This document shows, one piece after another, positions 1 through 64,000 of a DNA stretch of 64,000 nucleotides. A program made the translations under genes and the position numbers. Source of the DNA: Alphaproteobacteria bacterium (GTDB lineage: Bacteria > Pseudomonadota > Alphaproteobacteria > Rs-D84); NCBI GenBank assembly GCA_017427405.1, contig JAFRSV010000014.1:9490-73489 (forward strand). Reading direction: 5' to 3'. The stretch's first letter is position 1, and each line of letters starts with the position of its first letter. The notes under the pieces are model-generated. The model saw only the letters and a list, made by a program, of their open reading frames with translations. It did no database searches and was not told the DNA's origin.

Positions 1-279
1 GTCCAAAAATACGCGGACGATGCACCAAGGGTTGCACCAGTGACCACACCGACCTATGCGACCGGCGGTGTTGGTGTTCAATTTGGTGCGTTCGGCAGTA
101 TTGATTCCGCAAACGCGATGATTGCGCGTGTTAAAAATGCGACCGGTGCGACCGCGCATTTGGAACCGAACGGCGCGGGGCTTTATCGTGTGCGTGTGAC
201 GGGACTTTCCGAATCCGCGGCCCAAAACTTAAAAAATCGCGCATCGTCCGCGGGAATTGATTGCTATGTGTTTCATTGA
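1..279 (+). CDS. SPOR domain-containing protein, C-terminal part (5' end off window)
   Basis: Frame 1 is open from nt 1 with no stop before the listed ORF. The tail GVQFGAFGS...LYRVRVTGLSESAAQNLKNRASSAGIDCYVFH matches the SPOR pattern (xQxGAF ... YRVxxG ... A ... L ... G.dC.v). Confidence 0.6.
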   Translation, partial: VQKYADDAPRVAPVTTPTYATGGVGVQFGAFGSIDSANAMIARVKNATGATAHLEPNGAGLYRVRVTGLSESAAQNLKNRASSAGIDCYVFH

Positions 280-295
280 TTGATATTATACGGTT

Positions 296-892
296 ATGAA
301 TCCAAAGATTGAAAAGCTTATTAAACAATTTGCAAAACTGCCACGTGTCGGAAATCGGGCGGCGCAACGAATTGTGTTGGCACTGTTGCAGGATAAAACC
401 GGCCGCATTGAAAAATTGGTCGAAGCATTGGTTGATGCAAATGAAAACATACATGCGTGCCCGGTGTGTGGGGTGCTGACCGATAGGGGTGCGGAAAAAT
501 GCGAATACTGTCGCGATATGCGGCGTGCGAATAATATGCTGTGTGTGGTGCGTGATTTATCGGATGTTTGGACACTTGAAAAATCGGGCGTGTTTGGCGG
601 ACGTTATCATATTATTGGCGGGTTGCTTTCGGGTGTTGCGGGAATTGCGCCCGAAGATTTGAATTTGGCGAATTTATCGGCGCGAATTGCGGACGAAAAA
701 ATCACGGAAATTATTTTTGCGTTACCAAACACTATCGAAGGCAAAACGACCCAGCAATATATTATGTCGATAGTTGATAAAGAAAATATAAAGTTTTCCG
801 AACTTGCATCGGGCGTGCCGTTGGGTGGTGAACTGGATTACATCGATGACGGTACATTGTCGTTGGCATTTGGGGGGCGGCGCACAATATGA
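296..892 (+). CDS. recR: Recombination protein RecR
   Basis: 198 aa. N-terminal KLPRVGNRAAQRIVLALL helix-hairpin-helix, a C4 zinc finger (CPVCGVLTD...CEYCRD), then a Toprim-like region. Length is typical of RecR. Confidence 0.9.
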   Translation: MNPKIEKLIKQFAKLPRVGNRAAQRIVLALLQDKTGRIEKLVEALVDANENIHACPVCGVLTDRGAEKCEYCRDMRRANNMLCVVRDLSDVWTLEKSGVFGGRYHIIGGLLSGVAGIAPEDLNLANLSARIADEKITEIIFALPNTIEGKTTQQYIMSIVDKENIKFSELASGVPLGGELDYIDDGTLSLAFGGRRTI

Positions 893-1716
893 CGGATAAA
901 ATTTCATCTTTGCCACCGGTGTCGGAAATGATGCGTGACGCGGGATTGGAACCGAAAAAACAATTCGGCCAGAATTTTTTGTTTGACCTAAATTTAACCG
1001 GCCGTATCGCACGCGCCGTGCCAGATTTAGAACACGCAACAATTATTGAAATTGGTCCCGGCCCGGGTGGCCTTACACGGGCATTGTTACACGCGGGTGC
1101 GCGACGCGTAATTGCAATTGAAAAAGATAAAACCACCGAACCAATTTTGTCGCAAATCGAATCTGCCGCAAATGGTCGGTTGCGTGTTATCTATGATGAT
1201 GCGTTGCGTGTCGATATGAAAAAAGTTGCGGGTGGTGAATTTTCCATTTGTGCAAATTTGCCTTATAATGTCGGCACGGAATTATTGGTAAATTGGTTGC
1301 AAGATATTGCGAACGGCGCACCAATAAAATCAATGACACTAATGTTTCAACGCGAAGTTGCGGAAAGAATTGTCGCAAAAATGGGTGACGATGCGTATGG
1401 GCGTTTGGCGGTTTTAACGTCGATTGTTTCGGACGCAAAAATTTTGTTCGGCGTGCCATCAACCGCGTTTGTGCCACGGCCACGGGTGGAAAGCGCGGTT
1501 GTGCAAATAATTCCGAACGCCGCAAAGATAAAAAAAATTGGAAACATTTCGGCACTTGAAAATTTAACCGCGAAACTTTTTGGAATGCGACGCAAAATGA
1601 TTCGCGGAATTATGCGCGATGTTGATTGGGAAAGTTTCGGTTTATCGGGCACGGAACGCGCCGAAGATTTGACGGCGGAAAAATTTCTTGAACTTTCAAA
1701 AAAACTTGTTGCATAA
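889..1716 (+). CDS. rsmA: 16S rRNA (adenine1518/1519-N6)-dimethyltransferase RsmA/KsgA
   Basis: 275 aa. FGQNFLFD motif and SAM-binding EIGPGPGGLT. The start overlaps the recR stop (ATGA). Confidence 0.9.
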   Translation: MTDKISSLPPVSEMMRDAGLEPKKQFGQNFLFDLNLTGRIARAVPDLEHATIIEIGPGPGGLTRALLHAGARRVIAIEKDKTTEPILSQIESAANGRLRVIYDDALRVDMKKVAGGEFSICANLPYNVGTELLVNWLQDIANGAPIKSMTLMFQREVAERIVAKMGDDAYGRLAVLTSIVSDAKILFGVPSTAFVPRPRVESAVVQIIPNAAKIKKIGNISALENLTAKLFGMRRKMIRGIMRDVDWESFGLSGTERAEDLTAEKFLELSKKLVA

Positions 1717-1765
1717 ACACCGCAAATTTTTGCTATAATAAATCGCGAGTCGTACGGAGAGAGAA

Positions 1766-3475
1766 TTGTCTTTATCGGTCCTGATATTTTTTGCGATGAT
1801 TTTTGTGCTGGTGTTCTTGCTGCGCACGTTGCGTGTTGGGGCATTGGTTGCGTTCCTTGTCGCCGGTATGATATCGGGACCATATGTTTTAGATTTGTTT
1901 CAACTGAATTCTACATGGACATTTCTTGGTGACCTTGGGATTTTGTTTTTGTGGTTTAACATCGGATTGGAAATAAATATAAAGCGCCTTTGGCATATGC
2001 GGCGAACGATTTTTGGTTTTGGTGCGACCCAGGTTTTAATGGTTGCGATAATGTTATTTCCGATTCTGTTTGGCATTACCACTTGGTCGGTGATTGGCGC
2101 AATTACAATTTCGCTTTTGTTCGCGATGTCCAGTACGTCCGAAGACCTACAATTACTAACCGACCGTAACCAGTTAAACACGACAATGGGACATCAAACA
2201 TTTTCGATTTTGTTGTTCCAAGATTTGTTGTCAATTCCACTTCTTGCCATGTTGCCGGTGTTTGCCGGACGTTCATTTAACCTTGGGGCAACATTGATTG
2301 ATGTCACGGTGACATCGGTCACATTGATTTTGGGTGTTGTTGTAATCGGCCGTTTTGTTTTGAATCCGGTGTTAAAACGTGTGGCAAAATTAAAATCCAA
2401 AGAGGCATTTTTACTTGCCATCATGTTAAATATCGCACTTTGGGCGGTGTTGGTGAACCTTATGGGATTACCGACGGGGCTTGGTGCGTTTTTGGCGGGT
2501 ATGCTAATGTCTGAAACAATATACAGTCACCAAGTCCGCGCAGAAATCGACCCATACGCATTATTATTTTTATCGTTATTCTTTATATCGCTTGGGATGG
2601 GATTAAATCTTGAAGTGCTTGCACGGAATTGGTATTGGGTTATTGGCGGTATGGTTGGATTGGTCTTTATAAAATTCTTTGCGCTGTTTATGGTATCGCG
2701 TGTGCGGGGTGTCCCAATTTATGATGCGCGCCTTATTGCGTTGATATTAAGCCAGGGCGGCGAATTCGCGTTATTGATGTTTCAAACAATGAAAACCAGT
2801 GGAATTTCTGCCGTGCCCGCCGCGGACCAAGAAATTTTGACCGCTATAATAATCTTGTCGATGATGTCGACGCCATTCTTGCTATCGTTGCATGATAAAA
2901 TTTTTCGTTCAAAAACAATTTTTACACGTGCGCGTTCACGCCAGTTAAATGCAGGAAGCTCCGCCATAAAACCCGAAGTAATCATTTGTGGTTTTGGTCG
3001 TGTTGGGCAAATAATCGCGTTCGTCCTTGGGCGGCGAAAAATCCCATATGTTGCACTTGACTTGGATGTTGGTGCGGTGATGGTTGGACGTGAACGCGGA
3101 TACAACGTTTTTTATGGCGATAGCACCAACCCCGCGGTTCTGCGTGAATTTGGACTTGGGACGCGTCATGTGCGCGCGGTTGTTGTTGCACTTGATAATG
3201 CGGGCAATGCACGCAACGCGGTTTTGACGGTCAAAGGAATTGCGCCAAAGATGAAAATTTTTGCACGTGCACGTAATTTGTTAGAATCACGTGCATTGGT
3301 CAAAGAAGGTGTGGCCGAAGCATGGCCCGAAACGGTTGAATCATCATTGATGCTGGCGCACGGGGTTTTGGAAAAACTTGGTGTTGATGACGAGATTATT
3401 TCGCACACTTTGCAAGAAATGCGCGATGAAAATTATTCTGAACTTGATAACGCAATTACGGATAAAAATAAATAA
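1766..3475 (+). CDS. CPA2-family monovalent cation:proton antiporter (KefB/KefC-like) with C-terminal RCK/TrkA-N domain
   Basis: 569 aa. About 11-12 hydrophobic segments followed by a Rossmann motif (VIICGFGRVGQ). TTG start preceded by GGAGAG. Confidence 0.8.
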   Translation: MSLSVLIFFAMIFVLVFLLRTLRVGALVAFLVAGMISGPYVLDLFQLNSTWTFLGDLGILFLWFNIGLEINIKRLWHMRRTIFGFGATQVLMVAIMLFPILFGITTWSVIGAITISLLFAMSSTSEDLQLLTDRNQLNTTMGHQTFSILLFQDLLSIPLLAMLPVFAGRSFNLGATLIDVTVTSVTLILGVVVIGRFVLNPVLKRVAKLKSKEAFLLAIMLNIALWAVLVNLMGLPTGLGAFLAGMLMSETIYSHQVRAEIDPYALLFLSLFFISLGMGLNLEVLARNWYWVIGGMVGLVFIKFFALFMVSRVRGVPIYDARLIALILSQGGEFALLMFQTMKTSGISAVPAADQEILTAIIILSMMSTPFLLSLHDKIFRSKTIFTRARSRQLNAGSSAIKPEVIICGFGRVGQIIAFVLGRRKIPYVALDLDVGAVMVGRERGYNVFYGDSTNPAVLREFGLGTRHVRAVVVALDNAGNARNAVLTVKGIAPKMKIFARARNLLESRALVKEGVAEAWPETVESSLMLAHGVLEKLGVDDEIISHTLQEMRDENYSELDNAITDKNK

Positions 3476-3566
3476 AAAATAATTCGTTGCACGCGCGTAA
3501 TTTTTATGTTTGCTTTTATTTATCTATCTTGCTATATTGTGCAAAACCTTTACAAAGGAAAGAAAA

Positions 3567-4097
3567 ATGAAAAAATCACTGTGGGCAATTATCGCGATAA
3601 TCGCAATCGTTCTGGTTGACCAAATTACCAAGGGCACACTGCTGTATCTAATAACCGGTTCGGCATTTGTTTGGGGCGCGGCGTGGACCGTTGTTCCGGT
3701 GCCATATTTAATGCGGCACGTGACGAACTTTTTTAATGTTGTGTTCACATGGAATCCGGGCACGGCATTTTCGCTGTTTCGGAATTTTGGTGATAACTTG
3801 CCGGCAATAATGACAATTGCAACGGGTGCGATAATCGCGCTGATTTTGTATTATTTGTTTGCGCGCGCAAAGAATTACGAACGCGTTCCGCTGGTTTTAA
3901 TTGCGGGCGGGGCGCTTGGGAACTTTGTTGACCGTCTGCGTTTTGGCGCGGTGATCGATTTCTTGGACTTTCATATTGGTGGCGCGCATTGGCCGGCGTT
4001 TAATGTCGCGGACAGCTTTATCACCGTTGGTGTTTTGCTTTACATTTTGAATTGGTGGTTGGCGCGCCGTCGTTGTATGCGTAATTTAAAAGGATAA
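3567..4097 (+). CDS. lspA: Lipoprotein signal peptidase (signal peptidase II)
   Basis: Motifs NPGTAFSLF and FNVADSFITVG, with four TM segments. I chose the internal ATG at 3567 (MKKSLWAII), which has AAGGAAAG upstream, over the track start at 3510. Confidence 0.85.
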   Translation: MKKSLWAIIAIIAIVLVDQITKGTLLYLITGSAFVWGAAWTVVPVPYLMRHVTNFFNVVFTWNPGTAFSLFRNFGDNLPAIMTIATGAIIALILYYLFARAKNYERVPLVLIAGGALGNFVDRLRFGAVIDFLDFHIGGAHWPAFNVADSFITVGVLLYILNWWLARRRCMRNLKG

Positions 4098-4100
4098 AAA

Positions 4101-5681
4101 ATGGTAAAATTTCTTGATAACAATAATTCGGGTTTTGCGGCATGGAACGCAAATCGTAATGCAACCGCAAAGCCAAAATCAAAATTCGGCGGATTTTTGT
4201 GGTGGTTCATTTTGTTCATTGGTTCTTGGTGGCTAATAGGTATGTGGACATCGCCAAAGAGCGTGCCCGCACCAACCGATGCGGATATTGCAATTATTTC
4301 GGCACCTGCCACCGATACGCCGGCGCGCGAAATTTTATCGGATAAAATTGTTGCAAATGTTCGGGGACTGCGTATTTCAAATGTCGCACTGACGGACTTT
4401 GCAGCGACATCGGGTGTGGAATCCGAACGCGTAAAGTTGCTTGGTGCGGAAAATGATTTTTTGGAAATCGGGTTAAATGCAACCGGCACAACCGCGCCAG
4501 ATGTGAATACGGTTTGGCAAGACAGTGCGGGTAAAATGACATGGACCAATTCCGATGGTGTGGTGTTCACGCGCGACATAACGGTTGATGGATATTTGGT
4601 TACGATTACCGACACTGTTCAAAATAAAACCACGCGCGACATTTCGTTTGCACCCTATGCGCGCATTGTGCGTGGGCCCGCGCCTTCTTCGGCGGGCGTT
4701 GCAACGGGCGCGGTGACGAATACGAATTCGCGGGTGCGTTATGTGGATTGGGGCAAAATGGCCAAGAAATCTTATGTCTATTCCACGACAAATGGTTTTA
4801 TTGGGTTTGCAGACCAATACTGGCAAACAATCGCAAACATAAAATCGCCTGACCAAACGATGCGCGTGAAATCAATTGCGGATAAATATGTTGCGGATTC
4901 CACCGCGGCGCCGGTTATCGTTAAACCGAACGACACCGGTGTTTTCACAACGACGGTTTTTGCCGGCCCCCGTGAACAACGCGTTTTGGATACGGCGGAA
5001 ACAACGATTCCTGGAATTGGTGAAACATTGGATTACGGGTGGTTTTGGTTCTTTGCACGGCCATTGCTGTGGGCGTTAAACATTTTGAATTCGTTCGTGA
5101 TGAATTATGGTGTTGCGATAATTTTACTAACGATATTGTTGCGATTGCTGATGTGGCCACTTACGCGTAAATCGTATGTGTCGTCAATAAAGATGCAACA
5201 GATGCAGCCCGAATTAAAACGCATACAAAAACTTTACGCGAACGACAAAGTGCGTTTGCAAATGGAAATGATGAACCTGTATCGCACGCATAAAACTTCG
5301 CCGATGTCGGGGTGTTTACCGATGCTGATTCAGATTCCGATTTTCTTTGCGTTGTATAAAGCATTGCTTGTTTCGGTAAATATGCGGAACGCGCATTTCC
5401 TGTGGATAAATGATTTGGCGGCGATGGACCCATACTTTATTTTGCCGATACTTATGGGTTTAACAATGTGGTTGCAACAATACCTGCAAACCGGTCGTAC
5501 AAAGGCCGCGGATGCAAACGATGTTGCGGCACAAACGGGACGAATGATGAAATGGTTGCCAATTATCTTTACGATAATGTTCGCATGGATGCCGGCGGGA
5601 TTGGTTTTGTATTGGACGATATCAAACATTTTCGGCATAGTCCAAACATACATCATCAAACGCAGATTGAACGGGAAATAA
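4101..5681 (+). CDS. yidC: Membrane protein insertase YidC
   Basis: 526 aa. N-terminal TM, large periplasmic domain, and conserved C-terminal core (WPLTRKSY...MQQMQPELKRIQKLY...MNLYRTHKTSPMSGCLPMLIQIPIFFALYK). Confidence 0.9.
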   Translation: MVKFLDNNNSGFAAWNANRNATAKPKSKFGGFLWWFILFIGSWWLIGMWTSPKSVPAPTDADIAIISAPATDTPAREILSDKIVANVRGLRISNVALTDFAATSGVESERVKLLGAENDFLEIGLNATGTTAPDVNTVWQDSAGKMTWTNSDGVVFTRDITVDGYLVTITDTVQNKTTRDISFAPYARIVRGPAPSSAGVATGAVTNTNSRVRYVDWGKMAKKSYVYSTTNGFIGFADQYWQTIANIKSPDQTMRVKSIADKYVADSTAAPVIVKPNDTGVFTTTVFAGPREQRVLDTAETTIPGIGETLDYGWFWFFARPLLWALNILNSFVMNYGVAIILLTILLRLLMWPLTRKSYVSSIKMQQMQPELKRIQKLYANDKVRLQMEMMNLYRTHKTSPMSGCLPMLIQIPIFFALYKALLVSVNMRNAHFLWINDLAAMDPYFILPILMGLTMWLQQYLQTGRTKAADANDVAAQTGRMMKWLPIIFTIMFAWMPAGLVLYWTISNIFGIVQTYIIKRRLNGK

Positions 5682-5682
5682 C

Positions 5683-5711
5683 AAAATGCCCGTCGTTATG
5701 ACGGGCATTTT
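5683..5711 (+). terminator. Intrinsic terminator after yidC (symmetric, could act in both directions)
   Basis: aaaatgcccgtc-gttat-gacgggcatttt: a perfect 9-bp GC-rich stem flanked by an A-run and a T-run, 2 nt after the yidC stop. Confidence 0.65.
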
Positions 5712-5909
5712 CATTCCGAATAAACCCCGCCCTTGCGGCGGGGTCGATGCGACCAAAGCGATAGCGATGGTCAAATCGGGGGCGGGTAAAAATATCCATC
5801 CGTCTCGCCCACTTTTTTTTGCGAAACAAGGGAACAACCCGCCCCCCGCATCGCGCGAAATTTTTATTCGCGCTCTGCGGCCCCGCCGCAAGGGCGGGGC
5901 GATGTTTTT

Positions 5910-6245
5910 TCATTCCGATAACGCACGATACAGCGCATCAGGCGTTTGTATAAACGGTGCGCGCATTTTAATTGCATCCTTGGCCATATTGACACAGGTC
6001 CAATTTTTTCGCGGGAAATTTCGTGGTAAATCACATGGCACATAAACAAAGCACCAACCATATTGCCGCAACATTTTCATATCACGTGCGCCCAGGCTAA
6101 TTTTTTCGACACGTCCATGCGATACAAATTGATAGAGTATAAATCCAGCGCGCCCACGCACGATAACCGCACAGTGCCGAAATTTTTTACAAAATATATT
6201 TGGTAAAATTTTTGAAGACTTTTGTGCAAACCCAATAATAACCAT
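5910..6245 (-). CDS. Hypothetical protein, 111 aa (possible small permuted papain/NlpC-P60-like hydrolase; weak)
   Basis: ATG preceded by AAGGA at about 8 nt. Follows the 114-aa gene by 17 nt. His-then-Cys arrangement (FRHCAVIV ... WTCVNMAKDAI). No family recognised with certainty. Confidence 0.5.
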   Translation of the reverse strand: MVIIGFAQKSSKILPNIFCKKFRHCAVIVRGRAGFILYQFVSHGRVEKISLGARDMKMLRQYGWCFVYVPCDLPRNFPRKNWTCVNMAKDAIKMRAPFIQTPDALYRALSE

Positions 6246-6262
6246 ATTAGAATCCTTTTCAT

Positions 6263-6607
6263 TTATTCAACCCAACCTTTGGCACGCGCGGCCGCATCAA
6301 TAACGCGCATCGCCGAATCCCATACGGCGGCGGCATGATTTTCGCGCCAAATATATTGATGTGGGGCGCGCCGGCGATCGCCGAATTCTTTGATGACCGC
6401 TAATTGTTCGTCATTTAATTTCCCCGACAAATAAAGTTTTGTAATCATTGTTTCAACATCAACCAATTCGCACACGCGTCGTGTTGCCGCGTTCCCACGA
6501 TATTGCCCAATATCATTACGCACAGATTTCGAATACAGAAACCAAAACCATATTTGTTCTGCACTTTGAAATTTTTCCGGTGTTATATTAACTTGTGAAT
6601 TATTCAT
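6263..6607 (-). CDS. Hypothetical protein, 114 aa
   Basis: Internal ATG (MNNSQVNIT) with a strong AAGGAGAAATTATA-ATG RBS, so the track ORF is trimmed from 6694 to 6607. No recognisable motif. Confidence 0.55.
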   Translation of the reverse strand: MNNSQVNITPEKFQSAEQIWFWFLYSKSVRNDIGQYRGNAATRRVCELVDVETMITKLYLSGKLNDEQLAVIKEFGDRRRAPHQYIWRENHAAAVWDSAMRVIDAAARAKGWVE

Positions 6608-6844
6608 TATAATTTCTCCTTTTTTTCTAATTCCTTTTAATATATAAAGACCCGATTGAGTTCGGTAAATAACTACAACCATAAATTGAAACAAAGTGTG
6701 AATTAGCGATTCGTTCAGTGGTTATAAATTTTTATCTGCGAATCGATAAACTCTTGGTTTTTTGATAAAAGGCGATGCATACGCATCGCCTCTCTCGCTT
6801 ATGGCATAATGAATTTTTTTGCTATGTCATGTTAAAATCCTTTG

Positions 6845-6872
6845 GTTAAAAAAACCGCCATGCGGCGGTTTA
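6845..6872 (-). terminator. Intrinsic terminator immediately after virB10
   Basis: On the minus strand: aaaccgcc-gcat-ggcggttt followed by TTTTTTT, about 20 nt past the virB10 stop. A second hairpin plus T-run (ggcgatgc-gtat-gcatcgcc-tttta) lies at 6760-6790. Confidence 0.65.
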
Positions 6873-6890
6873 GTTCGTTTTTTATGTGCA

Positions 6891-9317
6891 CTAAAACACA
6901 ATCGGTGGGAAACAATCACCACCCGTATTCGGACAACAATTAAACCCTTGGTCACCCATATCGGTATATGTTTCACCCGGACAGCATCCATTTGCATCCG
7001 GATTAGCACCACCATCACATGTGATAACAGATGTATTTTGTTGCGCCGGCGCGGCGGGCGTTTCTTTCTTGAACGGATTCTTTATAGTGCCATCCGCATT
7101 ATATTCAAGTCCAAGAACCTGGGTATTATATTCAACGGTATTCGCACCTGTGGTATAATCTGTTTTCTGCACACCCATTTGTTGCTGATTTTGGAACACC
7201 GCTTCTTGCCGTGCATTATTGATTGCGGTATATGTCCCAAATGAACGGCAATAGAAATCAATGGTGGCAAAACTATACTGATTACACAATGGCTGACCAG
7301 CTTTCCCAGGGTCCATTTTAGGCGTGCAAGACATATTATCGGCACAATCGCAACAATCTTTCTGAATAGAAGATTGCATCAACGAACGAACCTGGCCAAT
7401 AAGTTCTTCCATATCTGTACTTGGGGTTATTTGATTTGCGGCTGTTCTCCAATTCGCGCGGTTCTCGCCACCTGTACCATCCGCTGCCTTGGTTTGGTAT
7501 GGTCTTATTGCACACGCCTTACCCGGTTGATCGCCACACGTCACGAATAAATCAACCGGCGAAAATACGGTAATACGTGTCCCCGCGGCAATTGAAAAAG
7601 GCGGTGTTGTATTGTTCATAACATCGACCAACAATTTTGTCGCAACATTATTCCACGCGGTGATAATTTCATTTTTGGCAAGTTCCGACGAACGCACAGT
7701 TCCACTTTGAACAACGGTATTATTATCCAAATCAATCTGATTCACAAATGCATCGGACACCGGTGCAATCAAATTCACCGCCGCCGGCACAATAGCGGTC
7801 AGCATTGGCATAATAAATTGTTGCAAATAATCCGTACTGCCGTGTCCGGGGACACCCTTGCGTCCTTGGGAATCCGCCGAAAACGGACGTTGGTTATCTT
7901 TTGTAAAATTAAACTCAACCCCATCGGGACGAATAAATTGATACCATTCTATTTGCATACGACCAACGGCCTTGTATGGTCCCGGTAATTCACCCGTCAC
8001 ATACCCCAGCATCAATGTCCCCGTTGGAATAATCACTGTGCGACCGTTATCGGAATAAACATTCCTATCCACCGTTGCGCGCACCGGAAGACCATTTTTT
8101 AACATCTCTGCATCCGCTTGAACATCCGAAACAATTGTCGCCGGAATTGGTTTATATTGACGCAACACAAATGTCCTATCATACGGCATAGATGAAAATA
8201 CACCGTCACTTGCACCAGACCCAAGATACGTTTCTTCTTTGACCTTGTTCGGTGTCAACTCCAGTTTTTTCATTCCGCCCGTACCACTTGATTGCCGCTG
8301 TGCAACCAAGGCGTTCAGTTCCGCATCCGTCAATTGCCGTGCCCGATTCCCGCGATTCTTTACCGACCGCACGCCCAATGCGGGTAATTGGTCCGTAATG
8401 GTCAAACGAATATGTTCCGCATCCGACCCAATACGCCGCGCCGGATTATTTATATCCATAATATAACCCGTATCCGGATTATAAATTCCGGTCGGCGTTT
8501 TACAATTCACATCGGAAAACGGGTGATAGTAATACGCACCCCCGTCGGGCCTTATCCAACCCGCATGCACGCCAGATATATTGTATCCTGGAAAAGAAAA
8601 TTCCGAACAACCCGTCCCCGTCATAGAACCGGTGGGTGCCATGGCAACCGTTGGATCCGGCCAATCATATGTCGGCATTTGCGTATTATTAAAATCAAAT
8701 TCCGGCGAAATATCGTCCACATCTTTTTCAAAGTCATACGTTGGTTCCGGTTCAAAAATCGGGTCCGGTTCATATATTGGTTCGGGTTCCGGCGCAGGTT
8801 GTATCTTTAACGGTTCACGCGCACCAATAACAATAGTAATTGCGTTTGGTTCGTCACGTTCCACGCCCGTGGCAAAGTCCGTCCATTTAATTGCAACATC
8901 AACATTGGTAATGGTAATCGGATGTTCAGGTTCGTATTTCAACCGTATCTTGCACGGCATATCCGCATCGATAATAGTATTTTCATTTGTGCATGTTTCG
9001 GTTGCCGAAATCCCCGCGGCATCGGTCGTATCACCATCAACCACAACATTTACATCCGTCACCTGAACACGGGTATTTGCCGACACAGTATATTCAATTT
9101 CGCGCGATTCCCCAACATCCGTATCGACCCAGTCAATCGGTTCGTTTGGCGACACAATCAGTTCCGGCGTGACCGCCACCGGTGAATCAACGATTTCAAC
9201 CTTTTTTGTATCCTTGCCCCGCGTCAGCATCACGAACAACGCAACCACAACAATGATTGCCACAATAAGCAAGAACCATTGCAATCCACGTGACGAAGAA
9301 TCATTTTCCATACTCAT
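6891..9317 (-). CDS. virB10: VirB10/TrbI-family type IV secretion core protein, expanded (808 aa)
   Basis: N-terminal TM (WFLLIVAIIVVVALFVML) and a Pro-rich stretch (PAPEPEPIYEPDPIFEPEPTY). TrbI domain at about aa 380-594 (VRATVDRNVYSDNGRTVIIPTGTLMLGYV...RMQIEWYQFIRPDGVEF...AGTRITVFSPVDLFV). ATG at 9317 has AAGGGGAA upstream; the track start at 9323 is TTG. Confidence 0.85.
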   Translation of the reverse strand: MSMENDSSSRGLQWFLLIVAIIVVVALFVMLTRGKDTKKVEIVDSPVAVTPELIVSPNEPIDWVDTDVGESREIEYTVSANTRVQVTDVNVVVDGDTTDAAGISATETCTNENTIIDADMPCKIRLKYEPEHPITITNVDVAIKWTDFATGVERDEPNAITIVIGAREPLKIQPAPEPEPIYEPDPIFEPEPTYDFEKDVDDISPEFDFNNTQMPTYDWPDPTVAMAPTGSMTGTGCSEFSFPGYNISGVHAGWIRPDGGAYYYHPFSDVNCKTPTGIYNPDTGYIMDINNPARRIGSDAEHIRLTITDQLPALGVRSVKNRGNRARQLTDAELNALVAQRQSSGTGGMKKLELTPNKVKEETYLGSGASDGVFSSMPYDRTFVLRQYKPIPATIVSDVQADAEMLKNGLPVRATVDRNVYSDNGRTVIIPTGTLMLGYVTGELPGPYKAVGRMQIEWYQFIRPDGVEFNFTKDNQRPFSADSQGRKGVPGHGSTDYLQQFIMPMLTAIVPAAVNLIAPVSDAFVNQIDLDNNTVVQSGTVRSSELAKNEIITAWNNVATKLLVDVMNNTTPPFSIAAGTRITVFSPVDLFVTCGDQPGKACAIRPYQTKAADGTGGENRANWRTAANQITPSTDMEELIGQVRSLMQSSIQKDCCDCADNMSCTPKMDPGKAGQPLCNQYSFATIDFYCRSFGTYTAINNARQEAVFQNQQQMGVQKTDYTTGANTVEYNTQVLGLEYNADGTIKNPFKKETPAAPAQQNTSVITCDGGANPDANGCCPGETYTDMGDQGFNCCPNTGGDCFPPIVF

Positions 9318-9339
9318 TACCAATTCCCCTTAAAATACA

Positions 9340-10890
9340 TTACTGTATGCGAACCACCTGGCAACTGGCGCCACTGAACTTTAACAACTGGTCACACAAT
9401 TGTTGCGCGGTATCAATATCCGGCATTGGCCCAATACGCAACCGATACAAACGCGCCGCCGAAGATTTCGCCCCAAGTTCGCCAACGCCTTCTTCATCCA
9501 CGGCATAGAACACGCTGTCTTTATATTTATTCAATAAACCTTTGCCGTCATTACCACTGAACCGTGCAACCAATCCGGCCCAGTATTCATCCAACGCCTT
9601 GACACTGCTGTCGGAACGCAATTCAACGGCGACACCACCTTGGTTGCTGGTAATAAGTGGTATATTCGAATTCGGCAAATAAGACCCCGCGGTCACGCGT
9701 TCGGTTGGCATCATACTTATGCCACGTGTGCCATTGCCCAGGGCGGGCGCATCATATGTGCCATACATCATCGCCCCCGTATTCATCGGCATCGCCGGCA
9801 TGGTCGGCAACACCGCGGCATTTGGCACATTGCCAATATACGTCGGACTTGCGGTAAGGTTTTCGTACCCCGCGTTTATCGCGGTCATATTGTCGTTATA
9901 AATCATATTGTTCAGTGAATTTCCCGACATCATACTTTGTGCAACATTTGCCTCGGCCAACGCCATCACACTTGCGGTATCGGCAACCAAGAACGGTTTT
10001 GCGCGCTTTTTAATACAAACAATGCGTTGCCCACTGCGCAGAACCATATCGCCCACGGCCTCTACAATAAGCAAACGACCGTCTTGACCATCGGTGCGGA
10101 ACCCGACCGGCGATTCGCCGCCTTCGACCAACAACGACACCACGGGGCGTTGCGTCATTGAAATAACCTTGTCGCCAAAGTCAATATACGTAAACACACG
10201 GTCACGCCACACGCGTTCCGGCGCAATTACATAGTCGTCCGGATTCGGCACAAAAATATCCAAATCGAAACGGAATTCCGACGGGTCAATTTTCATCGTT
10301 TTAATCCAATCGTAATCTTCGCCATCGACACCGATGCTGGTGCTTTTTGTATTTGTGTTTTTAAATATGGAATTCATCGCCCCACCACTTGGTGCGGTTG
10401 CCGCGCCCGCCATGGGCAAACGGGCGCCCCCATCCAAAACAACATCAACCTGGGAATAGGTAATTTCGGACGCGTTCGACGGTTCACTGCGCAGATAGAA
10501 AGTATAAACATTTCCCGACTTTCCCGTCACAATCAAATTTGTATCCGACCCCATATTGTCCGGCGCGGGTGTAATGTAAAGCGTCCGCCCGCCTTGATTT
10601 CCATTAATTTGAAAGAACCCTTCGTTTCCGACAACCGCGTCTTCAATCTGTTCGCCCTTTGGCAAGTTCACCATCGTCACCATACCATTACGCAACTTTA
10701 CCGGCAACACGGTCCCCGGTTCCCACGCAAGTTGCGCGTATCCGGGTTTCAAACTGCCACTTGTCATATTTGCGTTTGGGTTATCCCACGCGGCCTGAAC
10801 ACCCCAGTTTCCGTCCAACGGCGCCGCCCACGCACCCGACACGACAACACCTGCGCAAATTGCAAATCTAAAAATCCAAAGTGCTTTCAT
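9340..10890 (-). CDS. virB9: VirB9/TrbG/CagX-family type IV secretion core protein with C-terminal SPOR-like domain
   Basis: Signal peptide (...SGAWA/AP). VirB9 N-domain (VKLRNGMVTMVNLPKGEQIEDAVVGNEGFFQI...TNLIVTGKSGNVYTFYL) and C-domain (APERVWRDRVFTYIDFGDK...VGFRTDGQDGRLLIVEAVGDMVLRSGQRIVCIKK). M/N/P-rich linker, then RLYRLRIGPMPDIDTAQQLCDQLLKFSGASCQVV. RBS AGGAAGGGA. Confidence 0.85.
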   Translation of the reverse strand: MKALWIFRFAICAGVVVSGAWAAPLDGNWGVQAAWDNPNANMTSGSLKPGYAQLAWEPGTVLPVKLRNGMVTMVNLPKGEQIEDAVVGNEGFFQINGNQGGRTLYITPAPDNMGSDTNLIVTGKSGNVYTFYLRSEPSNASEITYSQVDVVLDGGARLPMAGAATAPSGGAMNSIFKNTNTKSTSIGVDGEDYDWIKTMKIDPSEFRFDLDIFVPNPDDYVIAPERVWRDRVFTYIDFGDKVISMTQRPVVSLLVEGGESPVGFRTDGQDGRLLIVEAVGDMVLRSGQRIVCIKKRAKPFLVADTASVMALAEANVAQSMMSGNSLNNMIYNDNMTAINAGYENLTASPTYIGNVPNAAVLPTMPAMPMNTGAMMYGTYDAPALGNGTRGISMMPTERVTAGSYLPNSNIPLITSNQGGVAVELRSDSSVKALDEYWAGLVARFSGNDGKGLLNKYKDSVFYAVDEEGVGELGAKSSAARLYRLRIGPMPDIDTAQQLCDQLLKFSGASCQVVRIQ

Positions 10891-10915
10891 TTTTCCCTTC
10901 CTTTTCTTTGCGTAT

Positions 10916-11623
10916 TTATTTTGATATCCAATTCAACGGATCGTTCCCGTTCAACACCGTGTATTCCCTGACTTTCAATCCCAACGGATTATTAAGGCGT
11001 TCGATCCAATCAATAATCCTGTCGTTATCCTTGGCCAAAACAACACGAATCTTATAGTCCTTTTTATTTGTCGGCCCGCTGTTTGATTCACAATAATATC
11101 GTATCGTCACGGTATATGTGTCTTCCTTTAATACCAATGGCGCACCAATAAATGTGACGGGGCATGTAAACGCAAAATCCGGATAGTCACCAATAATTGC
11201 GTTATACATATCGGTCTGGGTGAATGCCTTGTAAACCGCGGGCGTGGACCACATTGCAACAACGCCACCATCATTACCCCACTTGCGCCGCATAATTGAA
11301 GTATTGCGTTCCACTTCGTTCCGGGCGCGGACATATTCCATGACGAACGCCTTTTTATATTCGTCCACGTTTTCATCACTTGCCGGCAATTCAGTAATTT
11401 GAATACTTGATGAATTTGCGGGCTTGGTCGTGATAAAGAAAATTTCGGGTCGATTTAATGGAAACATTTTCCCCAGTGTCATAAACAATACAAACACCAC
11501 CACCGCCATTCCGGCGAATACAAATACAACCAATCTGGACAACAAAACAGGCGGTTCTATGCGGTGTTGCAAGGTTCCTCTCCTAAACGTTTTTTTTGAT
11601 TGTAGAAAAAATCTTGCAACCAA
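10916..11623 (-). CDS. virB8: VirB8-family type IV secretion protein
   Basis: A single N-terminal TM, then a periplasmic domain with the VirB8-like layout (VDEYKKAFVMEYVRARNEV ... NPLGLKVREYTV). The start is uncertain: TTG at 11623, or TTG at 11572 preceded by AGGAGAGG. Confidence 0.8.
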   Translation of the reverse strand: MVARFFLQSKKTFRRGTLQHRIEPPVLLSRLVVFVFAGMAVVVFVLFMTLGKMFPLNRPEIFFITTKPANSSSIQITELPASDENVDEYKKAFVMEYVRARNEVERNTSIMRRKWGNDGGVVAMWSTPAVYKAFTQTDMYNAIIGDYPDFAFTCPVTFIGAPLVLKEDTYTVTIRYYCESNSGPTNKKDYKIRVVLAKDNDRIIDWIERLNNPLGLKVREYTVLNGNDPLNWISK

Positions 11624-11676
11624 TGCAAGTAAAAAAATAGTGGTCAGTGCAAGTGGAAAGTGTTGGTGTAGTCAGT

Positions 11677-11705
11677 TATATATATGTTACCAATTTTGAT
11701 GACAA
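11677..11705 (-). promoter_or_regulatory. Candidate sigma70 promoter for the virB8-10 operon
   Basis: Minus strand reads TTGTCA-N17-TATATA, about 55 nt upstream of the first possible virB8 start. Confidence 0.35.
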
Positions 11706-11923
11706 GATTATCGGAATAATACAACAATTTCCGGAACGTCGTCGCCCCAACTAACCACTTACACCATCATTTCATACTAACATAAATTTTTTTTCTAAAA
11801 AATGAAAAAAAGCACTTGACCCGATTCGGTGAAATTTAGTAGCCTGAATACAAGTAAAAAATATATTCGTGTGCAAACGCACAGGAGCCGGGCATTCCGG
11901 GGCGAAAGGAAGGGAACGAAAAC

Positions 11924-14900
11924 ATGAAGTTTTTAACGTCGAGAGTAGTTGTTTTTGCGTTGATGTCGTTTTTGGTGTCGTTTGTGGCGCATGCCGAAGA
12001 CAAGGTTGTTGGTGATGGTGGCAAGACGGGCGATACGGGGGAAGTCGTGAAATCGGGTTCGACGCCGGCAATAGATTACAAGGTTGTCACATCCAAGGCA
12101 TATGTTGATGATGAAATCTCTAAGCTTGCCGCACACAAGGTTAATGGTGTTGCGATATCAAATGAAAACATCCAATTTTATGCAGTAGAAACTGCCAGAA
12201 ACAGTGGGGCTTCTGCAACAAAAACAGTTCAACTTAGTGGCGGGGACATGGATTCTGATGCTACAACCATACCGACGGGAATGATGCTTGTTATTAAGCC
12301 GGCTGAGACATCAACTGTTGTGCCAACAACGTTAAAGCTGAAAAGGACTAGTTCCGATACTACGGGAATATCTAAATCGTTACGTTACAACGGTGCGGCA
12401 ATTACAACCGATATGGCGGGCAAAGTGTGGAATGCGAACACCCCATCTATTTGGGTGTATGATGGAACGTATTGGGATTTTGCCGGTGGTGGCACGGTTG
12501 CGGACGGCCTGATTGATGGCCTTGCGTCACATACCGTAAATGGCGCGCCACTATCGAATTTGGCGAGTGTGTTTTTTGGACCCGGGGAGGGTTCTGATGG
12601 CGCCGACAAAAAGGTAACGATCGATTCTATTGCTTCAACGGAGGGGGGGGTGCCACCGACGGGATTAATAATTGTGACTCAACCAACCGACTCGGATAGT
12701 CATGGTAATTTTGCTCTTACTTTAAACCGTTTTAACAAAGCACCTGTGTTTTATAACGGCGCGCCTGTCAACGACAGAGATGCATCCGCAATATGGAGTA
12801 TTAAAAAGCCGTCTTCGTTTGTGTTTGATGGCACAAATTGGGTGTTTTTAGGAACTGTTGATACTGATACCAACACCGAGTATAGCACCATGTCTGTTGA
12901 CGAAGGAACCGCTGGGCAATCGCAAACGCAACGAGTATTGACGGCACAAAACCTTAAACCGATAATCCAGGGCACAACATTGACAGGTCTTAGTACAAGT
13001 ACTGCTAGTGTAATAACTACATCCGACACGGTAACAACTGGTATGGGTAAGTTACAGGCTCAAATTACGGCTAATGATGTTAGGACACATACGGTAAACG
13101 GTGCACCGTTATCAAATACAGCAAGTTATTTTTATGGCACAGGTGTCGGTGTTCCCGATAATGCTGCCAAAACAGTAGAGATAGACTCTATTTATTCCGT
13201 AATCGGTCAAACAACACCGAATGGACAAATGATTGTTGTTCAACCAGAGAAAACGGCAACGAAAGGTAATATCACATTACAGTTAAACAAGTTCAATGCT
13301 GCGCCAGTGTATTATAACGGAGACGTCTTGAATGATGACGATGTGTCAAAAGTCTGGAATAAGGGGTATCCATCGACATTTGTGTTTGATGGAACGAATT
13401 GGGTTTTTATGGGTAACGGACAATTCGATACTGATACCAATACCGAGTATAGCACCATGTCTGTTAACGAAGGAACCGCTGGGCAATCGCAAACGCAACG
13501 AACATTGACGGCACAAAACCTTAAACCGATAATCCAGGGCACAACATTGACTGGTGTTGACACAACGGCGACAACGGCGGTAACGGCATCGGATACGGTC
13601 ACAACCGGCATCGGAAAACTTCAAGGACAGATAAATGATTTATCGTCACATAAAATAAACGGTATGCCGCTTTCGGGCTTTACATCGAATGGCGATGCGA
13701 TGACCAGTATGTATTTTTATGGGACATCGGATGCGGCGGCGGCCGACGAAGTAAGGAATGTGACCATTGGCGGCATAACCGAACTTGCACCGGGGTTGAT
13801 GATTATTGTGAAACCAACGATAACCGCCGCGTACGGAAATGCGGATGCGGCGGCGGCGGCCAAATTGAACCTGAACGGTCTTGGTGCCAAGGGTATGCGG
13901 TATAATGGTGCCGCACTTACCACCACCAATGATGGATATGCGTGGAAGGCGAATACCCCGGGTTTATGGTTGTATGATGGGACATATTGGAATTTTGCCG
14001 GTTATGACGCAAATAACACATATAACGCTATGACCGATGGTGCCAGTGGTTCGTATAGTGGCCCGGCTGGGACAGCCACCACAAACACGGTGGTCAGTCC
14101 AAAGGTTTTAAAGAACACCGTTCTTGACGGTATAACCCTTACCGCGAATACCGGTCGGACGGCATTTGATAGCACAATCGCGAACACCCCAATTACCGCA
14201 AGTGATAAGGTAATAGAGGCATTTGGTCATGCCCAAGGACAAATTAATAACAAACAGAACAAGATTGATGCAACATGGATAGAAGTTTCGACATTAGATA
14301 ATAGTGACATATGGCAACTGCGTGGGATTGCCGCATCAAATAACGCCGCGACTGATATTAACGCCACCGAAATTGGTCTTATGACAAATAATGATGTATA
14401 TGCGATATTGTCATATAATAACGAGGGGCACGGTTTGGTTGATGCAAATTATGATTTTTTCCAGAGTATCGGTCAAACCGGTCGCTATGAAGAATTGGAA
14501 AATCTTGTTCCAACTGTTGCCGCGGTTGGTGAAGCGTTTGGTGAACTTCGTGCTTTTTCGTGGGATTCCACAAAACACCCCGTGGCGATTGACGCATACA
14601 GCACGACGTTCAGTAACAGTGCAACGAACGCATGGCCGGTGATGAACGAAACCAAGGCCCCAAGTGGCAGTGTCCTTGCCAACGCATTGGCATTAAAGCA
14701 AAATAAAATTGCCGCCGGCACTGCGGGTAATGTTGTGACATATAGCGGTACCGCGGGGCAATTTGGTACACCGCTTAGTATAATGGATGGTCTTAGTTCC
14801 TATGGCGAAGTTGCGGTACTTGATAATGCATATAATTTTGGGGATCCAGAAACATCACAAACCACTGTTTGGCCATTGGCAGAGGCAACCCAATTAATAA

Positions 14901-17900
14901 ATGGTCGCGCCTTTGCTGACGGTTTATCTTTGAAGCAAACTGTGTTACCGGTTACCAGCAATGGAATGGGCAACGGACCAAACTATGTTTACAATGCAAC
15001 GACAAACCCGACAGCGGACGGATCCGTTGTCACCACAACAACGACCGCCGGCACCGTGGGTCAGCGCGGTATTGCGACGGCACCAACGTATGATGCAAAT
15101 GATAATTTAACCAATGGTTCGTGGTTACCGACGATGAGTGCGGTTGAAAGCATGGTATCTGGGTCCGATGTTTCATCGCACAAGGTCAATGGCGCACCAT
15201 TATCAAATACGGCATCGTACTTTTATGGCGAAGGTGTTGGTGCGGCGGACACGGCAACCAAGACGGTTAGCATACCGTCAATAACCGGCACGCCCGCGGT
15301 TGGCCAGGTTATTGTTGTCAAACCGGCAACAACGAATACATCGTCAACAATAAATATAAATTTAAACAATACGGCGGCATACAGTGTTTTGTATAGGGGC
15401 AGTTCTAGCAATATCCCAAAGGATGTTTGGACGGCATATGTTCCATCGATATTTGTTCTTGATGAAACCAGTGGTGGAACAAAATATTGGCGGTATGTCG
15501 GAACTTCGCCGTCGTCGATGGCATGGGGGGCGACCGAAACCAATGCAACAAACGCATATAGTACGACATTTGACGGCACAACAAACAATTGGCCGGTGGC
15601 GGATGAAAATAAATACGTCAAGGGTGATTCATTTGCCCAAGGTTTGGCATTAAAACAAAATAGAATCACAACTAATTTGGTGTCGTTTAATGATACGCCA
15701 AATGGTGCAACATATAATGTTCCGGCACTTGTATCATATGGAACGGGTACAAATAATGCTGATGGGATACTTGGCAACAAAATCGGTATAGTGGGTTATG
15801 GAAATATTGGCGAAGATCTTGCAGATTATGAAGAAGTTGGAATGGATAATTATGTTCCGACCGTTTACGCCGTGGCAGCGGCTTTATCCGCCATTTGGGA
15901 GGGTATGCCATCACAATGGCAGGCGCTTTCTTGGAATGTGAACGGTGACAATGGTGCCAATCGCACAAATGCAATCAATGCATATAATACAACATTTGGA
16001 ACCGGCACAAACAATTGGGCGGGAACCAACACAAATTTGATAAATGGGCAATTTTTGGCAAATTCCCTTGCGCTGAAACAAAATAAAATCCCGGCGGGAA
16101 CAACCCCCGAAAATTTATACACGAACGGCAGTGTATTAACATATACCAATTCTGATGGGGTCGTTGGTGAAAAACATATTATAAATGGTCAAATGTTTGA
16201 GGATCTTGTTGGAGGTCGTGAAAACTGGACGAATGATTATCAAAATATGCTTGTAAATGCCGGTGATATCGGAACAATGTTGAAAAGGCTTGATTGGTCC
16301 AGTACCCAAAGCGCCGCAATCAATGCATATAACACAACATTTGGAACCGGTACAAATAATTGGACGGGAAATGACGGTAATTTAATAAACGGTCAATTTT
16401 TGGCAAATTCCCTTGCCCTGAAACAAAATAAAATTCCTGCCGGCACTGCGGGGGAAATCTTGACGTATAGTGGCACCGCGGGACAGCTTGGAACGCCATG
16501 GGCGGTTTTGTCTAGTTTGACTGGTGAGGATGGAGATGCAATAGAAAACTATAGCACAACGTTTAATGGCACAGATGGCAATTGGACAACAGGTTCCGCG
16601 GGTAAATTGATTACTACGAATGTCTTGGCGGATGGGTTAGCATTGAAACAAACAAGAATCTCAACCGGATTGGTGGAGTTTGAAGGAAATGAAGGTAATT
16701 ATCAATTGCCCGCAATCGTTAGAACGGATGCCTTGGGGGACTTATTAGATGGAACAAGTCTTGGTATATTTAATTTTGCAACATATCAGGCAGAAGATGC
16801 GTATCAAGCTTTAGCCGGGTATGCCGAAGGTGCTACCGCAGCCCAACTTGATAATTTCGTACCTACACTTCGTGTGGTGGCAGAAGAACTTAAAGCGATT
16901 GAAAGTAAACAAAACAAACTCCCAGCTGCATATGCAAGTACAACAGATCCCAGTAAAATGGCATCAATGGGTGGGGAAACGATTGCTTTGGGATCGTACG
17001 CGGGGAGCGTGAGTCAGCGTTATATCACCGCGGGTGGGTCACAACCACTTACCCAAAAAACTGGGGCAGATAATGTGATGTTATATATCAATGGAACAAA
17101 AACATTAGCCCAATTCCAAACATCGAACTTTGGTGCGACCGGCGGGACAGCAACCACCATTCAGGGGAGAATCAAAGAATCGTTGGTTAATTTGGAAACA
17201 TTGAAAGATGTGTATAGTGAATTACAAGAAAGTATTGAAAGTTCCGATGTTTCATCGCACAAGGTCAATGGCGCACCATTATCAAATACGGCATCATACT
17301 TTTACGGCGAAGGTGTTGGGGAGGCGGACACGTCAACCAAAACGGTCAGCATCCCATCAATAACCGGCACCCCCGCCGTTGGCCAGGTTATTATTGTCAA
17401 ACCGGCGACAACGAATACCGCATCAACGATAAAGATAAATTTAAACAATACGGCGGCATACAGTGTTTTATACAGGGGCAGCACAACCAATATCCCATCA
17501 GAGGCATGGACGGCATATGTTCCGTCGATATTTGTCCTTGATGAAACCAGTGGTGGAACAAAATATTGGCGGTATGTCGGAACTTCGCCGTCGTCGATGG
17601 CATGGGGGGCGACCGAAACCAATGCAACAAACGCATATAGTACGACATTTGACGGCACAACAAACAATTGGCCAACGGCGGATGAAAATAAATACGTCAA
17701 GGCTGATTCACTTGCGTATGGTTTGGCGTTAAAACAAAACGCTTTGCCGGCCCAGGCATCGGGTGCCCCGGTCACAATTCCGACATACCCGGCATATGGT
17801 ACATCTGATGGGGTGATTGGTAAAATGTATCTTGATACATCATCGCTTTATACGGCAAATGATGAACATTTCCCATCATCAAAATTGATTCGTACAACAC

Positions 17901-19279
17901 TTTCATCGTATGTGCCAAAGTCGTATGTACTTAATACCAATGATACAAATTCTTATTTGGCCGATGATAACAGCGCGCCATCATGGGCAACAACAAACGG
18001 CGTGGCAAGTTTATATCGTGTTCCGGGCGCGGCAAGTGGTTCAAATTGGGCCGCCACGGCCATGTCAAAGTGGGCCAATGATGAAAATGTTCCAACAATG
18101 GATACTTTGGCAAATTCACTTGCGGGACTTTATGATGCGGTTGGTGTTTCGGTTGAAGATCGAATTCTGAACTACGATGAAACCGGTTATAGTATTGTGG
18201 GTGAAAGTGTTCCCGTTCCGTCCCAGATTGAATATACCGGTGAATTAAAACTTAAAGATGGTAATCAATTGTTCTGGCTGCCACAATTGCAAAATGCGGG
18301 TGTGGAAGAAGCAACGAGATTACTGAAATCTTATTCGATGGACAAAATCGTCCCCAGTATGGATGAATTGGCATTTGCGTTGGATGGTGTTTTACAAACA
18401 CATGAAACCACCAGAGAATGGCAAGAAGTCGTGAATTTTTACAGGGTTCCATCAAGCTCTCTCTTTGAAGTTGCAAAGGAAATAGAGGCCTCTGAAGTTA
18501 ATGCAGTAGCGCTTTACAAAAGTGGTTATTTGCAAACCTTTGCCCCAAGTTTAGAGGCATTGATGAACGAATCCGCCGAGCTTGTACGACTTATAAACAG
18601 CAAACAAAACAAATTATCCGGTACCAGTGGCAACCTTATCACGTATGGCGCAACCGCGGGCACAACCGGGTCCAAGGAAATTGCAACCACCATAACAAAC
18701 AATGCCAACACGGTGCCAAATACACAGGCAGTTTACAATGCCGTAAATGCACGACAAAATGTAATACCGGTCGCTGGTAAATATCGTTCGTCAAACACGG
18801 CAACAAGTGACACACCCATATCTGATTGGACCGTCACAGATATCAAGGGGACCGCACTGGTGACCAAACCAACATCTTCGGATGGTGTTGTTGGCGAACG
18901 CAAGATTTTCGAGGCGGGTGACACATACACAGACGATACTAAAACAAATATACAAATTGCAACAATTGGTGCGGTTATGGAAAACACGTTTACAAAAACA
19001 TGTGTTGAATACGCCCCTGGGTCAACACAAAATGACACCACATGTTGGCTGTGGCAACTTACAAGCAACACCGTCACGTCAACGAGATGTAGCGCGAGTG
19101 GTGTAAGTTGCCGTTCAAGTACCGAATGTTGCAGTGGAATCTGTAGATCAGAGGTTTGTGCCGCCACACTTATCGCTTGCGGGGGCGAAGGATCATCATG
19201 TTCACTGATTGCTTGCTGCGATGGGTTGACCTGTGACAGCAGTAGCAATACATGTGTTAGAGAGGCTGGCCGTACATGA
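11924..19279 (+). CDS. Giant secreted repeat protein (2451 aa), tail-fibre-like modules, Cys-rich C-terminal cap
   Basis: Uninterrupted 7.36-kb ORF with RBS GGAAGGGA and signal peptide MKFLTSRVVVFALMSFLVSFVAHA/ED. Recurrent SHK/TVNGAPLSN, VPT-x3-V-x3-L and LALKQNK motifs. All Cys that I could see fall in the last ~95 aa. Confidence 0.85.
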   Translation: MKFLTSRVVVFALMSFLVSFVAHAEDKVVGDGGKTGDTGEVVKSGSTPAIDYKVVTSKAYVDDEISKLAAHKVNGVAISNENIQFYAVETARNSGASATKTVQLSGGDMDSDATTIPTGMMLVIKPAETSTVVPTTLKLKRTSSDTTGISKSLRYNGAAITTDMAGKVWNANTPSIWVYDGTYWDFAGGGTVADGLIDGLASHTVNGAPLSNLASVFFGPGEGSDGADKKVTIDSIASTEGGVPPTGLIIVTQPTDSDSHGNFALTLNRFNKAPVFYNGAPVNDRDASAIWSIKKPSSFVFDGTNWVFLGTVDTDTNTEYSTMSVDEGTAGQSQTQRVLTAQNLKPIIQGTTLTGLSTSTASVITTSDTVTTGMGKLQAQITANDVRTHTVNGAPLSNTASYFYGTGVGVPDNAAKTVEIDSIYSVIGQTTPNGQMIVVQPEKTATKGNITLQLNKFNAAPVYYNGDVLNDDDVSKVWNKGYPSTFVFDGTNWVFMGNGQFDTDTNTEYSTMSVNEGTAGQSQTQRTLTAQNLKPIIQGTTLTGVDTTATTAVTASDTVTTGIGKLQGQINDLSSHKINGMPLSGFTSNGDAMTSMYFYGTSDAAAADEVRNVTIGGITELAPGLMIIVKPTITAAYGNADAAAAAKLNLNGLGAKGMRYNGAALTTTNDGYAWKANTPGLWLYDGTYWNFAGYDANNTYNAMTDGASGSYSGPAGTATTNTVVSPKVLKNTVLDGITLTANTGRTAFDSTIANTPITASDKVIEAFGHAQGQINNKQNKIDATWIEVSTLDNSDIWQLRGIAASNNAATDINATEIGLMTNNDVYAILSYNNEGHGLVDANYDFFQSIGQTGRYEELENLVPTVAAVGEAFGELRAFSWDSTKHPVAIDAYSTTFSNSATNAWPVMNETKAPSGSVLANALALKQNKIAAGTAGNVVTYSGTAGQFGTPLSIMDGLSSYGEVAVLDNAYNFGDPETSQTTVWPLAEATQLINGRAFADGLSLKQTVLPVTSNGMGNGPNYVYNATTNPTADGSVVTTTTTAGTVGQRGIATAPTYDANDNLTNGSWLPTMSAVESMVSGSDVSSHKVNGAPLSNTASYFYGEGVGAADTATKTVSIPSITGTPAVGQVIVVKPATTNTSSTININLNNTAAYSVLYRGSSSNIPKDVWTAYVPSIFVLDETSGGTKYWRYVGTSPSSMAWGATETNATNAYSTTFDGTTNNWPVADENKYVKGDSFAQGLALKQNRITTNLVSFNDTPNGATYNVPALVSYGTGTNNADGILGNKIGIVGYGNIGEDLADYEEVGMDNYVPTVYAVAAALSAIWEGMPSQWQALSWNVNGDNGANRTNAINAYNTTFGTGTNNWAGTNTNLINGQFLANSLALKQNKIPAGTTPENLYTNGSVLTYTNSDGVVGEKHIINGQMFEDLVGGRENWTNDYQNMLVNAGDIGTMLKRLDWSSTQSAAINAYNTTFGTGTNNWTGNDGNLINGQFLANSLALKQNKIPAGTAGEILTYSGTAGQLGTPWAVLSSLTGEDGDAIENYSTTFNGTDGNWTTGSAGKLITTNVLADGLALKQTRISTGLVEFEGNEGNYQLPAIVRTDALGDLLDGTSLGIFNFATYQAEDAYQALAGYAEGATAAQLDNFVPTLRVVAEELKAIESKQNKLPAAYASTTDPSKMASMGGETIALGSYAGSVSQRYITAGGSQPLTQKTGADNVMLYINGTKTLAQFQTSNFGATGGTATTIQGRIKESLVNLETLKDVYSELQESIESSDVSSHKVNGAPLSNTASYFYGEGVGEADTSTKTVSIPSITGTPAVGQVIIVKPATTNTASTIKINLNNTAAYSVLYRGSTTNIPSEAWTAYVPSIFVLDETSGGTKYWRYVGTSPSSMAWGATETNATNAYSTTFDGTTNNWPTADENKYVKADSLAYGLALKQNALPAQASGAPVTIPTYPAYGTSDGVIGKMYLDTSSLYTANDEHFPSSKLIRTTLSSYVPKSYVLNTNDTNSYLADDNSAPSWATTNGVASLYRVPGAASGSNWAATAMSKWANDENVPTMDTLANSLAGLYDAVGVSVEDRILNYDETGYSIVGESVPVPSQIEYTGELKLKDGNQLFWLPQLQNAGVEEATRLLKSYSMDKIVPSMDELAFALDGVLQTHETTREWQEVVNFYRVPSSSLFEVAKEIEASEVNAVALYKSGYLQTFAPSLEALMNESAELVRLINSKQNKLSGTSGNLITYGATAGTTGSKEIATTITNNANTVPNTQAVYNAVNARQNVIPVAGKYRSSNTATSDTPISDWTVTDIKGTALVTKPTSSDGVVGERKIFEAGDTYTDDTKTNIQIATIGAVMENTFTKTCVEYAPGSTQNDTTCWLWQLTSNTVTSTRCSASGVSCRSSTECCSGICRSEVCAATLIACGGEGSSCSLIACCDGLTCDSSSNTCVREAGRT

Positions 19280-19296
19280 TTATAATCTTGCACTGT

Positions 19297-19326
19297 GAAA
19301 TTCCGCCTTTTGGCGGAATTTTATTT
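19297..19326 (+). terminator. Intrinsic terminator after the giant gene
   Basis: gaaattccgcc-tttt-ggcggaatttt followed by a T-rich tail, 18 nt after the stop. Confidence 0.7.
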
Positions 19327-19366
19327 GATTTGTTGCGTTTTGGATTTTTATACCCAATTTTTCCAC

Positions 19367-19395
19367 TTGCAAAAAGACACCAAAAAAATTATAAT
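19367..19395 (+). promoter_or_regulatory. Candidate sigma70 promoter for tRNA-Trp-secE-nusG
   Basis: TTGCAA-N17-TATAAT, exact spacing counted from the sequence. A weaker TTGATT-N17-TAACCT follows at about 19404. Confidence 0.5.
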
Positions 19396-19484
19396 ATTTA
19401 CGCTTGATTTTTCGTGATTTTGTTGCTAACCTATCGCGGAATATCGGAATGCTTTCGAACCAAAGTGGCGTATTTCGGGCACAA

Positions 19485-19558
19485 AGGGGCATGGTTCAAT
19501 GGTAGAACATCGGTCTCCAAAACCGCGGATGAGGGTTCGATTCCTTCTGCCCCTGCCA
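19485..19558 (+). tRNA. tRNA-Trp (anticodon CCA)
   Basis: Hand-folded cloverleaf. Acceptor AGGGGCA/TGCCCCT, anticodon loop cTCCAaa, T-loop GGTTCGATTCC, CCA end encoded. Canonical position upstream of secE. Confidence 0.9.
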
Positions 19559-19610
19559 ATAAAAAGGGCGGACATTGCGATAAAGTTGAACAATTAAACT
19601 GGTGCGTCTT

Positions 19611-19790
19611 ATGAAAAAATTTATGGAATTTATACGTGGGGTGCGGGCCGAATGGTTCAAAATTACATGGCCAACCCGGGCGGATGTCGTGCGTGCAACA
19701 ATCATGATTATTGTGTTTTCTGCAATCGCGGCATTATTCTTTTTTGTGGTGGACGCTATCTTAAACGCACTGGTTGGGTGGATTTTCTAA
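19611..19790 (+). CDS. secE: Preprotein translocase subunit SecE
   Basis: About 59 aa. MKKFMEFIRGVRAEWFKITWPTRADV followed by a single TM. Located between tRNA-Trp and nusG. The ATG at 19611 is preferred over the GTG at 19602. Confidence 0.85.
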   Translation: MKKFMEFIRGVRAEWFKITWPTRADVVRATIMIIVFSAIAALFFFVVDAILNALVGWIF

Positions 19791-19814
19791 AACAATTTGC
19801 CAAGGGGGCGCATA

Positions 19815-20348
19815 ATGGATGATAAAATGCAATGGTTTGTTGTAAATGTTCACACCGGCTGCGAAGACAATGTCGCGCGCAATCTGCGCGAACAAATTGA
19901 TAAACGCCGGCTGAACGCGCTTTTTGGCGAAATTATGGTGCCGACACGCGAAATTACCGAAATCAAGGGTGGCAAGCGGGTCAAGGTTGATAAGAAATTC
20001 TTTCCGGGCTATATCGTTGTGCAAATGATTATGAACAACGAAACATTTTCGTTGGTGAAATTGTTGCCACATGTAATCATGTTCCTTGGGGCGCGCCAAA
20101 AACCCATCGCGGTTAGTGAAGAAGAAGCGCGCCGTTTAATGAAACAGGTAGAAGAGGGCAGCACTGTTCCCGATGATATCACATACGATGTCGGTCAAGA
20201 AGTCCATGTTATCGATGGGCCTTTTGCAAACTTTAACGGTGTTATATCCGAAGTTGACAATGTAAAACAAAAAATGACCGTGAACATTTTGGTCTTTGGC
20301 CGCGAAACAAGTGTTGCGCTTGATTTCGAACAGGTCGAACGGGTTTAA
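19815..20348 (+). CDS. nusG: Transcription termination/antitermination factor NusG
   Basis: WFVVNVHTGCEDNV NGN domain and a C-terminal KOW (GQEVHVIDGPFANFNGVISEV). ATG at 19815 has AAGGGGG upstream. Confidence 0.9.
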   Translation: MDDKMQWFVVNVHTGCEDNVARNLREQIDKRRLNALFGEIMVPTREITEIKGGKRVKVDKKFFPGYIVVQMIMNNETFSLVKLLPHVIMFLGARQKPIAVSEEEARRLMKQVEEGSTVPDDITYDVGQEVHVIDGPFANFNGVISEVDNVKQKMTVNILVFGRETSVALDFEQVERV

Positions 20349-20453
20349 CCGGTTTTGTAAAACCGGCGGGCGTGTGCAAGGCGCGCAAAAAAAAACAAAT
20401 CGTGGTGGATGCGCCACATCGAACCACGAATCCAAAAACAAAAAGGATGAAAA

Positions 20454-20885
20454 ATGGCAAAAAAAGAACTAAAGGGGATTGTTAAACTGGTTGTCCCCGC
20501 AAAACAGGCAAATCCTGCGCCACCAATCGGGCCGGCGTTGGGTGCGGCGGGTGTGAATATCGCCGAATTCTGCAAACAATTTAACGATAAAACGTCTGAC
20601 AAAGAACCGGGTATGCCGATTCCGTGCATTATTACCGTCTATACGGACCGCAGTTTCGAATTCATTATGAAATTGCCGCCGGTTTCGTATTATATCAAAA
20701 AGGCGTTGAAATTGAAAATCGGTTCTCATAAACCGGGCCGTGATTTCGTTGGCACCATTACCAAGGCGCAAATCAAAGAAATCGCGGAAAACAAAATGCC
20801 GGATTTGAATTGCTCTACCATTGAATCTGCGATGAATATCGTTGCGGGTCAGTGCCGTTCAATGGGCGTCAAGGTGGAGGATTAA
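20454..20885 (+). CDS. rplK: 50S ribosomal protein L11
   Basis: 143 aa. [16 protein letters not shown]-type motif ([23 protein letters not shown]). Confidence 0.95.
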
Positions 20886-20888
20886 GCC

Positions 20889-21563
20889 ATGAGAATTACA
20901 AAAAGACAAAAAACGTGGGCTGAATTGGATACTGCAAAGGCGTATTCTTTTGCCGATGCAATTGAAGCGTTGCGGAAGTATTGTTCGAAAAAATTCGATG
21001 AAAGTTTGGAAATCGCCGTGCGTTTGGCCATTGATGTGACCAAGGCCGACCAAAATATCCGTGGTATGTTGTCATTGCCAAATGGTACGGGTAAAAAGGT
21101 GCGTGTTGCCGTTTTCACAAATGACAAGCAAGATGATGCGAAAAAGGCGGGGGCCGATGTCATTGGTGGCGAAGATTTAATTGAAAAAGTTGCCGCCGGT
21201 GAAATCAATTTCGACCGTGTTATCGCAACACCGGAAATGATGCCGAAAATGTCAAAGGTCGCGCGCGTCTTGGGTCCCAAGGGTTTGATGCCCAATCCGA
21301 AACTTGGAACGGTGACGAATGATGTCGCAACGGCGGTGGCGAATGCCAAGGCCGGGCAAATCGAATATCGTGCCGAAAAGAACGGTATTATCCACGCTGG
21401 GCTTGGCAAAATGTCGTTTGCAACCGATAAATTGGTCGAAAACGCAAATGCGTTGGTTGAACAATTGAAAAAGGTTAAACCGGCATCGGTCAAGGGTCAA
21501 TATATTGTTGGAATCGCGGTTTCAACAACCCAAGGTCCGGGCCTGCACGTGGATGCAAAATAA
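20889..21563 (+). CDS. rplA: 50S ribosomal protein L1
   Basis: 224 aa. Typical L1 sequence (RGMLSLPNGTGKKVRVAVF...LGPKGLMPNPKLGTVT). Confidence 0.95.
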   Translation: MRITKRQKTWAELDTAKAYSFADAIEALRKYCSKKFDESLEIAVRLAIDVTKADQNIRGMLSLPNGTGKKVRVAVFTNDKQDDAKKAGADVIGGEDLIEKVAAGEINFDRVIATPEMMPKMSKVARVLGPKGLMPNPKLGTVTNDVATAVANAKAGQIEYRAEKNGIIHAGLGKMSFATDKLVENANALVEQLKKVKPASVKGQYIVGIAVSTTQGPGLHVDAK

Positions 21564-21763
21564 TTATTGCGGTTTGGTGCGAATGCATCACACCGCAAAC
21601 AAAGATTTCTGTCCAAGACTGATGGTGCGGTAACGCTTAATTCCCATCATAGACAAAGAAAATTTCTTTGGGACAGGAAGTGGTCCCATCCCGGGGAAAC
21701 CCGGATGGAAAGTTGAATTGGTTCGTGCGATTTTCAATCGAACCAGAAGTAAGGGTAAGAAAG
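21564..21763 (+). promoter_or_regulatory. Long rplJ 5' leader (possible L10 autoregulatory leader)
   Basis: A 200-nt untranslated gap with hairpin potential precedes the rplJ ATG at 21764. L10(L12)4-binding leaders are known at this position in many bacteria. The structure was not verified here. Confidence 0.3.
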
Positions 21764-22243
21764 ATGAAACGCGAAGAAAAGTCAAACTTGATTTCTGCGT
21801 TGCAATCGTCCTTAGGACAGGCGAACGGCGTTTTCGTCGTCGAAAATCATGGCCTTAGTGTTCGGGAATTCGAAGGGTTGCGTAATGAATTGCGCCCATT
21901 GGTTTCCGTGTTCAAGGTTGTGAAAAATCGCCTTATGAAATTGGCATTGAAAGATACCGATTTCGAACCCGTATCCGAACTTATGAAACGTCCGACCGCC
22001 GTTGCCGTTGCAACCGACGGATTGGCCGTGACCAAGGTTTTGGTTAAATTCGCCGAAGAACATCCAAACCTTACCATCGTTGGTGGTAAAATGGATGCCG
22101 GCGTTTTGGGTGTGGACGATATTGTGCAATTATCCAAGCTTCCGTCGCTGCTTGAAATTCGTGGCACAATTGCGCGTATCTTGGTTGAACCGGGGTCGCG
22201 CCTTGCACGCGTTTCCGCAGAGTATGGAAAAAAGAATCAATAA
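21764..22243 (+). CDS. rplJ: 50S ribosomal protein L10
   Basis: Starts MKREEKSNLISALQSSL. The internal ATG at 21764 gives the canonical ~160 aa length. Confidence 0.9.
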   Translation: MKREEKSNLISALQSSLGQANGVFVVENHGLSVREFEGLRNELRPLVSVFKVVKNRLMKLALKDTDFEPVSELMKRPTAVAVATDGLAVTKVLVKFAEEHPNLTIVGGKMDAGVLGVDDIVQLSKLPSLLEIRGTIARILVEPGSRLARVSAEYGKKNQ

Positions 22244-22287
22244 TTATTGGAATAACTTTCCAGTAAGAAATCTTAAGGAGCAAAAAA

Positions 22288-22656
22288 ATGGCAGACATTC
22301 AAAAATTAGTTGAAGAATTGTCAAAATTGACCGTTTTGGAAGCCGTAGAACTTTCCAAAGCGTTGGAAGAAACATGGGGCGTTAGTGCCGCCGCCGCGGT
22401 CGCAGTTGCCGCAGGTCCGGCCGCCGGCCCAGCCGCCGAAGAAAAATCTGAATTCGACGTTGTTTTGACCGATGTCGGTGCAAACAAATTGGCGGTTATC
22501 AAGGCTGTGAAAGAAATCACAGGTCTTGGACTTGGCGAAGCCAAGGCGTTGGTTGAATCTGCGCCAAAGACGGTGAAAGAAGCCGTTGCCAAAGACGAAG
22601 CCGAAAAGATGAAGGCTTCGATAGAGGCCGCAGGTGCCAAGGTTGAATTGAAATAA
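22288..22656 (+). CDS. rplL: 50S ribosomal protein L7/L12
   Basis: 122 aa. Ala-rich hinge and [24 protein letters not shown]. Confidence 0.95.
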
Positions 22657-22793
22657 TTCACCCCGCGAACCACATGGTTCAAAAAACATTGTCCATGCCC
22701 GCACGGATAAAAATGTCTGTGCGGGCGATGGGCGAAAAAAAGTATATGTAATAGTTTCGTTTGCAAGATGCACAAAAAAAAGGATTGATACCC

Positions 22794-25700
22794 ATGGCAG
22801 TTATCCAAAAATTAAGAAAATCTTTTGGTAAAAGTTTTTTGCAAACTCCGCTTCCTGATTTAATAGAAATTCAATACAATTCCTATAAAGAGTTTTTGCA
22901 GGGCGACGTTGCGCCCCAAAACCGCAAGAACAAAGGGTTGCAAAGTGTATTTACTTCTATGTTCCCAATCAAGGATTATGCGGGGGCCGCCGAATTGGAA
23001 TTCGTGGAATACAATTTGGAAAAACCGGCGTATAACGTCAAAGAATGCCTTGCGCGGAAAATGACGTATTCAAGCAAGTTAAAACTGAAATTAAAACTGA
23101 TTTTGTGGGATGTCGCCGAAGACGGCAAAAAGTCTTTGCGTGATATCAAAGAACAAGAAATATTCATGGGCGAAGTGCCATTGATGACCGAACGGGGCAG
23201 TTTTATTGCATCCGGTGTCGAACGTGTTATTGTTTCGCAAATGCACCGTGCCCAAGGTGTCGTTTTTGCTACCACCAAAGAAGCCAAGGTCGCGGGCAAT
23301 CCTATTACATATACCGCGCGTATAATCCCCGAACACGGGTCATGGATTGATTTCGAAGAATCCAAGGGCATAATTTATGTTCGTATCGATCGTCGTCGTA
23401 AAGTTCCCGCGACGGTTTTGTTGCGTTGCCTGCCGTGTGCCGAAGACGAAAAGAAATGGAAAGACGAACCCCGCAAACCAACAATTCGTGGAATGTCGGA
23501 TACCGAAATACTGTCGTCGTTCTATAAACGTATCGCACTTAAAAACAATGGCAAATTGTGGGTTGGCGACACATCTGTGTTCGAAGGTTTGGATAAATAT
23601 CGTTTGAATTACGATTTGTTGAACCCCAAGGATAAAAAAGAATTGGCGGCCAAGGGTGACCGTTTGAACGCAAAACGTTTAAGCAAAATTATGGCGGCAT
23701 CGAAACAGTTCGGTATCTTGCCGGATGCGCTGGTTGGGGAATACTTGTTTGACCCGATTACATCGGCGGGCGAAGTTATTTATCCATCGGGCACAGAAAT
23801 CACCGAAGAAGTTTTGGCGGATATCGAAAAATTAGGTATCAAAGAAATATCGCTTATTTCGATTGACAACACGACGATAACCGCACATATGCGTAATACA
23901 CTTGTCGCGGATAAAACGGCAAATCGTGAAGATGCATTGATTGAAATCTATAACATTATCCGTCCGGGCGAACGCCCAACATTAGAGGCGGCAATCAACC
24001 TGTTCATGCGCCAAGGTTTCGAACCGGCATACTATGACCTGTCGGCGGTTGGTCGTTTCAAAATGAACAAGCGTTTGAAAATCGATTCTGGCAAAAAGCC
24101 CGAAGACGAACGTTTGCTTACCAAAACCGATTTTCTTGCGGTGTTGAAAACATTGACCAACATCATTGACCACAAAGACACAATTGACGATATTGATAAC
24201 CTTTCAAATCGTCGTGTTCGCACGGTTGGTGAATTGTTGGAACAAAATTTTCGCACCGGTATGGTTCGTATTGAACGTCTTGTCCGCGAAGCGTTGTCTT
24301 CGCCGAACATCGCAACAATGCAACCCCAAGATGTTGTGAATGTAAATCCGTTAATGTCGTTGGTCGCGGAATTCCTTGGAACAAGCCAATTGTCACAGTT
24401 TATGGATGCGTATAACCCGCTTTCGGAATTGGAACACAAACGTCGTATATCGGCATTGGGACCGGGTGGGCTGAATCGTGAACGTGCGGGTATCGATGTC
24501 CGCGACGTTCACCCGACACACTATGGTCGTCTGTGCCCAATCAACACACCCGAAGGTGCAAACATTGGTTTGATAAACCACCTTGCATCATATGCACGGG
24601 TGAATCCATACGGATTTATCGAAACACCGTACTATGTTGTCGAAAACAGCAAAATTACCGATAAAATGGTTTACCTTACCGCGGACGAAGAGTTGGGTCA
24701 CAAAATCGCCCAGGGTAATACCCCAACAAATGACAAGGGCGTTTTAACCGAAGAAATGGTGACGGCGCGTGTTGATGGCGAATTTACACGTGTTCCGCGC
24801 GATGAAATTGACCTGATTGACGTTGAACCGCGCCAAGTTGTGTCCATTTCAACCGGACTTATTCCGTTCGTTGAAAACGACGACGCGAACCGCGCGTTGA
24901 TGGGTTCAAACATGCAGCGCCAGGCCGTGCCATTGATGCGTGTGCAAACACCACTTGTTGGAACGGGCATTGAACGCGAGGTTGCACGTGATTCCCGTAC
25001 GGGCAAGGTTGCAAAGCACAGTGGTATTGTTGAATCAGCGGACGCAAATCGTATCGTTGTAAAATGTATGAACAGCCGCAACGTCGTAACAGGTGTGGAC
25101 ATTTATAACCTGGAAAAATATGAACGTTCGAACAATGATACAATTTTACATCAAAAACCGTTGGTGCATGCGGGTGACCGCATATCCGCGGGTGATATCA
25201 TCGCGGACGGTTCGTCAATGAACTATGGCGAATTAGCGTTGGGACGCAATGTGTTGGTCGCATTCGTGCCATGGCGCGGATATAACTATGAAGATTCCAT
25301 TGTGATTTCGGAACGTATTTCGCGTGATGACGTTTTCACATCTGTCAAAATTGTGGAAAAAGAAATCAAGGTTCGCGATACGCAATTGGGACCTGAAAGT
25401 TTGACGCGTGATATTCCAAATGTTAGCGAAGAAGCGTTAAAGAATTTGGATGAATCTGGTATTATCTATATCGGTGCGCGCGTAAAGCAGGGCGATATTT
25501 TGGTTGGCCATGTGTCGCCGAAATCTGAAACATTGCTTACCCCCGAAGAAGCGTTGCTACGCAACATCTTTGGTGAAAAGGCATTAAATGTCAAAGATAC
25601 ATCACTGCGCGTCGGCCCGAACGAAGAAGGAACCGTTATCGGTGTGAATATCCTTACGCGTCACGGTGTTAAAAAGGACGAACGCACCCAAATGATTGAA

Positions 25701-26930
25701 TTGGAAAAAATTGCGAAAATCAATAAAGACCGCGATGAAGAAGTTCAAATCATGGAAAAGGGTTTTGCCGATCAAATCTTCCAAATTGCCGAAGGTCATA
25801 CGATTGAATCTGGCACGGGCAGTTTGAAACCGTTTATCGGTAAAAAATTGAATCAGGAAGTGTTCGATGCAATTAAACCGTCGGACTTTAAAAAGATGGT
25901 TATTTCCGATAAAGAGGCCCAGACAAAAATCGAAGAAATTCGTGATGTGCACATATTGACACTGAAACAGTTGAACGAAAATGCCGACCGTGAAATCGAA
26001 AAGGCAACGGAAAGCAATTCATTGAACGCCGGTGTTTTGAAAGAGGTTAAGGTTTACATCGCGCATAAAATGAAATTGCAACCGGGCGATAAAATGGCGG
26101 GACGTCACGGGAACAAGGGTATCGTTTCACGCGTTGTTCCAATCGAAGATATGCCACATATGGAAGACGGAACACCGGTTGACCTTGTGTTGAATCCACT
26201 TGGCGTGCCAAGTCGTATGAATTTTGGTCAAATTTTGGAAACACACCTTGGTATGGCGGCGCGCACGCTTGGTGAACAAATCGGTGCCGTGTTGGATGCG
26301 GTTAAACAAAAACGTGCGGTGACGGACGATTTGCGTGCGGTCATGGGCAAGATTTATGGCAAAGATATGGCGGAAAAATTGGCCAAGATGACCGATACCG
26401 ATGTTCGTGCCAATGCCGCGTTGCTGCGCGATGGTGTGCCAATGGCAACCCCAACATTCGATGGCGCGAACGCCGAAGATATTCGCCGTATGTTGAGATT
26501 GGCGAATTTACCTGAAACGGGTCAGTTCACATTATATGACGGTGTGACCGGTGAAAAGTTTGCACGTCCGGTGACCGTTGGTGTGATGTATATGTTGAAA
26601 TTGCATCACTTTGTGGACGAAAAGATTCACGCGCGTTCAACCGCAAGTTATTCACTTGTCACGCAACAGCCATTGTCCGGTAAGGCGCACATGGGTGGCC
26701 AGCGTTTGGGTGAAATGGAGGTTTGGGCACTAGAAGCGCACGGTGCTGCGCACTTGCTGCGTGAAATGCTTACGGTAAAGTCGGACGATATTGTTGGTCG
26801 TAACAAGATGTATGAATCCATCATTTCCGGCAGTGACGATATCCAAACCGGCACGCCTGAGGCATTTAACGTGTTCGTTCGCGAATTGCGTGGATTGGGT
26901 CTGGCAATGACGCCAAAGAAAATCGATTAA
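22794..26930 (+). CDS. rpoB: DNA-directed RNA polymerase subunit beta
   Basis: About 1378 aa. Conserved blocks SQLSQFMD, GPGGL, NMQRQAVP, GDKMAGRHGNKG, MNFGQILETHLG. ATG at 22794 (MAVIQKLRKSFGK) is preferred over the track start. Confidence 0.95.
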   Translation: MAVIQKLRKSFGKSFLQTPLPDLIEIQYNSYKEFLQGDVAPQNRKNKGLQSVFTSMFPIKDYAGAAELEFVEYNLEKPAYNVKECLARKMTYSSKLKLKLKLILWDVAEDGKKSLRDIKEQEIFMGEVPLMTERGSFIASGVERVIVSQMHRAQGVVFATTKEAKVAGNPITYTARIIPEHGSWIDFEESKGIIYVRIDRRRKVPATVLLRCLPCAEDEKKWKDEPRKPTIRGMSDTEILSSFYKRIALKNNGKLWVGDTSVFEGLDKYRLNYDLLNPKDKKELAAKGDRLNAKRLSKIMAASKQFGILPDALVGEYLFDPITSAGEVIYPSGTEITEEVLADIEKLGIKEISLISIDNTTITAHMRNTLVADKTANREDALIEIYNIIRPGERPTLEAAINLFMRQGFEPAYYDLSAVGRFKMNKRLKIDSGKKPEDERLLTKTDFLAVLKTLTNIIDHKDTIDDIDNLSNRRVRTVGELLEQNFRTGMVRIERLVREALSSPNIATMQPQDVVNVNPLMSLVAEFLGTSQLSQFMDAYNPLSELEHKRRISALGPGGLNRERAGIDVRDVHPTHYGRLCPINTPEGANIGLINHLASYARVNPYGFIETPYYVVENSKITDKMVYLTADEELGHKIAQGNTPTNDKGVLTEEMVTARVDGEFTRVPRDEIDLIDVEPRQVVSISTGLIPFVENDDANRALMGSNMQRQAVPLMRVQTPLVGTGIEREVARDSRTGKVAKHSGIVESADANRIVVKCMNSRNVVTGVDIYNLEKYERSNNDTILHQKPLVHAGDRISAGDIIADGSSMNYGELALGRNVLVAFVPWRGYNYEDSIVISERISRDDVFTSVKIVEKEIKVRDTQLGPESLTRDIPNVSEEALKNLDESGIIYIGARVKQGDILVGHVSPKSETLLTPEEALLRNIFGEKALNVKDTSLRVGPNEEGTVIGVNILTRHGVKKDERTQMIELEKIAKINKDRDEEVQIMEKGFADQIFQIAEGHTIESGTGSLKPFIGKKLNQEVFDAIKPSDFKKMVISDKEAQTKIEEIRDVHILTLKQLNENADREIEKATESNSLNAGVLKEVKVYIAHKMKLQPGDKMAGRHGNKGIVSRVVPIEDMPHMEDGTPVDLVLNPLGVPSRMNFGQILETHLGMAARTLGEQIGAVLDAVKQKRAVTDDLRAVMGKIYGKDMAEKLAKMTDTDVRANAALLRDGVPMATPTFDGANAEDIRRMLRLANLPETGQFTLYDGVTGEKFARPVTVGVMYMLKLHHFVDEKIHARSTASYSLVTQQPLSGKAHMGGQRLGEMEVWALEAHGAAHLLREMLTVKSDDIVGRNKMYESIISGSDDIQTGTPEAFNVFVRELRGLGLAMTPKKID

Positions 26931-27010
26931 AGTGTTAGTGCAAGTGGTTAGTGGTTAGTAAAAAAATACTAACCATCACTAACCACTAACACTGACCACT
27001 AACCACTAAG
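26931..27010. repeat. Long imperfect hairpin of GTGGTTAGT/ACTAACCAC units filling the rpoB-rpoC spacer
   Basis: Left arm 26931-26959 (agtgttagtgcaagtggttagtggttagt), A7T loop, right arm 26968-26993 (actaaccatcactaaccactaacact), then two further direct CCACTAA units up to the rpoC RBS. Confidence 0.7.
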
Positions 27011-27026
27011 TAAGGAGCTTAGAAAA

Positions 27027-30000
27027 ATGGCAAATATGTTGCAAAAGATATTTGGGCAAATTGAAACAAGGGAACAATTTGATGCGTTACGCGTGACAAT
27101 CGCATCGCCAGAAGAAATTCTTTCTTGGTCACATGGCGAAGTCACAAAACCCGAAACCATCAATTATCATTCGTTGAAACCGGAACCGGATGGATTGTTC
27201 TGTCAAAAGATTTTCGGACCCGTCAAAGATTACGAATGTGCATGCGGAAAATATAAAAGAATCAAATTCCGCGGTGTTATCTGCGAACGTTGCGGTGTCG
27301 AAGTTGGATCATCGTCTGTTCGTCGTGAACGTATGGGCCATATCAAATTGGCAATGCCGGTCGCGCATACTTGGTTCTTGCGTGAAGGTAAAATTGCAAC
27401 ATTGTTAAATAACCTGTCACAAAAGAAATTGGAACAGGTTGTATCGTATGATGCATACATCGTTATTGAACCGGGCCTTACGAACCTTAAACAATACGAT
27501 GTTATTAGTGAAGATGAATATCGCGCCGCGGTCGAAGAATATGGTCCGGATGCGTTCCGTGTTGGTATCGGTGCCGAAGGCGTGCGCAGTATTATTGCAA
27601 ACCTTGATATGGGTGACGAAAGAACACGTTTGCGTGCGGAATTGGCGGAAACTAAATCCGAAGCAAAACGCAAATCTATTATGAAACAATTAAAGTTGGT
27701 CGAAGCGTTCTTGGATTCCAAAACCGAACCGCAATGGATGTTGCCGGATATTATTCCGGTTATTCCGCCAGATATGCGACCGCTTGTCACATTGGACGCG
27801 GGACATGTTGCGGCATCTGATTTGAACGATTTGTATCGTCGTGTGATTATCCGCAATAACCGTTTGAAACGGTTTATGGAAATGCATGCGCCTGAAATCA
27901 TCGTCCGTAATGAAAAGCGTATGTTGCAAGAAGCGGTCGATTCATTGTTTGACAATGAACACAAGGCGCGTCCGATGGTTTCACAAAATCGTCGTCCGCT
28001 TAAATCTTTGTCGGGTGCGTTGCATGGTAAATCTGGGCGTTTCCGTATGCATATGCTTGGTAAACGTGTGGATTATTCCGGGCGCAGTGTGATTGTGTCC
28101 GGCCCATCGTTAAAGATGCATCAGGTTGGCTTGCCCAAGGCGATGGCGTTGGAATTATTCAAACCATTTGTGTTTGCGCGCCTTATGGCGGGTGATTTCG
28201 CCAATACATTAAAGACTGCACGCAAAATGGTTGAAAACGGCGAACCGGTTGTGTGGGATATTTTGGAAAAGGTTATACATGAACATCCCGTTTTGTTGAA
28301 CCGTGCGCCGACGTTGCACCGTTTGTCACTTTTGGCATTTGAACCCGTTTTAATCGAAGGCAAGGCAATTCGTTTGCACCCGTTGGTCTGTGCGGGATTT
28401 AACGCCGACTTTGACGGTGACCAAATGGCCGTGCACGTTCCAATTTCATTAGAGGCACAGTTAGAAGCGCGCACATTGATGCTTTCGACAAACAACATTT
28501 TGTCGCCGGCAAATGGTCAACCAATGACCGTTCCGTCACAGGACATGGTGTTGGGTATTTACTATATTTCGTTGATTGACGGCGAACATACCGACAAATC
28601 GCCACGTTTCAGCGGTATGGACGAAGTCGAAATGGCGTTGGAAAACAAGAGTATCACATTGCATACGCCGATTGTCGCACGCATCAACGGTAAAATATAC
28701 AAAACAACCGCGGGTCGTATGATTATTGGTCAATTGCTGCCGAAATCCGATAATATGCCGTTCGATTTGGTGAACAAGGTTATGGGTCAACCGGATATCA
28801 AGGCGTTGTTGTCAACGACATATGAACGCTGTGGTGACAAGGCGATGATTTTACTTGCCGATGCATTAAAGAATACTGGATTTGAACAGGCGGCACGCAG
28901 TGGTATTTCAATCGGATACGAAGATGTCGTTATTCCCGAAGAAAAAGAACAAATGATTGCTGATACCGAAGAGGCCGCAAAAGATATTGAAGATCAATAT
29001 CAAAACGGTTTGTTGTCGGCGGGCGAACGTTATAATAAATTGATTGACCTTTGGTCGAAAACGACCGACCGTCTTGGTGATTTGTCGTTTGCGGCACTTG
29101 GTAAATCCGAAGGCGACAATTGGAATTCCATCTATATGATGGCTGATTCCAAGGCGCGTGGTTCTAAACGTCAGATTCAACAGCTTGCCGGTATGCGTGG
29201 TATGATGTCAAAGCCCGACGGTTCGATTATCGAAGTTCCGATTATTTCAAACTTTAAGGAAGGTTTGACCATGGCGGAATACTTTACATCAACGCACGGT
29301 GCGCGCAAGGGTCTGTCGGACACCGCGTTGAAAACGGCCCAGGCGGGTTATTTGACGCGTCGTTTGGTTGACTTGGCGTTGAATACCGTTATTACCGAAC
29401 ACGATTGCGGAACATCTGAATTTATTACCGCAAAACCTGTGTACCAGGGCAGTACACTGTCCGTTCCGCTTGGTGATGTCGTTTTGGGCCGCACCGTGGC
29501 GCATGACGTTATCCACCCGATTACCAAGGAAGTTATCGTCCCGGCCGGCGAATTGGTGACCAAGGCCGCTGCGCGCAAGATAAATGAATCCGGCTTGCCC
29601 AGTGTTGATGTGCGCAGTGTCCTTACCTGTTGCAGTGACGGTCTGTGCGCAAAGTGCTATGGTATGGACTTGTCGCGCCAGTCATTGGTTCATGTGGGCG
29701 AAGCCGTCGGCGTCGTTGCGGGTCAATCCATTGGTGAACCAGGAACTCAGTTGACATTGCGTACCTTCCACATCGGTGGTATTGCGTCGGGCGGAACCGA
29801 AAGTCACTATATCGAAGTTCCGGTCGCCGGCAAGATTAAATTGATTGGTGTGAACACAATTAAAAATTCTGCGGGCCGCGTGGTTGTTCTTTCGCGTAAT
29901 GGGAAAATCGCGGTTGAATCACCGTCTGGCGAAGAATTGTTTAGTTGCGGTTTGCCGTACGCATCTATGTTGATTGTGAACGAAGGCGACAGTGTCGAAA

Positions 30001-31136
30001 AAGGTGCCAAGGTTGCCGAATGGGATCCATATTCCAACACAATCATCGCGGAAAAAGACGGTATTGTGAACTTTAACGATTTGGTCGAAAATGTTTCGTT
30101 CCAAGAAGAAGTTGACGCAACAACCGGTATCGTTTCGCGCAAGGTTATAAATTGGAAACTGAACACGAAAAAGGCAATGCAACCCGCAATTCGTTTGGTA
30201 AATGACAAGGGCGATGTCCTTTCGCTTGGCGGGAAAAAGGTTGCGGAATACTTGTTGCCCATTCATTCGGTTTTGAACGTTGCAAATGGTGCAACGGTTG
30301 CGGCGGGTGATATTTTGGCACGCATCCCGGTCCAGGCAAAGCGTACGGGCGATATTACCGGTGGTTTGCCGCGGGTTGAAGAATTATTGGAAGTTCGTCG
30401 TCCGTCCAACCCGGCATTGCTTGCGGAAATCGATGGGACGGTCGAATTGGAAGATGCAAAATCAAAAATCATTATCCGTATTGAACCCGATGACGGAACC
30501 GCACCGGTCGAATATGCGGTGCCAAAGGGAACAAACCTGTTGGTGCGCAGTGGCGATGTCGTCAAAAAGGCGGATAAATTGGTCGATGGTGACCCCGTTC
30601 CGCAAGACATCTTGCGTATTTTGGGGCAAAAGGCACTTGCGACATTTATGGTTGAACAAATTCAACAGGTTTACCGGCTTCAGGGTGTGTCCATCAACGA
30701 TAAACACATCGAAATTTTGATTCGTGAAATGACGCGTCGTGTGGAAATCACCGACCCCGGCGACACAAGTTTCCTGACCGGACACGTTGTTGACCGCGTT
30801 GATTTCGAAGAAGAAAACGCGCGTGTTGTCCACGATGGTGGTCGCCCGGCGGTCGCGTCCCAGGTTCTGGTTGGACTTACCCGTGCATCGCTGACCACAC
30901 GTTCGTTCATATCGAACGCATCGTTCCAACAAACGACCAAGGTTTTGGTGGATGCGGCAATCAATGGTTCAACCGATAAATTGGTCGGTATAAATGAAAA
31001 CGTGATTGTTGGTCGTCTTATTCCGATTGGAACGGGCGCATACGTCCGTCGCGTGCGTGAAATTGCGCGGGCCGAAGAAAAGGCCGAACGCATCGCACGT
31101 GAAGGTGGCGAAAACCAACAATTGCTGGATTTGTAA
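27027..31136 (+). CDS. rpoC: DNA-directed RNA polymerase subunit beta'
   Basis: 1369 aa. Zn-binding CACGKYKRIKFRGVICERCGVEV, catalytic NADFDGDQMAVH, and conserved C-terminal blocks. Confidence 0.95.
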   Translation: MANMLQKIFGQIETREQFDALRVTIASPEEILSWSHGEVTKPETINYHSLKPEPDGLFCQKIFGPVKDYECACGKYKRIKFRGVICERCGVEVGSSSVRRERMGHIKLAMPVAHTWFLREGKIATLLNNLSQKKLEQVVSYDAYIVIEPGLTNLKQYDVISEDEYRAAVEEYGPDAFRVGIGAEGVRSIIANLDMGDERTRLRAELAETKSEAKRKSIMKQLKLVEAFLDSKTEPQWMLPDIIPVIPPDMRPLVTLDAGHVAASDLNDLYRRVIIRNNRLKRFMEMHAPEIIVRNEKRMLQEAVDSLFDNEHKARPMVSQNRRPLKSLSGALHGKSGRFRMHMLGKRVDYSGRSVIVSGPSLKMHQVGLPKAMALELFKPFVFARLMAGDFANTLKTARKMVENGEPVVWDILEKVIHEHPVLLNRAPTLHRLSLLAFEPVLIEGKAIRLHPLVCAGFNADFDGDQMAVHVPISLEAQLEARTLMLSTNNILSPANGQPMTVPSQDMVLGIYYISLIDGEHTDKSPRFSGMDEVEMALENKSITLHTPIVARINGKIYKTTAGRMIIGQLLPKSDNMPFDLVNKVMGQPDIKALLSTTYERCGDKAMILLADALKNTGFEQAARSGISIGYEDVVIPEEKEQMIADTEEAAKDIEDQYQNGLLSAGERYNKLIDLWSKTTDRLGDLSFAALGKSEGDNWNSIYMMADSKARGSKRQIQQLAGMRGMMSKPDGSIIEVPIISNFKEGLTMAEYFTSTHGARKGLSDTALKTAQAGYLTRRLVDLALNTVITEHDCGTSEFITAKPVYQGSTLSVPLGDVVLGRTVAHDVIHPITKEVIVPAGELVTKAAARKINESGLPSVDVRSVLTCCSDGLCAKCYGMDLSRQSLVHVGEAVGVVAGQSIGEPGTQLTLRTFHIGGIASGGTESHYIEVPVAGKIKLIGVNTIKNSAGRVVVLSRNGKIAVESPSGEELFSCGLPYASMLIVNEGDSVEKGAKVAEWDPYSNTIIAEKDGIVNFNDLVENVSFQEEVDATTGIVSRKVINWKLNTKKAMQPAIRLVNDKGDVLSLGGKKVAEYLLPIHSVLNVANGATVAAGDILARIPVQAKRTGDITGGLPRVEELLEVRRPSNPALLAEIDGTVELEDAKSKIIIRIEPDDGTAPVEYAVPKGTNLLVRSGDVVKKADKLVDGDPVPQDILRILGQKALATFMVEQIQQVYRLQGVSINDKHIEILIREMTRRVEITDPGDTSFLTGHVVDRVDFEEENARVVHDGGRPAVASQVLVGLTRASLTTRSFISNASFQQTTKVLVDAAINGSTDKLVGINENVIVGRLIPIGTGAYVRRVREIARAEEKAERIAREGGENQQLLDL

Positions 31137-31238
31137 AGTGTAAAGGTGGTTGGTGTGGTTCCCCTCTGGCTAGAGGGGTGCCCGAAGGGCGTGGTGTCGC
31201 TCTCTCACTAGCCACCAACACTTACACTAATCACTAAC
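31137..31238. repeat. Structured spacer after rpoC with a GC hairpin and CACTAAC-type repeats
   Basis: Perfect hairpin cccctct-ggct-agagggg (31161-31178) and gcccgaagggc, then cactagccaccaacacttacactaatcactaac, related to the repeats at 26931, 53831, 11749 and 42460. Confidence 0.55.
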
Positions 31239-31247
31239 AATTTTTCC

Positions 31248-31275
31248 TTGCAAATGGGCAAGAATTGGATAGAAT
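31248..31275 (+). promoter_or_regulatory. Candidate sigma70 promoter for rpmF-plsX
   Basis: TTGCAA-N16-TAGAAT, about 30 nt upstream of the rpmF ATG. Confidence 0.4.
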
Positions 31276-31305
31276 TAACAACTGTCGAATAAAAGGATAG
31301 AAAAA

Positions 31306-31455
31306 ATGGCAACGCCAAGAAGTAAAACAAGTAAAGCACGCAGCGCACAACGTCGTTCACATGATGCATTATCTGTGATGCCGTGCGGCGTGTGCAAAAC
31401 ATGTGGCGAAAAGAAACGTCCACATCACATTTGCCCGGCTTGCGGTGCAAAATAA
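31306..31455 (+). CDS. rpmF: 50S ribosomal protein L32
   Basis: Not in the ORF track (49 aa). Hand translation: MATPRSKTSKARSAQRRSHDALSVMPCGVCKTCGEKKRPHHICPACGAK. L32 signature and canonical position upstream of plsX. RBS AAAGGA. Confidence 0.85.
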   Translation: MATPRSKTSKARSAQRRSHDALSVMPCGVCKTCGEKKRPHHICPACGAK

Positions 31456-31512
31456 TAAACAAAATATATGCAGATTGGGCGCATTCGTGTGCCCTTCTGT
31501 ATTTCTAAAACA

Positions 31513-32571
31513 ATGTCCGACAACGATAAAAAAATTATTGCGATTGATGCGATGGGAGGCGACCGTGGGCCGGCCGCGGTGCTGGGCGGTATAAATCAGT
31601 TTTTGTACCAGCACGGTGAATCGCACACTGTTTTCCGTATCTTTGGCGATGAAAAATTGTTACGCAAATTGCTTGCGAAATATCCGCGTGTTGCGCGTAA
31701 TTCCACGGTGATTGATGCGCCGGATGTTATTCGTGGCACGGATAAAATTCGCGATGTAATCCGCCACGCGCAAAATACTTCGATGTATATGGCGATAAAG
31801 GACGTGCGCGAAGGGAACGCTGCCGCGGTGGTCAGTTCCGGGAACACCGGCGTTTTAATGTCGCTTTCGAAACTTGCACTAAAGACCGTTGATGGGATTT
31901 CGCGCCCGGCGATTACGACAATGTTGCCATCGGGTGCGGGCGATTCACGTGTGGTTGTGCTTGATTTGGGTGCAAACGTGCAATGCGATGCGGAAAACCT
32001 GTTTGACTTTGCCATTTTGGGCAGTGTTTATGCCGAAATCATCGGTAAAATGTCACGTCCGAAACTGGGGGTGCTAAATATCGGCGAAGAAGAAACCAAG
32101 GGCAACGAAACATTGCAACATATAAACAAATTGCTGACCGCGCACCGTGCGGAATTGCCGTTCGAATACCTTGGGTTTGTGGAACCGACGGACATCAGTG
32201 TCGGCCGGGTCCAGGTTGTAGTCACCGACGGATTTACCGGCAACATCGTTTTGAAAACTGTCGAAGGTACGGCGAAACTTATCAAACGCGTTATATCTGA
32301 AAATATGAAGAAATCGTGGCTTGCGATAATCGGTGCGTTTTTCCTGGTGCACGTGTTCAAACGGTTAAAACATAAAATTGATCCGCGTTCCTATGCGGGC
32401 GCGACATTTTTGGGGTTAAAGGGTTTTGTTGTTAAAACACACGGAAATTCGGATGCGCTGGCGTTCGCAAATGCGATACAATATGCGTCTGAATTCGCAA
32501 AGAAAGATTTGAACGATATCATCGGTGGCCGCGTTGCAAACCTTGCCCACATCCGTTCGGAATTACAATAA
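31513..32571 (+). CDS. plsX: Phosphate acyltransferase PlsX
   Basis: IAIDAMGGDRGP N-terminus, SSGNTG, and VVTDGFTGNIVLKT. Internal ATG at 31513 (MSDNDKKIIAID). Confidence 0.9.
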   Translation: MSDNDKKIIAIDAMGGDRGPAAVLGGINQFLYQHGESHTVFRIFGDEKLLRKLLAKYPRVARNSTVIDAPDVIRGTDKIRDVIRHAQNTSMYMAIKDVREGNAAAVVSSGNTGVLMSLSKLALKTVDGISRPAITTMLPSGAGDSRVVVLDLGANVQCDAENLFDFAILGSVYAEIIGKMSRPKLGVLNIGEEETKGNETLQHINKLLTAHRAELPFEYLGFVEPTDISVGRVQVVVTDGFTGNIVLKTVEGTAKLIKRVISENMKKSWLAIIGAFFLVHVFKRLKHKIDPRSYAGATFLGLKGFVVKTHGNSDALAFANAIQYASEFAKKDLNDIIGGRVANLAHIRSELQ

Positions 32572-32819
32572 TATTTCTGTTGAATTTTTACCCATCATTA
32601 TGTTAGGATACCACTGGTATCGGCGGTTGTCGTTACCTGGGGATTCCAAACCCATTACATAGATATCAGCGATGATATAAAAAATCTCCAACCGGTTGGT
32701 TGGAGTGTGTGAATATATCGAATAAGCACGACAATTTCTATGTATTGTCTTGGAAACTCCAACCCATTATTTTGCTTAATGGGTATTTTTATAACAAAAA
32801 ATAACCAAAGGAGAAAAAA

Positions 32820-33530
32820 ATGAAAAAATGTTTAATAATAACACCGGTTGTTTGTGCTTGTTTGAATTCGGCATTTGCAAAAAATAGTGCCCCGAATGTA
32901 AAACAATACAATGACGCCGACGTTTACTATGATGAGAATTATGTATATTACAATCGCCCCAGGGTAGATTATGCCGATTTATATAATGAAAAAAAACAAA
33001 AAAACGAAAGTGGTTCCGTGCGTGGATACTTGGGGGTCGGGTTCCTTGGTCAGGCTGTAAATGAAAAATTATATGTTAATGATATAGAATTTGCGAGTGC
33101 GGATATAAGTGGGGTTGGATTAAATCTTAACGGCGGTATAAAGACAAAATATTTTAGAATCGGTTTAGATGTGAGTTCAACAGTTGGTGAAGGTGAAACA
33201 GTTGGCGAAGGTGAAATGTCTGGATATTATTCTACGTTTGATGTTAATGTAGTGAAATATTCAATAGAATTAGCCGGAATAATAAAATGCGGTGAACATT
33301 TTGATTTGGAACTTGGGGGTACTATTGGTAGGGGCAGATTCCAGATAGAAGATGATTGGTCTGATTGGATGACACCATACGGTTTGATATTGGGGGCTAC
33401 TGTAAATTTCAATGCACATCATGCGTTGACACTAGCGTTAAAGGGGTATGGATATTCCTATGACGGAGATTATTATGAAGAAAAGGGTTCTGTTGGGGAA
33501 TTTGTTGTTGGGTACAGATATTCTTTCTAG
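32820..33530 (+). CDS. Outer-membrane beta-barrel protein (small OMP, Opa/OmpA-beta-barrel-like)
   Basis: Signal peptide MKKCLIITPVVCACLNSAFA, alternating amphipathic strands, and a C-terminal YRYSF aromatic terminus typical of BAM substrates. RBS AAAGGAG. Confidence 0.65.
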   Translation: MKKCLIITPVVCACLNSAFAKNSAPNVKQYNDADVYYDENYVYYNRPRVDYADLYNEKKQKNESGSVRGYLGVGFLGQAVNEKLYVNDIEFASADISGVGLNLNGGIKTKYFRIGLDVSSTVGEGETVGEGEMSGYYSTFDVNVVKYSIELAGIIKCGEHFDLELGGTIGRGRFQIEDDWSDWMTPYGLILGATVNFNAHHALTLALKGYGYSYDGDYYEEKGSVGEFVVGYRYSF

Positions 33531-33559
33531 GGATGTTTTGTAGAAATTTTCTATGGTTT

Positions 33560-33592
33560 ACAAAAAACATCGTCGGCAATTACTTGCCGACG
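33560..33592 (-). terminator. Intrinsic terminator (minus strand) after the 112-aa gene, possibly bidirectional
   Basis: cgtcggcaa-gtaa-ttgccgacg followed on the minus strand by atgTTTTTTg. The plus side is preceded by an A-run. Confidence 0.55.
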
Positions 33593-33631
33593 TGCTCTCC
33601 TTCCTTCCGGAAACCGGAAACTTTTTTGGGC

Positions 33632-33970
33632 CTATGCCGCCATTGCGACGGTGCCGTTTGATTTACCTTCGTCCGCGTCCATTATACGTTTTGCCTCTGC
33701 AAAGACCATTTCTTTGACGCGCAACGCCAAATCACGTGTTTCAAGCGATTCCGCGGCGACATCGAAATTGTCGGTTCGAATTTGCAATGACACATACGCA
33801 CCAATCAACGACGGGCGCGGCAAATCTTCAATCGAACGTGGTGCGTTGTTGTGACCGATTTGCAATTCATCGCTAAGCGAAATAATTTGCCGGTCGGCGT
33901 TTACCCACACGGTTGTGCTAAGCACTTTGTGCAGCGCAATCATGATTTCTTTGATGTTTTTTTGTTGCAT
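33632..33970 (-). CDS. Hypothetical protein, 112 aa
   Basis: Strong RBS (AAAGGAGGGA) 8 nt before the ATG. No recognisable motif. Confidence 0.55.
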   Translation of the reverse strand: MQQKNIKEIMIALHKVLSTTVWVNADRQIISLSDELQIGHNNAPRSIEDLPRPSLIGAYVSLQIRTDNFDVAAESLETRDLALRVKEMVFAEAKRIMDADEGKSNGTVAMAA

Positions 33971-34227
33971 GTGTGTCCCTCCTTTCTGGGTGTTTTATTT
34001 GAATCTTAGCCGGAATTTGTATTTACATCGTGTATTTACATTTTGCCGACAAAAAATTCCAAATTGTTCATTATTTTGCCCGAAAATCCGCGGTTTTTGC
34101 AAACTTTCGAACGATTTTCCTCTGGTCCCGTTGTCTATACAGTGATGATAGAATAAAAACGAATCGCCGGTCAAGCAAAAAAAATAAATAAATGAAAAAA
34201 AATTAAAAAATTTTTAACCGATTGTAT

Positions 34228-35808
34228 TCAGACGAATTTTTCCGGAATAATTTTTGCAATTGTTTTAAATGTGCGTCTAAAAATTGTCGTGTCGGGGTCG
34301 TGGTGATAAATTTTTGGGGTGTTATTACCGCTCCGAATTCCCATCCAAGTTGTGCGACCATCTTCAATCGTCACATGCCACGATGTTTTTGTATCGTCAA
34401 TAATCATATTGCGCAGTTTTTCCGCGAATTCCGCGCTTTCAAAGATTGCAACATTTTCGGTGTTGTAATACGCACTGCGCGGGTCAAGGTTGAAACTGCC
34501 TATCCATGAGATTTTGTCGTCGAACACGATTGTCTTGCTGTGCATGACGGAAAAACTTGATTGCTTGCGCATGCGGTCATGCCGTTTCCCGCGCCGATTT
34601 TCCGCCGAAGACATAAATTCGTAAACATCGACCCCGTCGCGAATAAGTTTGCGTCTATATTTTTCCCATTTGCCGAAAACGGTTGGCGCGTTCGTTGATG
34701 AAAGTGAATTCGTGACGATTGTGACATGCACGCCGGATTGTTCAATGTGTCGCATCATTTGCATTCCGCCACGCCCGGGAACAAAGTATGCGGCGGACAC
34801 ATAGGCGGACTTTTTTGTTGCGTTCCAAAGTTTATTCAATGTTCGCATAATTTGTCCGGTGTATTTTTCTTTTCGTGACATTGGCATTTGCACCTTGGCG
34901 GGCGCATCGGCAAGGAATTGCCCGCGACCCCACGAAAAATCAAAATTCTTGCGCCCGTATTCCCGCATAACCAGTGAAATGATGGTGTTATATCGTCTAA
35001 GGTTCCGCGTCCCTATTTGTTCTTGGCGCCGAAATTGTCGATTTAATTTTTGCATTGCGCGCGCGGAACATGCCTTTGGAATAACACCCGCCGGCACCGA
35101 CAATTCATAGTTCCAATATTCATTAAAACTTTTTGTTGCGTCATGCGTGATGTTTCCAATAAATAAAACATCAGTATCGGAAAAATTCGCCGCGGTTTCA
35201 GGCATGAAATAATTACTGCCTATGTTTCGGCCGCCGGTAATCAGCGCAACATTATCCACAATAAAAAGTTTATTATGCATGCGCGAATTTAACCGATTAA
35301 AATCCAACAGCATTTGCGGATAATACAGCAACCGCGACCGATGCTTTACGGCATTAAAAATTTTCACTTCGATATTCGGATGTTGGTTCAGCACGATAAC
35401 ATCGGCGATATCAGAATTTGTTCCATAATCGTCAATAAGGATTCGCACCTTTACCCCCCTATCGGCGGCGTTTTTAAGTTCGCTTATTAAAACATGTGCG
35501 GAAAAATCGTTGCTATATATATAGGTTTGCAAATCGATTGTTTTTGTCGCCATGCGCGCGAACGCGGCGCGAATGATAAATGCGGACAGCCCATCGTCAA
35601 TCAGTGTTGCGCCACTAACATTCGGCGCACCGCAAAGTTCTTTTTTATAAACCTTGGCGATTGGTGTTGCGATTGGATTATATTCAAAATCTTTTTCGGT
35701 GATTTTGGGTTCATAGTTTCGCAACCGTTTGTCCTTCATACTGGTTGGAATTGCGCAACCGAAAAAAGAAAACCGGGTCCACGGCAAAAATTTTTTTGTT
35801 TTTGTCAT
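34228..35808 (-). CDS. Phospholipase D / cardiolipin-synthase superfamily protein with two HKD motifs
   Basis: 526 aa. First HKD is MHNKLFIVDNVALITGGRNIG and the second is MHSKTIVFDDKISWIGSFNLDPRS. Confidence 0.8.
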   Translation of the reverse strand: MTKTKKFLPWTRFSFFGCAIPTSMKDKRLRNYEPKITEKDFEYNPIATPIAKVYKKELCGAPNVSGATLIDDGLSAFIIRAAFARMATKTIDLQTYIYSNDFSAHVLISELKNAADRGVKVRILIDDYGTNSDIADVIVLNQHPNIEVKIFNAVKHRSRLLYYPQMLLDFNRLNSRMHNKLFIVDNVALITGGRNIGSNYFMPETAANFSDTDVLFIGNITHDATKSFNEYWNYELSVPAGVIPKACSARAMQKLNRQFRRQEQIGTRNLRRYNTIISLVMREYGRKNFDFSWGRGQFLADAPAKVQMPMSRKEKYTGQIMRTLNKLWNATKKSAYVSAAYFVPGRGGMQMMRHIEQSGVHVTIVTNSLSSTNAPTVFGKWEKYRRKLIRDGVDVYEFMSSAENRRGKRHDRMRKQSSFSVMHSKTIVFDDKISWIGSFNLDPRSAYYNTENVAIFESAEFAEKLRNMIIDDTKTSWHVTIEDGRTTWMGIRSGNNTPKIYHHDPDTTIFRRTFKTIAKIIPEKFV

Positions 35809-35962
35809 AACCGCATTATATCAATTTGCATGTTTGCCCGCAAGTTAAAACACCAAAAGATATTATTCATAAAAAGATTTTTTTAGAACACGTACTCATT
35901 TTTCGCTTGCGTTAAAATTCTATAAAATGATAAACTTTTCGTAAAGGAAGGAAATTTTTACC

Positions 35963-38900
35963 ATGAAACGACTTGCTATATTTATTGGTGGACTGCTTGT
36001 AATGCCCGCATTTGCTGAGGTTGCACCCGTTTTCATCGACGAAAACGATGCGATTGAATATGCGGACGGCATGTACGATGAAAACGGTTTTTTTGTCGCG
36101 CCCGAGGAAATTGTTGAAACGGAAACCGAAGCGGACACGCAAAAAGTGCAGACGCCGGTAAAAATTTCGCGCGCACCCGTGAACGCAACACCGGTCGCGA
36201 ACCGAACGACCACAACGCGTGCAATGCCCGCATCGGCGGGCGCGACGACGGCGTCGGGTCGCGGGTCGGCAAATGGAAATTCATCGCGTGTTGTTGCGGC
36301 ACGAACAACAACCGCAACGCCACGCGCAACCGCATCGCGTACGGTCGCATCACGTGGAACGACGGCCACATCACCGCGTGCGGGCGCGACATCAACACGA
36401 ACCGCAACATCAACGGCGGCAACCCGCGCGGCGGCGGCAAGGACAACCGGCGGCGCAACACGTGCAACATCGGCGGCCACGGGTGCAACCGTTGCGCGGA
36501 CGGCGACATCTACTGGACGGACGACCGCGGCACGCACCGCGACGGCAACAACCGCGCGTGCGGCAACGGCATCGGGGCGTTTGTCGGTGGATCCAAATCG
36601 TAATGTTGGTACGGCACTAAAAAATGCGACTATTACTGCGGCAAATGGTACGGTCACATTGAATGATTCGGGTGGTACGCTTTACAACAAATCTGCATCA
36701 ATTCGTCGGACGCCAACAATTCGTATGTCATCATTGAACGGAATATCGGCGGAAACGACGGCGGTTTCCACCATGTCATTGGAAGATATGGACGACCTGG
36801 CGGAACTTACGGATTATTGCAAGGCGCAGTATGCAAACTGTATGGATAATTATTGCAATGTCTTGGATGATAACCAGGGCCGGTGCAGTTGCAGTGCGAA
36901 TTTGAAAAATTATGCGCGGGCCGAGGCGGCATTAAAAACCGCGACCGAAGAATTACAAGATGTCGCGCAAAAAATCCAATACATCGGCCTTACCACGCGT
37001 GAGGTTGAAACCCTGTTCACGGAAACGATTGCCGAAGAAACAATGCGCACCAAGGGTACGGACACCAGCCAACTTCAGGCGAGTTTGAACAAGATAAAAG
37101 ATATGATTATCGATGTGAAATCCGGCACCGCCACCAGCAGCGCCAGCAACGATATCCTGGGGTTAAACTTTGACCTTTCGGGGTTGCTTGAATTTTCCTT
37201 TGACAGCACCGGTTTCGACCTGGGCTCGCTCTTTGGCACCACAAACACGAACAGTGTTAGCAATCAACGCGGCGAAGAACTTTATAAAACCGCGGCGGCG
37301 CGTTGCAAATCATCGGTGTTAAAGGCATGCACGGCGCGCGGTGTTGACGCGTCACTTGTCACGAACGCGTACGATTTGGAAATCGACCGCGAATGCATGG
37401 CATATGAACGCAGTTTGAATGATTCTAACGACCAAATGTTGGCGACGGTTCGGAACGCGAAAAACGTTTTGCAAAAGGCGCGCCTTATGGTTGCGCAACA
37501 AAAGAACGCATACGACATGCGCGGTTGTATAAATGCGTTGGATGCCTGTATGCAGGATGAATTTGTCTGTGGTTCGGATTATGAAAATTGCCTTGACCCG
37601 ACGGGCCGTTATATCGTGAACGGTGAAATCGTGGTGGGCAGCCAACCCGGCCATGCCATCGACCCGGAAAGCCAATCGCGTGTGGCAAGTGTGATGACCA
37701 GTGACGTTTGCCGTGTGAACCTCTATCGGACATGGGATATGCCGGGTGAAACATGCCGTGCGCATAGTGGTAGTCCCGCGGCGAATTATGAATCTTATCC
37801 AACTGATTATCAGGGCAACGCCTGGGGCAGTGGCACCGAAGACACATTGTCGAAATACATTGAAAAAACTGTGATCGGTAATTACCCGGCCAAGACCAGT
37901 GAAAATATGTCACTGTATCTGCAAAACAAAATTGGGTATAATCAAAAAGACCGCAATTATGGTATGTGCATGTCGGTCCTTAACAAGTGCCAGGATTACA
38001 CATACACCCGCGGCACTGGCACATCCGCACAATACGAACCCGCGAACCAGGTTGTTCAACAATACCTTGCGCGCGTTTTGGTTCAGATCAAGGCGAAACA
38101 GGATGAAATCTTGGCCAACTATGCCGAAACATGCGTTAGTGACGTCACATCGTGCCTGGGGCAGAACGGTTATCCAACCGAAGATCCATCCGAATGGGAT
38201 TACAGTTCCACATATGGATACAGCACGTATACAACAAAAATGAATATCGCGGTCAACGCGTGCCGTGCACAAATCGTCACATGTATGTCGGTGAACGGAT
38301 ATTCAATCGAGACACCAACACCAACGGAAATGAATTGTTGGGTTCAGGGATTGTTATATAGTACATCCACAGACAAATGTATGCCTAATAACCTTAAACA
38401 AGATTGTGCCGATGGCCAAAAACTATGCAATGGGGAGTGCATAGATGAGAGTGAAATTTGCGAACAGCCGGTTCAGCAATATTATGTATCGTTGGAGTGT
38501 GGAAATGGGTGTAATGGGTCGAAAACCGTAAACGGTACTTTCGACCAAGGTTCGTCTGTCACTGTGCCATCGTGTGGCACAATTCAAAAACCGAATGTGA
38601 CGTGGACTTGTTCGGTTCCGTCCGGTTTAAGCATCAGTGGCGGAGCAACCATAACCGTGACAAACAAGATAACATGTTCCGCAACGTGTGACAGCAATCC
38701 TACGCCACCAACGCCCCAAGAATATGTGGTAAATATAAATTGCGGTTCTAACGGACAGTTTGTTTCAAAAACTGGTACTACCCCAGGTGGTAACGATTGT
38801 TCTTCCACGCAGTGTGGTACAGTAACGTTTACAGACGATTGCATAAATTTAAACGAGTATTGCAGCATAGATGGGGGGGAACAGCAGTATCAATGGAATT

Positions 38901-40300
38901 GTGCTGACTCTATAATTCTTGGGAATAATATTCAAACACAATATTGCCCCGCTGCTGCTTCGACATCGTGCGTCTTAACTTGGAAGGGGGGGCATGGCAG
39001 TTCTAATCCTGAATGGGTGACGGTTAACTTTAATTATGGAACCGCGACCGGCGTGACACCTGCGAATCCATCAAAGTTATATGTTGATGCCACACACCAG
39101 GCCTGCTACGATGCTTATGATACCACCGCAACTGTCGGTGGGGAAAAATGCCCGGCAAATATCGTGTATAACATTACTGTCCCATCTGCAACGGGGGTGG
39201 TATTTGATGGTTTTTATAATGGCAAAACTGAATACATTAATGAAAACGGCGTGATACAAAACGCGTTTTACAACATTGATGGCAATATCACCCTTACCGC
39301 ACATTGGAAATCCCCCGCCGCGGGTGGCATGCGTTATGTGCAAATAGAGGATAATGGTGGTGCGCGCACCAAACAAACCCGTGGAAATTCATGGGAACTT
39401 AAGACCGTATGGATTGACACCGACGGCAGTACGTGCCAGTATCCTGGTGTTTATATTGCCGACCCAAATACCAATATGGTTGTGTGCACTTCACCCGTGG
39501 ACACCATTGGTTGGTGGGTTAAACCCGGCAGTCGCAGTTCCGGTTTTTACATCGATGTCAATGGCGAAAAGGTTTTGTTCGCGCGTGAATGGGGTGAAAT
39601 TGTCACGGAAAACATTAGCAAATTTGCCGCGACCGACCCGGATACGACACTTGTTGCAACACCCACGGTATATGATACCAACGTTGGATATGTTTCGTTT
39701 GATGAAGAAAACAAAACTTGGACGGATACTTATTCAACTTCTCAGGTTGATCAGTACGCCTACCTTCACAACAAGTTTAATATAGATTTCTATCCAAATC
39801 GTCCAACCAGTAGTGGTTCACTACTACCATTAAGTTATACATACATCGAAGGTGACGGATATTATAAACAACCAGTTGGAATGAAAGTTACCGCCGCCCC
39901 AGTATTCGAAGAAAACGAAACAGGCTATACTTTCCGTGGATTTTATCCGGGGCCATTACCCGCGGTATCGAGCAATAGTTCAACCGGAATGGTTTGGCCG
40001 GCCACCACGGGCGGGATGAGTCCGGTGCCGTTATTAAATACAAAATGGGTTCTTGTGACGGATAATCCGGATTTCCAAACTTTGAACCTGTATGCCGCCT
40101 GGGCCAAGAATTGCCCAAGCCCACTTCCCGCCGGGATGAAAAAATGTAATTTGACAATCGGTACGAATGGTTCGGTCACATATGCCGTTGAATGTCAGGA
40201 TGGATATGAAATCCAAGGCGCGGGCGCCGATGCAAAATGCATAATCCCAGGCAGTAATTGGCGTTCCGTGATATTTGATGGTGCAACGGTCGCGTATTAG
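35963..40300 (+). CDS. Large secreted Cys-rich surface protein (1445 aa) with A/T/R low-complexity tract and InlB-B-repeat-like modules
   Basis: Signal peptide MKRLAIFIGGLLVMPAFA/EV. An ~140-aa tract built almost only of A, T, R, S and G (36185-36608). Cys-rich helical region starting CKAQYANCMDNYCNVLDDNQGRCSCS. C-terminal modules of the type GxxFxGFY...LxAxW. Confidence 0.8.
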   Translation: MKRLAIFIGGLLVMPAFAEVAPVFIDENDAIEYADGMYDENGFFVAPEEIVETETEADTQKVQTPVKISRAPVNATPVANRTTTTRAMPASAGATTASGRGSANGNSSRVVAARTTTATPRATASRTVASRGTTATSPRAGATSTRTATSTAATRAAAARTTGGATRATSAATGATVARTATSTGRTTAARTATATTARAATASGRLSVDPNRNVGTALKNATITAANGTVTLNDSGGTLYNKSASIRRTPTIRMSSLNGISAETTAVSTMSLEDMDDLAELTDYCKAQYANCMDNYCNVLDDNQGRCSCSANLKNYARAEAALKTATEELQDVAQKIQYIGLTTREVETLFTETIAEETMRTKGTDTSQLQASLNKIKDMIIDVKSGTATSSASNDILGLNFDLSGLLEFSFDSTGFDLGSLFGTTNTNSVSNQRGEELYKTAAARCKSSVLKACTARGVDASLVTNAYDLEIDRECMAYERSLNDSNDQMLATVRNAKNVLQKARLMVAQQKNAYDMRGCINALDACMQDEFVCGSDYENCLDPTGRYIVNGEIVVGSQPGHAIDPESQSRVASVMTSDVCRVNLYRTWDMPGETCRAHSGSPAANYESYPTDYQGNAWGSGTEDTLSKYIEKTVIGNYPAKTSENMSLYLQNKIGYNQKDRNYGMCMSVLNKCQDYTYTRGTGTSAQYEPANQVVQQYLARVLVQIKAKQDEILANYAETCVSDVTSCLGQNGYPTEDPSEWDYSSTYGYSTYTTKMNIAVNACRAQIVTCMSVNGYSIETPTPTEMNCWVQGLLYSTSTDKCMPNNLKQDCADGQKLCNGECIDESEICEQPVQQYYVSLECGNGCNGSKTVNGTFDQGSSVTVPSCGTIQKPNVTWTCSVPSGLSISGGATITVTNKITCSATCDSNPTPPTPQEYVVNINCGSNGQFVSKTGTTPGGNDCSSTQCGTVTFTDDCINLNEYCSIDGGEQQYQWNCADSIILGNNIQTQYCPAAASTSCVLTWKGGHGSSNPEWVTVNFNYGTATGVTPANPSKLYVDATHQACYDAYDTTATVGGEKCPANIVYNITVPSATGVVFDGFYNGKTEYINENGVIQNAFYNIDGNITLTAHWKSPAAGGMRYVQIEDNGGARTKQTRGNSWELKTVWIDTDGSTCQYPGVYIADPNTNMVVCTSPVDTIGWWVKPGSRSSGFYIDVNGEKVLFAREWGEIVTENISKFAATDPDTTLVATPTVYDTNVGYVSFDEENKTWTDTYSTSQVDQYAYLHNKFNIDFYPNRPTSSGSLLPLSYTYIEGDGYYKQPVGMKVTAAPVFEENETGYTFRGFYPGPLPAVSSNSSTGMVWPATTGGMSPVPLLNTKWVLVTDNPDFQTLNLYAAWAKNCPSPLPAGMKKCNLTIGTNGSVTYAVECQDGYEIQGAGADAKCIIPGSNWRSVIFDGATVAY

Positions 40301-40311
40301 TCCCGGCGCCA

Positions 40312-40468
40312 CCACCGTCATCCCGGCGCAGGCCGGGATCCGGTGGCCTCGGTCGTGAAGACAAGACCCCGCGTGAAATCGCCCACGCAAAACTTTGTTT
40401 TGCGCGGAGCCCGATACCGCGGGGTGACGGAAAAGGAATGATGGGATACCGCCCTGTGGCGGTATGAC
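40312..40468. repeat. REP doublet (GTCATNCC-hairpin units in inverted orientation) with an internal long-range stem
   Basis: gtcatcccggcgcaggccgggatc (40318-40341, +) and gataccgccctgtggcggtatgac (40445-40468, inverted). Between them accccgcg...cgcggggt (40366-40425) encloses cgcaaaac-ttt-gttttgcg. Confidence 0.6.
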
Positions 40469-40491
40469 GAATAAAAAAAAGGAAACATACG

Positions 40492-42324
40492 ATGAAACGT
40501 TTTTTGACATGTGCGTTGTGTTTTGTATCATTGCCGGCAATCGCCGTCACCCTTTATTACGAACAGGATGGCGCATGCCCGGGATTATACAGCAGCCAAC
40601 CTTTGGGGGGGTGTGGCGCATCCACTGTTGCGAAACTTAACGTGATACCGATAAATGGTACCGTTTTTAATGGTTTCTTTATTAATGGTCAAAAAGTCGT
40701 TAATGCCGACGGGACTTTTACGAACAATGCCTTGGACATACTGCGTGGCGCGGATTTGACATCTGGTGCCGAAATTCCACAAACATATACTTGTTCAAAT
40801 GGTGTAACCGAAACTGGTTATGGTGAATGTCAATCGGGTACCCCTTTGGTCACCGTTAAACTTGATACCCGTGGGGGCAGTATGGCCGCCCCAACACAGG
40901 TAAAGGTTGCGCATGGTGGAACCTTGACCGCATATGCCCCCGACCGCAGCAGTTTCGACGGCGCAATATTTGTTGGTTGGGCTAAATCAGGTCAACCAGA
41001 TTCATCCGCGGCAAAAAACGCGGTGGTTAACGATACAGTTGGTACAACGGTGACATACCGTGCGGTATATTCTTGCCCGGATGGTTATTACATGAATCAA
41101 TACAATGTTTGTGTATCCGATGGTGACGATTATTTTGATCGATATGGGAACGATGTCCCCGCGGGAAATCTGCAATGTTGGCGTCCAACCGGTCCAAACG
41201 GCACCTATCAAAATTATTGTCATTGGAATGTCAAAATCACATTTCACAATAATAACCAAGGTTTTAGTTTAACATCTGGGACACAAAATGACGGTATGGT
41301 GCTGACGTGCTATGGGGGACGTGGATGTGGTAAAAATAGTTTGTGTGCAAGTAACAACTCTAGTGAAACCTGTACGCATCTTTATCAACCAAAAGCGAAT
41401 GATTATTGGTTTAGGGGGTATTTTAGACTTAATGACAAAGAAGTCCAAAATCCAAGCATAGTAATTGTTGAAGAAAACAACGACAGGGCCGCGTACAATA
41501 ATTTTTATCCAAAGACAATGATGGGTAATACAATGAGTATTACAGGACATGCGGTCGTCGCAATGTCTGATAGTATAGTAGAATTGGATTGTCGACCTTT
41601 TGGACCGGGAACAACGGGTAACTGGATTACCAATCCAGACGGTACCACGTATTGTGATGGTATGGTAACAGATACAAATCAGTTCTCTCTCGACGTTTAC
41701 GGTGGGTGGGCGCATAAATGCGCGCAGAGTACTACACAGAACCCATTTTCTTGTCAAGAGGTAATCGGCACCGCCTATTATGCCAGCGAAGGTTTCTTAA
41801 AGGGGTACGTCAAATATAATACATCTTGCGAGGCCGGATACACCATGACCAGCGGTAATAACACATATTATCCACAGTGTACGAAAGAAAGTGGAACACT
41901 TGATATGACATATAACTTTGTCGATCAGTATGGGCTTGCTGTGAATGGGTGCAATGTATCCGGTACAACATGTGAAGTTCATAATACGTATTATCTCCCA
42001 CATCAAGCGGTTTGTGGTTCAAATAATACGTTAAAGTATCTGGATACATATGCAGGTTTATATACACCTAATCATCCCGTCACATGCAGCAGTAATGTGT
42101 TCGGTAACGAACCTCGCGTTGTAACTGGCTATGTATGCAGGTATTCTTGTGAATTGGGTCAAACGGTACCTAATGGAACCTGTGTCCAGGCCTATCGGTC
42201 CGGGGGTACTGTTAATGGCAACGAATATGTTTCGAATATATACGAAGGTTGTAACGCTATAACATGTCGTTCTGGTTACAAAATAACTTTGACGGGTAAT
42301 GGTATAGAATGTATTCAGCAATAG
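40492..42324 (+). CDS. Secreted Cys-rich protein (610 aa) with InlB-B-repeat-like and C-x-x-G-Y modules
   Basis: Signal peptide MKRFLTCALCFVSLPAIAV. 30 Cys by my count. VKLDTRGGSMAAPTQVKVAHGGTLTAYAPDRSSFDGAIFVGWAKSG resembles the Listeria-Bacteroides repeat. Modules CPDGYYMNQYNVC, CEAGYTMTSGNNTYYPQC and terminal CRSGYKITLTGNGIEC. Confidence 0.8.
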   Translation: MKRFLTCALCFVSLPAIAVTLYYEQDGACPGLYSSQPLGGCGASTVAKLNVIPINGTVFNGFFINGQKVVNADGTFTNNALDILRGADLTSGAEIPQTYTCSNGVTETGYGECQSGTPLVTVKLDTRGGSMAAPTQVKVAHGGTLTAYAPDRSSFDGAIFVGWAKSGQPDSSAAKNAVVNDTVGTTVTYRAVYSCPDGYYMNQYNVCVSDGDDYFDRYGNDVPAGNLQCWRPTGPNGTYQNYCHWNVKITFHNNNQGFSLTSGTQNDGMVLTCYGGRGCGKNSLCASNNSSETCTHLYQPKANDYWFRGYFRLNDKEVQNPSIVIVEENNDRAAYNNFYPKTMMGNTMSITGHAVVAMSDSIVELDCRPFGPGTTGNWITNPDGTTYCDGMVTDTNQFSLDVYGGWAHKCAQSTTQNPFSCQEVIGTAYYASEGFLKGYVKYNTSCEAGYTMTSGNNTYYPQCTKESGTLDMTYNFVDQYGLAVNGCNVSGTTCEVHNTYYLPHQAVCGSNNTLKYLDTYAGLYTPNHPVTCSSNVFGNEPRVVTGYVCRYSCELGQTVPNGTCVQAYRSGGTVNGNEYVSNIYEGCNAITCRSGYKITLTGNGIECIQQ

Positions 42325-42343
42325 TGTATAAACATAAAAAACA

Positions 42344-42373
42344 GGCGCGGTACAAAACCAACGCGCTTTTTTT
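42344..42373 (+). terminator. Probable intrinsic terminator after the 610-aa gene
   Basis: A short gcgcg...cgcgc stem followed by TTTTTTT. The stem is weak and the loop is long. Confidence 0.4.
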
Positions 42374-42377
42374 GCTG

Positions 42378-42447
42378 TCATTCCGCCGAAAGGCGGTATC
42401 TCGTCATCACATTTGAAACCACAAGCCCCCGCGTTTCCGCGGGATGA
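42378..42447. repeat. Second REP doublet (GTCATNCC-hairpin units, inverted pair)
   Basis: gtcattccgccgaaaggcggtatc (42378-42401, +) and cccccgcgtttccgcgggatgac (42426-42447, inverted: GTCATCCCGCGGAAACGCGGG). Confidence 0.6.
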
Positions 42448-42471
42448 CAACGAAACGCCCACTAACCACCA

Positions 42472-42759
42472 TCACGTCTTTGAAACCCGGGCGCGGAATT
42501 CCGCACAGGGACGGAACGAAACAACGCGCCGTGCGGTTACAATCGCCATTTCACCGGTCTTTGGATTGCGGCCAACGCGTGCCGATTTATCCAGAATCTT
42601 GAAAGTGCCGAATCCGGCGAACTTTACTTCTTCACCGTTAATCAGCGATTCGCATATTTCATCGAATATTGAATCAATCAGTTTTCCCGACTGTGCCGCC
42701 GTAAAACCAAAATCATCACGCAATATCGTTGCCAAATCATTTCTTGTTATTGTTGCCAT
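42472..42759 (-). CDS. ihfA: Integration host factor subunit alpha
   Basis: 95 aa. HU/IHF fold signature GFGTFKILDKSARVGRNPKTGEMAIVTARRVVSFRP. Lies immediately downstream of fabH, as in many alphaproteobacteria. Confidence 0.85.
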   Translation of the reverse strand: MATITRNDLATILRDDFGFTAAQSGKLIDSIFDEICESLINGEEVKFAGFGTFKILDKSARVGRNPKTGEMAIVTARRVVSFRPCAEFRARVSKT

Positions 42760-42762
42760 TTT

Positions 42763-43728
42763 TTACACCCTTATTAATGTTGCACCCCACGTCAGCCCGG
42801 CGCCAAACGCGGGATAAAGCACCAGTTGCCCGTGCCGTATTATGTTATTATCGAACGCATACGCCAACGCCAGTGCGCCGGATGCGCCACTGGTATTCGC
42901 ATGTTTGTCCACCGTTATCAAAATCTTTTCTATTGGAAAACCAAGGCGCGCCGCACACGATTCGATAATCCTTATGTTTGCCTGGTGCGGGACAATCCAA
43001 TCGATGTCATCTTGGGTAATACCGGCGTGTTCCATGATATATCGCGCCGCGTCCGGCATCAATGATACCGCCATTTTGTATGTTTCCGGCCCGTTCATAA
43101 CGATTTTATGGTCATTCGACCCGTGCAGCATATCAAATTTTTTCCCATCCGACATAACCACTGTATCGATTATCCCGGAATAACTTGATGTTGACCGTTC
43201 AAATATCAACGCCGCCGCACCGTCACCAAACAGAACCGCCGTAGACCGGTCTTTCATATCAATAAATCGCGACATCTTTTCCGCGCCGATAATCATAATG
43301 CGTTCGTGCATGCCCGCGGTAAAGAATCCGCGCGCACAGTGCAGGGCGTATATATATCCCGTACACGCACCGCGAACATCGAACGCCGGCATATTATTCG
43401 TCGCACCCAAACGCCCCGCAATTTGCACCGCAACCGACGGAAAATCGATTTCTGGTGTGGTTGTCGCAACAATTATCATATCGATATCGTTAATCGAAAG
43501 ATTTGCCTTTTTTAATGCCGCACGCGCCGCGTTTGTCGCCATATCTACAACGGTTTCTTTTTCGTCCGCAAAGTGCCGCGCCCGAATGCCCGTACGTTCA
43601 ACAATCCACGTGTCCGTCGTGTCCATCACGCGTTCCAAGTCCACGTTCGTCACAACGCGCGACGGCAAATAAGAACCATATCCGACAAGTTTATTTCCCA
43701 TTTCAAATCTTCCTAAATCAATGTCCAA
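42763..43728 (-). CDS. fabH: 3-oxoacyl-ACP synthase III (FabH)
   Basis: 321 aa. Active-site region ACTGYIYAL, HQANIRII and GNTSGAS. Confidence 0.9.
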   Translation of the reverse strand: MDIDLGRFEMGNKLVGYGSYLPSRVVTNVDLERVMDTTDTWIVERTGIRARHFADEKETVVDMATNAARAALKKANLSINDIDMIIVATTTPEIDFPSVAVQIAGRLGATNNMPAFDVRGACTGYIYALHCARGFFTAGMHERIMIIGAEKMSRFIDMKDRSTAVLFGDGAAALIFERSTSSYSGIIDTVVMSDGKKFDMLHGSNDHKIVMNGPETYKMAVSLMPDAARYIMEHAGITQDDIDWIVPHQANIRIIESCAARLGFPIEKILITVDKHANTSGASGALALAYAFDNNIIRHGQLVLYPAFGAGLTWGATLIRV

Positions 43729-43790
43729 ACATTATACAGATTTTAATATAACTTGCAATATCAAAATCAAAGATTAAAATATAATCTCGT

Positions 43791-43866
43791 GTCCCCATAG
43801 TTCAATCGGATAGAACAAGTTCCTCCTAAGAATTAGATGTCGGTTCGATTCCGGCTGGGGATACCA
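43791..43866 (+). tRNA. tRNA-Arg (anticodon CCT)
   Basis: Hand-folded. Acceptor GTCCCCA/TGGGGAT (G1-U72), D-arm GTTC/GAAC, anticodon loop CTCCTAA, T-arm GTCGG-TTCGATT-CCGGC, CCA encoded. Confidence 0.85.
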
Positions 43867-43871
43867 AAGAA

Positions 43872-44213
43872 ATGGATTTTATTATGAAAAATCGCGCTGT
43901 TAAAATTGGAATTATCGCCGGAATTTTGCCGCACTTGTTTTGTTGCGTGTTGCCGGTGGTGTTGGGCCTGGTTGGGTTGGTCGCGCCGGGTGCGTTGGAA
44001 AATGACTTTATTCCCGAAAGTGCGGAAATATGGTTGTTCGTGTTTTCGGGACTTATGTTGTGCTTGTCGTGGATTATGTATTTTGGCAATCGCGATTGTA
44101 ATTGCGACCACTGTGGCGCGACGCATCATCATCGCGTGCAAATGATAATTTTAATCTGTATCACAATTTTGACCGTCGCCGGAATTGCGGCGCACTTACT
44201 TTTGCATCACTAA
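43872..44213 (+). CDS. Small membrane protein with MerT-like vicinal-Cys motif (putative metal-ion binding or transport)
   Basis: 113 aa with three hydrophobic segments. HLFCCVLPVVLGLVG resembles the MerT TM1 CC-x-x-P motif. The loop CNCDHCGATHHH is rich in metal ligands. The start could be 43884. Confidence 0.4.
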   Translation: MDFIMKNRAVKIGIIAGILPHLFCCVLPVVLGLVGLVAPGALENDFIPESAEIWLFVFSGLMLCLSWIMYFGNRDCNCDHCGATHHHRVQMIILICITILTVAGIAAHLLLHH

Positions 44214-44219
44214 AAATTT

Positions 44220-46208
44220 TTACCACAAACGTGTCCGCTTTTCGGGTGCAAGATACATTTTGTCGCCGGGTTTTACACCAAACACATCGTACCACGCATC
44301 AATATGCGGCAAAATCCCATTTACGCGCCAACGCTGTAATGAATGTGGGTCGGTTTTTGTCCGGACCAAAACTTGTTCGGGACGAATGTTTCCCGCCCAC
44401 GCGCCCGCATATGCGATAAAGAACCGCATGTCCGGCGAAAGGTTTTGCACCGTTTCTGACGCTTTACCAAAATTTTTATATGCCGTGTATGCAATCGTCA
44501 CGCCACCATAGTCCGCCAAGTTTTCACCCAATGTAAATTCGCCGTTTGCATGCGTGTCGGGCGCAACCAATATGCCATCAAAATAATTCCGCATAACATT
44601 TGCGCGCGCGGTGAATGCGTCCGAATCCGCATCTGTCCACCAATCGCGCATATTTCCATGTTCGTCAAAGTGCCGCCCCGAATCGTCAAACCCATGCGTC
44701 ATTTCATGCCCAATTATCGCGCCAATCGCACCATAGTTAAACGCATCATCCGCGTTCATATCAAAGAACGGCGGTTGCAAAATTCCGGCCGGAAAACAAA
44801 TTTCGTTCGTGGTCGGGTCATAATACGCATTGATTTCGTGCGCATTCATATACCAAAGCGTTGGGTCTTTTTCTTTGCCGATTTTTTCCAACCAAAATTC
44901 ATCTTCGAATTTTGCGACACGCATCATATTTTCAAACAAACTTTCGCCCTTTTCCAAACTCAGTTTCGAATAATCGCGCCATTTGTCCGGATACCCAATC
45001 TTTGCACGAAAGGCATTTAGTTTTCGCAACGCATTTGCGCGCGTTTCATCCGACATCCAATCAACCTTTTGAATACGTGCGGCATACGCCCGACGCAGGT
45101 TTTCCACCAATTCCTGCATACGTTTTTTCGCGGCGGCCGGAAAATATTTTGACACATAAAGCCGCCCGATTTCTTCACCAATTGCGCCGTCAATCATACC
45201 AACCGCGCGTTTCCACCGTGGTTTTTGTTCACGCTGGCCCGACATTTCACGATTGAAAAAGTCAAATGATATTTCATACGTGTCATCATCCAACAACGAA
45301 TCGGCCGCCAAAATAATTTGATATTTCAAATATGCCTTTATTAAACCAAGGTCGGTATCATTTATAATTTTTATTGATTCTTTTATCGCCTCTGGCTGAC
45401 CAACATCGATAAATTCTGCGGCGTTCGCACCACGCGCATCGAAATATGTTTTCCAATCGAATCCGTCATATTCACGCATAAAATCATCGCGCGATATTTT
45501 ATGATAGTTTGCATGCGGGTCGCGCAATTTTTCTTTTGGGTAAAAAGACCGTGCCATGCGTTCTTCGAATTCATAGATTTTTTTCGCGTCCGCATCCACA
45601 CCGAAATTTTTTAATTGTTTTGCAATAAATTCGATATATTTTTTGCGAATGTCTTTTGTGCGTGCATCATCATCAAAATAATAATCGCGCGGTAATCCAA
45701 TTCCCGCCTGGTTCAGGCCATATATAAAATGTTCGCTGTCGCCGGCATCGATTCCAACCGTGTCACCCCAAAAGCCGGAAAAATACGCATGACTTTTACC
45801 AAGGTATTTTGGTAAATCAGATTTTGATTTTATAGCATCGATTTTTTCAAAATATGGTCTTACAGGATTCGTTTTGTCGGCGTTTAATTTTTCCGCGTTC
45901 ATCGCAACACTGTAAAGCAATCCGATTTTTCCATCGTCTTTTTCGGCAATTTCGCGCACGCGGTTAAGGTTTGTGTCAATCAAAACCTCAAACACACCAT
46001 ATCGGGTGTAATCGTCAGGAATCGGATTTGCGCGCCGCCAACGCAATGTCACATAGTCAAAAAAATCATCCGTCGGATTTATTGAAAAATCTATGTTATT
46101 CATATCTATACCAATGCCCATTTTTTTACCCCCTTTGATTTGTATTGCAAACATTACCGCAAAAGCCACGGCGATAATTCCAAAAATGTTTAATAAAGTA
46201 TGTCGCAT
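44220..46208 (-). CDS. M13-family zinc metallopeptidase (PepO / endothelin-converting-enzyme-like)
   Basis: 662 aa. N-terminal anchor, NAYY, HEMTHGFDD (HExxH) and GENLADYGG motifs. Confidence 0.85.
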   Translation of the reverse strand: MRHTLLNIFGIIAVAFAVMFAIQIKGGKKMGIGIDMNNIDFSINPTDDFFDYVTLRWRRANPIPDDYTRYGVFEVLIDTNLNRVREIAEKDDGKIGLLYSVAMNAEKLNADKTNPVRPYFEKIDAIKSKSDLPKYLGKSHAYFSGFWGDTVGIDAGDSEHFIYGLNQAGIGLPRDYYFDDDARTKDIRKKYIEFIAKQLKNFGVDADAKKIYEFEERMARSFYPKEKLRDPHANYHKISRDDFMREYDGFDWKTYFDARGANAAEFIDVGQPEAIKESIKIINDTDLGLIKAYLKYQIILAADSLLDDDTYEISFDFFNREMSGQREQKPRWKRAVGMIDGAIGEEIGRLYVSKYFPAAAKKRMQELVENLRRAYAARIQKVDWMSDETRANALRKLNAFRAKIGYPDKWRDYSKLSLEKGESLFENMMRVAKFEDEFWLEKIGKEKDPTLWYMNAHEINAYYDPTTNEICFPAGILQPPFFDMNADDAFNYGAIGAIIGHEMTHGFDDSGRHFDEHGNMRDWWTDADSDAFTARANVMRNYFDGILVAPDTHANGEFTLGENLADYGGVTIAYTAYKNFGKASETVQNLSPDMRFFIAYAGAWAGNIRPEQVLVRTKTDPHSLQRWRVNGILPHIDAWYDVFGVKPGDKMYLAPEKRTRLW

Positions 46209-46209
46209 T

Positions 46210-47268
46210 TTATTTCACCAACCTTTCGATTAAATTATCAAGAATCAAAATCCCCGCATCGGTTGCGCGAATTCGATTGTCGGGTCTAAACTCTATCACA
46301 TCGGGATTTGATTTTGCAAATTCTATATCAATTATTTTTTTTATCGCGTCATCAACAAAAACACCACGCCGTGTCCGCATGCCGGTTATAACGCGTTCCG
46401 TTGCGCGCGCGGAATCAGATAACGATTCGAATAATTTTCCATCACCCATTTGTTCATACCACATATTATCTATCAAAATTCGTCCCGCCGCACCATCACC
46501 GATTCCAATATAGGGTGCGCCATCCCAAACATTTTGATTGTGCCGGCATTCCGCACCATCCACCGCATAGTTCGAAACTTCATAACGATTTAATTTTAAT
46601 GTTTTCGCAATCGCCATATACATTTCCGCCATTGTTTCATTAGACGGCATTTGCAAATTCATTTTTCCAAATGGCGTGTTTGGTTCAATCGTCAATTCAT
46701 ACATCGAACAATGCGAAAGTCCGATTCTGTTTATTGCATCACATGTTTTTATTACATCGTCAACAGTGTCCGATGGCAATCCATAAATAAAATCGGCCGA
46801 AACATTTTTAATTTGCGACATTGCAATATCAATTAGTCGCCGCGCATCATCGGCATTGTGTGCCCGCCCAAGAAAAAGCAGTTTTTCATCATCAAAAGAT
46901 TGCACCCCAATTGAAACCCGATTCGCGCCCGCATCACAAAATTCACGTAATCGCACCATATCAAGTGTTTTTGGATTTGCCTCTATCGTGATTTCTGCAT
47001 TGTCCAATAGATTAAAATTTTCATAGGTTGCATTTATTATTTTTGCAAAAATTTTTGTTGGCAAAAGTGACGGTGTTCCACCACCAAAGAAAATTGTTGG
47101 CACCGAAATCCGTCCCAATATATCATGCCAATGTTTTATCTCTGTGATAATTTTTTTTGCATACGATTCCCAATCCGGGTTCGCACACGCGCGCGAAAAA
47201 AAGGCACAATAGTTGCACTTTGAAATACAAAACGGAACATGAATATAAATGTTGTGCGGCGCGTTCAT
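46210..47268 (-). CDS. hemW: Radical SAM HemN-family protein (heme chaperone HemW-like)
   Basis: YIHVPFCISKCNYCAFFS (CxxxCxxC) and GGGTPSLL. Internal ATG at 47268 (MNAPHNIYIH). Confidence 0.85.
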   Translation of the reverse strand: MNAPHNIYIHVPFCISKCNYCAFFSRACANPDWESYAKKIITEIKHWHDILGRISVPTIFFGGGTPSLLPTKIFAKIINATYENFNLLDNAEITIEANPKTLDMVRLREFCDAGANRVSIGVQSFDDEKLLFLGRAHNADDARRLIDIAMSQIKNVSADFIYGLPSDTVDDVIKTCDAINRIGLSHCSMYELTIEPNTPFGKMNLQMPSNETMAEMYMAIAKTLKLNRYEVSNYAVDGAECRHNQNVWDGAPYIGIGDGAAGRILIDNMWYEQMGDGKLFESLSDSARATERVITGMRTRRGVFVDDAIKKIIDIEFAKSNPDVIEFRPDNRIRATDAGILILDNLIERLVK

Positions 47269-47376
47269 AACCCCGATATTACAACGGGTATAAAAATCTG
47301 CAACAAAAAATGCAAATAGCATAAAATAGTTGTTTACAAAATAATGTCGATGTTATAATATCGCATTGAAAGGAAA

Positions 47377-48909
47377 GTGATGAAACGGGGAATAATATCG
47401 TTTTTGCCGGCAATGTTGATACATTGTGCCGCATTCGCGGTGAATGAAGGCGTGCCGTCTTATTACCAAGATGCCCCAACGGTAAACACAAACCAATCAA
47501 ATTATGGCGCGTATGCCAACAATGGTTATACAAAATATATCGGTAAAACCGGTGAAAAGCAGGTTGTCGGAACACGAACGTATTCATACACAACCGAAAG
47601 ACGTAATCGTCCCGTTCCAACAATCGAAGAATATTCTGAAAATTTAACATATGCCACCGCGGGCACCATGACGGTAAATGGTCTTGGGTTGGATCCGGAA
47701 ATGGAACCATCAACATATCTTTATGCGGGGTATTCACGCCGTTTCGCAAATTTCGAATTCAAGACGGGCGTAAATTCGATACTTAAATGGGACGATATGA
47801 TTTTTGACGAAATAAATGTCGGCGCGCGTCACGTGTTTTCATTTGGTAATTTTGATGTGTTTGCTTTTGCTGATTATGCATACGGCAAAATGTCAAGTGG
47901 TGGACTTTCTATGGACTATGATTTGGAACCGTATGATTGGTCGGAACCCGAATACGGAATATTTACGATTTCGATGGGTGGGCAATCTGGGGATTCGCAT
48001 CATTTGCGCCTTGGGATTGGGGCAAAACATATTTGGAATATTGGCGGGTGGAAAGTGTCGCCGGTCATTGGTTATGAAATTTTCAAACACAATTTGGAAA
48101 TGTCTGATCACCTGTATCCGAACCAGGGGATATATTTACCACTTATGACAAATTTGGGCGAATATGTCTATGGGGATGAGGAGGGTAATTATTATTCGTT
48201 GCCGATTGATGTGTTGCCGCCTGAAACCTGGTACCAGGTTTGCATGGGTCCCGAAGATATCAAGGTTGTAAATCAAAACGGTTCATCAACGGGGTATGTC
48301 ACATACCTTGGTGATGTTTTGCAAACAATGGATTACAACGAACAAACAATGGGTAATTTGCCATGGGGGGTGTATGCGGGTGACTGTGTCATCATTGGTG
48401 GTGACGGACCGATAAGGGTTGGTGGTCTTACGCACATTTATAACACAACGTGGGGTGGTTTCTACTTTGGACTAGAGGTTGAAAAGCAAATGACATTGGC
48501 GGACAAATTGCGTTTGTATTTTCAGGTTGGTATGCCAAAGTATTCATCCGAAGGTATTTGGCCCAATCGGACGGATTGGCAACAAAACCCAAGTTTTTTG
48601 GACGAAGGAACAAATGGTTCATACACATACGCGGCCGAAATGGAATATGATGTCCGTGTTGCGTCGCGGTTGCAATTGGCAATAAAGGTTGACACGAACT
48701 TTTTCCATGTTGGAAAAATACCTGGGAAACTTTATATTGCCGAATATACCGAATTTGTATTGGATGAAAACGGACAATATGCGGTTGATGAAAATGGGTT
48801 GCCATATCTGCAAACGGTTCCGGCGCACACCGAAAATGTGAGCGAGTCATTAAAATACGCCGATTGGCAATCGTTTGGTGTTCACCTTGGGTTCAAATAT
48901 ACATTTTAG
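47377..48909 (+). CDS. Outer-membrane beta-barrel protein (porin-like), unknown family
   Basis: Signal peptide MMKRGIISFLPAMLIHCAAFA, abundant aromatic/Gly strand pattern, and a C-terminal GFKYTF. Confidence 0.6.
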   Translation: MMKRGIISFLPAMLIHCAAFAVNEGVPSYYQDAPTVNTNQSNYGAYANNGYTKYIGKTGEKQVVGTRTYSYTTERRNRPVPTIEEYSENLTYATAGTMTVNGLGLDPEMEPSTYLYAGYSRRFANFEFKTGVNSILKWDDMIFDEINVGARHVFSFGNFDVFAFADYAYGKMSSGGLSMDYDLEPYDWSEPEYGIFTISMGGQSGDSHHLRLGIGAKHIWNIGGWKVSPVIGYEIFKHNLEMSDHLYPNQGIYLPLMTNLGEYVYGDEEGNYYSLPIDVLPPETWYQVCMGPEDIKVVNQNGSSTGYVTYLGDVLQTMDYNEQTMGNLPWGVYAGDCVIIGGDGPIRVGGLTHIYNTTWGGFYFGLEVEKQMTLADKLRLYFQVGMPKYSSEGIWPNRTDWQQNPSFLDEGTNGSYTYAAEMEYDVRVASRLQLAIKVDTNFFHVGKIPGKLYIAEYTEFVLDENGQYAVDENGLPYLQTVPAHTENVSESLKYADWQSFGVHLGFKYTF

Positions 48910-48911
48910 TG

Positions 48912-49937
48912 ATGAAATTTGTGTTTAGTATAATTTTTACAGGATTCTTTTTTTGCGCGGCATTCGCGGACAGTGGCGAATTTGATATGGCACGTTGGAA
49001 GGGAATAATGGATGATGTTCGCGCGCGTGCAACCGCACAAAATATATCAGAATCAACAATAAATGATACGTTGCGTTCGCCCGCGTTTATTCCGTCAATT
49101 GTAAAAAGTGATAAAAATCAATCCGAATTCAAATTGACATTGGACGAATACCTTAAACGCACGGTCAATTCAACACGGATTTCGCGTGGTCACCAAATGA
49201 AGGCAAAATATCCAACATTGCTTTCGCGGGTTGAAAGTGACTATGGTTTGCCCCCGCATGTAATACTTGCATTTTGGGGCATGGAATCAAACTATGGCGA
49301 AGTAAAAGCACGCCATCGTTTGGTTGATGCGTTCTTTACATTGATGTATGATGGCCGGCGTGAAAAGTTCTTTGGTGACCAATTGTTGGCGCTAATGAAA
49401 ATTGCAGATAAAAATTCATTGGATATAAATAAAATCAGTGGCAGTTGGGCGGGCGCCATGGGTCATTTTCAATTTATTCCAACAACACTTGCATCGTATG
49501 GTGTGGACGGAAATGGCGACGGACGGGTCGATATTATCAATAGTGTTGGCGATGCGATGGCCAGTGCGGGAAATTACCTGAACAAACTTGGGTGGAATAA
49601 AAATGAAAAAATCGTGCGTCGCGTGATTTTGTCGGCGGATTTTGATACGTCGCTGATGGACGGCAAAACAAAAAAAACATTGGATGAATGGGCGCGTATG
49701 GGGGTGTTGAACCCGGATGGAACCAAAATCCCGACTGGTAAAATGGTGGCGGGTTTGGTTGCGGATGTGGCGAATTTGCCGGAACCCACATTGGATGAAA
49801 ACCCGGATTCCGACATTGCACCACGTCCGGTAATAACGGCATATCTGACCTATCCAAATTTTTATCGTATCAAGAAATGGAATAATTCAAATTGGTACGC
49901 GATTGCGATTGCGGAACTTTCGGACAAATTGAAATAA
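48912..49937 (+). CDS. mltB: Lytic murein transglycosylase (MltB family)
   Basis: Signal peptide MKFVFSIIFTGFFFCAAFA. Motifs FWGMESNYG, GSWAGAMGHFQFIPTT and WNNSNWYAIAIAEL. Confidence 0.8.
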   Translation: MKFVFSIIFTGFFFCAAFADSGEFDMARWKGIMDDVRARATAQNISESTINDTLRSPAFIPSIVKSDKNQSEFKLTLDEYLKRTVNSTRISRGHQMKAKYPTLLSRVESDYGLPPHVILAFWGMESNYGEVKARHRLVDAFFTLMYDGRREKFFGDQLLALMKIADKNSLDINKISGSWAGAMGHFQFIPTTLASYGVDGNGDGRVDIINSVGDAMASAGNYLNKLGWNKNEKIVRRVILSADFDTSLMDGKTKKTLDEWARMGVLNPDGTKIPTGKMVAGLVADVANLPEPTLDENPDSDIAPRPVITAYLTYPNFYRIKKWNNSNWYAIAIAELSDKLK

Positions 49938-50030
49938 TTTTCCCAAAAAAAAATTAAAAAAATAAAAAGATTGCACCGGCATCTTTTGTTTGGTATTCTT
50001 AGAAATGATTCTTAAAGCAAGGAATTTATT

Positions 50031-50987
50031 ATGGCTATCAAGGTTCGTGATTTCGAAGTTCGTTTAACACACACCAAAGAAGAACGGCGCATGGTGCGCG
50101 CGTTGCGCTATGATGTTTTTGTCGAAGAAGAAGGTGCAACCCCGACACCCGAACAAAAAGAATTGCACGAAGAATTTGATGAATTTGATAAATATGCCGA
50201 ATATATGGCGGTGTTTCATAACGGGAAAATTGTTGGTACCTATCGTATTATTGATAAAAAGGCCGCGGACAAAATGGGCGGTTTTTATACCGAAACTGAA
50301 TTTAACATTTCAAAAATAAAAAAGGCATCTGATAACATCGCGGAAATGTCGCGTGCATGCGTGGCGCGTGAATATCGCGAAAATGCGTTGGTTATGCGTA
50401 TGCTGTGGGCGGGACTTAGTGAATATGTCTTGCGCCGGCGCATTGCGGTTTTGTTTGGTGTTGCATCTTGGGTTGGACAAAAGCCTGTTGAATCGGCCCA
50501 GGCGATATCGTATCTGTATTACAATTACCTTTCGCCACTGCGTTTGCGCGCGCGTGTGATTCCCGAACGGTTTGCGGACGGTGTTGACCAACGTATGTCG
50601 AAAATGAACATTTTGCCACGCGCCTTTGTGGACGAAGAAATTGCAAAAAAGCAAATGACCCCACTTATCAAGGGGTACCTGCGTATGGGTGCCACATTTG
50701 GTCAGGGTGTATTTATTGACAAACCGTTTAACACATACGATGTCTTTGTTATGTTGCAAACGAAAAATATGGATGCCGCGTATCAAAAGCATTTTTATGG
50801 TCGTGAAAACGCATTGGAACATTTGGATGTAAAACGTCGCCCGATTCAAACGCTGGGCAAAATAATGCTTATGCCGATAACGGGGTCGTTAAATGTTCTT
50901 GGCGCATTCTTTGAATTTTTATTGCGCGAAGATGCGGCGGACGCGGAATTTATCGAAGAATCACAAAATCCGGACGAAGAACAATAA
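50031..50987 (+). CDS. olsB: GNAT-type N-acyltransferase, ornithine-lipid synthase OlsB-like
   Basis: 318 aa. DEFDKYAEYMAV...VGTYRI, EMSRACVAREYR and IKGYLRMGATFG. Followed directly by an acyltransferase gene (olsB-olsA arrangement). Confidence 0.7.
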   Translation: MAIKVRDFEVRLTHTKEERRMVRALRYDVFVEEEGATPTPEQKELHEEFDEFDKYAEYMAVFHNGKIVGTYRIIDKKAADKMGGFYTETEFNISKIKKASDNIAEMSRACVAREYRENALVMRMLWAGLSEYVLRRRIAVLFGVASWVGQKPVESAQAISYLYYNYLSPLRLRARVIPERFADGVDQRMSKMNILPRAFVDEEIAKKQMTPLIKGYLRMGATFGQGVFIDKPFNTYDVFVMLQTKNMDAAYQKHFYGRENALEHLDVKRRPIQTLGKIMLMPITGSLNVLGAFFEFLLREDAADAEFIEESQNPDEEQ

Positions 50988-50988
50988 A

Positions 50989-51822
50989 ATGACAATGGTA
51001 CGCAGGCAAAATTTTTCCAATACGATTACGGGCGCACTACGCTTTATGGTGTTTTGGATAATGGTCTTTTTGCAATTGCCAATACTTTTGGTATTGCCGG
51101 CGCGGAAAAAGATAACCGTAAAGTATATGTCCATCTTTATGCGGATTTTCTTGTTTATCGCCGGCGTTAAAATTGTAAAGCATGGGACATTATCGCCGCG
51201 GCGGCCACTGCTGGTTGCGGGTAATCATATTTCCGTGTTTGAAATCGCAACTTTCCCGGTTATGTTCGGCGGAACATTTATTTCGAAAAATGATGTCCGC
51301 AATTGGCCACTGGTCGGATGGATTGCGAACAAGTTCGGTGTTGTATTCATTGACCGTCGACCGTCGCATGCGGCCGAAGTCCTGGCCCAGGTGCAAAAAG
51401 AAATCATGAACATCGATTGGCCACTTTATGTTTTCCCCGAAGGAACAACAACCAACGGCGCGTATGTGAAGGATTTCAAAAGCCCGCTGTTCAATGTGGC
51501 CGAGGGCGCCGATGTCACCGTTCAACCAGTTGTCGTTCAATATTGTTATCGTGATGGCACGCCGATAAACGATGCGGACTTGGCGGAACACTATGCGTAT
51601 TTCGATAACGCGAAACAGACCGCAGGCCCCAAGTGTTCCCGCGAACGCAGTGCATTTGGTCAAATCTTTCACATCATGGTCTTGGGCGGATTCCGCGTGA
51701 ACGTTTATATGTTGCCGCCACCGCCATTGGCGGGACAAGACAGAAAACAAATCGCAGAAACAATGTACGAAATAATTTCAAAAAAATATATGGAACTTAA
51801 AAGGGATAAAAATGAGAATTGA
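50989..51822 (+). CDS. olsA: Lyso-ornithine lipid O-acyltransferase / PlsC-family acyltransferase (OlsA-like)
   Basis: AGNHISVFE (HxxxxD/E block) and FPEGTTTNG. The ATG at 50989 lies 1 nt after the olsB stop, so the track ORF is trimmed. Confidence 0.7.
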   Translation: MTMVRRQNFSNTITGALRFMVFWIMVFLQLPILLVLPARKKITVKYMSIFMRIFLFIAGVKIVKHGTLSPRRPLLVAGNHISVFEIATFPVMFGGTFISKNDVRNWPLVGWIANKFGVVFIDRRPSHAAEVLAQVQKEIMNIDWPLYVFPEGTTTNGAYVKDFKSPLFNVAEGADVTVQPVVVQYCYRDGTPINDADLAEHYAYFDNAKQTAGPKCSRERSAFGQIFHIMVLGGFRVNVYMLPPPPLAGQDRKQIAETMYEIISKKYMELKRDKNEN

Positions 51823-53104
51823 AAATTTATGTGTAAAAAGACAAATTGGTGATGTTGCGGGTGCAACTACGCGTGGCCATAAAATGGCGGTCCGGGGCGG
51901 ATATATCTATCAAACTTTTCAAGGAGGATATACACTAACGCCGACCGGTTGGCGCGTTGTTCATAAAATTGAAAATATTATTCGCGATGAAATGGATAAA
52001 ATCGACGGCCAAGAAATCCTAATGCCGGTCGTATGCACTGCGGATTTGTGGCGCGAAACCGGTCGTTATGATGCGATGGCGGTGCTTGCAAAATTCAAAG
52101 GTTCATCGGGTGCGGACTATGTGATATGTCCAACACATGAAGAGGTTGTGACTGATTACGCGCGTTCTGTCATTGGTTCTTATCGTCAGTTGCCGTTTAT
52201 GCTGTATCAAATTCAAACAAAGTTCCGTGATGAATTGCGCGTGCGTGCGGGTTTGATTCGCACCCGTGAATTTATCATGAAGGACGGTTATTCTTTCCAT
52301 GAAACCCAAGAAGACCTGGAACGGTATTATAAACTTTGTTTTGATGCGTATTATCGCATATTCCGTCGTTGTGGATTAAAGAATATTGTTGACGTTATGT
52401 CGTCAACGGGTGATATGGGCGGTGCGGTCGCGCATGAATTCCAATTGGTCAACGAAATGGGCGAAGATACACTTTATATCTGTGATTGTGGTTTTCGCGC
52501 GAACAAAGAACTGGAGGATCAACAGGGCGGTGGCGAAAACGCCGTTTGCCCAAAGTGTGGTAAACCGATGCAAAAGGTTCGTGGTATTGAAATCGGAAAT
52601 ATTTTCCAACTTGGGAAAAAATATACCGATTCAATGCACATGACCTATACCGCGGCGGACGGCACGGAAAAGACACCGATTATGGGTTGCTATGGCATCG
52701 GTGTTGGTCGCACCATGGCGGCAATTTTGGAAGAAAGCGCGGACGACAACGGCCCGATTTGGAATATGGAAACCGCACCTTTTGCGGTAGAGGTTATCGG
52801 CCTTGTTGACAAAGAAAACAAAACTTTGCCGATGGCGGAAAAAATTTATAATGAATTGAAAAATGCGGGCGTTGATGTATTGCTTGATTCGCGTGATATC
52901 CGCGCCGGTGAAAAATTTGCGGATGCGGATTTAATCGCGGCGCCAATTCGCCTAATTGTATCGGAAAAGAATCTTTCGCGTAATGTGATTGAGGTTAAAT
53001 ACCGTGTTAACGATTTTGACACATCGTCGTTACCAAACGAATTCAAAATTGAAACTTGCGTTGCGGATACTTTGACCACAATACAAAAATTGCTATATAA
53101 ATAA
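51812..53104 (+). CDS. proS: Prolyl-tRNA synthetase (short form without the large editing insertion)
   Basis: 430 aa. Class II motifs YQIQTKFRDELRVRAGLIRTREFIMKDGYSFH and GIEIGNIFQLGKKYT, plus a Cys cluster CDCG...CPKCG. Confidence 0.9.
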   Translation: MRIENLCVKRQIGDVAGATTRGHKMAVRGGYIYQTFQGGYTLTPTGWRVVHKIENIIRDEMDKIDGQEILMPVVCTADLWRETGRYDAMAVLAKFKGSSGADYVICPTHEEVVTDYARSVIGSYRQLPFMLYQIQTKFRDELRVRAGLIRTREFIMKDGYSFHETQEDLERYYKLCFDAYYRIFRRCGLKNIVDVMSSTGDMGGAVAHEFQLVNEMGEDTLYICDCGFRANKELEDQQGGGENAVCPKCGKPMQKVRGIEIGNIFQLGKKYTDSMHMTYTAADGTEKTPIMGCYGIGVGRTMAAILEESADDNGPIWNMETAPFAVEVIGLVDKENKTLPMAEKIYNELKNAGVDVLLDSRDIRAGEKFADADLIAAPIRLIVSEKNLSRNVIEVKYRVNDFDTSSLPNEFKIETCVADTLTTIQKLLYK

Positions 53105-53123
53105 AAAAACAAAACATAAAATC

Positions 53124-53148
53124 AAAACGGGGATTTACCCCGTTTTTT
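53124..53148 (+). terminator. Intrinsic terminator after proS
   Basis: aaaacgggg-attt-accccgtttttt. Confidence 0.7.
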
Positions 53149-53204
53149 GTTTGTTGTTTTTGTGAAAATATGGTACAATACCTGCATAAAAAGGGGGTCA
53201 AATT

Positions 53205-53783
53205 ATGTTAAAATCGGAATTTGAAAAACGTCACGGTAAAATTCAGCCAAATTTTAGCCACTATTGGAATACTGCTATTGCAAAGAAATACGGTGTTTTG
53301 AAAACTTTTGATAGTAATGCTGATCAGCCAGCACATATTTGGCATATAATACAAAATAGTATGCCCAAACCGACCCCCGAAACAGTTCAAAACGTTTTTC
53401 AATATCTTACAAGTGAACCGCGCAAGGAAGTGCGTGATCTATTTCTTCAAAATTTAGATGGGTTTTATTTTGCAGATTATTGGGGATACTTTAGCCGGAA
53501 AGATCCGAAAGACTATGATGAAGAAGAAAAAAAGGAGTTTGTAAAAATTTTAAAGATTATAAAGAACGGTTTCAAAAAATATAAATATAGTTCAGGAACC
53601 ACCAGAACCCACTATATAGATAGACTTATTACCAGATATGGTGGTTATAAAAATTCCACAGCAAAGCAGGATTTCGCACGTGGTATAGAAAAAATCAAGA
53701 CTGCTAAAAAATTACCACGTAAATTAAAAAAAGAGGCTAAAAAACCGAGTTTCTGGGCGCGCTTTGGTGTGCGTTCGAAATAA
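53205..53783 (+). CDS. Hypothetical Lys-rich protein, 192 aa
   Basis: RBS AAAAGGGGG before the ATG. Visibly AT-rich. No motif recognised. Basic C-terminus (KKLPRKLKKEAKK). Confidence 0.5.
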   Translation: MLKSEFEKRHGKIQPNFSHYWNTAIAKKYGVLKTFDSNADQPAHIWHIIQNSMPKPTPETVQNVFQYLTSEPRKEVRDLFLQNLDGFYFADYWGYFSRKDPKDYDEEEKKEFVKILKIIKNGFKKYKYSSGTTRTHYIDRLITRYGGYKNSTAKQDFARGIEKIKTAKKLPRKLKKEAKKPSFWARFGVRSK

Positions 53784-53806
53784 ATCGTGCCATATATAAA
53801 AAACCA

Positions 53807-53830
53807 AAACGGGCGTGTTTGCGCCCGTTT
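53807..53830. terminator. Bidirectional intrinsic terminator between the convergent 192-aa gene and parC
   Basis: aaaacgggcg-tgtttg-cgcccgttt, flanked by an A-run and a T-run. Confidence 0.6.
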
Positions 53831-53860
53831 CACTAACCACTTACACTAACACTAACCACT
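53831..53860. repeat. CACTAACCAC-family repeat
   Basis: cactaaccacttacactaacactaaccact lies directly after the terminator and overlaps the parC stop codon by 2 nt. Confidence 0.6.
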
Positions 53861-56090
53861 ATCGCCCAAACTTCCCGCTTCGTGGGAATCCGACGGGAAT
53901 GGTGCGGCCCTGGGTTGCACGCCGGCCGACCCATGGTTTCCAATCGTCAAGTTTTGTTGTTCCGCGTCCCGTTGTCCAACCAAATCCATCCGCCGCATCA
54001 AAGAACATTACATCCAAAACATATGTCCGTTCGGCGTTGTATTTTTGTAAAATCACGCCCTTGCCACGAACCATTTCTGGAATTTCGGCCGCCGCGAAAA
54101 TCAAAATCTTGTCATTTGACCCTGACATCGCAACCGTGTCGCCCGTGACCCGAACACAGAACGTTGCGGGATTTGCGTCATCAACATTCATAACCTGTTT
54201 CCCAGTGCGCGTTTGCGCCAGGCAATTTTCACCCGCAACGATAAAGCCGTTCCCATGCCGCGACACCAACAGGTATTTTGCCGATGCATCCAAAACGAAC
54301 GCGTTTACAATCGCTTCTTCTGCGCCAATGTCAACCATCATGCGCACCGATTCACCAAACCCGCGCGCCGACGGCAAATCATTTGCGGCAATTGTGAACA
54401 TGCGCCCCGATGCCCCAAACAGATTTATTTTATCGGTTGACATCGCATGGAAAGCAAATTGCAATTCATCGCCTTCTTTGAATTTCAAATCGAGTGCGTT
54501 TAAATCCATATGTCCCCGCGCCGCACGAATCCAACCCATCGTTGAAAGGATAACGGTTAGCGGTTCTTTTTCGATAAAATCTTCGGCATTTACGGTGATT
54601 TCTTCGGTTTGTGCCGCCCAGGTCGTACGCCGCCGCCCAAGTGCGGTCTTTTTATCATATTGCTTTTTAATATCCGCAAACCACGCCTTTATTTGGTTGT
54701 TCTGAATTTCTTCACTTTCAAGCAGCGCAACCAACTGTTCCCGTTCCGCACGCAGGTTTTTATCTTCGCGCCGAATTTCCATTTCTTCCAATTTACGCAA
54801 CGCGCGCAGGCGGGTATTCAAAATCGCCTCTACCTGAACATCGGTCAATTTAAATTCCGCCATAAGTACCGTTTTTGGGTCATCTTCGGTCCGGATTATT
54901 TCAATTACGCGGTCAAGATTCAGATATACAATCAGCAATCCGCCCAAAATTTCAAGCCGTTTATCGATGTTTGCAAGTCGCCACCGTGACCGCCGACAAA
55001 GAACATTTTTCTGGTGCGTGATAAATTCATTCAACACATCGCGAATCCCCATCACGCGCGGCGCGCCGTTGGAATCGATAACATTAAAGTTCATATTAAA
55101 CCGATATTCCAAATCGGTCAGGGCGAACAAATGCGCCATCATTTTATCCGCGGGGACATTACGACTTTTGGGTGTGATGACAATGCGAACATCGGTCGTG
55201 GATTCATCAACGATGTCATCAACCAACGGCAATTTTTTTGCATCAATCATTTCGCCGATTTGTTCGACCAATTTGGACTTTATAATTCCATACGGGATTT
55301 CGGTAATTACAACCTGATACCCGCCGCGGTCAAGTTCTTCGATTTCATATTTTGCGCGAATCCGGAATGTGCCTTTGCCGGTTTCATAGTTTTTAACAAT
55401 CGTATCAAAATCATCAATTAAAACACCGCCCGTCGGAAAATCTGGCCCAATCATTTTCTTGCATATCTGTGCGGTCGTGGATTCAGGTTTGTCGACCATC
55501 AATGTCAATGCGTCGCAAACCTCTGCCACGTTATGGGTTGGAATGTTTGTTGCCATACCAACCGCAATACCCATTCCCCCGTTTGCGAGTAAATTCGGAA
55601 AGGCACCCGGCATAACCACCGGTTCAACCGTCGTCCCGTCAAAGTTCGGCATCATATCGACACTATCTTCGTCAATGCCGTCCATAATCAGCATTGCCGC
55701 TTCGGTCATTTTGGATTCAGTATAGCGGTATGCCGCCTGGGGGTCACCGTCGATATTTCCAAAATTCCCCTGGCCATCAATCAGTGGATATCGCACGGAA
55801 AAATCCTGGGCAAGTCGCACCATCGCATCATACACGGACGAATCGCCATGCGGGTGATAGTGCCCCAGTACGTCGCCAACCACCGTCGCACATTTGCGAA
55901 ACGCCGCCGCGGGCGATAACTTTTGCCGCAACATAGAATACAAAATACGGCGATGCACGGGCTTTAACCCATCGCGCACATCGGGCAGGGCGCGCGACAC
56001 AATCGTACTGACCGCGTACGACAAATACCGCGTGGACAGGGCGTCCGCCAATTGTTGTGAATCAATTCTTTCGACTATTTCTTTACTCAT
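53859..56090 (-). CDS. parC: DNA topoisomerase IV subunit A
   Basis: About 743 aa. [22 protein letters not shown] and [17 protein letters not shown]. The length fits ParC rather than GyrA, and I saw no GyrA-box. ATG at 56090 (MSKEIVERI). Confidence 0.8.
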
Positions 56091-56143
56091 AACGACATAA
56101 AACATAGAACATTTGAAAAAAAATAACAACCAAAAAACACGAA

Positions 56144-56422
56144 TTATTGGGCGATTTTATTTTTGATTTCACGAATTCGTGCCAAAATTTCGCGTAAATC
56201 GGCATCCGTCACACTTGGGGTGGGTTTGTTGCGCAACTCATCGGCCAGAACAATACAAACGGTGGCCAGCAACGAACTTTCCGGCAACGGCCCGATTTTA
56301 TCCAAAATTTGCCGCGCACGCGCATCCACCATTTGCCCCAGTTCGACCAGGCGCCCTTCTTGACCATCTTCGCAGCCCATAGGGTAATTTTTATTTACAA
56401 TCGGGATTGAAACGACACTCAT
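56144..56422 (-). CDS. zapA: Cell division protein ZapA-like
   Basis: 92 aa. [30 protein letters not shown] fits the ZapA N-terminal pattern. Start overlaps the upstream coiled-coil gene (ATGA). Confidence 0.65.
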
Positions 56423-56628
56423 TTCAGCCCCCCAAGAATTTCAATAGATTGGTCAATAAGTTCGGTCGCCCGCGCATTTTTCGCACGCAAATTTCGCACC
56501 TGTTGCGTTAAAATTGCAACCTCCAAATCGGTTTGTTTACTTGCATCAACCGCCGTCGCCCGCAGACGCGCGGTCGCGTCTTCAAGTTTTGATAGTTCCT
56601 GAAAAATTTGTTCCCTTATATCCGACAT
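56419..56628 (-). CDS. Small coiled-coil protein (DUF4164-like, ZapA partner position)
   Basis: 69 aa, heptad-rich. Sits directly upstream of zapA, as commonly seen in alphaproteobacteria. Confidence 0.5.
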   Translation of the reverse strand: MSDIREQIFQELSKLEDATARLRATAVDASKQTDLEVAILTQQVRNLRAKNARATELIDQSIEILGGLK

Positions 56629-56709
56629 ATTGTCATTTTAAGACATTTTTTATATGCGTTCAACCCTAAAATGTGATATAATCGTCCTGACGATGATTTC
56701 AAAAATGCG

Positions 56710-57552
56710 ATGGTGATGCAAATGAAGAAAAAGATAATTTATATTTCAGGCGCGGATTCTTTTAACCCCGATGAAGTGCGAACCGCGTTTGAAGAAGTTC
56801 GGTCTACACTGGGGCTGGATGCGGATACGGTTTTGTTCGGGGTTCCGGTGGACGATTTAATCGCGGTGGAAACCGCGCCAGTTGTCGCCGATTCGGTTGT
56901 CACGCCCACACCGGATGTGACCGAAGAACCGGTGGCAAAACCCAAAAAAACGGCGAAAGCAAAGAAGGAAAAGCCGGTCGAAAAAACAGTTGAAAAACCG
57001 ATCGCGGCGCCCGTTGTTCCGATTCTGTCGGTTTTGGGCGGTGGCGAAGAATCCGCGCCGGCCGCAGAACCCCCGGTCCAAGAAGTGGTTGCAGAAACCG
57101 TCACCGTCGAAACCGATGATGTGCCGGAATTTAACGATATTGGTGATATCGATGAAATGTTGCAAGACGATGTGCCGGATGCGCCACATGAAAAAACACT
57201 GGAAGAATTGTTGGAAACGATGACGCCACTGCGTGAAGATGCGCAACCGGACGAAGAAGATGTCGGCGAAACCCCGGAACCAGTCGCGGCGGATGAATCT
57301 TTGGATGATGCCGATGCAACACTTGCAAGTTTGGCGACCGAATTCGTCGATGTCCAAGATAAAATGCCAACATTTAGAAAAAGTCCTGAACGTGGGAAAA
57401 TCAGCAAGTTAAAAAGTATATTGCCATTTAAAAAGAAAAAAAGTGATGATACCGGAATTATGGGCGATTTGTTCGGTTGGGCGGGTGTCGCCGCAAATGA
57501 CGAAGATTTTTCCATACCGGGATTCTTTACGAATGTCGCATCGAAAAAATAA
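56710..57552 (+). CDS. Hypothetical highly acidic protein, 280 aa
   Basis: E/D/P/V-rich low-complexity centre. Followed after 6 nt by a same-strand gene. The start could be 56722 (MKKKIIYISG). Confidence 0.5.
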   Translation: MVMQMKKKIIYISGADSFNPDEVRTAFEEVRSTLGLDADTVLFGVPVDDLIAVETAPVVADSVVTPTPDVTEEPVAKPKKTAKAKKEKPVEKTVEKPIAAPVVPILSVLGGGEESAPAAEPPVQEVVAETVTVETDDVPEFNDIGDIDEMLQDDVPDAPHEKTLEELLETMTPLREDAQPDEEDVGETPEPVAADESLDDADATLASLATEFVDVQDKMPTFRKSPERGKISKLKSILPFKKKKSDDTGIMGDLFGWAGVAANDEDFSIPGFFTNVASKK

Positions 57553-57558
57553 AAGACA

Positions 57559-58596
57559 ATGAATGACATCGATACCATCAGAACAATGTTAGAAAACGTC
57601 GGTTTGCACGTGCGTGGTGTCGATGCAAATTTTTTTTATATCGAAGACCCGGCATGTATATTGCGTGGGTTTGAAAATTTCCTTTATTATGCATGGATGG
57701 TTTTGGGATTGTTTACCGCGGGCCTGGTTATCGGTTGGGGCATATCCATGATACGCGGTGCCAAAAATGATATCAAAGAAAATTTCAAAACATTGGTTTT
57801 AATTTTTGGAATCTTGACTGCGGTTTGGCCGATTTTAAATGTTATTTATGGTGGTGACATTTTGGCCATTGGGTGCAAGACAACGCGGATTTCGGTTGAT
57901 GGCGTAAATGAAATTTTGGCGACAAAAATTGCCGCGCGTGGCACGAATTCGATGCTTTATGAAGATATCGATATATACGATTCCGGAAGTGGAATTTTGC
58001 CAAACTATGAAATGCCAGAAACGAAAGATTTTCCGGATTTATCTGGTTTAATGAATTGGACACCGGACGGAAATATCACCGGTGGCGCAACAGGCCCGGC
58101 AAGTGTTCCGGTAAGTATTCCACCAATATCAACCGGTGGTCGAACGGCGGTTGCCGCAATCAATATAAACGTGGGCGAAATCACATATACCGCACCGGAC
58201 GGTTCAAAATATACACACCTCGGGGGCAGTTTGACCTGGCGTGCGAATAACCCGGGTGCACTTCGGTATTCAGATTTTACACGGCGTATGGGTGCCATAG
58301 GAAAAACGATAAACAATTTTGCAATTTTTCCAAACCCAGAGGTTGGTCGCCGGGCAAATATCGCCTTATTAAAAACCGAAAAGTATCAAAACAAAACGCT
58401 TGCGGAGGCAATTCATACCTATGCCCCATCATCGGACGGAAATAACCCGGCATCCTATGCGGCACGCCTTGCGCGGGCGATGGGTGTTCCGGTAAATATG
58501 TATTTGCGCGATATGTCCGATATCCAGTTGGAACGCATGGCCGAAGGTATTCGTCGCATCGAAGGTTGGCGCGAAGGAACCGTTCGAAATAATTAA
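57559..58596 (+). CDS. Membrane protein with C-terminal NNPGALR-motif domain, unknown function
   Basis: 345 aa. Two TM segments (YYAWMVLGLFTAGLVIGWGISMI and LVLIFGILTAVWPILNVIYGG) and a C-terminal ~130-aa globular part (TWRANNPGALRY...FAIFPNPEVGRRANIALL...IHTYAPSSDGNNPASY). Confidence 0.6.
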   Translation: MNDIDTIRTMLENVGLHVRGVDANFFYIEDPACILRGFENFLYYAWMVLGLFTAGLVIGWGISMIRGAKNDIKENFKTLVLIFGILTAVWPILNVIYGGDILAIGCKTTRISVDGVNEILATKIAARGTNSMLYEDIDIYDSGSGILPNYEMPETKDFPDLSGLMNWTPDGNITGGATGPASVPVSIPPISTGGRTAVAAININVGEITYTAPDGSKYTHLGGSLTWRANNPGALRYSDFTRRMGAIGKTINNFAIFPNPEVGRRANIALLKTEKYQNKTLAEAIHTYAPSSDGNNPASYAARLARAMGVPVNMYLRDMSDIQLERMAEGIRRIEGWREGTVRNN

Positions 58597-58608
58597 AAAG
58601 GAAATAAA

Positions 58609-59205
58609 ATGGAAAAAAATAATGGTTGGATAAAAATTATAATAATTCTGGCATTGATTGGGGTTGGTGTTTTTGTTTTTTATAAATTTAATAAACCACA
58701 TACCGAAACCAAATCAATAAGTGTAATGGTCGAACCAATTGTTGAAACCACGGGTGGGGCGGAATTTACTGATGGTTTGGAAAATCCGGTGTCCGTGCAT
58801 AACTTTGAACCCGATGAATTCGGCGAAGGCGTTGTCGAAGTTGCAACGTTTTCTTATGACATTGACGAAGATGGTCGCCCCGACCGAATTTCCCGCGCAC
58901 GTCGTGAAACCGGCACCGCACACTTTCAGTATATATATAAGGTTGAATTAAACAACGGCGAAAAAATGGTAAATATAACGCCGAAAGATTTCTTTACCGT
59001 CGAAGGCGCAGAATGCGCACATCAAAAGATTCAGTTTTCATTTAAACCTGATTTTTCAATAACAAAAATTTCGCGTCCCATGGGCGAAGATTGGGATACA
59101 CCAACACAATCAACAAAAACCGTTTACACATTGTGGAATAATAATTTGCATGTCGCCACAACATCGGAATATAAAACCGTGTGCGATGTGGCGGAATTAT
59201 TTTAA
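58609..59205 (+). CDS. Hypothetical membrane-anchored protein, 198 aa
   Basis: RBS AAAAGGAAA. N-terminal TM (WIKIIIILALIGVGVFVFY). DIDEDGRPDRI is a Ca-binding-like loop. Confidence 0.55.
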   Translation: MEKNNGWIKIIIILALIGVGVFVFYKFNKPHTETKSISVMVEPIVETTGGAEFTDGLENPVSVHNFEPDEFGEGVVEVATFSYDIDEDGRPDRISRARRETGTAHFQYIYKVELNNGEKMVNITPKDFFTVEGAECAHQKIQFSFKPDFSITKISRPMGEDWDTPTQSTKTVYTLWNNNLHVATTSEYKTVCDVAELF

Positions 59206-59883
59206 CCAGTGTTGGTCTTTCATTGAATATACAACCCCGCCCGATACGACAAAGTGATCATAAAGTTGTATGCGCACATTTAACAGGGCGTTTTTTAATT
59301 GTTCGGTGATGTCGATATCTTCACGTGAAAACCCAAGCCCAGGAATCGGATGATTGTGAACCAGTGCAACAAATTTCGCGCCCATATTTAGTGCGTTTTT
59401 AACAATTTCATTGTTATATAAAACCGTGCAATCGATTGTTCCCGTACTGTGCAGTTCGTTTTTTAATAAACGCAAATTTTCATCCATATATAAAACATGC
59501 ATTTCTTCGGTTGCGCGCCCACCAAGCATGATTCGTATATAATTATCAAACTGTTCCCGATTGTGCAGAACAGGTTTTTCTTCCGCTTCGGACCGGTATC
59601 CATCAATAATGATTTTTTGTATCGCCTTAATAAAAATTGCGGTGTTGTGCCCAAGCCCCGGAATCCGTTCCAAATCATCAATCGATGCACACAAAATTGG
59701 AAATGTCCCACCGAATTTTTTATACAGCATTCGCGCAATTGGGCGAACATCTTTGCGCGGAATTGCATATCCCAAAATCAATTCCATAATTTCATAATTC
59801 GCAAGTTCACCATCCAAGAATTTTTGGCGCAACCTGTCGCGATGTCCGGCACGCAAAGATAATTCCAACGATTTGTCTTTCAT
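59197..59883 (-). CDS. radC: RadC-family JAB/MPN domain protein
   Basis: HRDRLRQKFL, ELILGYAIPRKDV and the JAMM motif HNHPIPG. The ATG at 59883 overlaps the map stop (ATGA), so the track ORF is trimmed. Confidence 0.8.
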   Translation of the reverse strand: MKDKSLELSLRAGHRDRLRQKFLDGELANYEIMELILGYAIPRKDVRPIARMLYKKFGGTFPILCASIDDLERIPGLGHNTAIFIKAIQKIIIDGYRSEAEEKPVLHNREQFDNYIRIMLGGRATEEMHVLYMDENLRLLKNELHSTGTIDCTVLYNNEIVKNALNMGAKFVALVHNHPIPGLGFSREDIDITEQLKNALLNVRIQLYDHFVVSGGVVYSMKDQHWLK

Positions 59884-60647
59884 GCGTTTATCATTTTTTC
59901 CGTAAAGATTGTGACGCCGTCTTCGGTAATCCCCAGTGTGTGTTCCCATTGCGCCGAAAGCCCGCCGTCCACCGTGCGTGCCGTCCAACCGTCCGCATCA
60001 ATTTTACATTCGGGCCGTCCCGTATTTATCATCGGTTCAATTGTGAAAACCAATCCCGGCACCATTTTTACCTGGTCCCACATTTTATCATAGAAATGAA
60101 AAATTTGTGGATCGTCATGCATAACCTTGCCAATGCCATGCCCAACAAAATCGCGCGATATTGAAAAACCGTGCGGTTTAACAACGGCCTCTATCGTTTT
60201 GCCGATTTCGGAAAGTGGCACGCCCGGCGCACATACCGCAATCGCGGCGTTCAATGCGTCTTGGCATGTTTGCACCAATTCGCGCGCCTTGTCGGATACT
60301 TTGCCAATCATAAACATGCGCGACGCATCACCATGGAAACCCTTGTATTCCGCGGTCAAATCAACATTTACAATATCGCCGTCCTTTAAGATGACATCGT
60401 CACTTGGAATTCCGTGCACAATAACATCGTTCACCGAAGTGCAAATACTTTTAGGGTACCCCTGGTATCCCAAATCGGACGACCGCGCACCGTTTTCACG
60501 CAAAAATCCCGCAACCAAACGGTCAATTTCGCCGGTTGAAATTCCGGCTTTGACGCGCGGTGTAATATAATCGAAACAACGCGCCACCAAATCACCAACC
60601 ACGCGCAATCTTTTAAAATCTTTTGGTGCATACACAGATGATAACAT
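59880..60647 (-). CDS. map: Type I methionine aminopeptidase
   Basis: 255 aa. Metal ligands in VHGIPSD, DIVNVDL, GHGIG and FTIEPM. Confidence 0.9.
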   Translation of the reverse strand: MLSSVYAPKDFKRLRVVGDLVARCFDYITPRVKAGISTGEIDRLVAGFLRENGARSSDLGYQGYPKSICTSVNDVIVHGIPSDDVILKDGDIVNVDLTAEYKGFHGDASRMFMIGKVSDKARELVQTCQDALNAAIAVCAPGVPLSEIGKTIEAVVKPHGFSISRDFVGHGIGKVMHDDPQIFHFYDKMWDQVKMVPGLVFTIEPMINTGRPECKIDADGWTARTVDGGLSAQWEHTLGITEDGVTIFTEKMINA

Positions 60648-60649
60648 AA

Positions 60650-61639
60650 TCAGTTCCTTCGTTTAACAGACATTTTGTAAGTTTTTAATACCAATTTTAA
60701 CGCAAAATCGCGCAACAAAATTTCCGCCGGCATCCCGGTCGTGCGCATTTGCATTTCAAGTTCATTTAACCGCGTCAAAACCGCGGTTATATCATCGCCC
60801 CGCCATATTTTTGTGGCAAGGTTGAATTTATCCGCAACCTTCCAAAAAAGCCGTGGTAATTGACCGTCAACCACCGCGGTTAGCAACGATTTGAAATGCC
60901 GGTCCAACATTCGTACCAACATATTCGGTTCCGCATTGTCATACAACAACCGGTCAAGTGCAAGCATGGTTTGCTGAATATGTCCCGCCGTCAGTGAATA
61001 TAAAAAATCATCAGTATTTGCCGCCCCCGTGTCAGGCAGGCATTTTTCGACATCTTCTAATTCAATGGTTTTCTTGTCGTCGACATAGATTGTGATTTTG
61101 TTCAAAAATCCACGCGTAATTCCACGATCACCACCAAGATGGCTTGTCATATAAACCATCGCATCGGGCGAAATCTGTTTGATTCCGGCATTGGTAAAAA
61201 GTTCATTTCGAATAAGGTTTTCGAGTGTTTTTGCATCGTCACTATAACACGCTATTGCGGCGATTTTTTCGCCACCTTCGAACAAAGTGCGAAGTGATCC
61301 CCCCGAACGCAAATCGCCCGCCGTCACGATAACCATTGCATCCAACGACGGGTGTTCAACCAAATCGCGGATTGTTTTTGCGTCTGAATCGCCGGCGTTT
61401 GAAATAATAACCATCTTGCGACCACCAAACATGGACGGTGTGCACGCTTCGGCAAAAAGCGAATCTTGCTTGTCGCGCAATTCATTGGAATCCAGTGCAA
61501 ATATATTATCTTTTTCAATAGATAAAATATCGACCGATTTATCGCAAAGTTCATCAACCAATCCCGCGTCCGGTCCATAAATTAACACACCGCGAACATT
61601 GGTAATCCCTTTGGAAAAATCAGATTCTTTCCACTTCAT
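60650..61639 (-). CDS. holA: DNA polymerase III subunit delta
   Basis: 329 aa. N-terminal VLIYGPDAGLV pattern. Located downstream of lptE (conserved lptE-holA pair). Confidence 0.75.
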   Translation of the reverse strand: MKWKESDFSKGITNVRGVLIYGPDAGLVDELCDKSVDILSIEKDNIFALDSNELRDKQDSLFAEACTPSMFGGRKMVIISNAGDSDAKTIRDLVEHPSLDAMVIVTAGDLRSGGSLRTLFEGGEKIAAIACYSDDAKTLENLIRNELFTNAGIKQISPDAMVYMTSHLGGDRGITRGFLNKITIYVDDKKTIELEDVEKCLPDTGAANTDDFLYSLTAGHIQQTMLALDRLLYDNAEPNMLVRMLDRHFKSLLTAVVDGQLPRLFWKVADKFNLATKIWRGDDITAVLTRLNELEMQMRTTGMPAEILLRDFALKLVLKTYKMSVKRRN

Positions 61640-62106
61640 TTCTTTGCCATTTCACGTTCGTGTTTTGAAACATCGGCAATTGCACGCGTACCAATTTTAT
61701 CGGCCAAAACCGTAATAGTATTTGTGACCGCATTATTATACGATGCGTTTGCCGCAACCAAATACCGCACGAACGTGTATGATTCAGATGCCACCTCTGT
61801 TCCGGTGGAAATGGTTTTGCCACCCGCGGTTAAAACGTAATTCGCGGTCAGTTTTATTTCTTGCCACGTTGCGGCGCCGGTCGGTTCCAATGCTTTGTAT
61901 TTTGTTTGCGGTTCATTTAGTGTCACGGTCAATTTATATGGCGCGGTGCTTTCCTTTTGACCACCGAACTTTGTATTCAGTGCATTGCGCAGTTCAATTC
62001 CATTTATACCACTTATGACCGGAACATAAATATCAGTATTCGATTCAGAAAACATGGGGCTAAACCCACAACCACAAAGCAGTAATAAACCCAAATATTT
62101 TTTCAT
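61636..62106 (-). CDS. lptE: LPS-assembly lipoprotein LptE
   Basis: Lipobox LLLCGCGFSPMF. About 156 aa. Overlaps the holA start by 4 nt. Confidence 0.7.
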   Translation of the reverse strand: MKKYLGLLLLCGCGFSPMFSESNTDIYVPVISGINGIELRNALNTKFGGQKESTAPYKLTVTLNEPQTKYKALEPTGAATWQEIKLTANYVLTAGGKTISTGTEVASESYTFVRYLVAANASYNNAVTNTITVLADKIGTRAIADVSKHEREMAKK

Positions 62107-62189
62107 CGTTTTTTACCAAATAAAAATAATTTTTTCTTGAAATTCATCCATATAATACTTAGAATCTTATTGAATCGCAAGGGGGAATT

Positions 62190-63479
62190 ATGAATATTTT
62201 TCTTATAATGCTTATGTCTTTATTTATGGCGGGATACTATATGTTTTTTGCGCCAAATACACGTGTGGTTGAACAAGAAACTGATTATGCAATCGCCGTA
62301 TCTGATCTGCGTTCGATTGCTGAATGTGCGTTGGCGGTGCATAATGCAACAATTACCGGGAATACTTTCAACGACATATGTGTTGAACAAAATCAAATTA
62401 AAACAGAACACGTGTGTTTTGATTCACGTTTTTCTATTATGGATTGTTATTCTGACGGCGTAAAACGCCCAAGCCACAGTTTTATCATAACAACCACCGG
62501 CGCACTGGACACATCTGAATATAACGAAATGATGGATATTTTGGAAAAGAATTTTACAACGAACGGAACATTTGGAATATATCAAAACGATTTGATTATG
62601 ATTGCGGGGACCAGTACGAAACAAACATTACCCAAGGCGATGGTTGATAAACTTGGTCTTGAAAACGGACAACTTATATATATGACCAATTATGATATTC
62701 CGGATCCGGAACGCGTATTCACGGACCCCGGGGTGGAAGATGTAAACTGTCCCGCCGGCACGCAAAAGGTTTTTCGTTTTGGCCGGTGGCAATGCGCTAA
62801 TTATAATGTAAAGACAAGTTGTGGCGGTGACCAGGTTTGGGATGCATCGGCGATGGAATGTATCCCTGATGAATCGCGGCGACCGTTATGCGTTGGGGTT
62901 GAAACCGCGGTTATGGTTGATGGTGTTTGGGAATGTGTTGCGCCATTTGGTGAATACAAATGCCCCGGGGGGCAAATCGCACGCCTTAATTACGAAACAT
63001 TGGAATGGGAATGCACCCAAGATCCGAACAAGGCCACAAAACGCGGAAAATGTACAATGCCAACCCCCACGGTTATTAGGGGGCACAATGGTGCAACATT
63101 ACGTGTTGTCCCAAATGATTGTACGGATTGTGAAAAGGCGATAATCAATGAAGAAAATTGCACCATTACATGTGTTCCCGATTTAACTAAACTTTCATCA
63201 TCTGCGTGTTACCCGGGGCGGGTAAATGATTGTCGTGGTCCGTCCAAGGCGTTTTACTTTGGATTCCCCGATGCTGAATACGCTGATAAAGCGGGCGTCG
63301 TATCGGTTAAATCGATACCATTTGATTCCGAACATTCAAAAAATCGTCGTTTTAATTGTCTTGATTGTGGCAAGGAAACCGTAAATTCTTTACTGTCCAA
63401 GCATCCATTCGTTGCGGTTTGTGGGGGCGGATTGGGGATCATCAAAGAAAAAGAAATAAAAGATATTAAAAAAGAATAA
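62190..63479 (+). CDS. Membrane-anchored Cys-rich protein (429 aa) with four C-x2-G...W-x-C modules
   Basis: Strong RBS AAGGGGGAATT-ATG. N-terminal TM (IFLIMLMSLFMAGYYMFFAP). Modules CPAGTQKVFRFGRWQC, CGGDQVWDASAMEC, CVGVETAVMVDGVWEC and CPGGQIARLNYETLEWEC. Confidence 0.65.
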   Translation: MNIFLIMLMSLFMAGYYMFFAPNTRVVEQETDYAIAVSDLRSIAECALAVHNATITGNTFNDICVEQNQIKTEHVCFDSRFSIMDCYSDGVKRPSHSFIITTTGALDTSEYNEMMDILEKNFTTNGTFGIYQNDLIMIAGTSTKQTLPKAMVDKLGLENGQLIYMTNYDIPDPERVFTDPGVEDVNCPAGTQKVFRFGRWQCANYNVKTSCGGDQVWDASAMECIPDESRRPLCVGVETAVMVDGVWECVAPFGEYKCPGGQIARLNYETLEWECTQDPNKATKRGKCTMPTPTVIRGHNGATLRVVPNDCTDCEKAIINEENCTITCVPDLTKLSSSACYPGRVNDCRGPSKAFYFGFPDAEYADKAGVVSVKSIPFDSEHSKNRRFNCLDCGKETVNSLLSKHPFVAVCGGGLGIIKEKEIKDIKKE

Positions 63480-63833
63480 TTATATCGATTACTATTAATT
63501 TCCTAGCAAAAATATCAATGTTTTTGCTTTGGGAAACGTGTTTTTGGTCGTTTTCGATTCGATTAATACACATAACAATCTGTATTTAGGCAAATTTTAT
63601 ATATTTTTCTATATATGGGTGTTTTTATGTGCTTTTATAACTATATTTTGTGTTTTTTATAATTTTCGAATCGGTTTTGATTCGTTTTTTTATGTTTCTT
63701 TGACACAAAACAACCTTTGGTGTGCGAATCGGGCGATGACCAAATTCCTGAACCCCACGGAAAATGGGCTTTTTTAAATGTCCAGTAAAAAAATAAAAAA
63801 AATTGCATTTTATGTGTTGTATCTGAATCGAAA

Positions 63834-63882
63834 AAACTATATATTGTTGCTGAAATAACAAAAATGACACAAGATATTGTGT
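63834..63882 (+). promoter_or_regulatory. Two NrdR-box-like palindromes
   Basis: Box 2 acacaagatattgtgt (63867-63882) fits acaCwAnATnTwGtgt at every specified position. Box 1 aaactatatattgttg (63834-63849) fits the core CwAnATnTwG. Centres are 33 bp apart, just upstream of an ORF with an ATP-cone-like start. Confidence 0.45.
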
Positions 63883-63907
63883 TTTTGACAAAAATTGGAG
63901 TTTAATA

Positions 63908-64000
63908 ATGTCTGGGAACGAAAGAGAGGTTAAAATGCAAATTGCGCCAACATTTATATGTAATGTTATGAGTGTTAAGAAACGTTCTGGCGAAACGGTT
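63908..64000 (+). CDS. 5' end of a gene, possibly ribonucleotide reductase alpha subunit (ATP-cone start); 3' end off window
   Basis: Hand translation: MSGNEREVKMQIAPTFICNVMSVKKRSGETV. VKKRSGETV resembles the V-x-KRDG-x-x-E/V start of ATP-cone domains. GGAG and GAGAGG RBS candidates precede the first two Met codons. The start is ambiguous. Confidence 0.35.
   Translation, partial: MSGNEREVKMQIAPTFICNVMSVKKRSGETV

Follow-up and report, generated by a model that had tools for sequence, protein, structure and literature searches.

What role do two small, cysteine-rich units play at the extreme C-terminus of a bacterial protein of 2451 amino acids? The question is raised by a 64,000-nucleotide stretch of an alphaproteobacterial genome (the window), in which a monocistronic gene at positions 11924–19279 of the forward strand, delimited from the list of open reading frames and its translation, encodes this giant protein followed by a stop codon. 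NCBI lists an identical protein (P0004), annotated as hypothetical, from an alphaproteobacterial MAG, and scans of the whole sequence against Pfam, NCBIfam and PHROGs returned no family above threshold. It belongs to an unannotated family found in reduced-genome Alphaproteobacteria of the gut (order Rs-D84, Ca. Enterousia), whose members share a layout of signal peptide, TSKxYVD motif, Cys-free tail-fibre-like shaft and C...CWLW loop module, followed by between zero and three knots.

The giant fibre and its shaft

An intrinsic terminator with a 13-bp stem and a T-run lies 16 nt past the stop codon (19295–19324, forward strand), with a tRNA-Trp gene at 19485–19558 further downstream, which indicates that the stop codon of the giant fibre is genuine. 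The gene is chromosomal, with virB8 on one side, tRNA-Trp and nusG on the other and housekeeping genes around it; its position is kept in four genomes and no phage genes were seen near it in the window. Its divergent arrangement with virB8-virB9-virB10 recurs in four syntenic genomes, and we draw no functional conclusion either way from this linkage to a type IV secretion system (T4SS), since the whole region is collinear among these relatives and a paralogue (P0008) is located elsewhere, away from T4SS genes. A Pfam scan likewise found no homology to known T4SS surface proteins of the VirB2, VirB5 or CagL type.

The protein begins with what reads as a Sec-type signal peptide, MKFLTSRVVVFALMSFLVSFVAHA (11924–11995, forward strand), with a predicted cleavage site after AHA, and the N-terminal pattern MK[FV]LTSRVV is kept in its homologues. 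Just after it a motif scan locates TSKAYVD (12089–12109, forward strand), a family-wide feature found in giant and small members alike. The shaft itself (12104–17584, forward strand), delimited by chunked self-BLAST and HMM domain tables, contains two interspersed kinds of module: six of type A, each of about 120 residues (aa 61–189, 193–311, 379–498, 566–694, 1076–1194 and 1769–1887), and seven of type B, NAYSTTF...LALKQNK (aa 874–937, 965–1016, 1195–1259, 1337–1397, 1452–1512, 1526–1590 and 1888–1949).

A model of one A and one B module (pLDDT 86) gave 49 matches in BFVD at E<=1e-3, the best at 3.4e-9 with 32% identity, and all 49 carry the annotation of tail fibre, hyaluronidase tail fibre or minor tail protein. 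Sequence relatives of the shaft at 45–48% identity are encoded in genuine phage genomes. Taken together, the predicted structure and these relatives show that the shaft modules share their fold and ancestry with phage tail-fibre proteins, in agreement with the fibre nature proposed in the preliminary description. A Foldseek search of the PDB with the shaft module produced nothing significant, the best match being a phage capsid spike (E 0.074), and tblastn of the tail and of a shaft module against 50,697 GenBank phages found no match. A tail profile yielded no confirmed relative in IMG/VR; the loop module and knots were thus absent from both phage collections. The giant fibre carries shaft domains of the tail-fibre type, as judged from the A+B model, and its gene, with a Sec-type signal peptide, does not lie in a phage or prophage structural module. 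In-frame direct repeats are present in the shaft DNA, and the shaft lengthens and shortens via in-frame recombination between repeats.

The protein contains 14 cysteines, all of them within its last 92 residues (aa 2360, 2374, 2389, 2396, 2402, 2403, 2407, 2412, 2419, 2426, 2431, 2432, 2437 and 2444). The roughly 2350 residues ahead of the tail had been described as free of cysteine by eye, and residues 1–2359 indeed contain none. At the Cys frequency of the other open reading frames in the window (1.37%), the probability of such a run is approximately (1-0.0137)^2359, or roughly 7e-15.

The cysteine-rich C-terminus

The first two cysteines, noted earlier as lying just upstream of the knots (TKTC and TTCW), are present as described, and what had been missed is that they belong to a separate and strongly conserved disulfide-loop module. 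This module, GVVGERKIFE...NIQIATIGAV...C(2360)-x13-C(2374)-WLW (18884–19054, forward strand), has invariant K, Y, PG and CWLW in the alignment, occurs in 65 distinct proteins, at their extreme C-terminus, and is 69–88% identical among two-knot proteins; no Pfam or NCBIfam model for it exists. In a template-free AF2 model of the tail, two strands (36–43 and 54–61, pLDDT 74–86) suggest that it forms a disulfide-closed beta-hairpin.

The remaining twelve cysteines fall into the two C-C-CC-C-C units with a six-residue spacer that had been read from the sequence, and our translation reproduces them exactly. The first, CSASGVSCRSSTECCSGICRSEVC (19088–19159, forward strand; subtype a), follows C-x6-C-x5-CC-x3-C-x4-C, and the second, CGGEGSSCSLIACCDGLTCDSSSNTC (19178–19255, forward strand; subtype c, CCDGLTC), follows C-x6-C-x4-CC-x4-C-x6-C, with the linker AATLIA translated from 19160–19177 (forward strand) between them. 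Cys III and IV are adjacent and the loops are short in both. A regular expression for the framework, run over all six frames of the window, returned only these two sites; other Cys-rich reading frames of the window, considered as further knot carriers, were rejected on the same search. Among 35 units from relatives, the 6-5-0-3-4 spacing of knot 1 is the commonest (13 units; knot 2 is spaced 6-4-0-4-6) and all six cysteines are invariant in every one, indicating that the pattern is real and under selection rather than a product of chance.

Several lines of evidence support the assignment of both units to the knottin or inhibitor-cystine-knot (ICK) type, a fold that is here predicted. A profile built from ten knot units matched 35 PDB sequences at E<=1, 34 of them knottin/ICK peptides and the other Dickkopf-4. 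This likeness to ICK peptides of known structure is significant, with Xt3a (1.2e-6, over two stretches), cyriotoxin-1a (3.7e-6) and asteropsin G (5.5e-5) the best matches and omega-conotoxin MVIIA at E 0.011, and the cysteines are in register. In phmmer, the window tail alone matched purotoxin-6 (E 1.4e-3) and asteropsin G (4.6e-3) through knot 2, and when the whole protein was compared with PDB sequences, weak matches fell on the knots alone. The tail model, moderately confident over the knots (pLDDT 63–81) and built on a shallow alignment of eight sequences, gives each of them the C-terminal beta-hairpin bearing Cys V and VI that is expected of an ICK, assigned by DSSP to strands 86–88 and 91–93 in knot 1 (Cys 87 and 92) and 115–118 and 123–126 in knot 2 (Cys 117 and 124). 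Foldseek matches to this model were ICK toxins in 28 of 32 cases, with TM(target) 0.7–0.8 and rmsd 1.3–2.2 A; the tiny size of the domain keeps the E-values from significance (best 0.67). This superposition lends indirect support to the I-IV, II-V, III-VI connectivity of an ICK, with the III-VI bond passing through the ring, which the two units would then share. The knottin-type framework of the preliminary description is thus upheld by both the profile and the model.

Scans with knottin, conotoxin and CBM18 models, which had been proposed as a check, gave a more divided result: weak knottin matches appeared, curated thresholds were not reached and Chitin_bind_1 was absent. The window tail scored below the gathering threshold of every curated Pfam knottin family (Toxin_12, Conotoxin, Conotoxin_I2, UPF0506 and Dickkopf_N), with UPF0506 at 19.3 bits (cutoff 23.2), Conotoxin at 15.3 (25.1) and Conotoxin_I2 at about 14 (27). 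Among 26 family tails, matches were found to Conotoxin_I2 in 17, Toxin_12 in 15 and Dickkopf_N in 13; many tails match several knottin families weakly and none is a clear member of one.

The loops of the window knots consist almost entirely of S, T, G, A, N and D, with few charged residues and no aromatics. A hevein/CBM18-like carbohydrate-binding knot had been offered as an alternative, and we reject it: each unit has six rather than eight cysteines, neither window knot contains an aromatic residue, Chitin_bind_1 matched neither the window tail (E<=10) nor the 26 family tails (E<=1), and no hevein occurred among the PDB matches by sequence, profile or structure. We also looked for the possibility that the motif belongs to a known bacterial sorting or anchoring domain, which would have undone the toxin analogy. 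No model of a T9SS C-terminal domain, PEP-CTERM and its relatives, LPXTG, an autotransporter beta-barrel or T1SS/RTX matched the whole protein or the tail at E<=10, and no Pfam or NCBIfam sorting or anchoring model matched the 35 loop-module proteins scanned; a reading of the knots as a known sorting signal is rejected on this basis.

Exchange of the tip and its possible role

Comparison with relatives reveals how changeable the end of this fibre is. The 65 family members carry zero, one, two or three knots in 39, 18, 7 and 1 cases, respectively, with no unpaired cysteine, and the positional orthologues in L001, L004 and L006 have one knot each. The two-knot tip of the preliminary description therefore holds for the window protein, while the variable number of knots and their optional nature had been overlooked; since 39 of the 65 members function without a knot, the knots are accessory. 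Subtypes combine as a+c, b+c and a+b among relatives, and in P0073, P0084 and P0087 the slot is occupied by alternative Cys-rich mini-modules.

The flanks of the fibre gene are 94–96% identical over 6–8 kb in L004, L005 and L006 (95.8% in L005, labelled Ca. Enterousia sp.), and genomes with flanks of this identity encode fibres from 860 to 2451 aa. DNA alignments to these three genomes define a hypervariable, replaceable segment (about 19074–19358, forward strand) comprising the knots, the short C-terminal tail and the terminator: identity is 60–97% in the loop module, falls to 0–40% in the knot segment and returns to 90–100% from about 19360. The segment is unalignable between genomes, with alignments stopping at about 19074 and restarting at about 19360. 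The whole knot segment has thus been exchanged between genomes with 94–96% identical flanks. Within the knots the loops are hypervariable around six invariant cysteines, with non-Cys positions 15–44% identical as against 69–88% in the loop module, and dN/dS, from one sequence pair with dS near saturation, is 0.80 for non-Cys knot codons and 0.16 for the loop module.

We lean towards a model of a domesticated, tail-fibre-like adhesin whose knots serve as a variable binding tip, distal and locked by disulfides. The gene product would be a Sec-exported surface fibre of an uncultured, reduced-genome gut alphaproteobacterium (Ca. Enterousia, order Rs-D84), with its N-terminus proximal and its C-terminus distal by analogy with tail fibres. 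The earlier placing of the C-terminus at the distal tip fits with this polarity and with knots that vary so strongly. After Sec export the knots would fold through disulfide formation into a compact, protease-resistant and rapidly diversifying tip, which may mediate or tune attachment to the partner cell or host surface that this metabolically dependent bacterium is presumed to need. If double-knot toxins are a guide, binding could be bivalent, the two knots being joined by a short linker. Rs-D84/Enterousia bacteria are uncultured, their genomes are smaller than 1 Mb, and dependence on partner cells has been proposed for them (PMC12306168). A broader proposal, which we offer tentatively and consider less probable than the binding tip itself, is that Enterousia-type symbionts domesticated phage tail-fibre modules and that a recombining distal knottin cassette sets their partner or host specificity. 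The preliminary picture of a knottin-like, fibre-like, distal tip is retained; the hevein reading is dropped, a released toxin finds no support, and the window tail reaches the cutoff of no curated Pfam knottin family.

It is possible, if unlikely, that the knots are a structural cap only, an inert, disulfide-locked end that protects against exoproteases or stabilises an oligomeric fibre end without a specific ligand. Their variability would then stem from relaxed constraint or from immune/antigenic drift, not from binding specificity. The small, polar loops, lacking aromatics and poor in charged residues, differ from typical toxin binding surfaces and are consistent with such a cap, as are the absence of knots from most family members and a non-Cys dN/dS compatible with near-neutral drift. 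However, the replacement of whole cassettes and the shuffling of three subtypes among close relatives exceed what drift would produce, and the presence of other Cys-rich mini-modules in the knot slot resembles the exchange of receptor-binding tips in phage fibres.

The distribution of cysteines suggests a further model, in which an unfolded shaft threads through an outer-membrane pore with its N-terminus outward and the disulfide-rich C-terminus is retained as a periplasmic stopper or anchor. Passengers that are unfolded when they traverse the outer membrane are typically depleted in Cys (autotransporter and two-partner secretion), and the extreme depletion of the shaft, the gathering of all cysteines at one end and the divergent virB8-virB9-virB10 neighbours in four genomes could all be accommodated. 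We nonetheless regard this model as distinctly improbable: a stopper should be conserved and obligatory, whereas the knots are optional, hypervariable and cassette-swapped, the proximal end is more likely to be the N-terminus, given its conserved motif and the polarity of tail fibres, and other family members are not beside T4SS genes.

The closest solved relatives of the knots are free venom and sponge peptides, double-knot toxins included, so that cleavage of the knots to give toxin-like or antimicrobial ICK peptides acting on a eukaryotic or bacterial target might be entertained. This we consider very unlikely, and the toxin-like action suggested earlier, in the form of a released toxin, finds no support at all. 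Ahead of the knots there is no conserved processing site, only linkers of variable S/T/N/G/V sequence; the window knots lack the basic and hydrophobic patches typical of channel toxins; a carrier of 2400 aa for a 60-aa peptide is implausible; and many small family members bear the same knot directly behind the loop module.

The rumen and gut are strongly reducing habitats. That the invariant cysteines bind metal or stay reduced, their likeness to ICKs being convergent spacing, is nevertheless the least credible of these readings: the anoxic habitat (PMC12306168) of a strictly anaerobic organism, the absence of Dsb-type oxidase genes from the 64-kb window and the sub-threshold Pfam matches speak for it, but there are no CxxC/CxxH pairs typical of metal sites, the profile picks out ICK peptides specifically and aligns their cysteines in register, the ICK fold emerges from modelling without a template, and several further Cys-rich exported proteins are encoded in the window, suggesting that oxidative folding is available.

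The 7.4-kb fibre gene takes up close to 1% of a genome of under 1 Mb, and this share, together with hypervariability between near-identical strains, makes the fibre a prime candidate for an attachment organelle. Publications on the knottin fold describe it as a toxin and defence scaffold of eukaryotes and viruses, and a full-text search covering about 8 million papers returned no relevant description of bacterial or prokaryotic knottins. In the window protein the fold would be a modular, rapidly exchanged tip on a putative bacterial surface fibre. If this is correct, it would be a cellular counterpart of the swapping of phage receptor-binding tips and the first described functional use of the ICK fold in bacteria, and it would inform the question of a prokaryotic origin of knottins, or of their exchange with prokaryotes. 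The work also defines a protein family by its TSKxYVD head, tail-fibre-like shaft and CWLW disulfide loop, and would be another case in which a cell has taken over phage structural modules for use at its surface. Tagged recombinant copies of the knots or of the loop module could provide a concrete handle for finding the partner cell, and the naturally diversified knot pairs may interest engineers as scaffolds.

Comparison with known systems

The ICK peptides of spiders, cone snails and sponges (cyriotoxin-1a, purotoxin-6, hainantoxin-I, asteropsin G and MVIIA) share with the fibre knots the C-C-CC-C-C framework, an invariant scaffold with hypervariable loops and a fold on which the predicted one superposes at TM 0.7–0.8; the loop lengths of MVIIA (6-6-0-3-4) and knot 1 are near-identical. 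Those peptides are free, secreted and made with propeptides, whereas the fibre knots are C-terminal domains of a 2451-aa bacterial protein, with loops rich in small and polar residues, no aromatics in the window copies and scores below the curated Pfam cutoffs. Double-knot toxins (DkTx, or Tau-theraphotoxin-Hs1a, and Xt3a) come closer in having two tandem ICK units on a short linker; both are matched by the unit profile, and DkTx also by the tail model. They are, however, venom peptides of about 75–82 aa that act on ion channels, while the fibre knots are covalently mounted on a fibre and vary in number from zero to three between relatives.

Within prokaryotes, the tail profile found knot-like arrays with the same C-C-CC-C-C unit in Archangium sp. 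(P0077 and P0095) and Ca. Bilamarchaeaceae (P0106). Machine-annotated as 'dickkopf-related protein', they match Toxin_12 (2.3e-11), Dickkopf_N (1.3e-10) and Conotoxin_I2, which indicates that such units exist outside eukaryotes. Unlike the fibre, these arrays consist of 3–17 tandem units, often behind twin-arginine-like N-termini, and have neither a fibre shaft nor a CWLW module.

Giant adhesins, such as RTX adhesins and trimeric autotransporters, are similarly very large, repetitive and Cys-poor extracellular fibres with a specialised terminal module. The giant fibre differs in its N-terminal Sec signal and tail-fibre-like modules, and Pfam and NCBIfam scans detected no RTX repeats, T1SS signal, YadA-type anchor or beta-barrel in it. 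Phage tail fibres and receptor-binding proteins, finally, differ from the giant fibre, which is chromosomal, has a Sec signal peptide and carries a loop module and knots unseen in the two phage collections, but they share with it the fold of the shaft and an organisation in which the N-terminal part is conserved and recombination exchanges a variable tip at the C-terminus.

The cysteine-rich end of the giant fibre

The giant fibre is encoded by a single forward-strand ORF (11924-19279), and all 14 cysteines of its 2451 residues (aa 2360, 2374, 2389, 2396, 2402, 2403, 2407, 2412, 2419, 2426, 2431, 2432, 2437, and 2444) fall within the last 92, so that aa 1-2359 hold none, bearing out by count the preliminary description of a Cys-free stretch of ~2350 aa. 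Given that Cys makes up 1.37% of the window's other ORFs, a 2359-residue run without it would arise by chance with a probability of ~7e-15. The C-terminus is genuine, since a terminator with a 13-bp stem (19295-19324) and tRNA-Trp (19485-19558) follow downstream of the stop. Knot 1 (19088-19159, + strand, CSASGVSCRSSTECCSGICRSEVC) and knot 2 (19178-19255, + strand, CGGEGSSCSLIACCDGLTCDSSSNTC), the latter preceded by the spacer AATLIA, are the sole matches to a C-C-CC-C-C regular expression in the six frames of the whole window. The hand-translated motifs of the preliminary description are base-exact at these positions, and its observation of two tandem units is confirmed; the two further Cys that it had noted upstream are present, but belong to a conserved disulfide-loop module and not to the knots.

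Curated libraries gave only sub-threshold matches to the giant fibre tail (UPF0506, Conotoxin_I2, and Conotoxin), and the knot units are assigned to no curated family. The more sensitive sequence and structure tests agree among themselves. A knot profile (alignment A2, ten units from the giant fibre and five homologues), searched against all PDB sequences, returned 35 matches at E<=1, comprising 34 ICK/knottin peptides and one Dickkopf-4, with Xt3a (1.2e-6, in two separate stretches), cyriotoxin-1a (3.7e-6), asteropsin G (5.5e-5), and hainantoxin-I (8.7e-5) foremost and with the Cys of profile and matched ICK peptides aligned in register. Omega-conotoxin MVIIA, to which the knots had initially been likened, is matched at E 0.011, and the window tail by itself matches purotoxin-6 in the PDB sequences (E 1.4e-3). 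In a Pfam scan of 26 family tails, 17 matched Conotoxin_I2, 15 Toxin_12, 14 Conotoxin, and 13 Dickkopf_N (best 6.5e-7). The hevein family was matched by none of the 26, and the hevein/CBM18 reading raised as an alternative was dropped.

An AlphaFold2 model of the final 131 aa, made without templates, has pLDDT values of 63-81 in the knots and 74-86 in the hairpin upstream, and DSSP assigns to each knot a beta-hairpin bearing Cys V and Cys VI, as in ICK peptides. When this model was compared with the PDB using Foldseek, 28 of 32 matches were ICK toxins, the natural double-knot toxin DkTx among them, the superpositions having an rmsd of 1.3-2.2 A and whole-target TM scores of 0.7-0.8; E-values are not significant because the domain is so small. 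The PDB profile matches, the tail model, and the Foldseek comparison thus all point to ICK-like units, in line with the knottin-type framework first suggested, and knot 1 and knot 2 are very probably knottin-like mini-domains.

A modular family with a variable C-terminal slot

Close homologues of the giant fibre are few; an exhaustive HMMER profile search of the tail against 1.84 billion representatives yielded 85 proteins, from which an unannotated family without any Pfam or NCBIfam model could be delimited. Its members share a common order: a signal peptide, a TVTSKxYVD motif, a shaft of 100 to 2300 aa, a GERKIFE motif, the disulfide loop K-x-C-x13-22-C-[WL]-L-W, and a variable slot. Of 65 distinct members, 39 lack a knot at this position, 18 have a single one, seven (window included) have two, and one has three. 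All 35 knot units of the family keep their six Cys, and no unpaired Cys was found in the knot-bearing tails parsed. Three subtypes occur, namely a (CCSGxC), b (C-x-NP...DCC-x-GY-x-C), and c (CCDGLTC), in the pairings a+c, b+c, and a+b. In three small members (P0073, P0084, and P0087) a different Cys-rich mini-module follows the CWLW-type loop (for example ECCSG...CGC...DCSGG..C..G.C) and replaces or accompanies an ICK-like unit; the slot therefore takes several sorts of disulfide-rich domain. In a two-knot homologue known from a 160-aa ENA fragment (P0002), Phe substitutes for the first loop Cys (TKTFVEY...CWLW), which leaves an odd number of Cys (13); either the sequence is in error here, or the variant is natural and carries a free thiol.

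Comparing two-knot proteins with one another gives identities of 69-88% for the loop module and 15-44% for the non-Cys knot positions, and the dN/dS between the window and the related locus L003, a single DNA-alignable pair with dS near saturation, is 0.16 for the loop module and 0.80 for non-Cys knot codons. The disulfide-loop module is conserved; the knottin-like units are optional, and their loops are hypervariable on a scaffold that does not vary.

Four genomes share the order virB10-9-8, fibre, and tRNA-Trp/nusG, and the fibre at this locus measures 2451 aa with two knots in the window (11924-19279), and 2278 aa in L001 (10001-16837), 860 aa in L004 (5706-8288), and 1127 aa in L006 (4965-8348), each with one. 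The locus is a hypervariable island: DNA identity in the flanks reaches 94-96%, and the gene's first ~48 nt, encoding the signal peptide, can still be aligned. Set against L004, the window has flank identities of 93.9% and 95.5%, and alignment within the gene is patchy. At base level, identity is 60-97% over the loop module, 0-40% from ~19074 to ~19350 (knots and terminator), and 90-100% from ~19360. This collapse over the knots between near-identical flanks indicates that the knot segment acts as a replaceable cassette, and that knottin-like units are swapped in this fashion among near-identical genomes. The shaft varies in length because the gene carries long direct repeats whose spacings (2079, 567, 345, and 1725 nt) are divisible by three, making them substrates of in-frame expansion or contraction; the pairs 15164-15463/17243-17542, 12860-12998/13427-13565, and 15971-16101/16316-16446 are 86-94% identical.

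Shaft ancestry and genomic setting

The shaft comprises six type-A modules of ~120 aa (H-x-V-N-G...DGTxWxFxG) and seven type-B modules (NAYSTTF...LALKQNK). A model of an A+B segment from a 41-row alignment (pLDDT 86) had no significant neighbour in a PDB structure search. In BFVD it had 49 with E<=1e-3, whose annotations are tail fibre, hyaluronidase tail fibre, and minor tail proteins; the top one (E 3.4e-9) superposes at rmsd 2.1 A and is 32% identical. A profile search also recovered ~230-aa proteins without a signal peptide that match the type-A module at 45-48% identity and share the giant's TTYS-MSV-EGT...LK-II-GT-LTGL segment. Two of these tail-fibre-like proteins (~230-245 aa), each with one type-A module and TTYS-MSV-EGT...LKxII, sit in clear phage genomes from metagenomes, L009 (10001-10738; with endolysin, ERF, and Sipho_Gp157) and L011 (10001-10690; with Phage_tail_C and Gp10_C), and are candidate donors, or recipients, of shaft modules. 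The loop module and knots were absent from the phage collections searched. The Cys-free, modular shaft is thus of tail-fibre ancestry, and the giant is a cellular, Sec-exported fibre in which tail-fibre-type modules are joined to a lineage-specific Cys-bearing end.

The window is part of the chromosome of a Gram-negative bacterium. The fibre gene is preceded by recR, ksgA, a gene for a Na+/H+ exchanger, lspA, and yidC, and then by the minus-strand genes virB10, virB9, and virB8, which run divergently from it; downstream come tRNA-Trp, nusG, rplA, rplJ, rpoB, rpoC, plsX, and more housekeeping genes. The window cluster has neither virB11 nor virD4 after virB10. Two small ORFs (5910-6245 and 6263-6694, minus strand; 111 and 143 aa) without a Pfam match are found downstream of virB10, and L001 has two genes (111 and 114 aa) at the same position. 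The VirB10/TrbI homologue (6891-9323, minus strand, 810 aa) has a Cys-rich C-terminal extension, with 14 of its 18 Cys at aa 596-804, CC pairs at 657-658, 780-781, and 796-797, and the end ...CDGGANPDANGCCPGETYTDMGDQGFNCCPNTGGDCFPPIVF; its framework is not that of an ICK. Canonical VirB10 C-termini build an outer-membrane cap, so this extension may be surface-exposed. Three further forward-strand ORFs are large and Cys-rich and lack Pfam or PHROGs matches: 35963-40300 (1445 aa, 48 Cys), 40492-42324 (610 aa, 30 Cys), and 62190-63479 (429 aa, 22 Cys). These ORFs and the fibre tail suggest that the organism relies heavily on disulfide-rich exported proteins. A 510-aa ORF (47377-48909, + strand) has a match (E 1.5e-11) to the Pfam family Pom, the Protochlamydia outer membrane protein. 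The family is porin-like and known in a symbiont that lives obligately inside cells, consistent with a host-associated lifestyle.

A protein identical to the giant fibre is already on record, annotated as hypothetical and assigned to an alphaproteobacterial MAG. In a GTDB species scan relatives came from rumen and gut MAGs only, of which two carry the name Candidatus Enterousia sp., and the 3' flank of the fibre gene is 95.8% identical across 7.9 kb to one such MAG. Ca. Enterousia belongs to the order Rs-D84, whose members are described as having genomes <1 Mb, no respiration, and incomplete glycolysis, and for which a partner-dependent lifestyle has been proposed (PMC12306168). The 7.4-kb fibre gene amounts to nearly 1% of such a genome.

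A putative distal tip and known knottin systems

In the model that we propose, the Cys-rich end would be oxidised once Sec export is complete. By analogy with tail fibres the N-terminus would be proximal and the C-terminus distal, and the knots could make up a tip that is compact, resists proteases, diversifies rapidly, and mediates or tunes attachment to a partner or host surface, possibly bivalently where two are present. Against this weigh the reducing habitat, a search of the window that turned up no Dsb gene, and the 39 of 65 family members that have no knots. We lean, if modestly, towards this reading of the knots as a variable distal binding tip. That they serve as an inert protective cap seems unlikely, and that they act as a periplasmic stopper is harder to credit. 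Release as toxin-like peptides is more improbable again, and Cys clusters devoid of disulfides are the least credible of all.

The ICK/knottin fold class is already known. Knot-like Cys-repeat arrays exist elsewhere in prokaryotes as machine annotations only, for example 17 units in Archangium and an archaeal "dickkopf-related protein", the machine name borne by one cluster of such arrays. Our searches met 3-17 tandem ICK-like units in unrelated prokaryotic proteins (P0026, P0032, P0044, P0048, P0059, P0070, P0072, P0074, P0081, P0082, and P0086, with P0077 from Archangium and P0027/P0106 from Ca. Bilamarchaeaceae), which taken together match Toxin_12, Dickkopf_N, and Conotoxin_I2, and many of which have an N-terminus resembling a twin-arginine signal (MDxxRFDxxxRxL...SRRxxLK). 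The phrases bacterial knottin and prokaryotic knottin were not in use in the full-text literature searched. Set against these systems, what appears to be new is the unannotated fibre family itself, the recruitment of tail-fibre modules by a chromosomal, signal-peptide-bearing protein, the exchangeable C-terminal cassette of one to three knottin units, and the setting of a knot-bearing fibre in a gut lineage with a reduced genome that is presumably partner-dependent.
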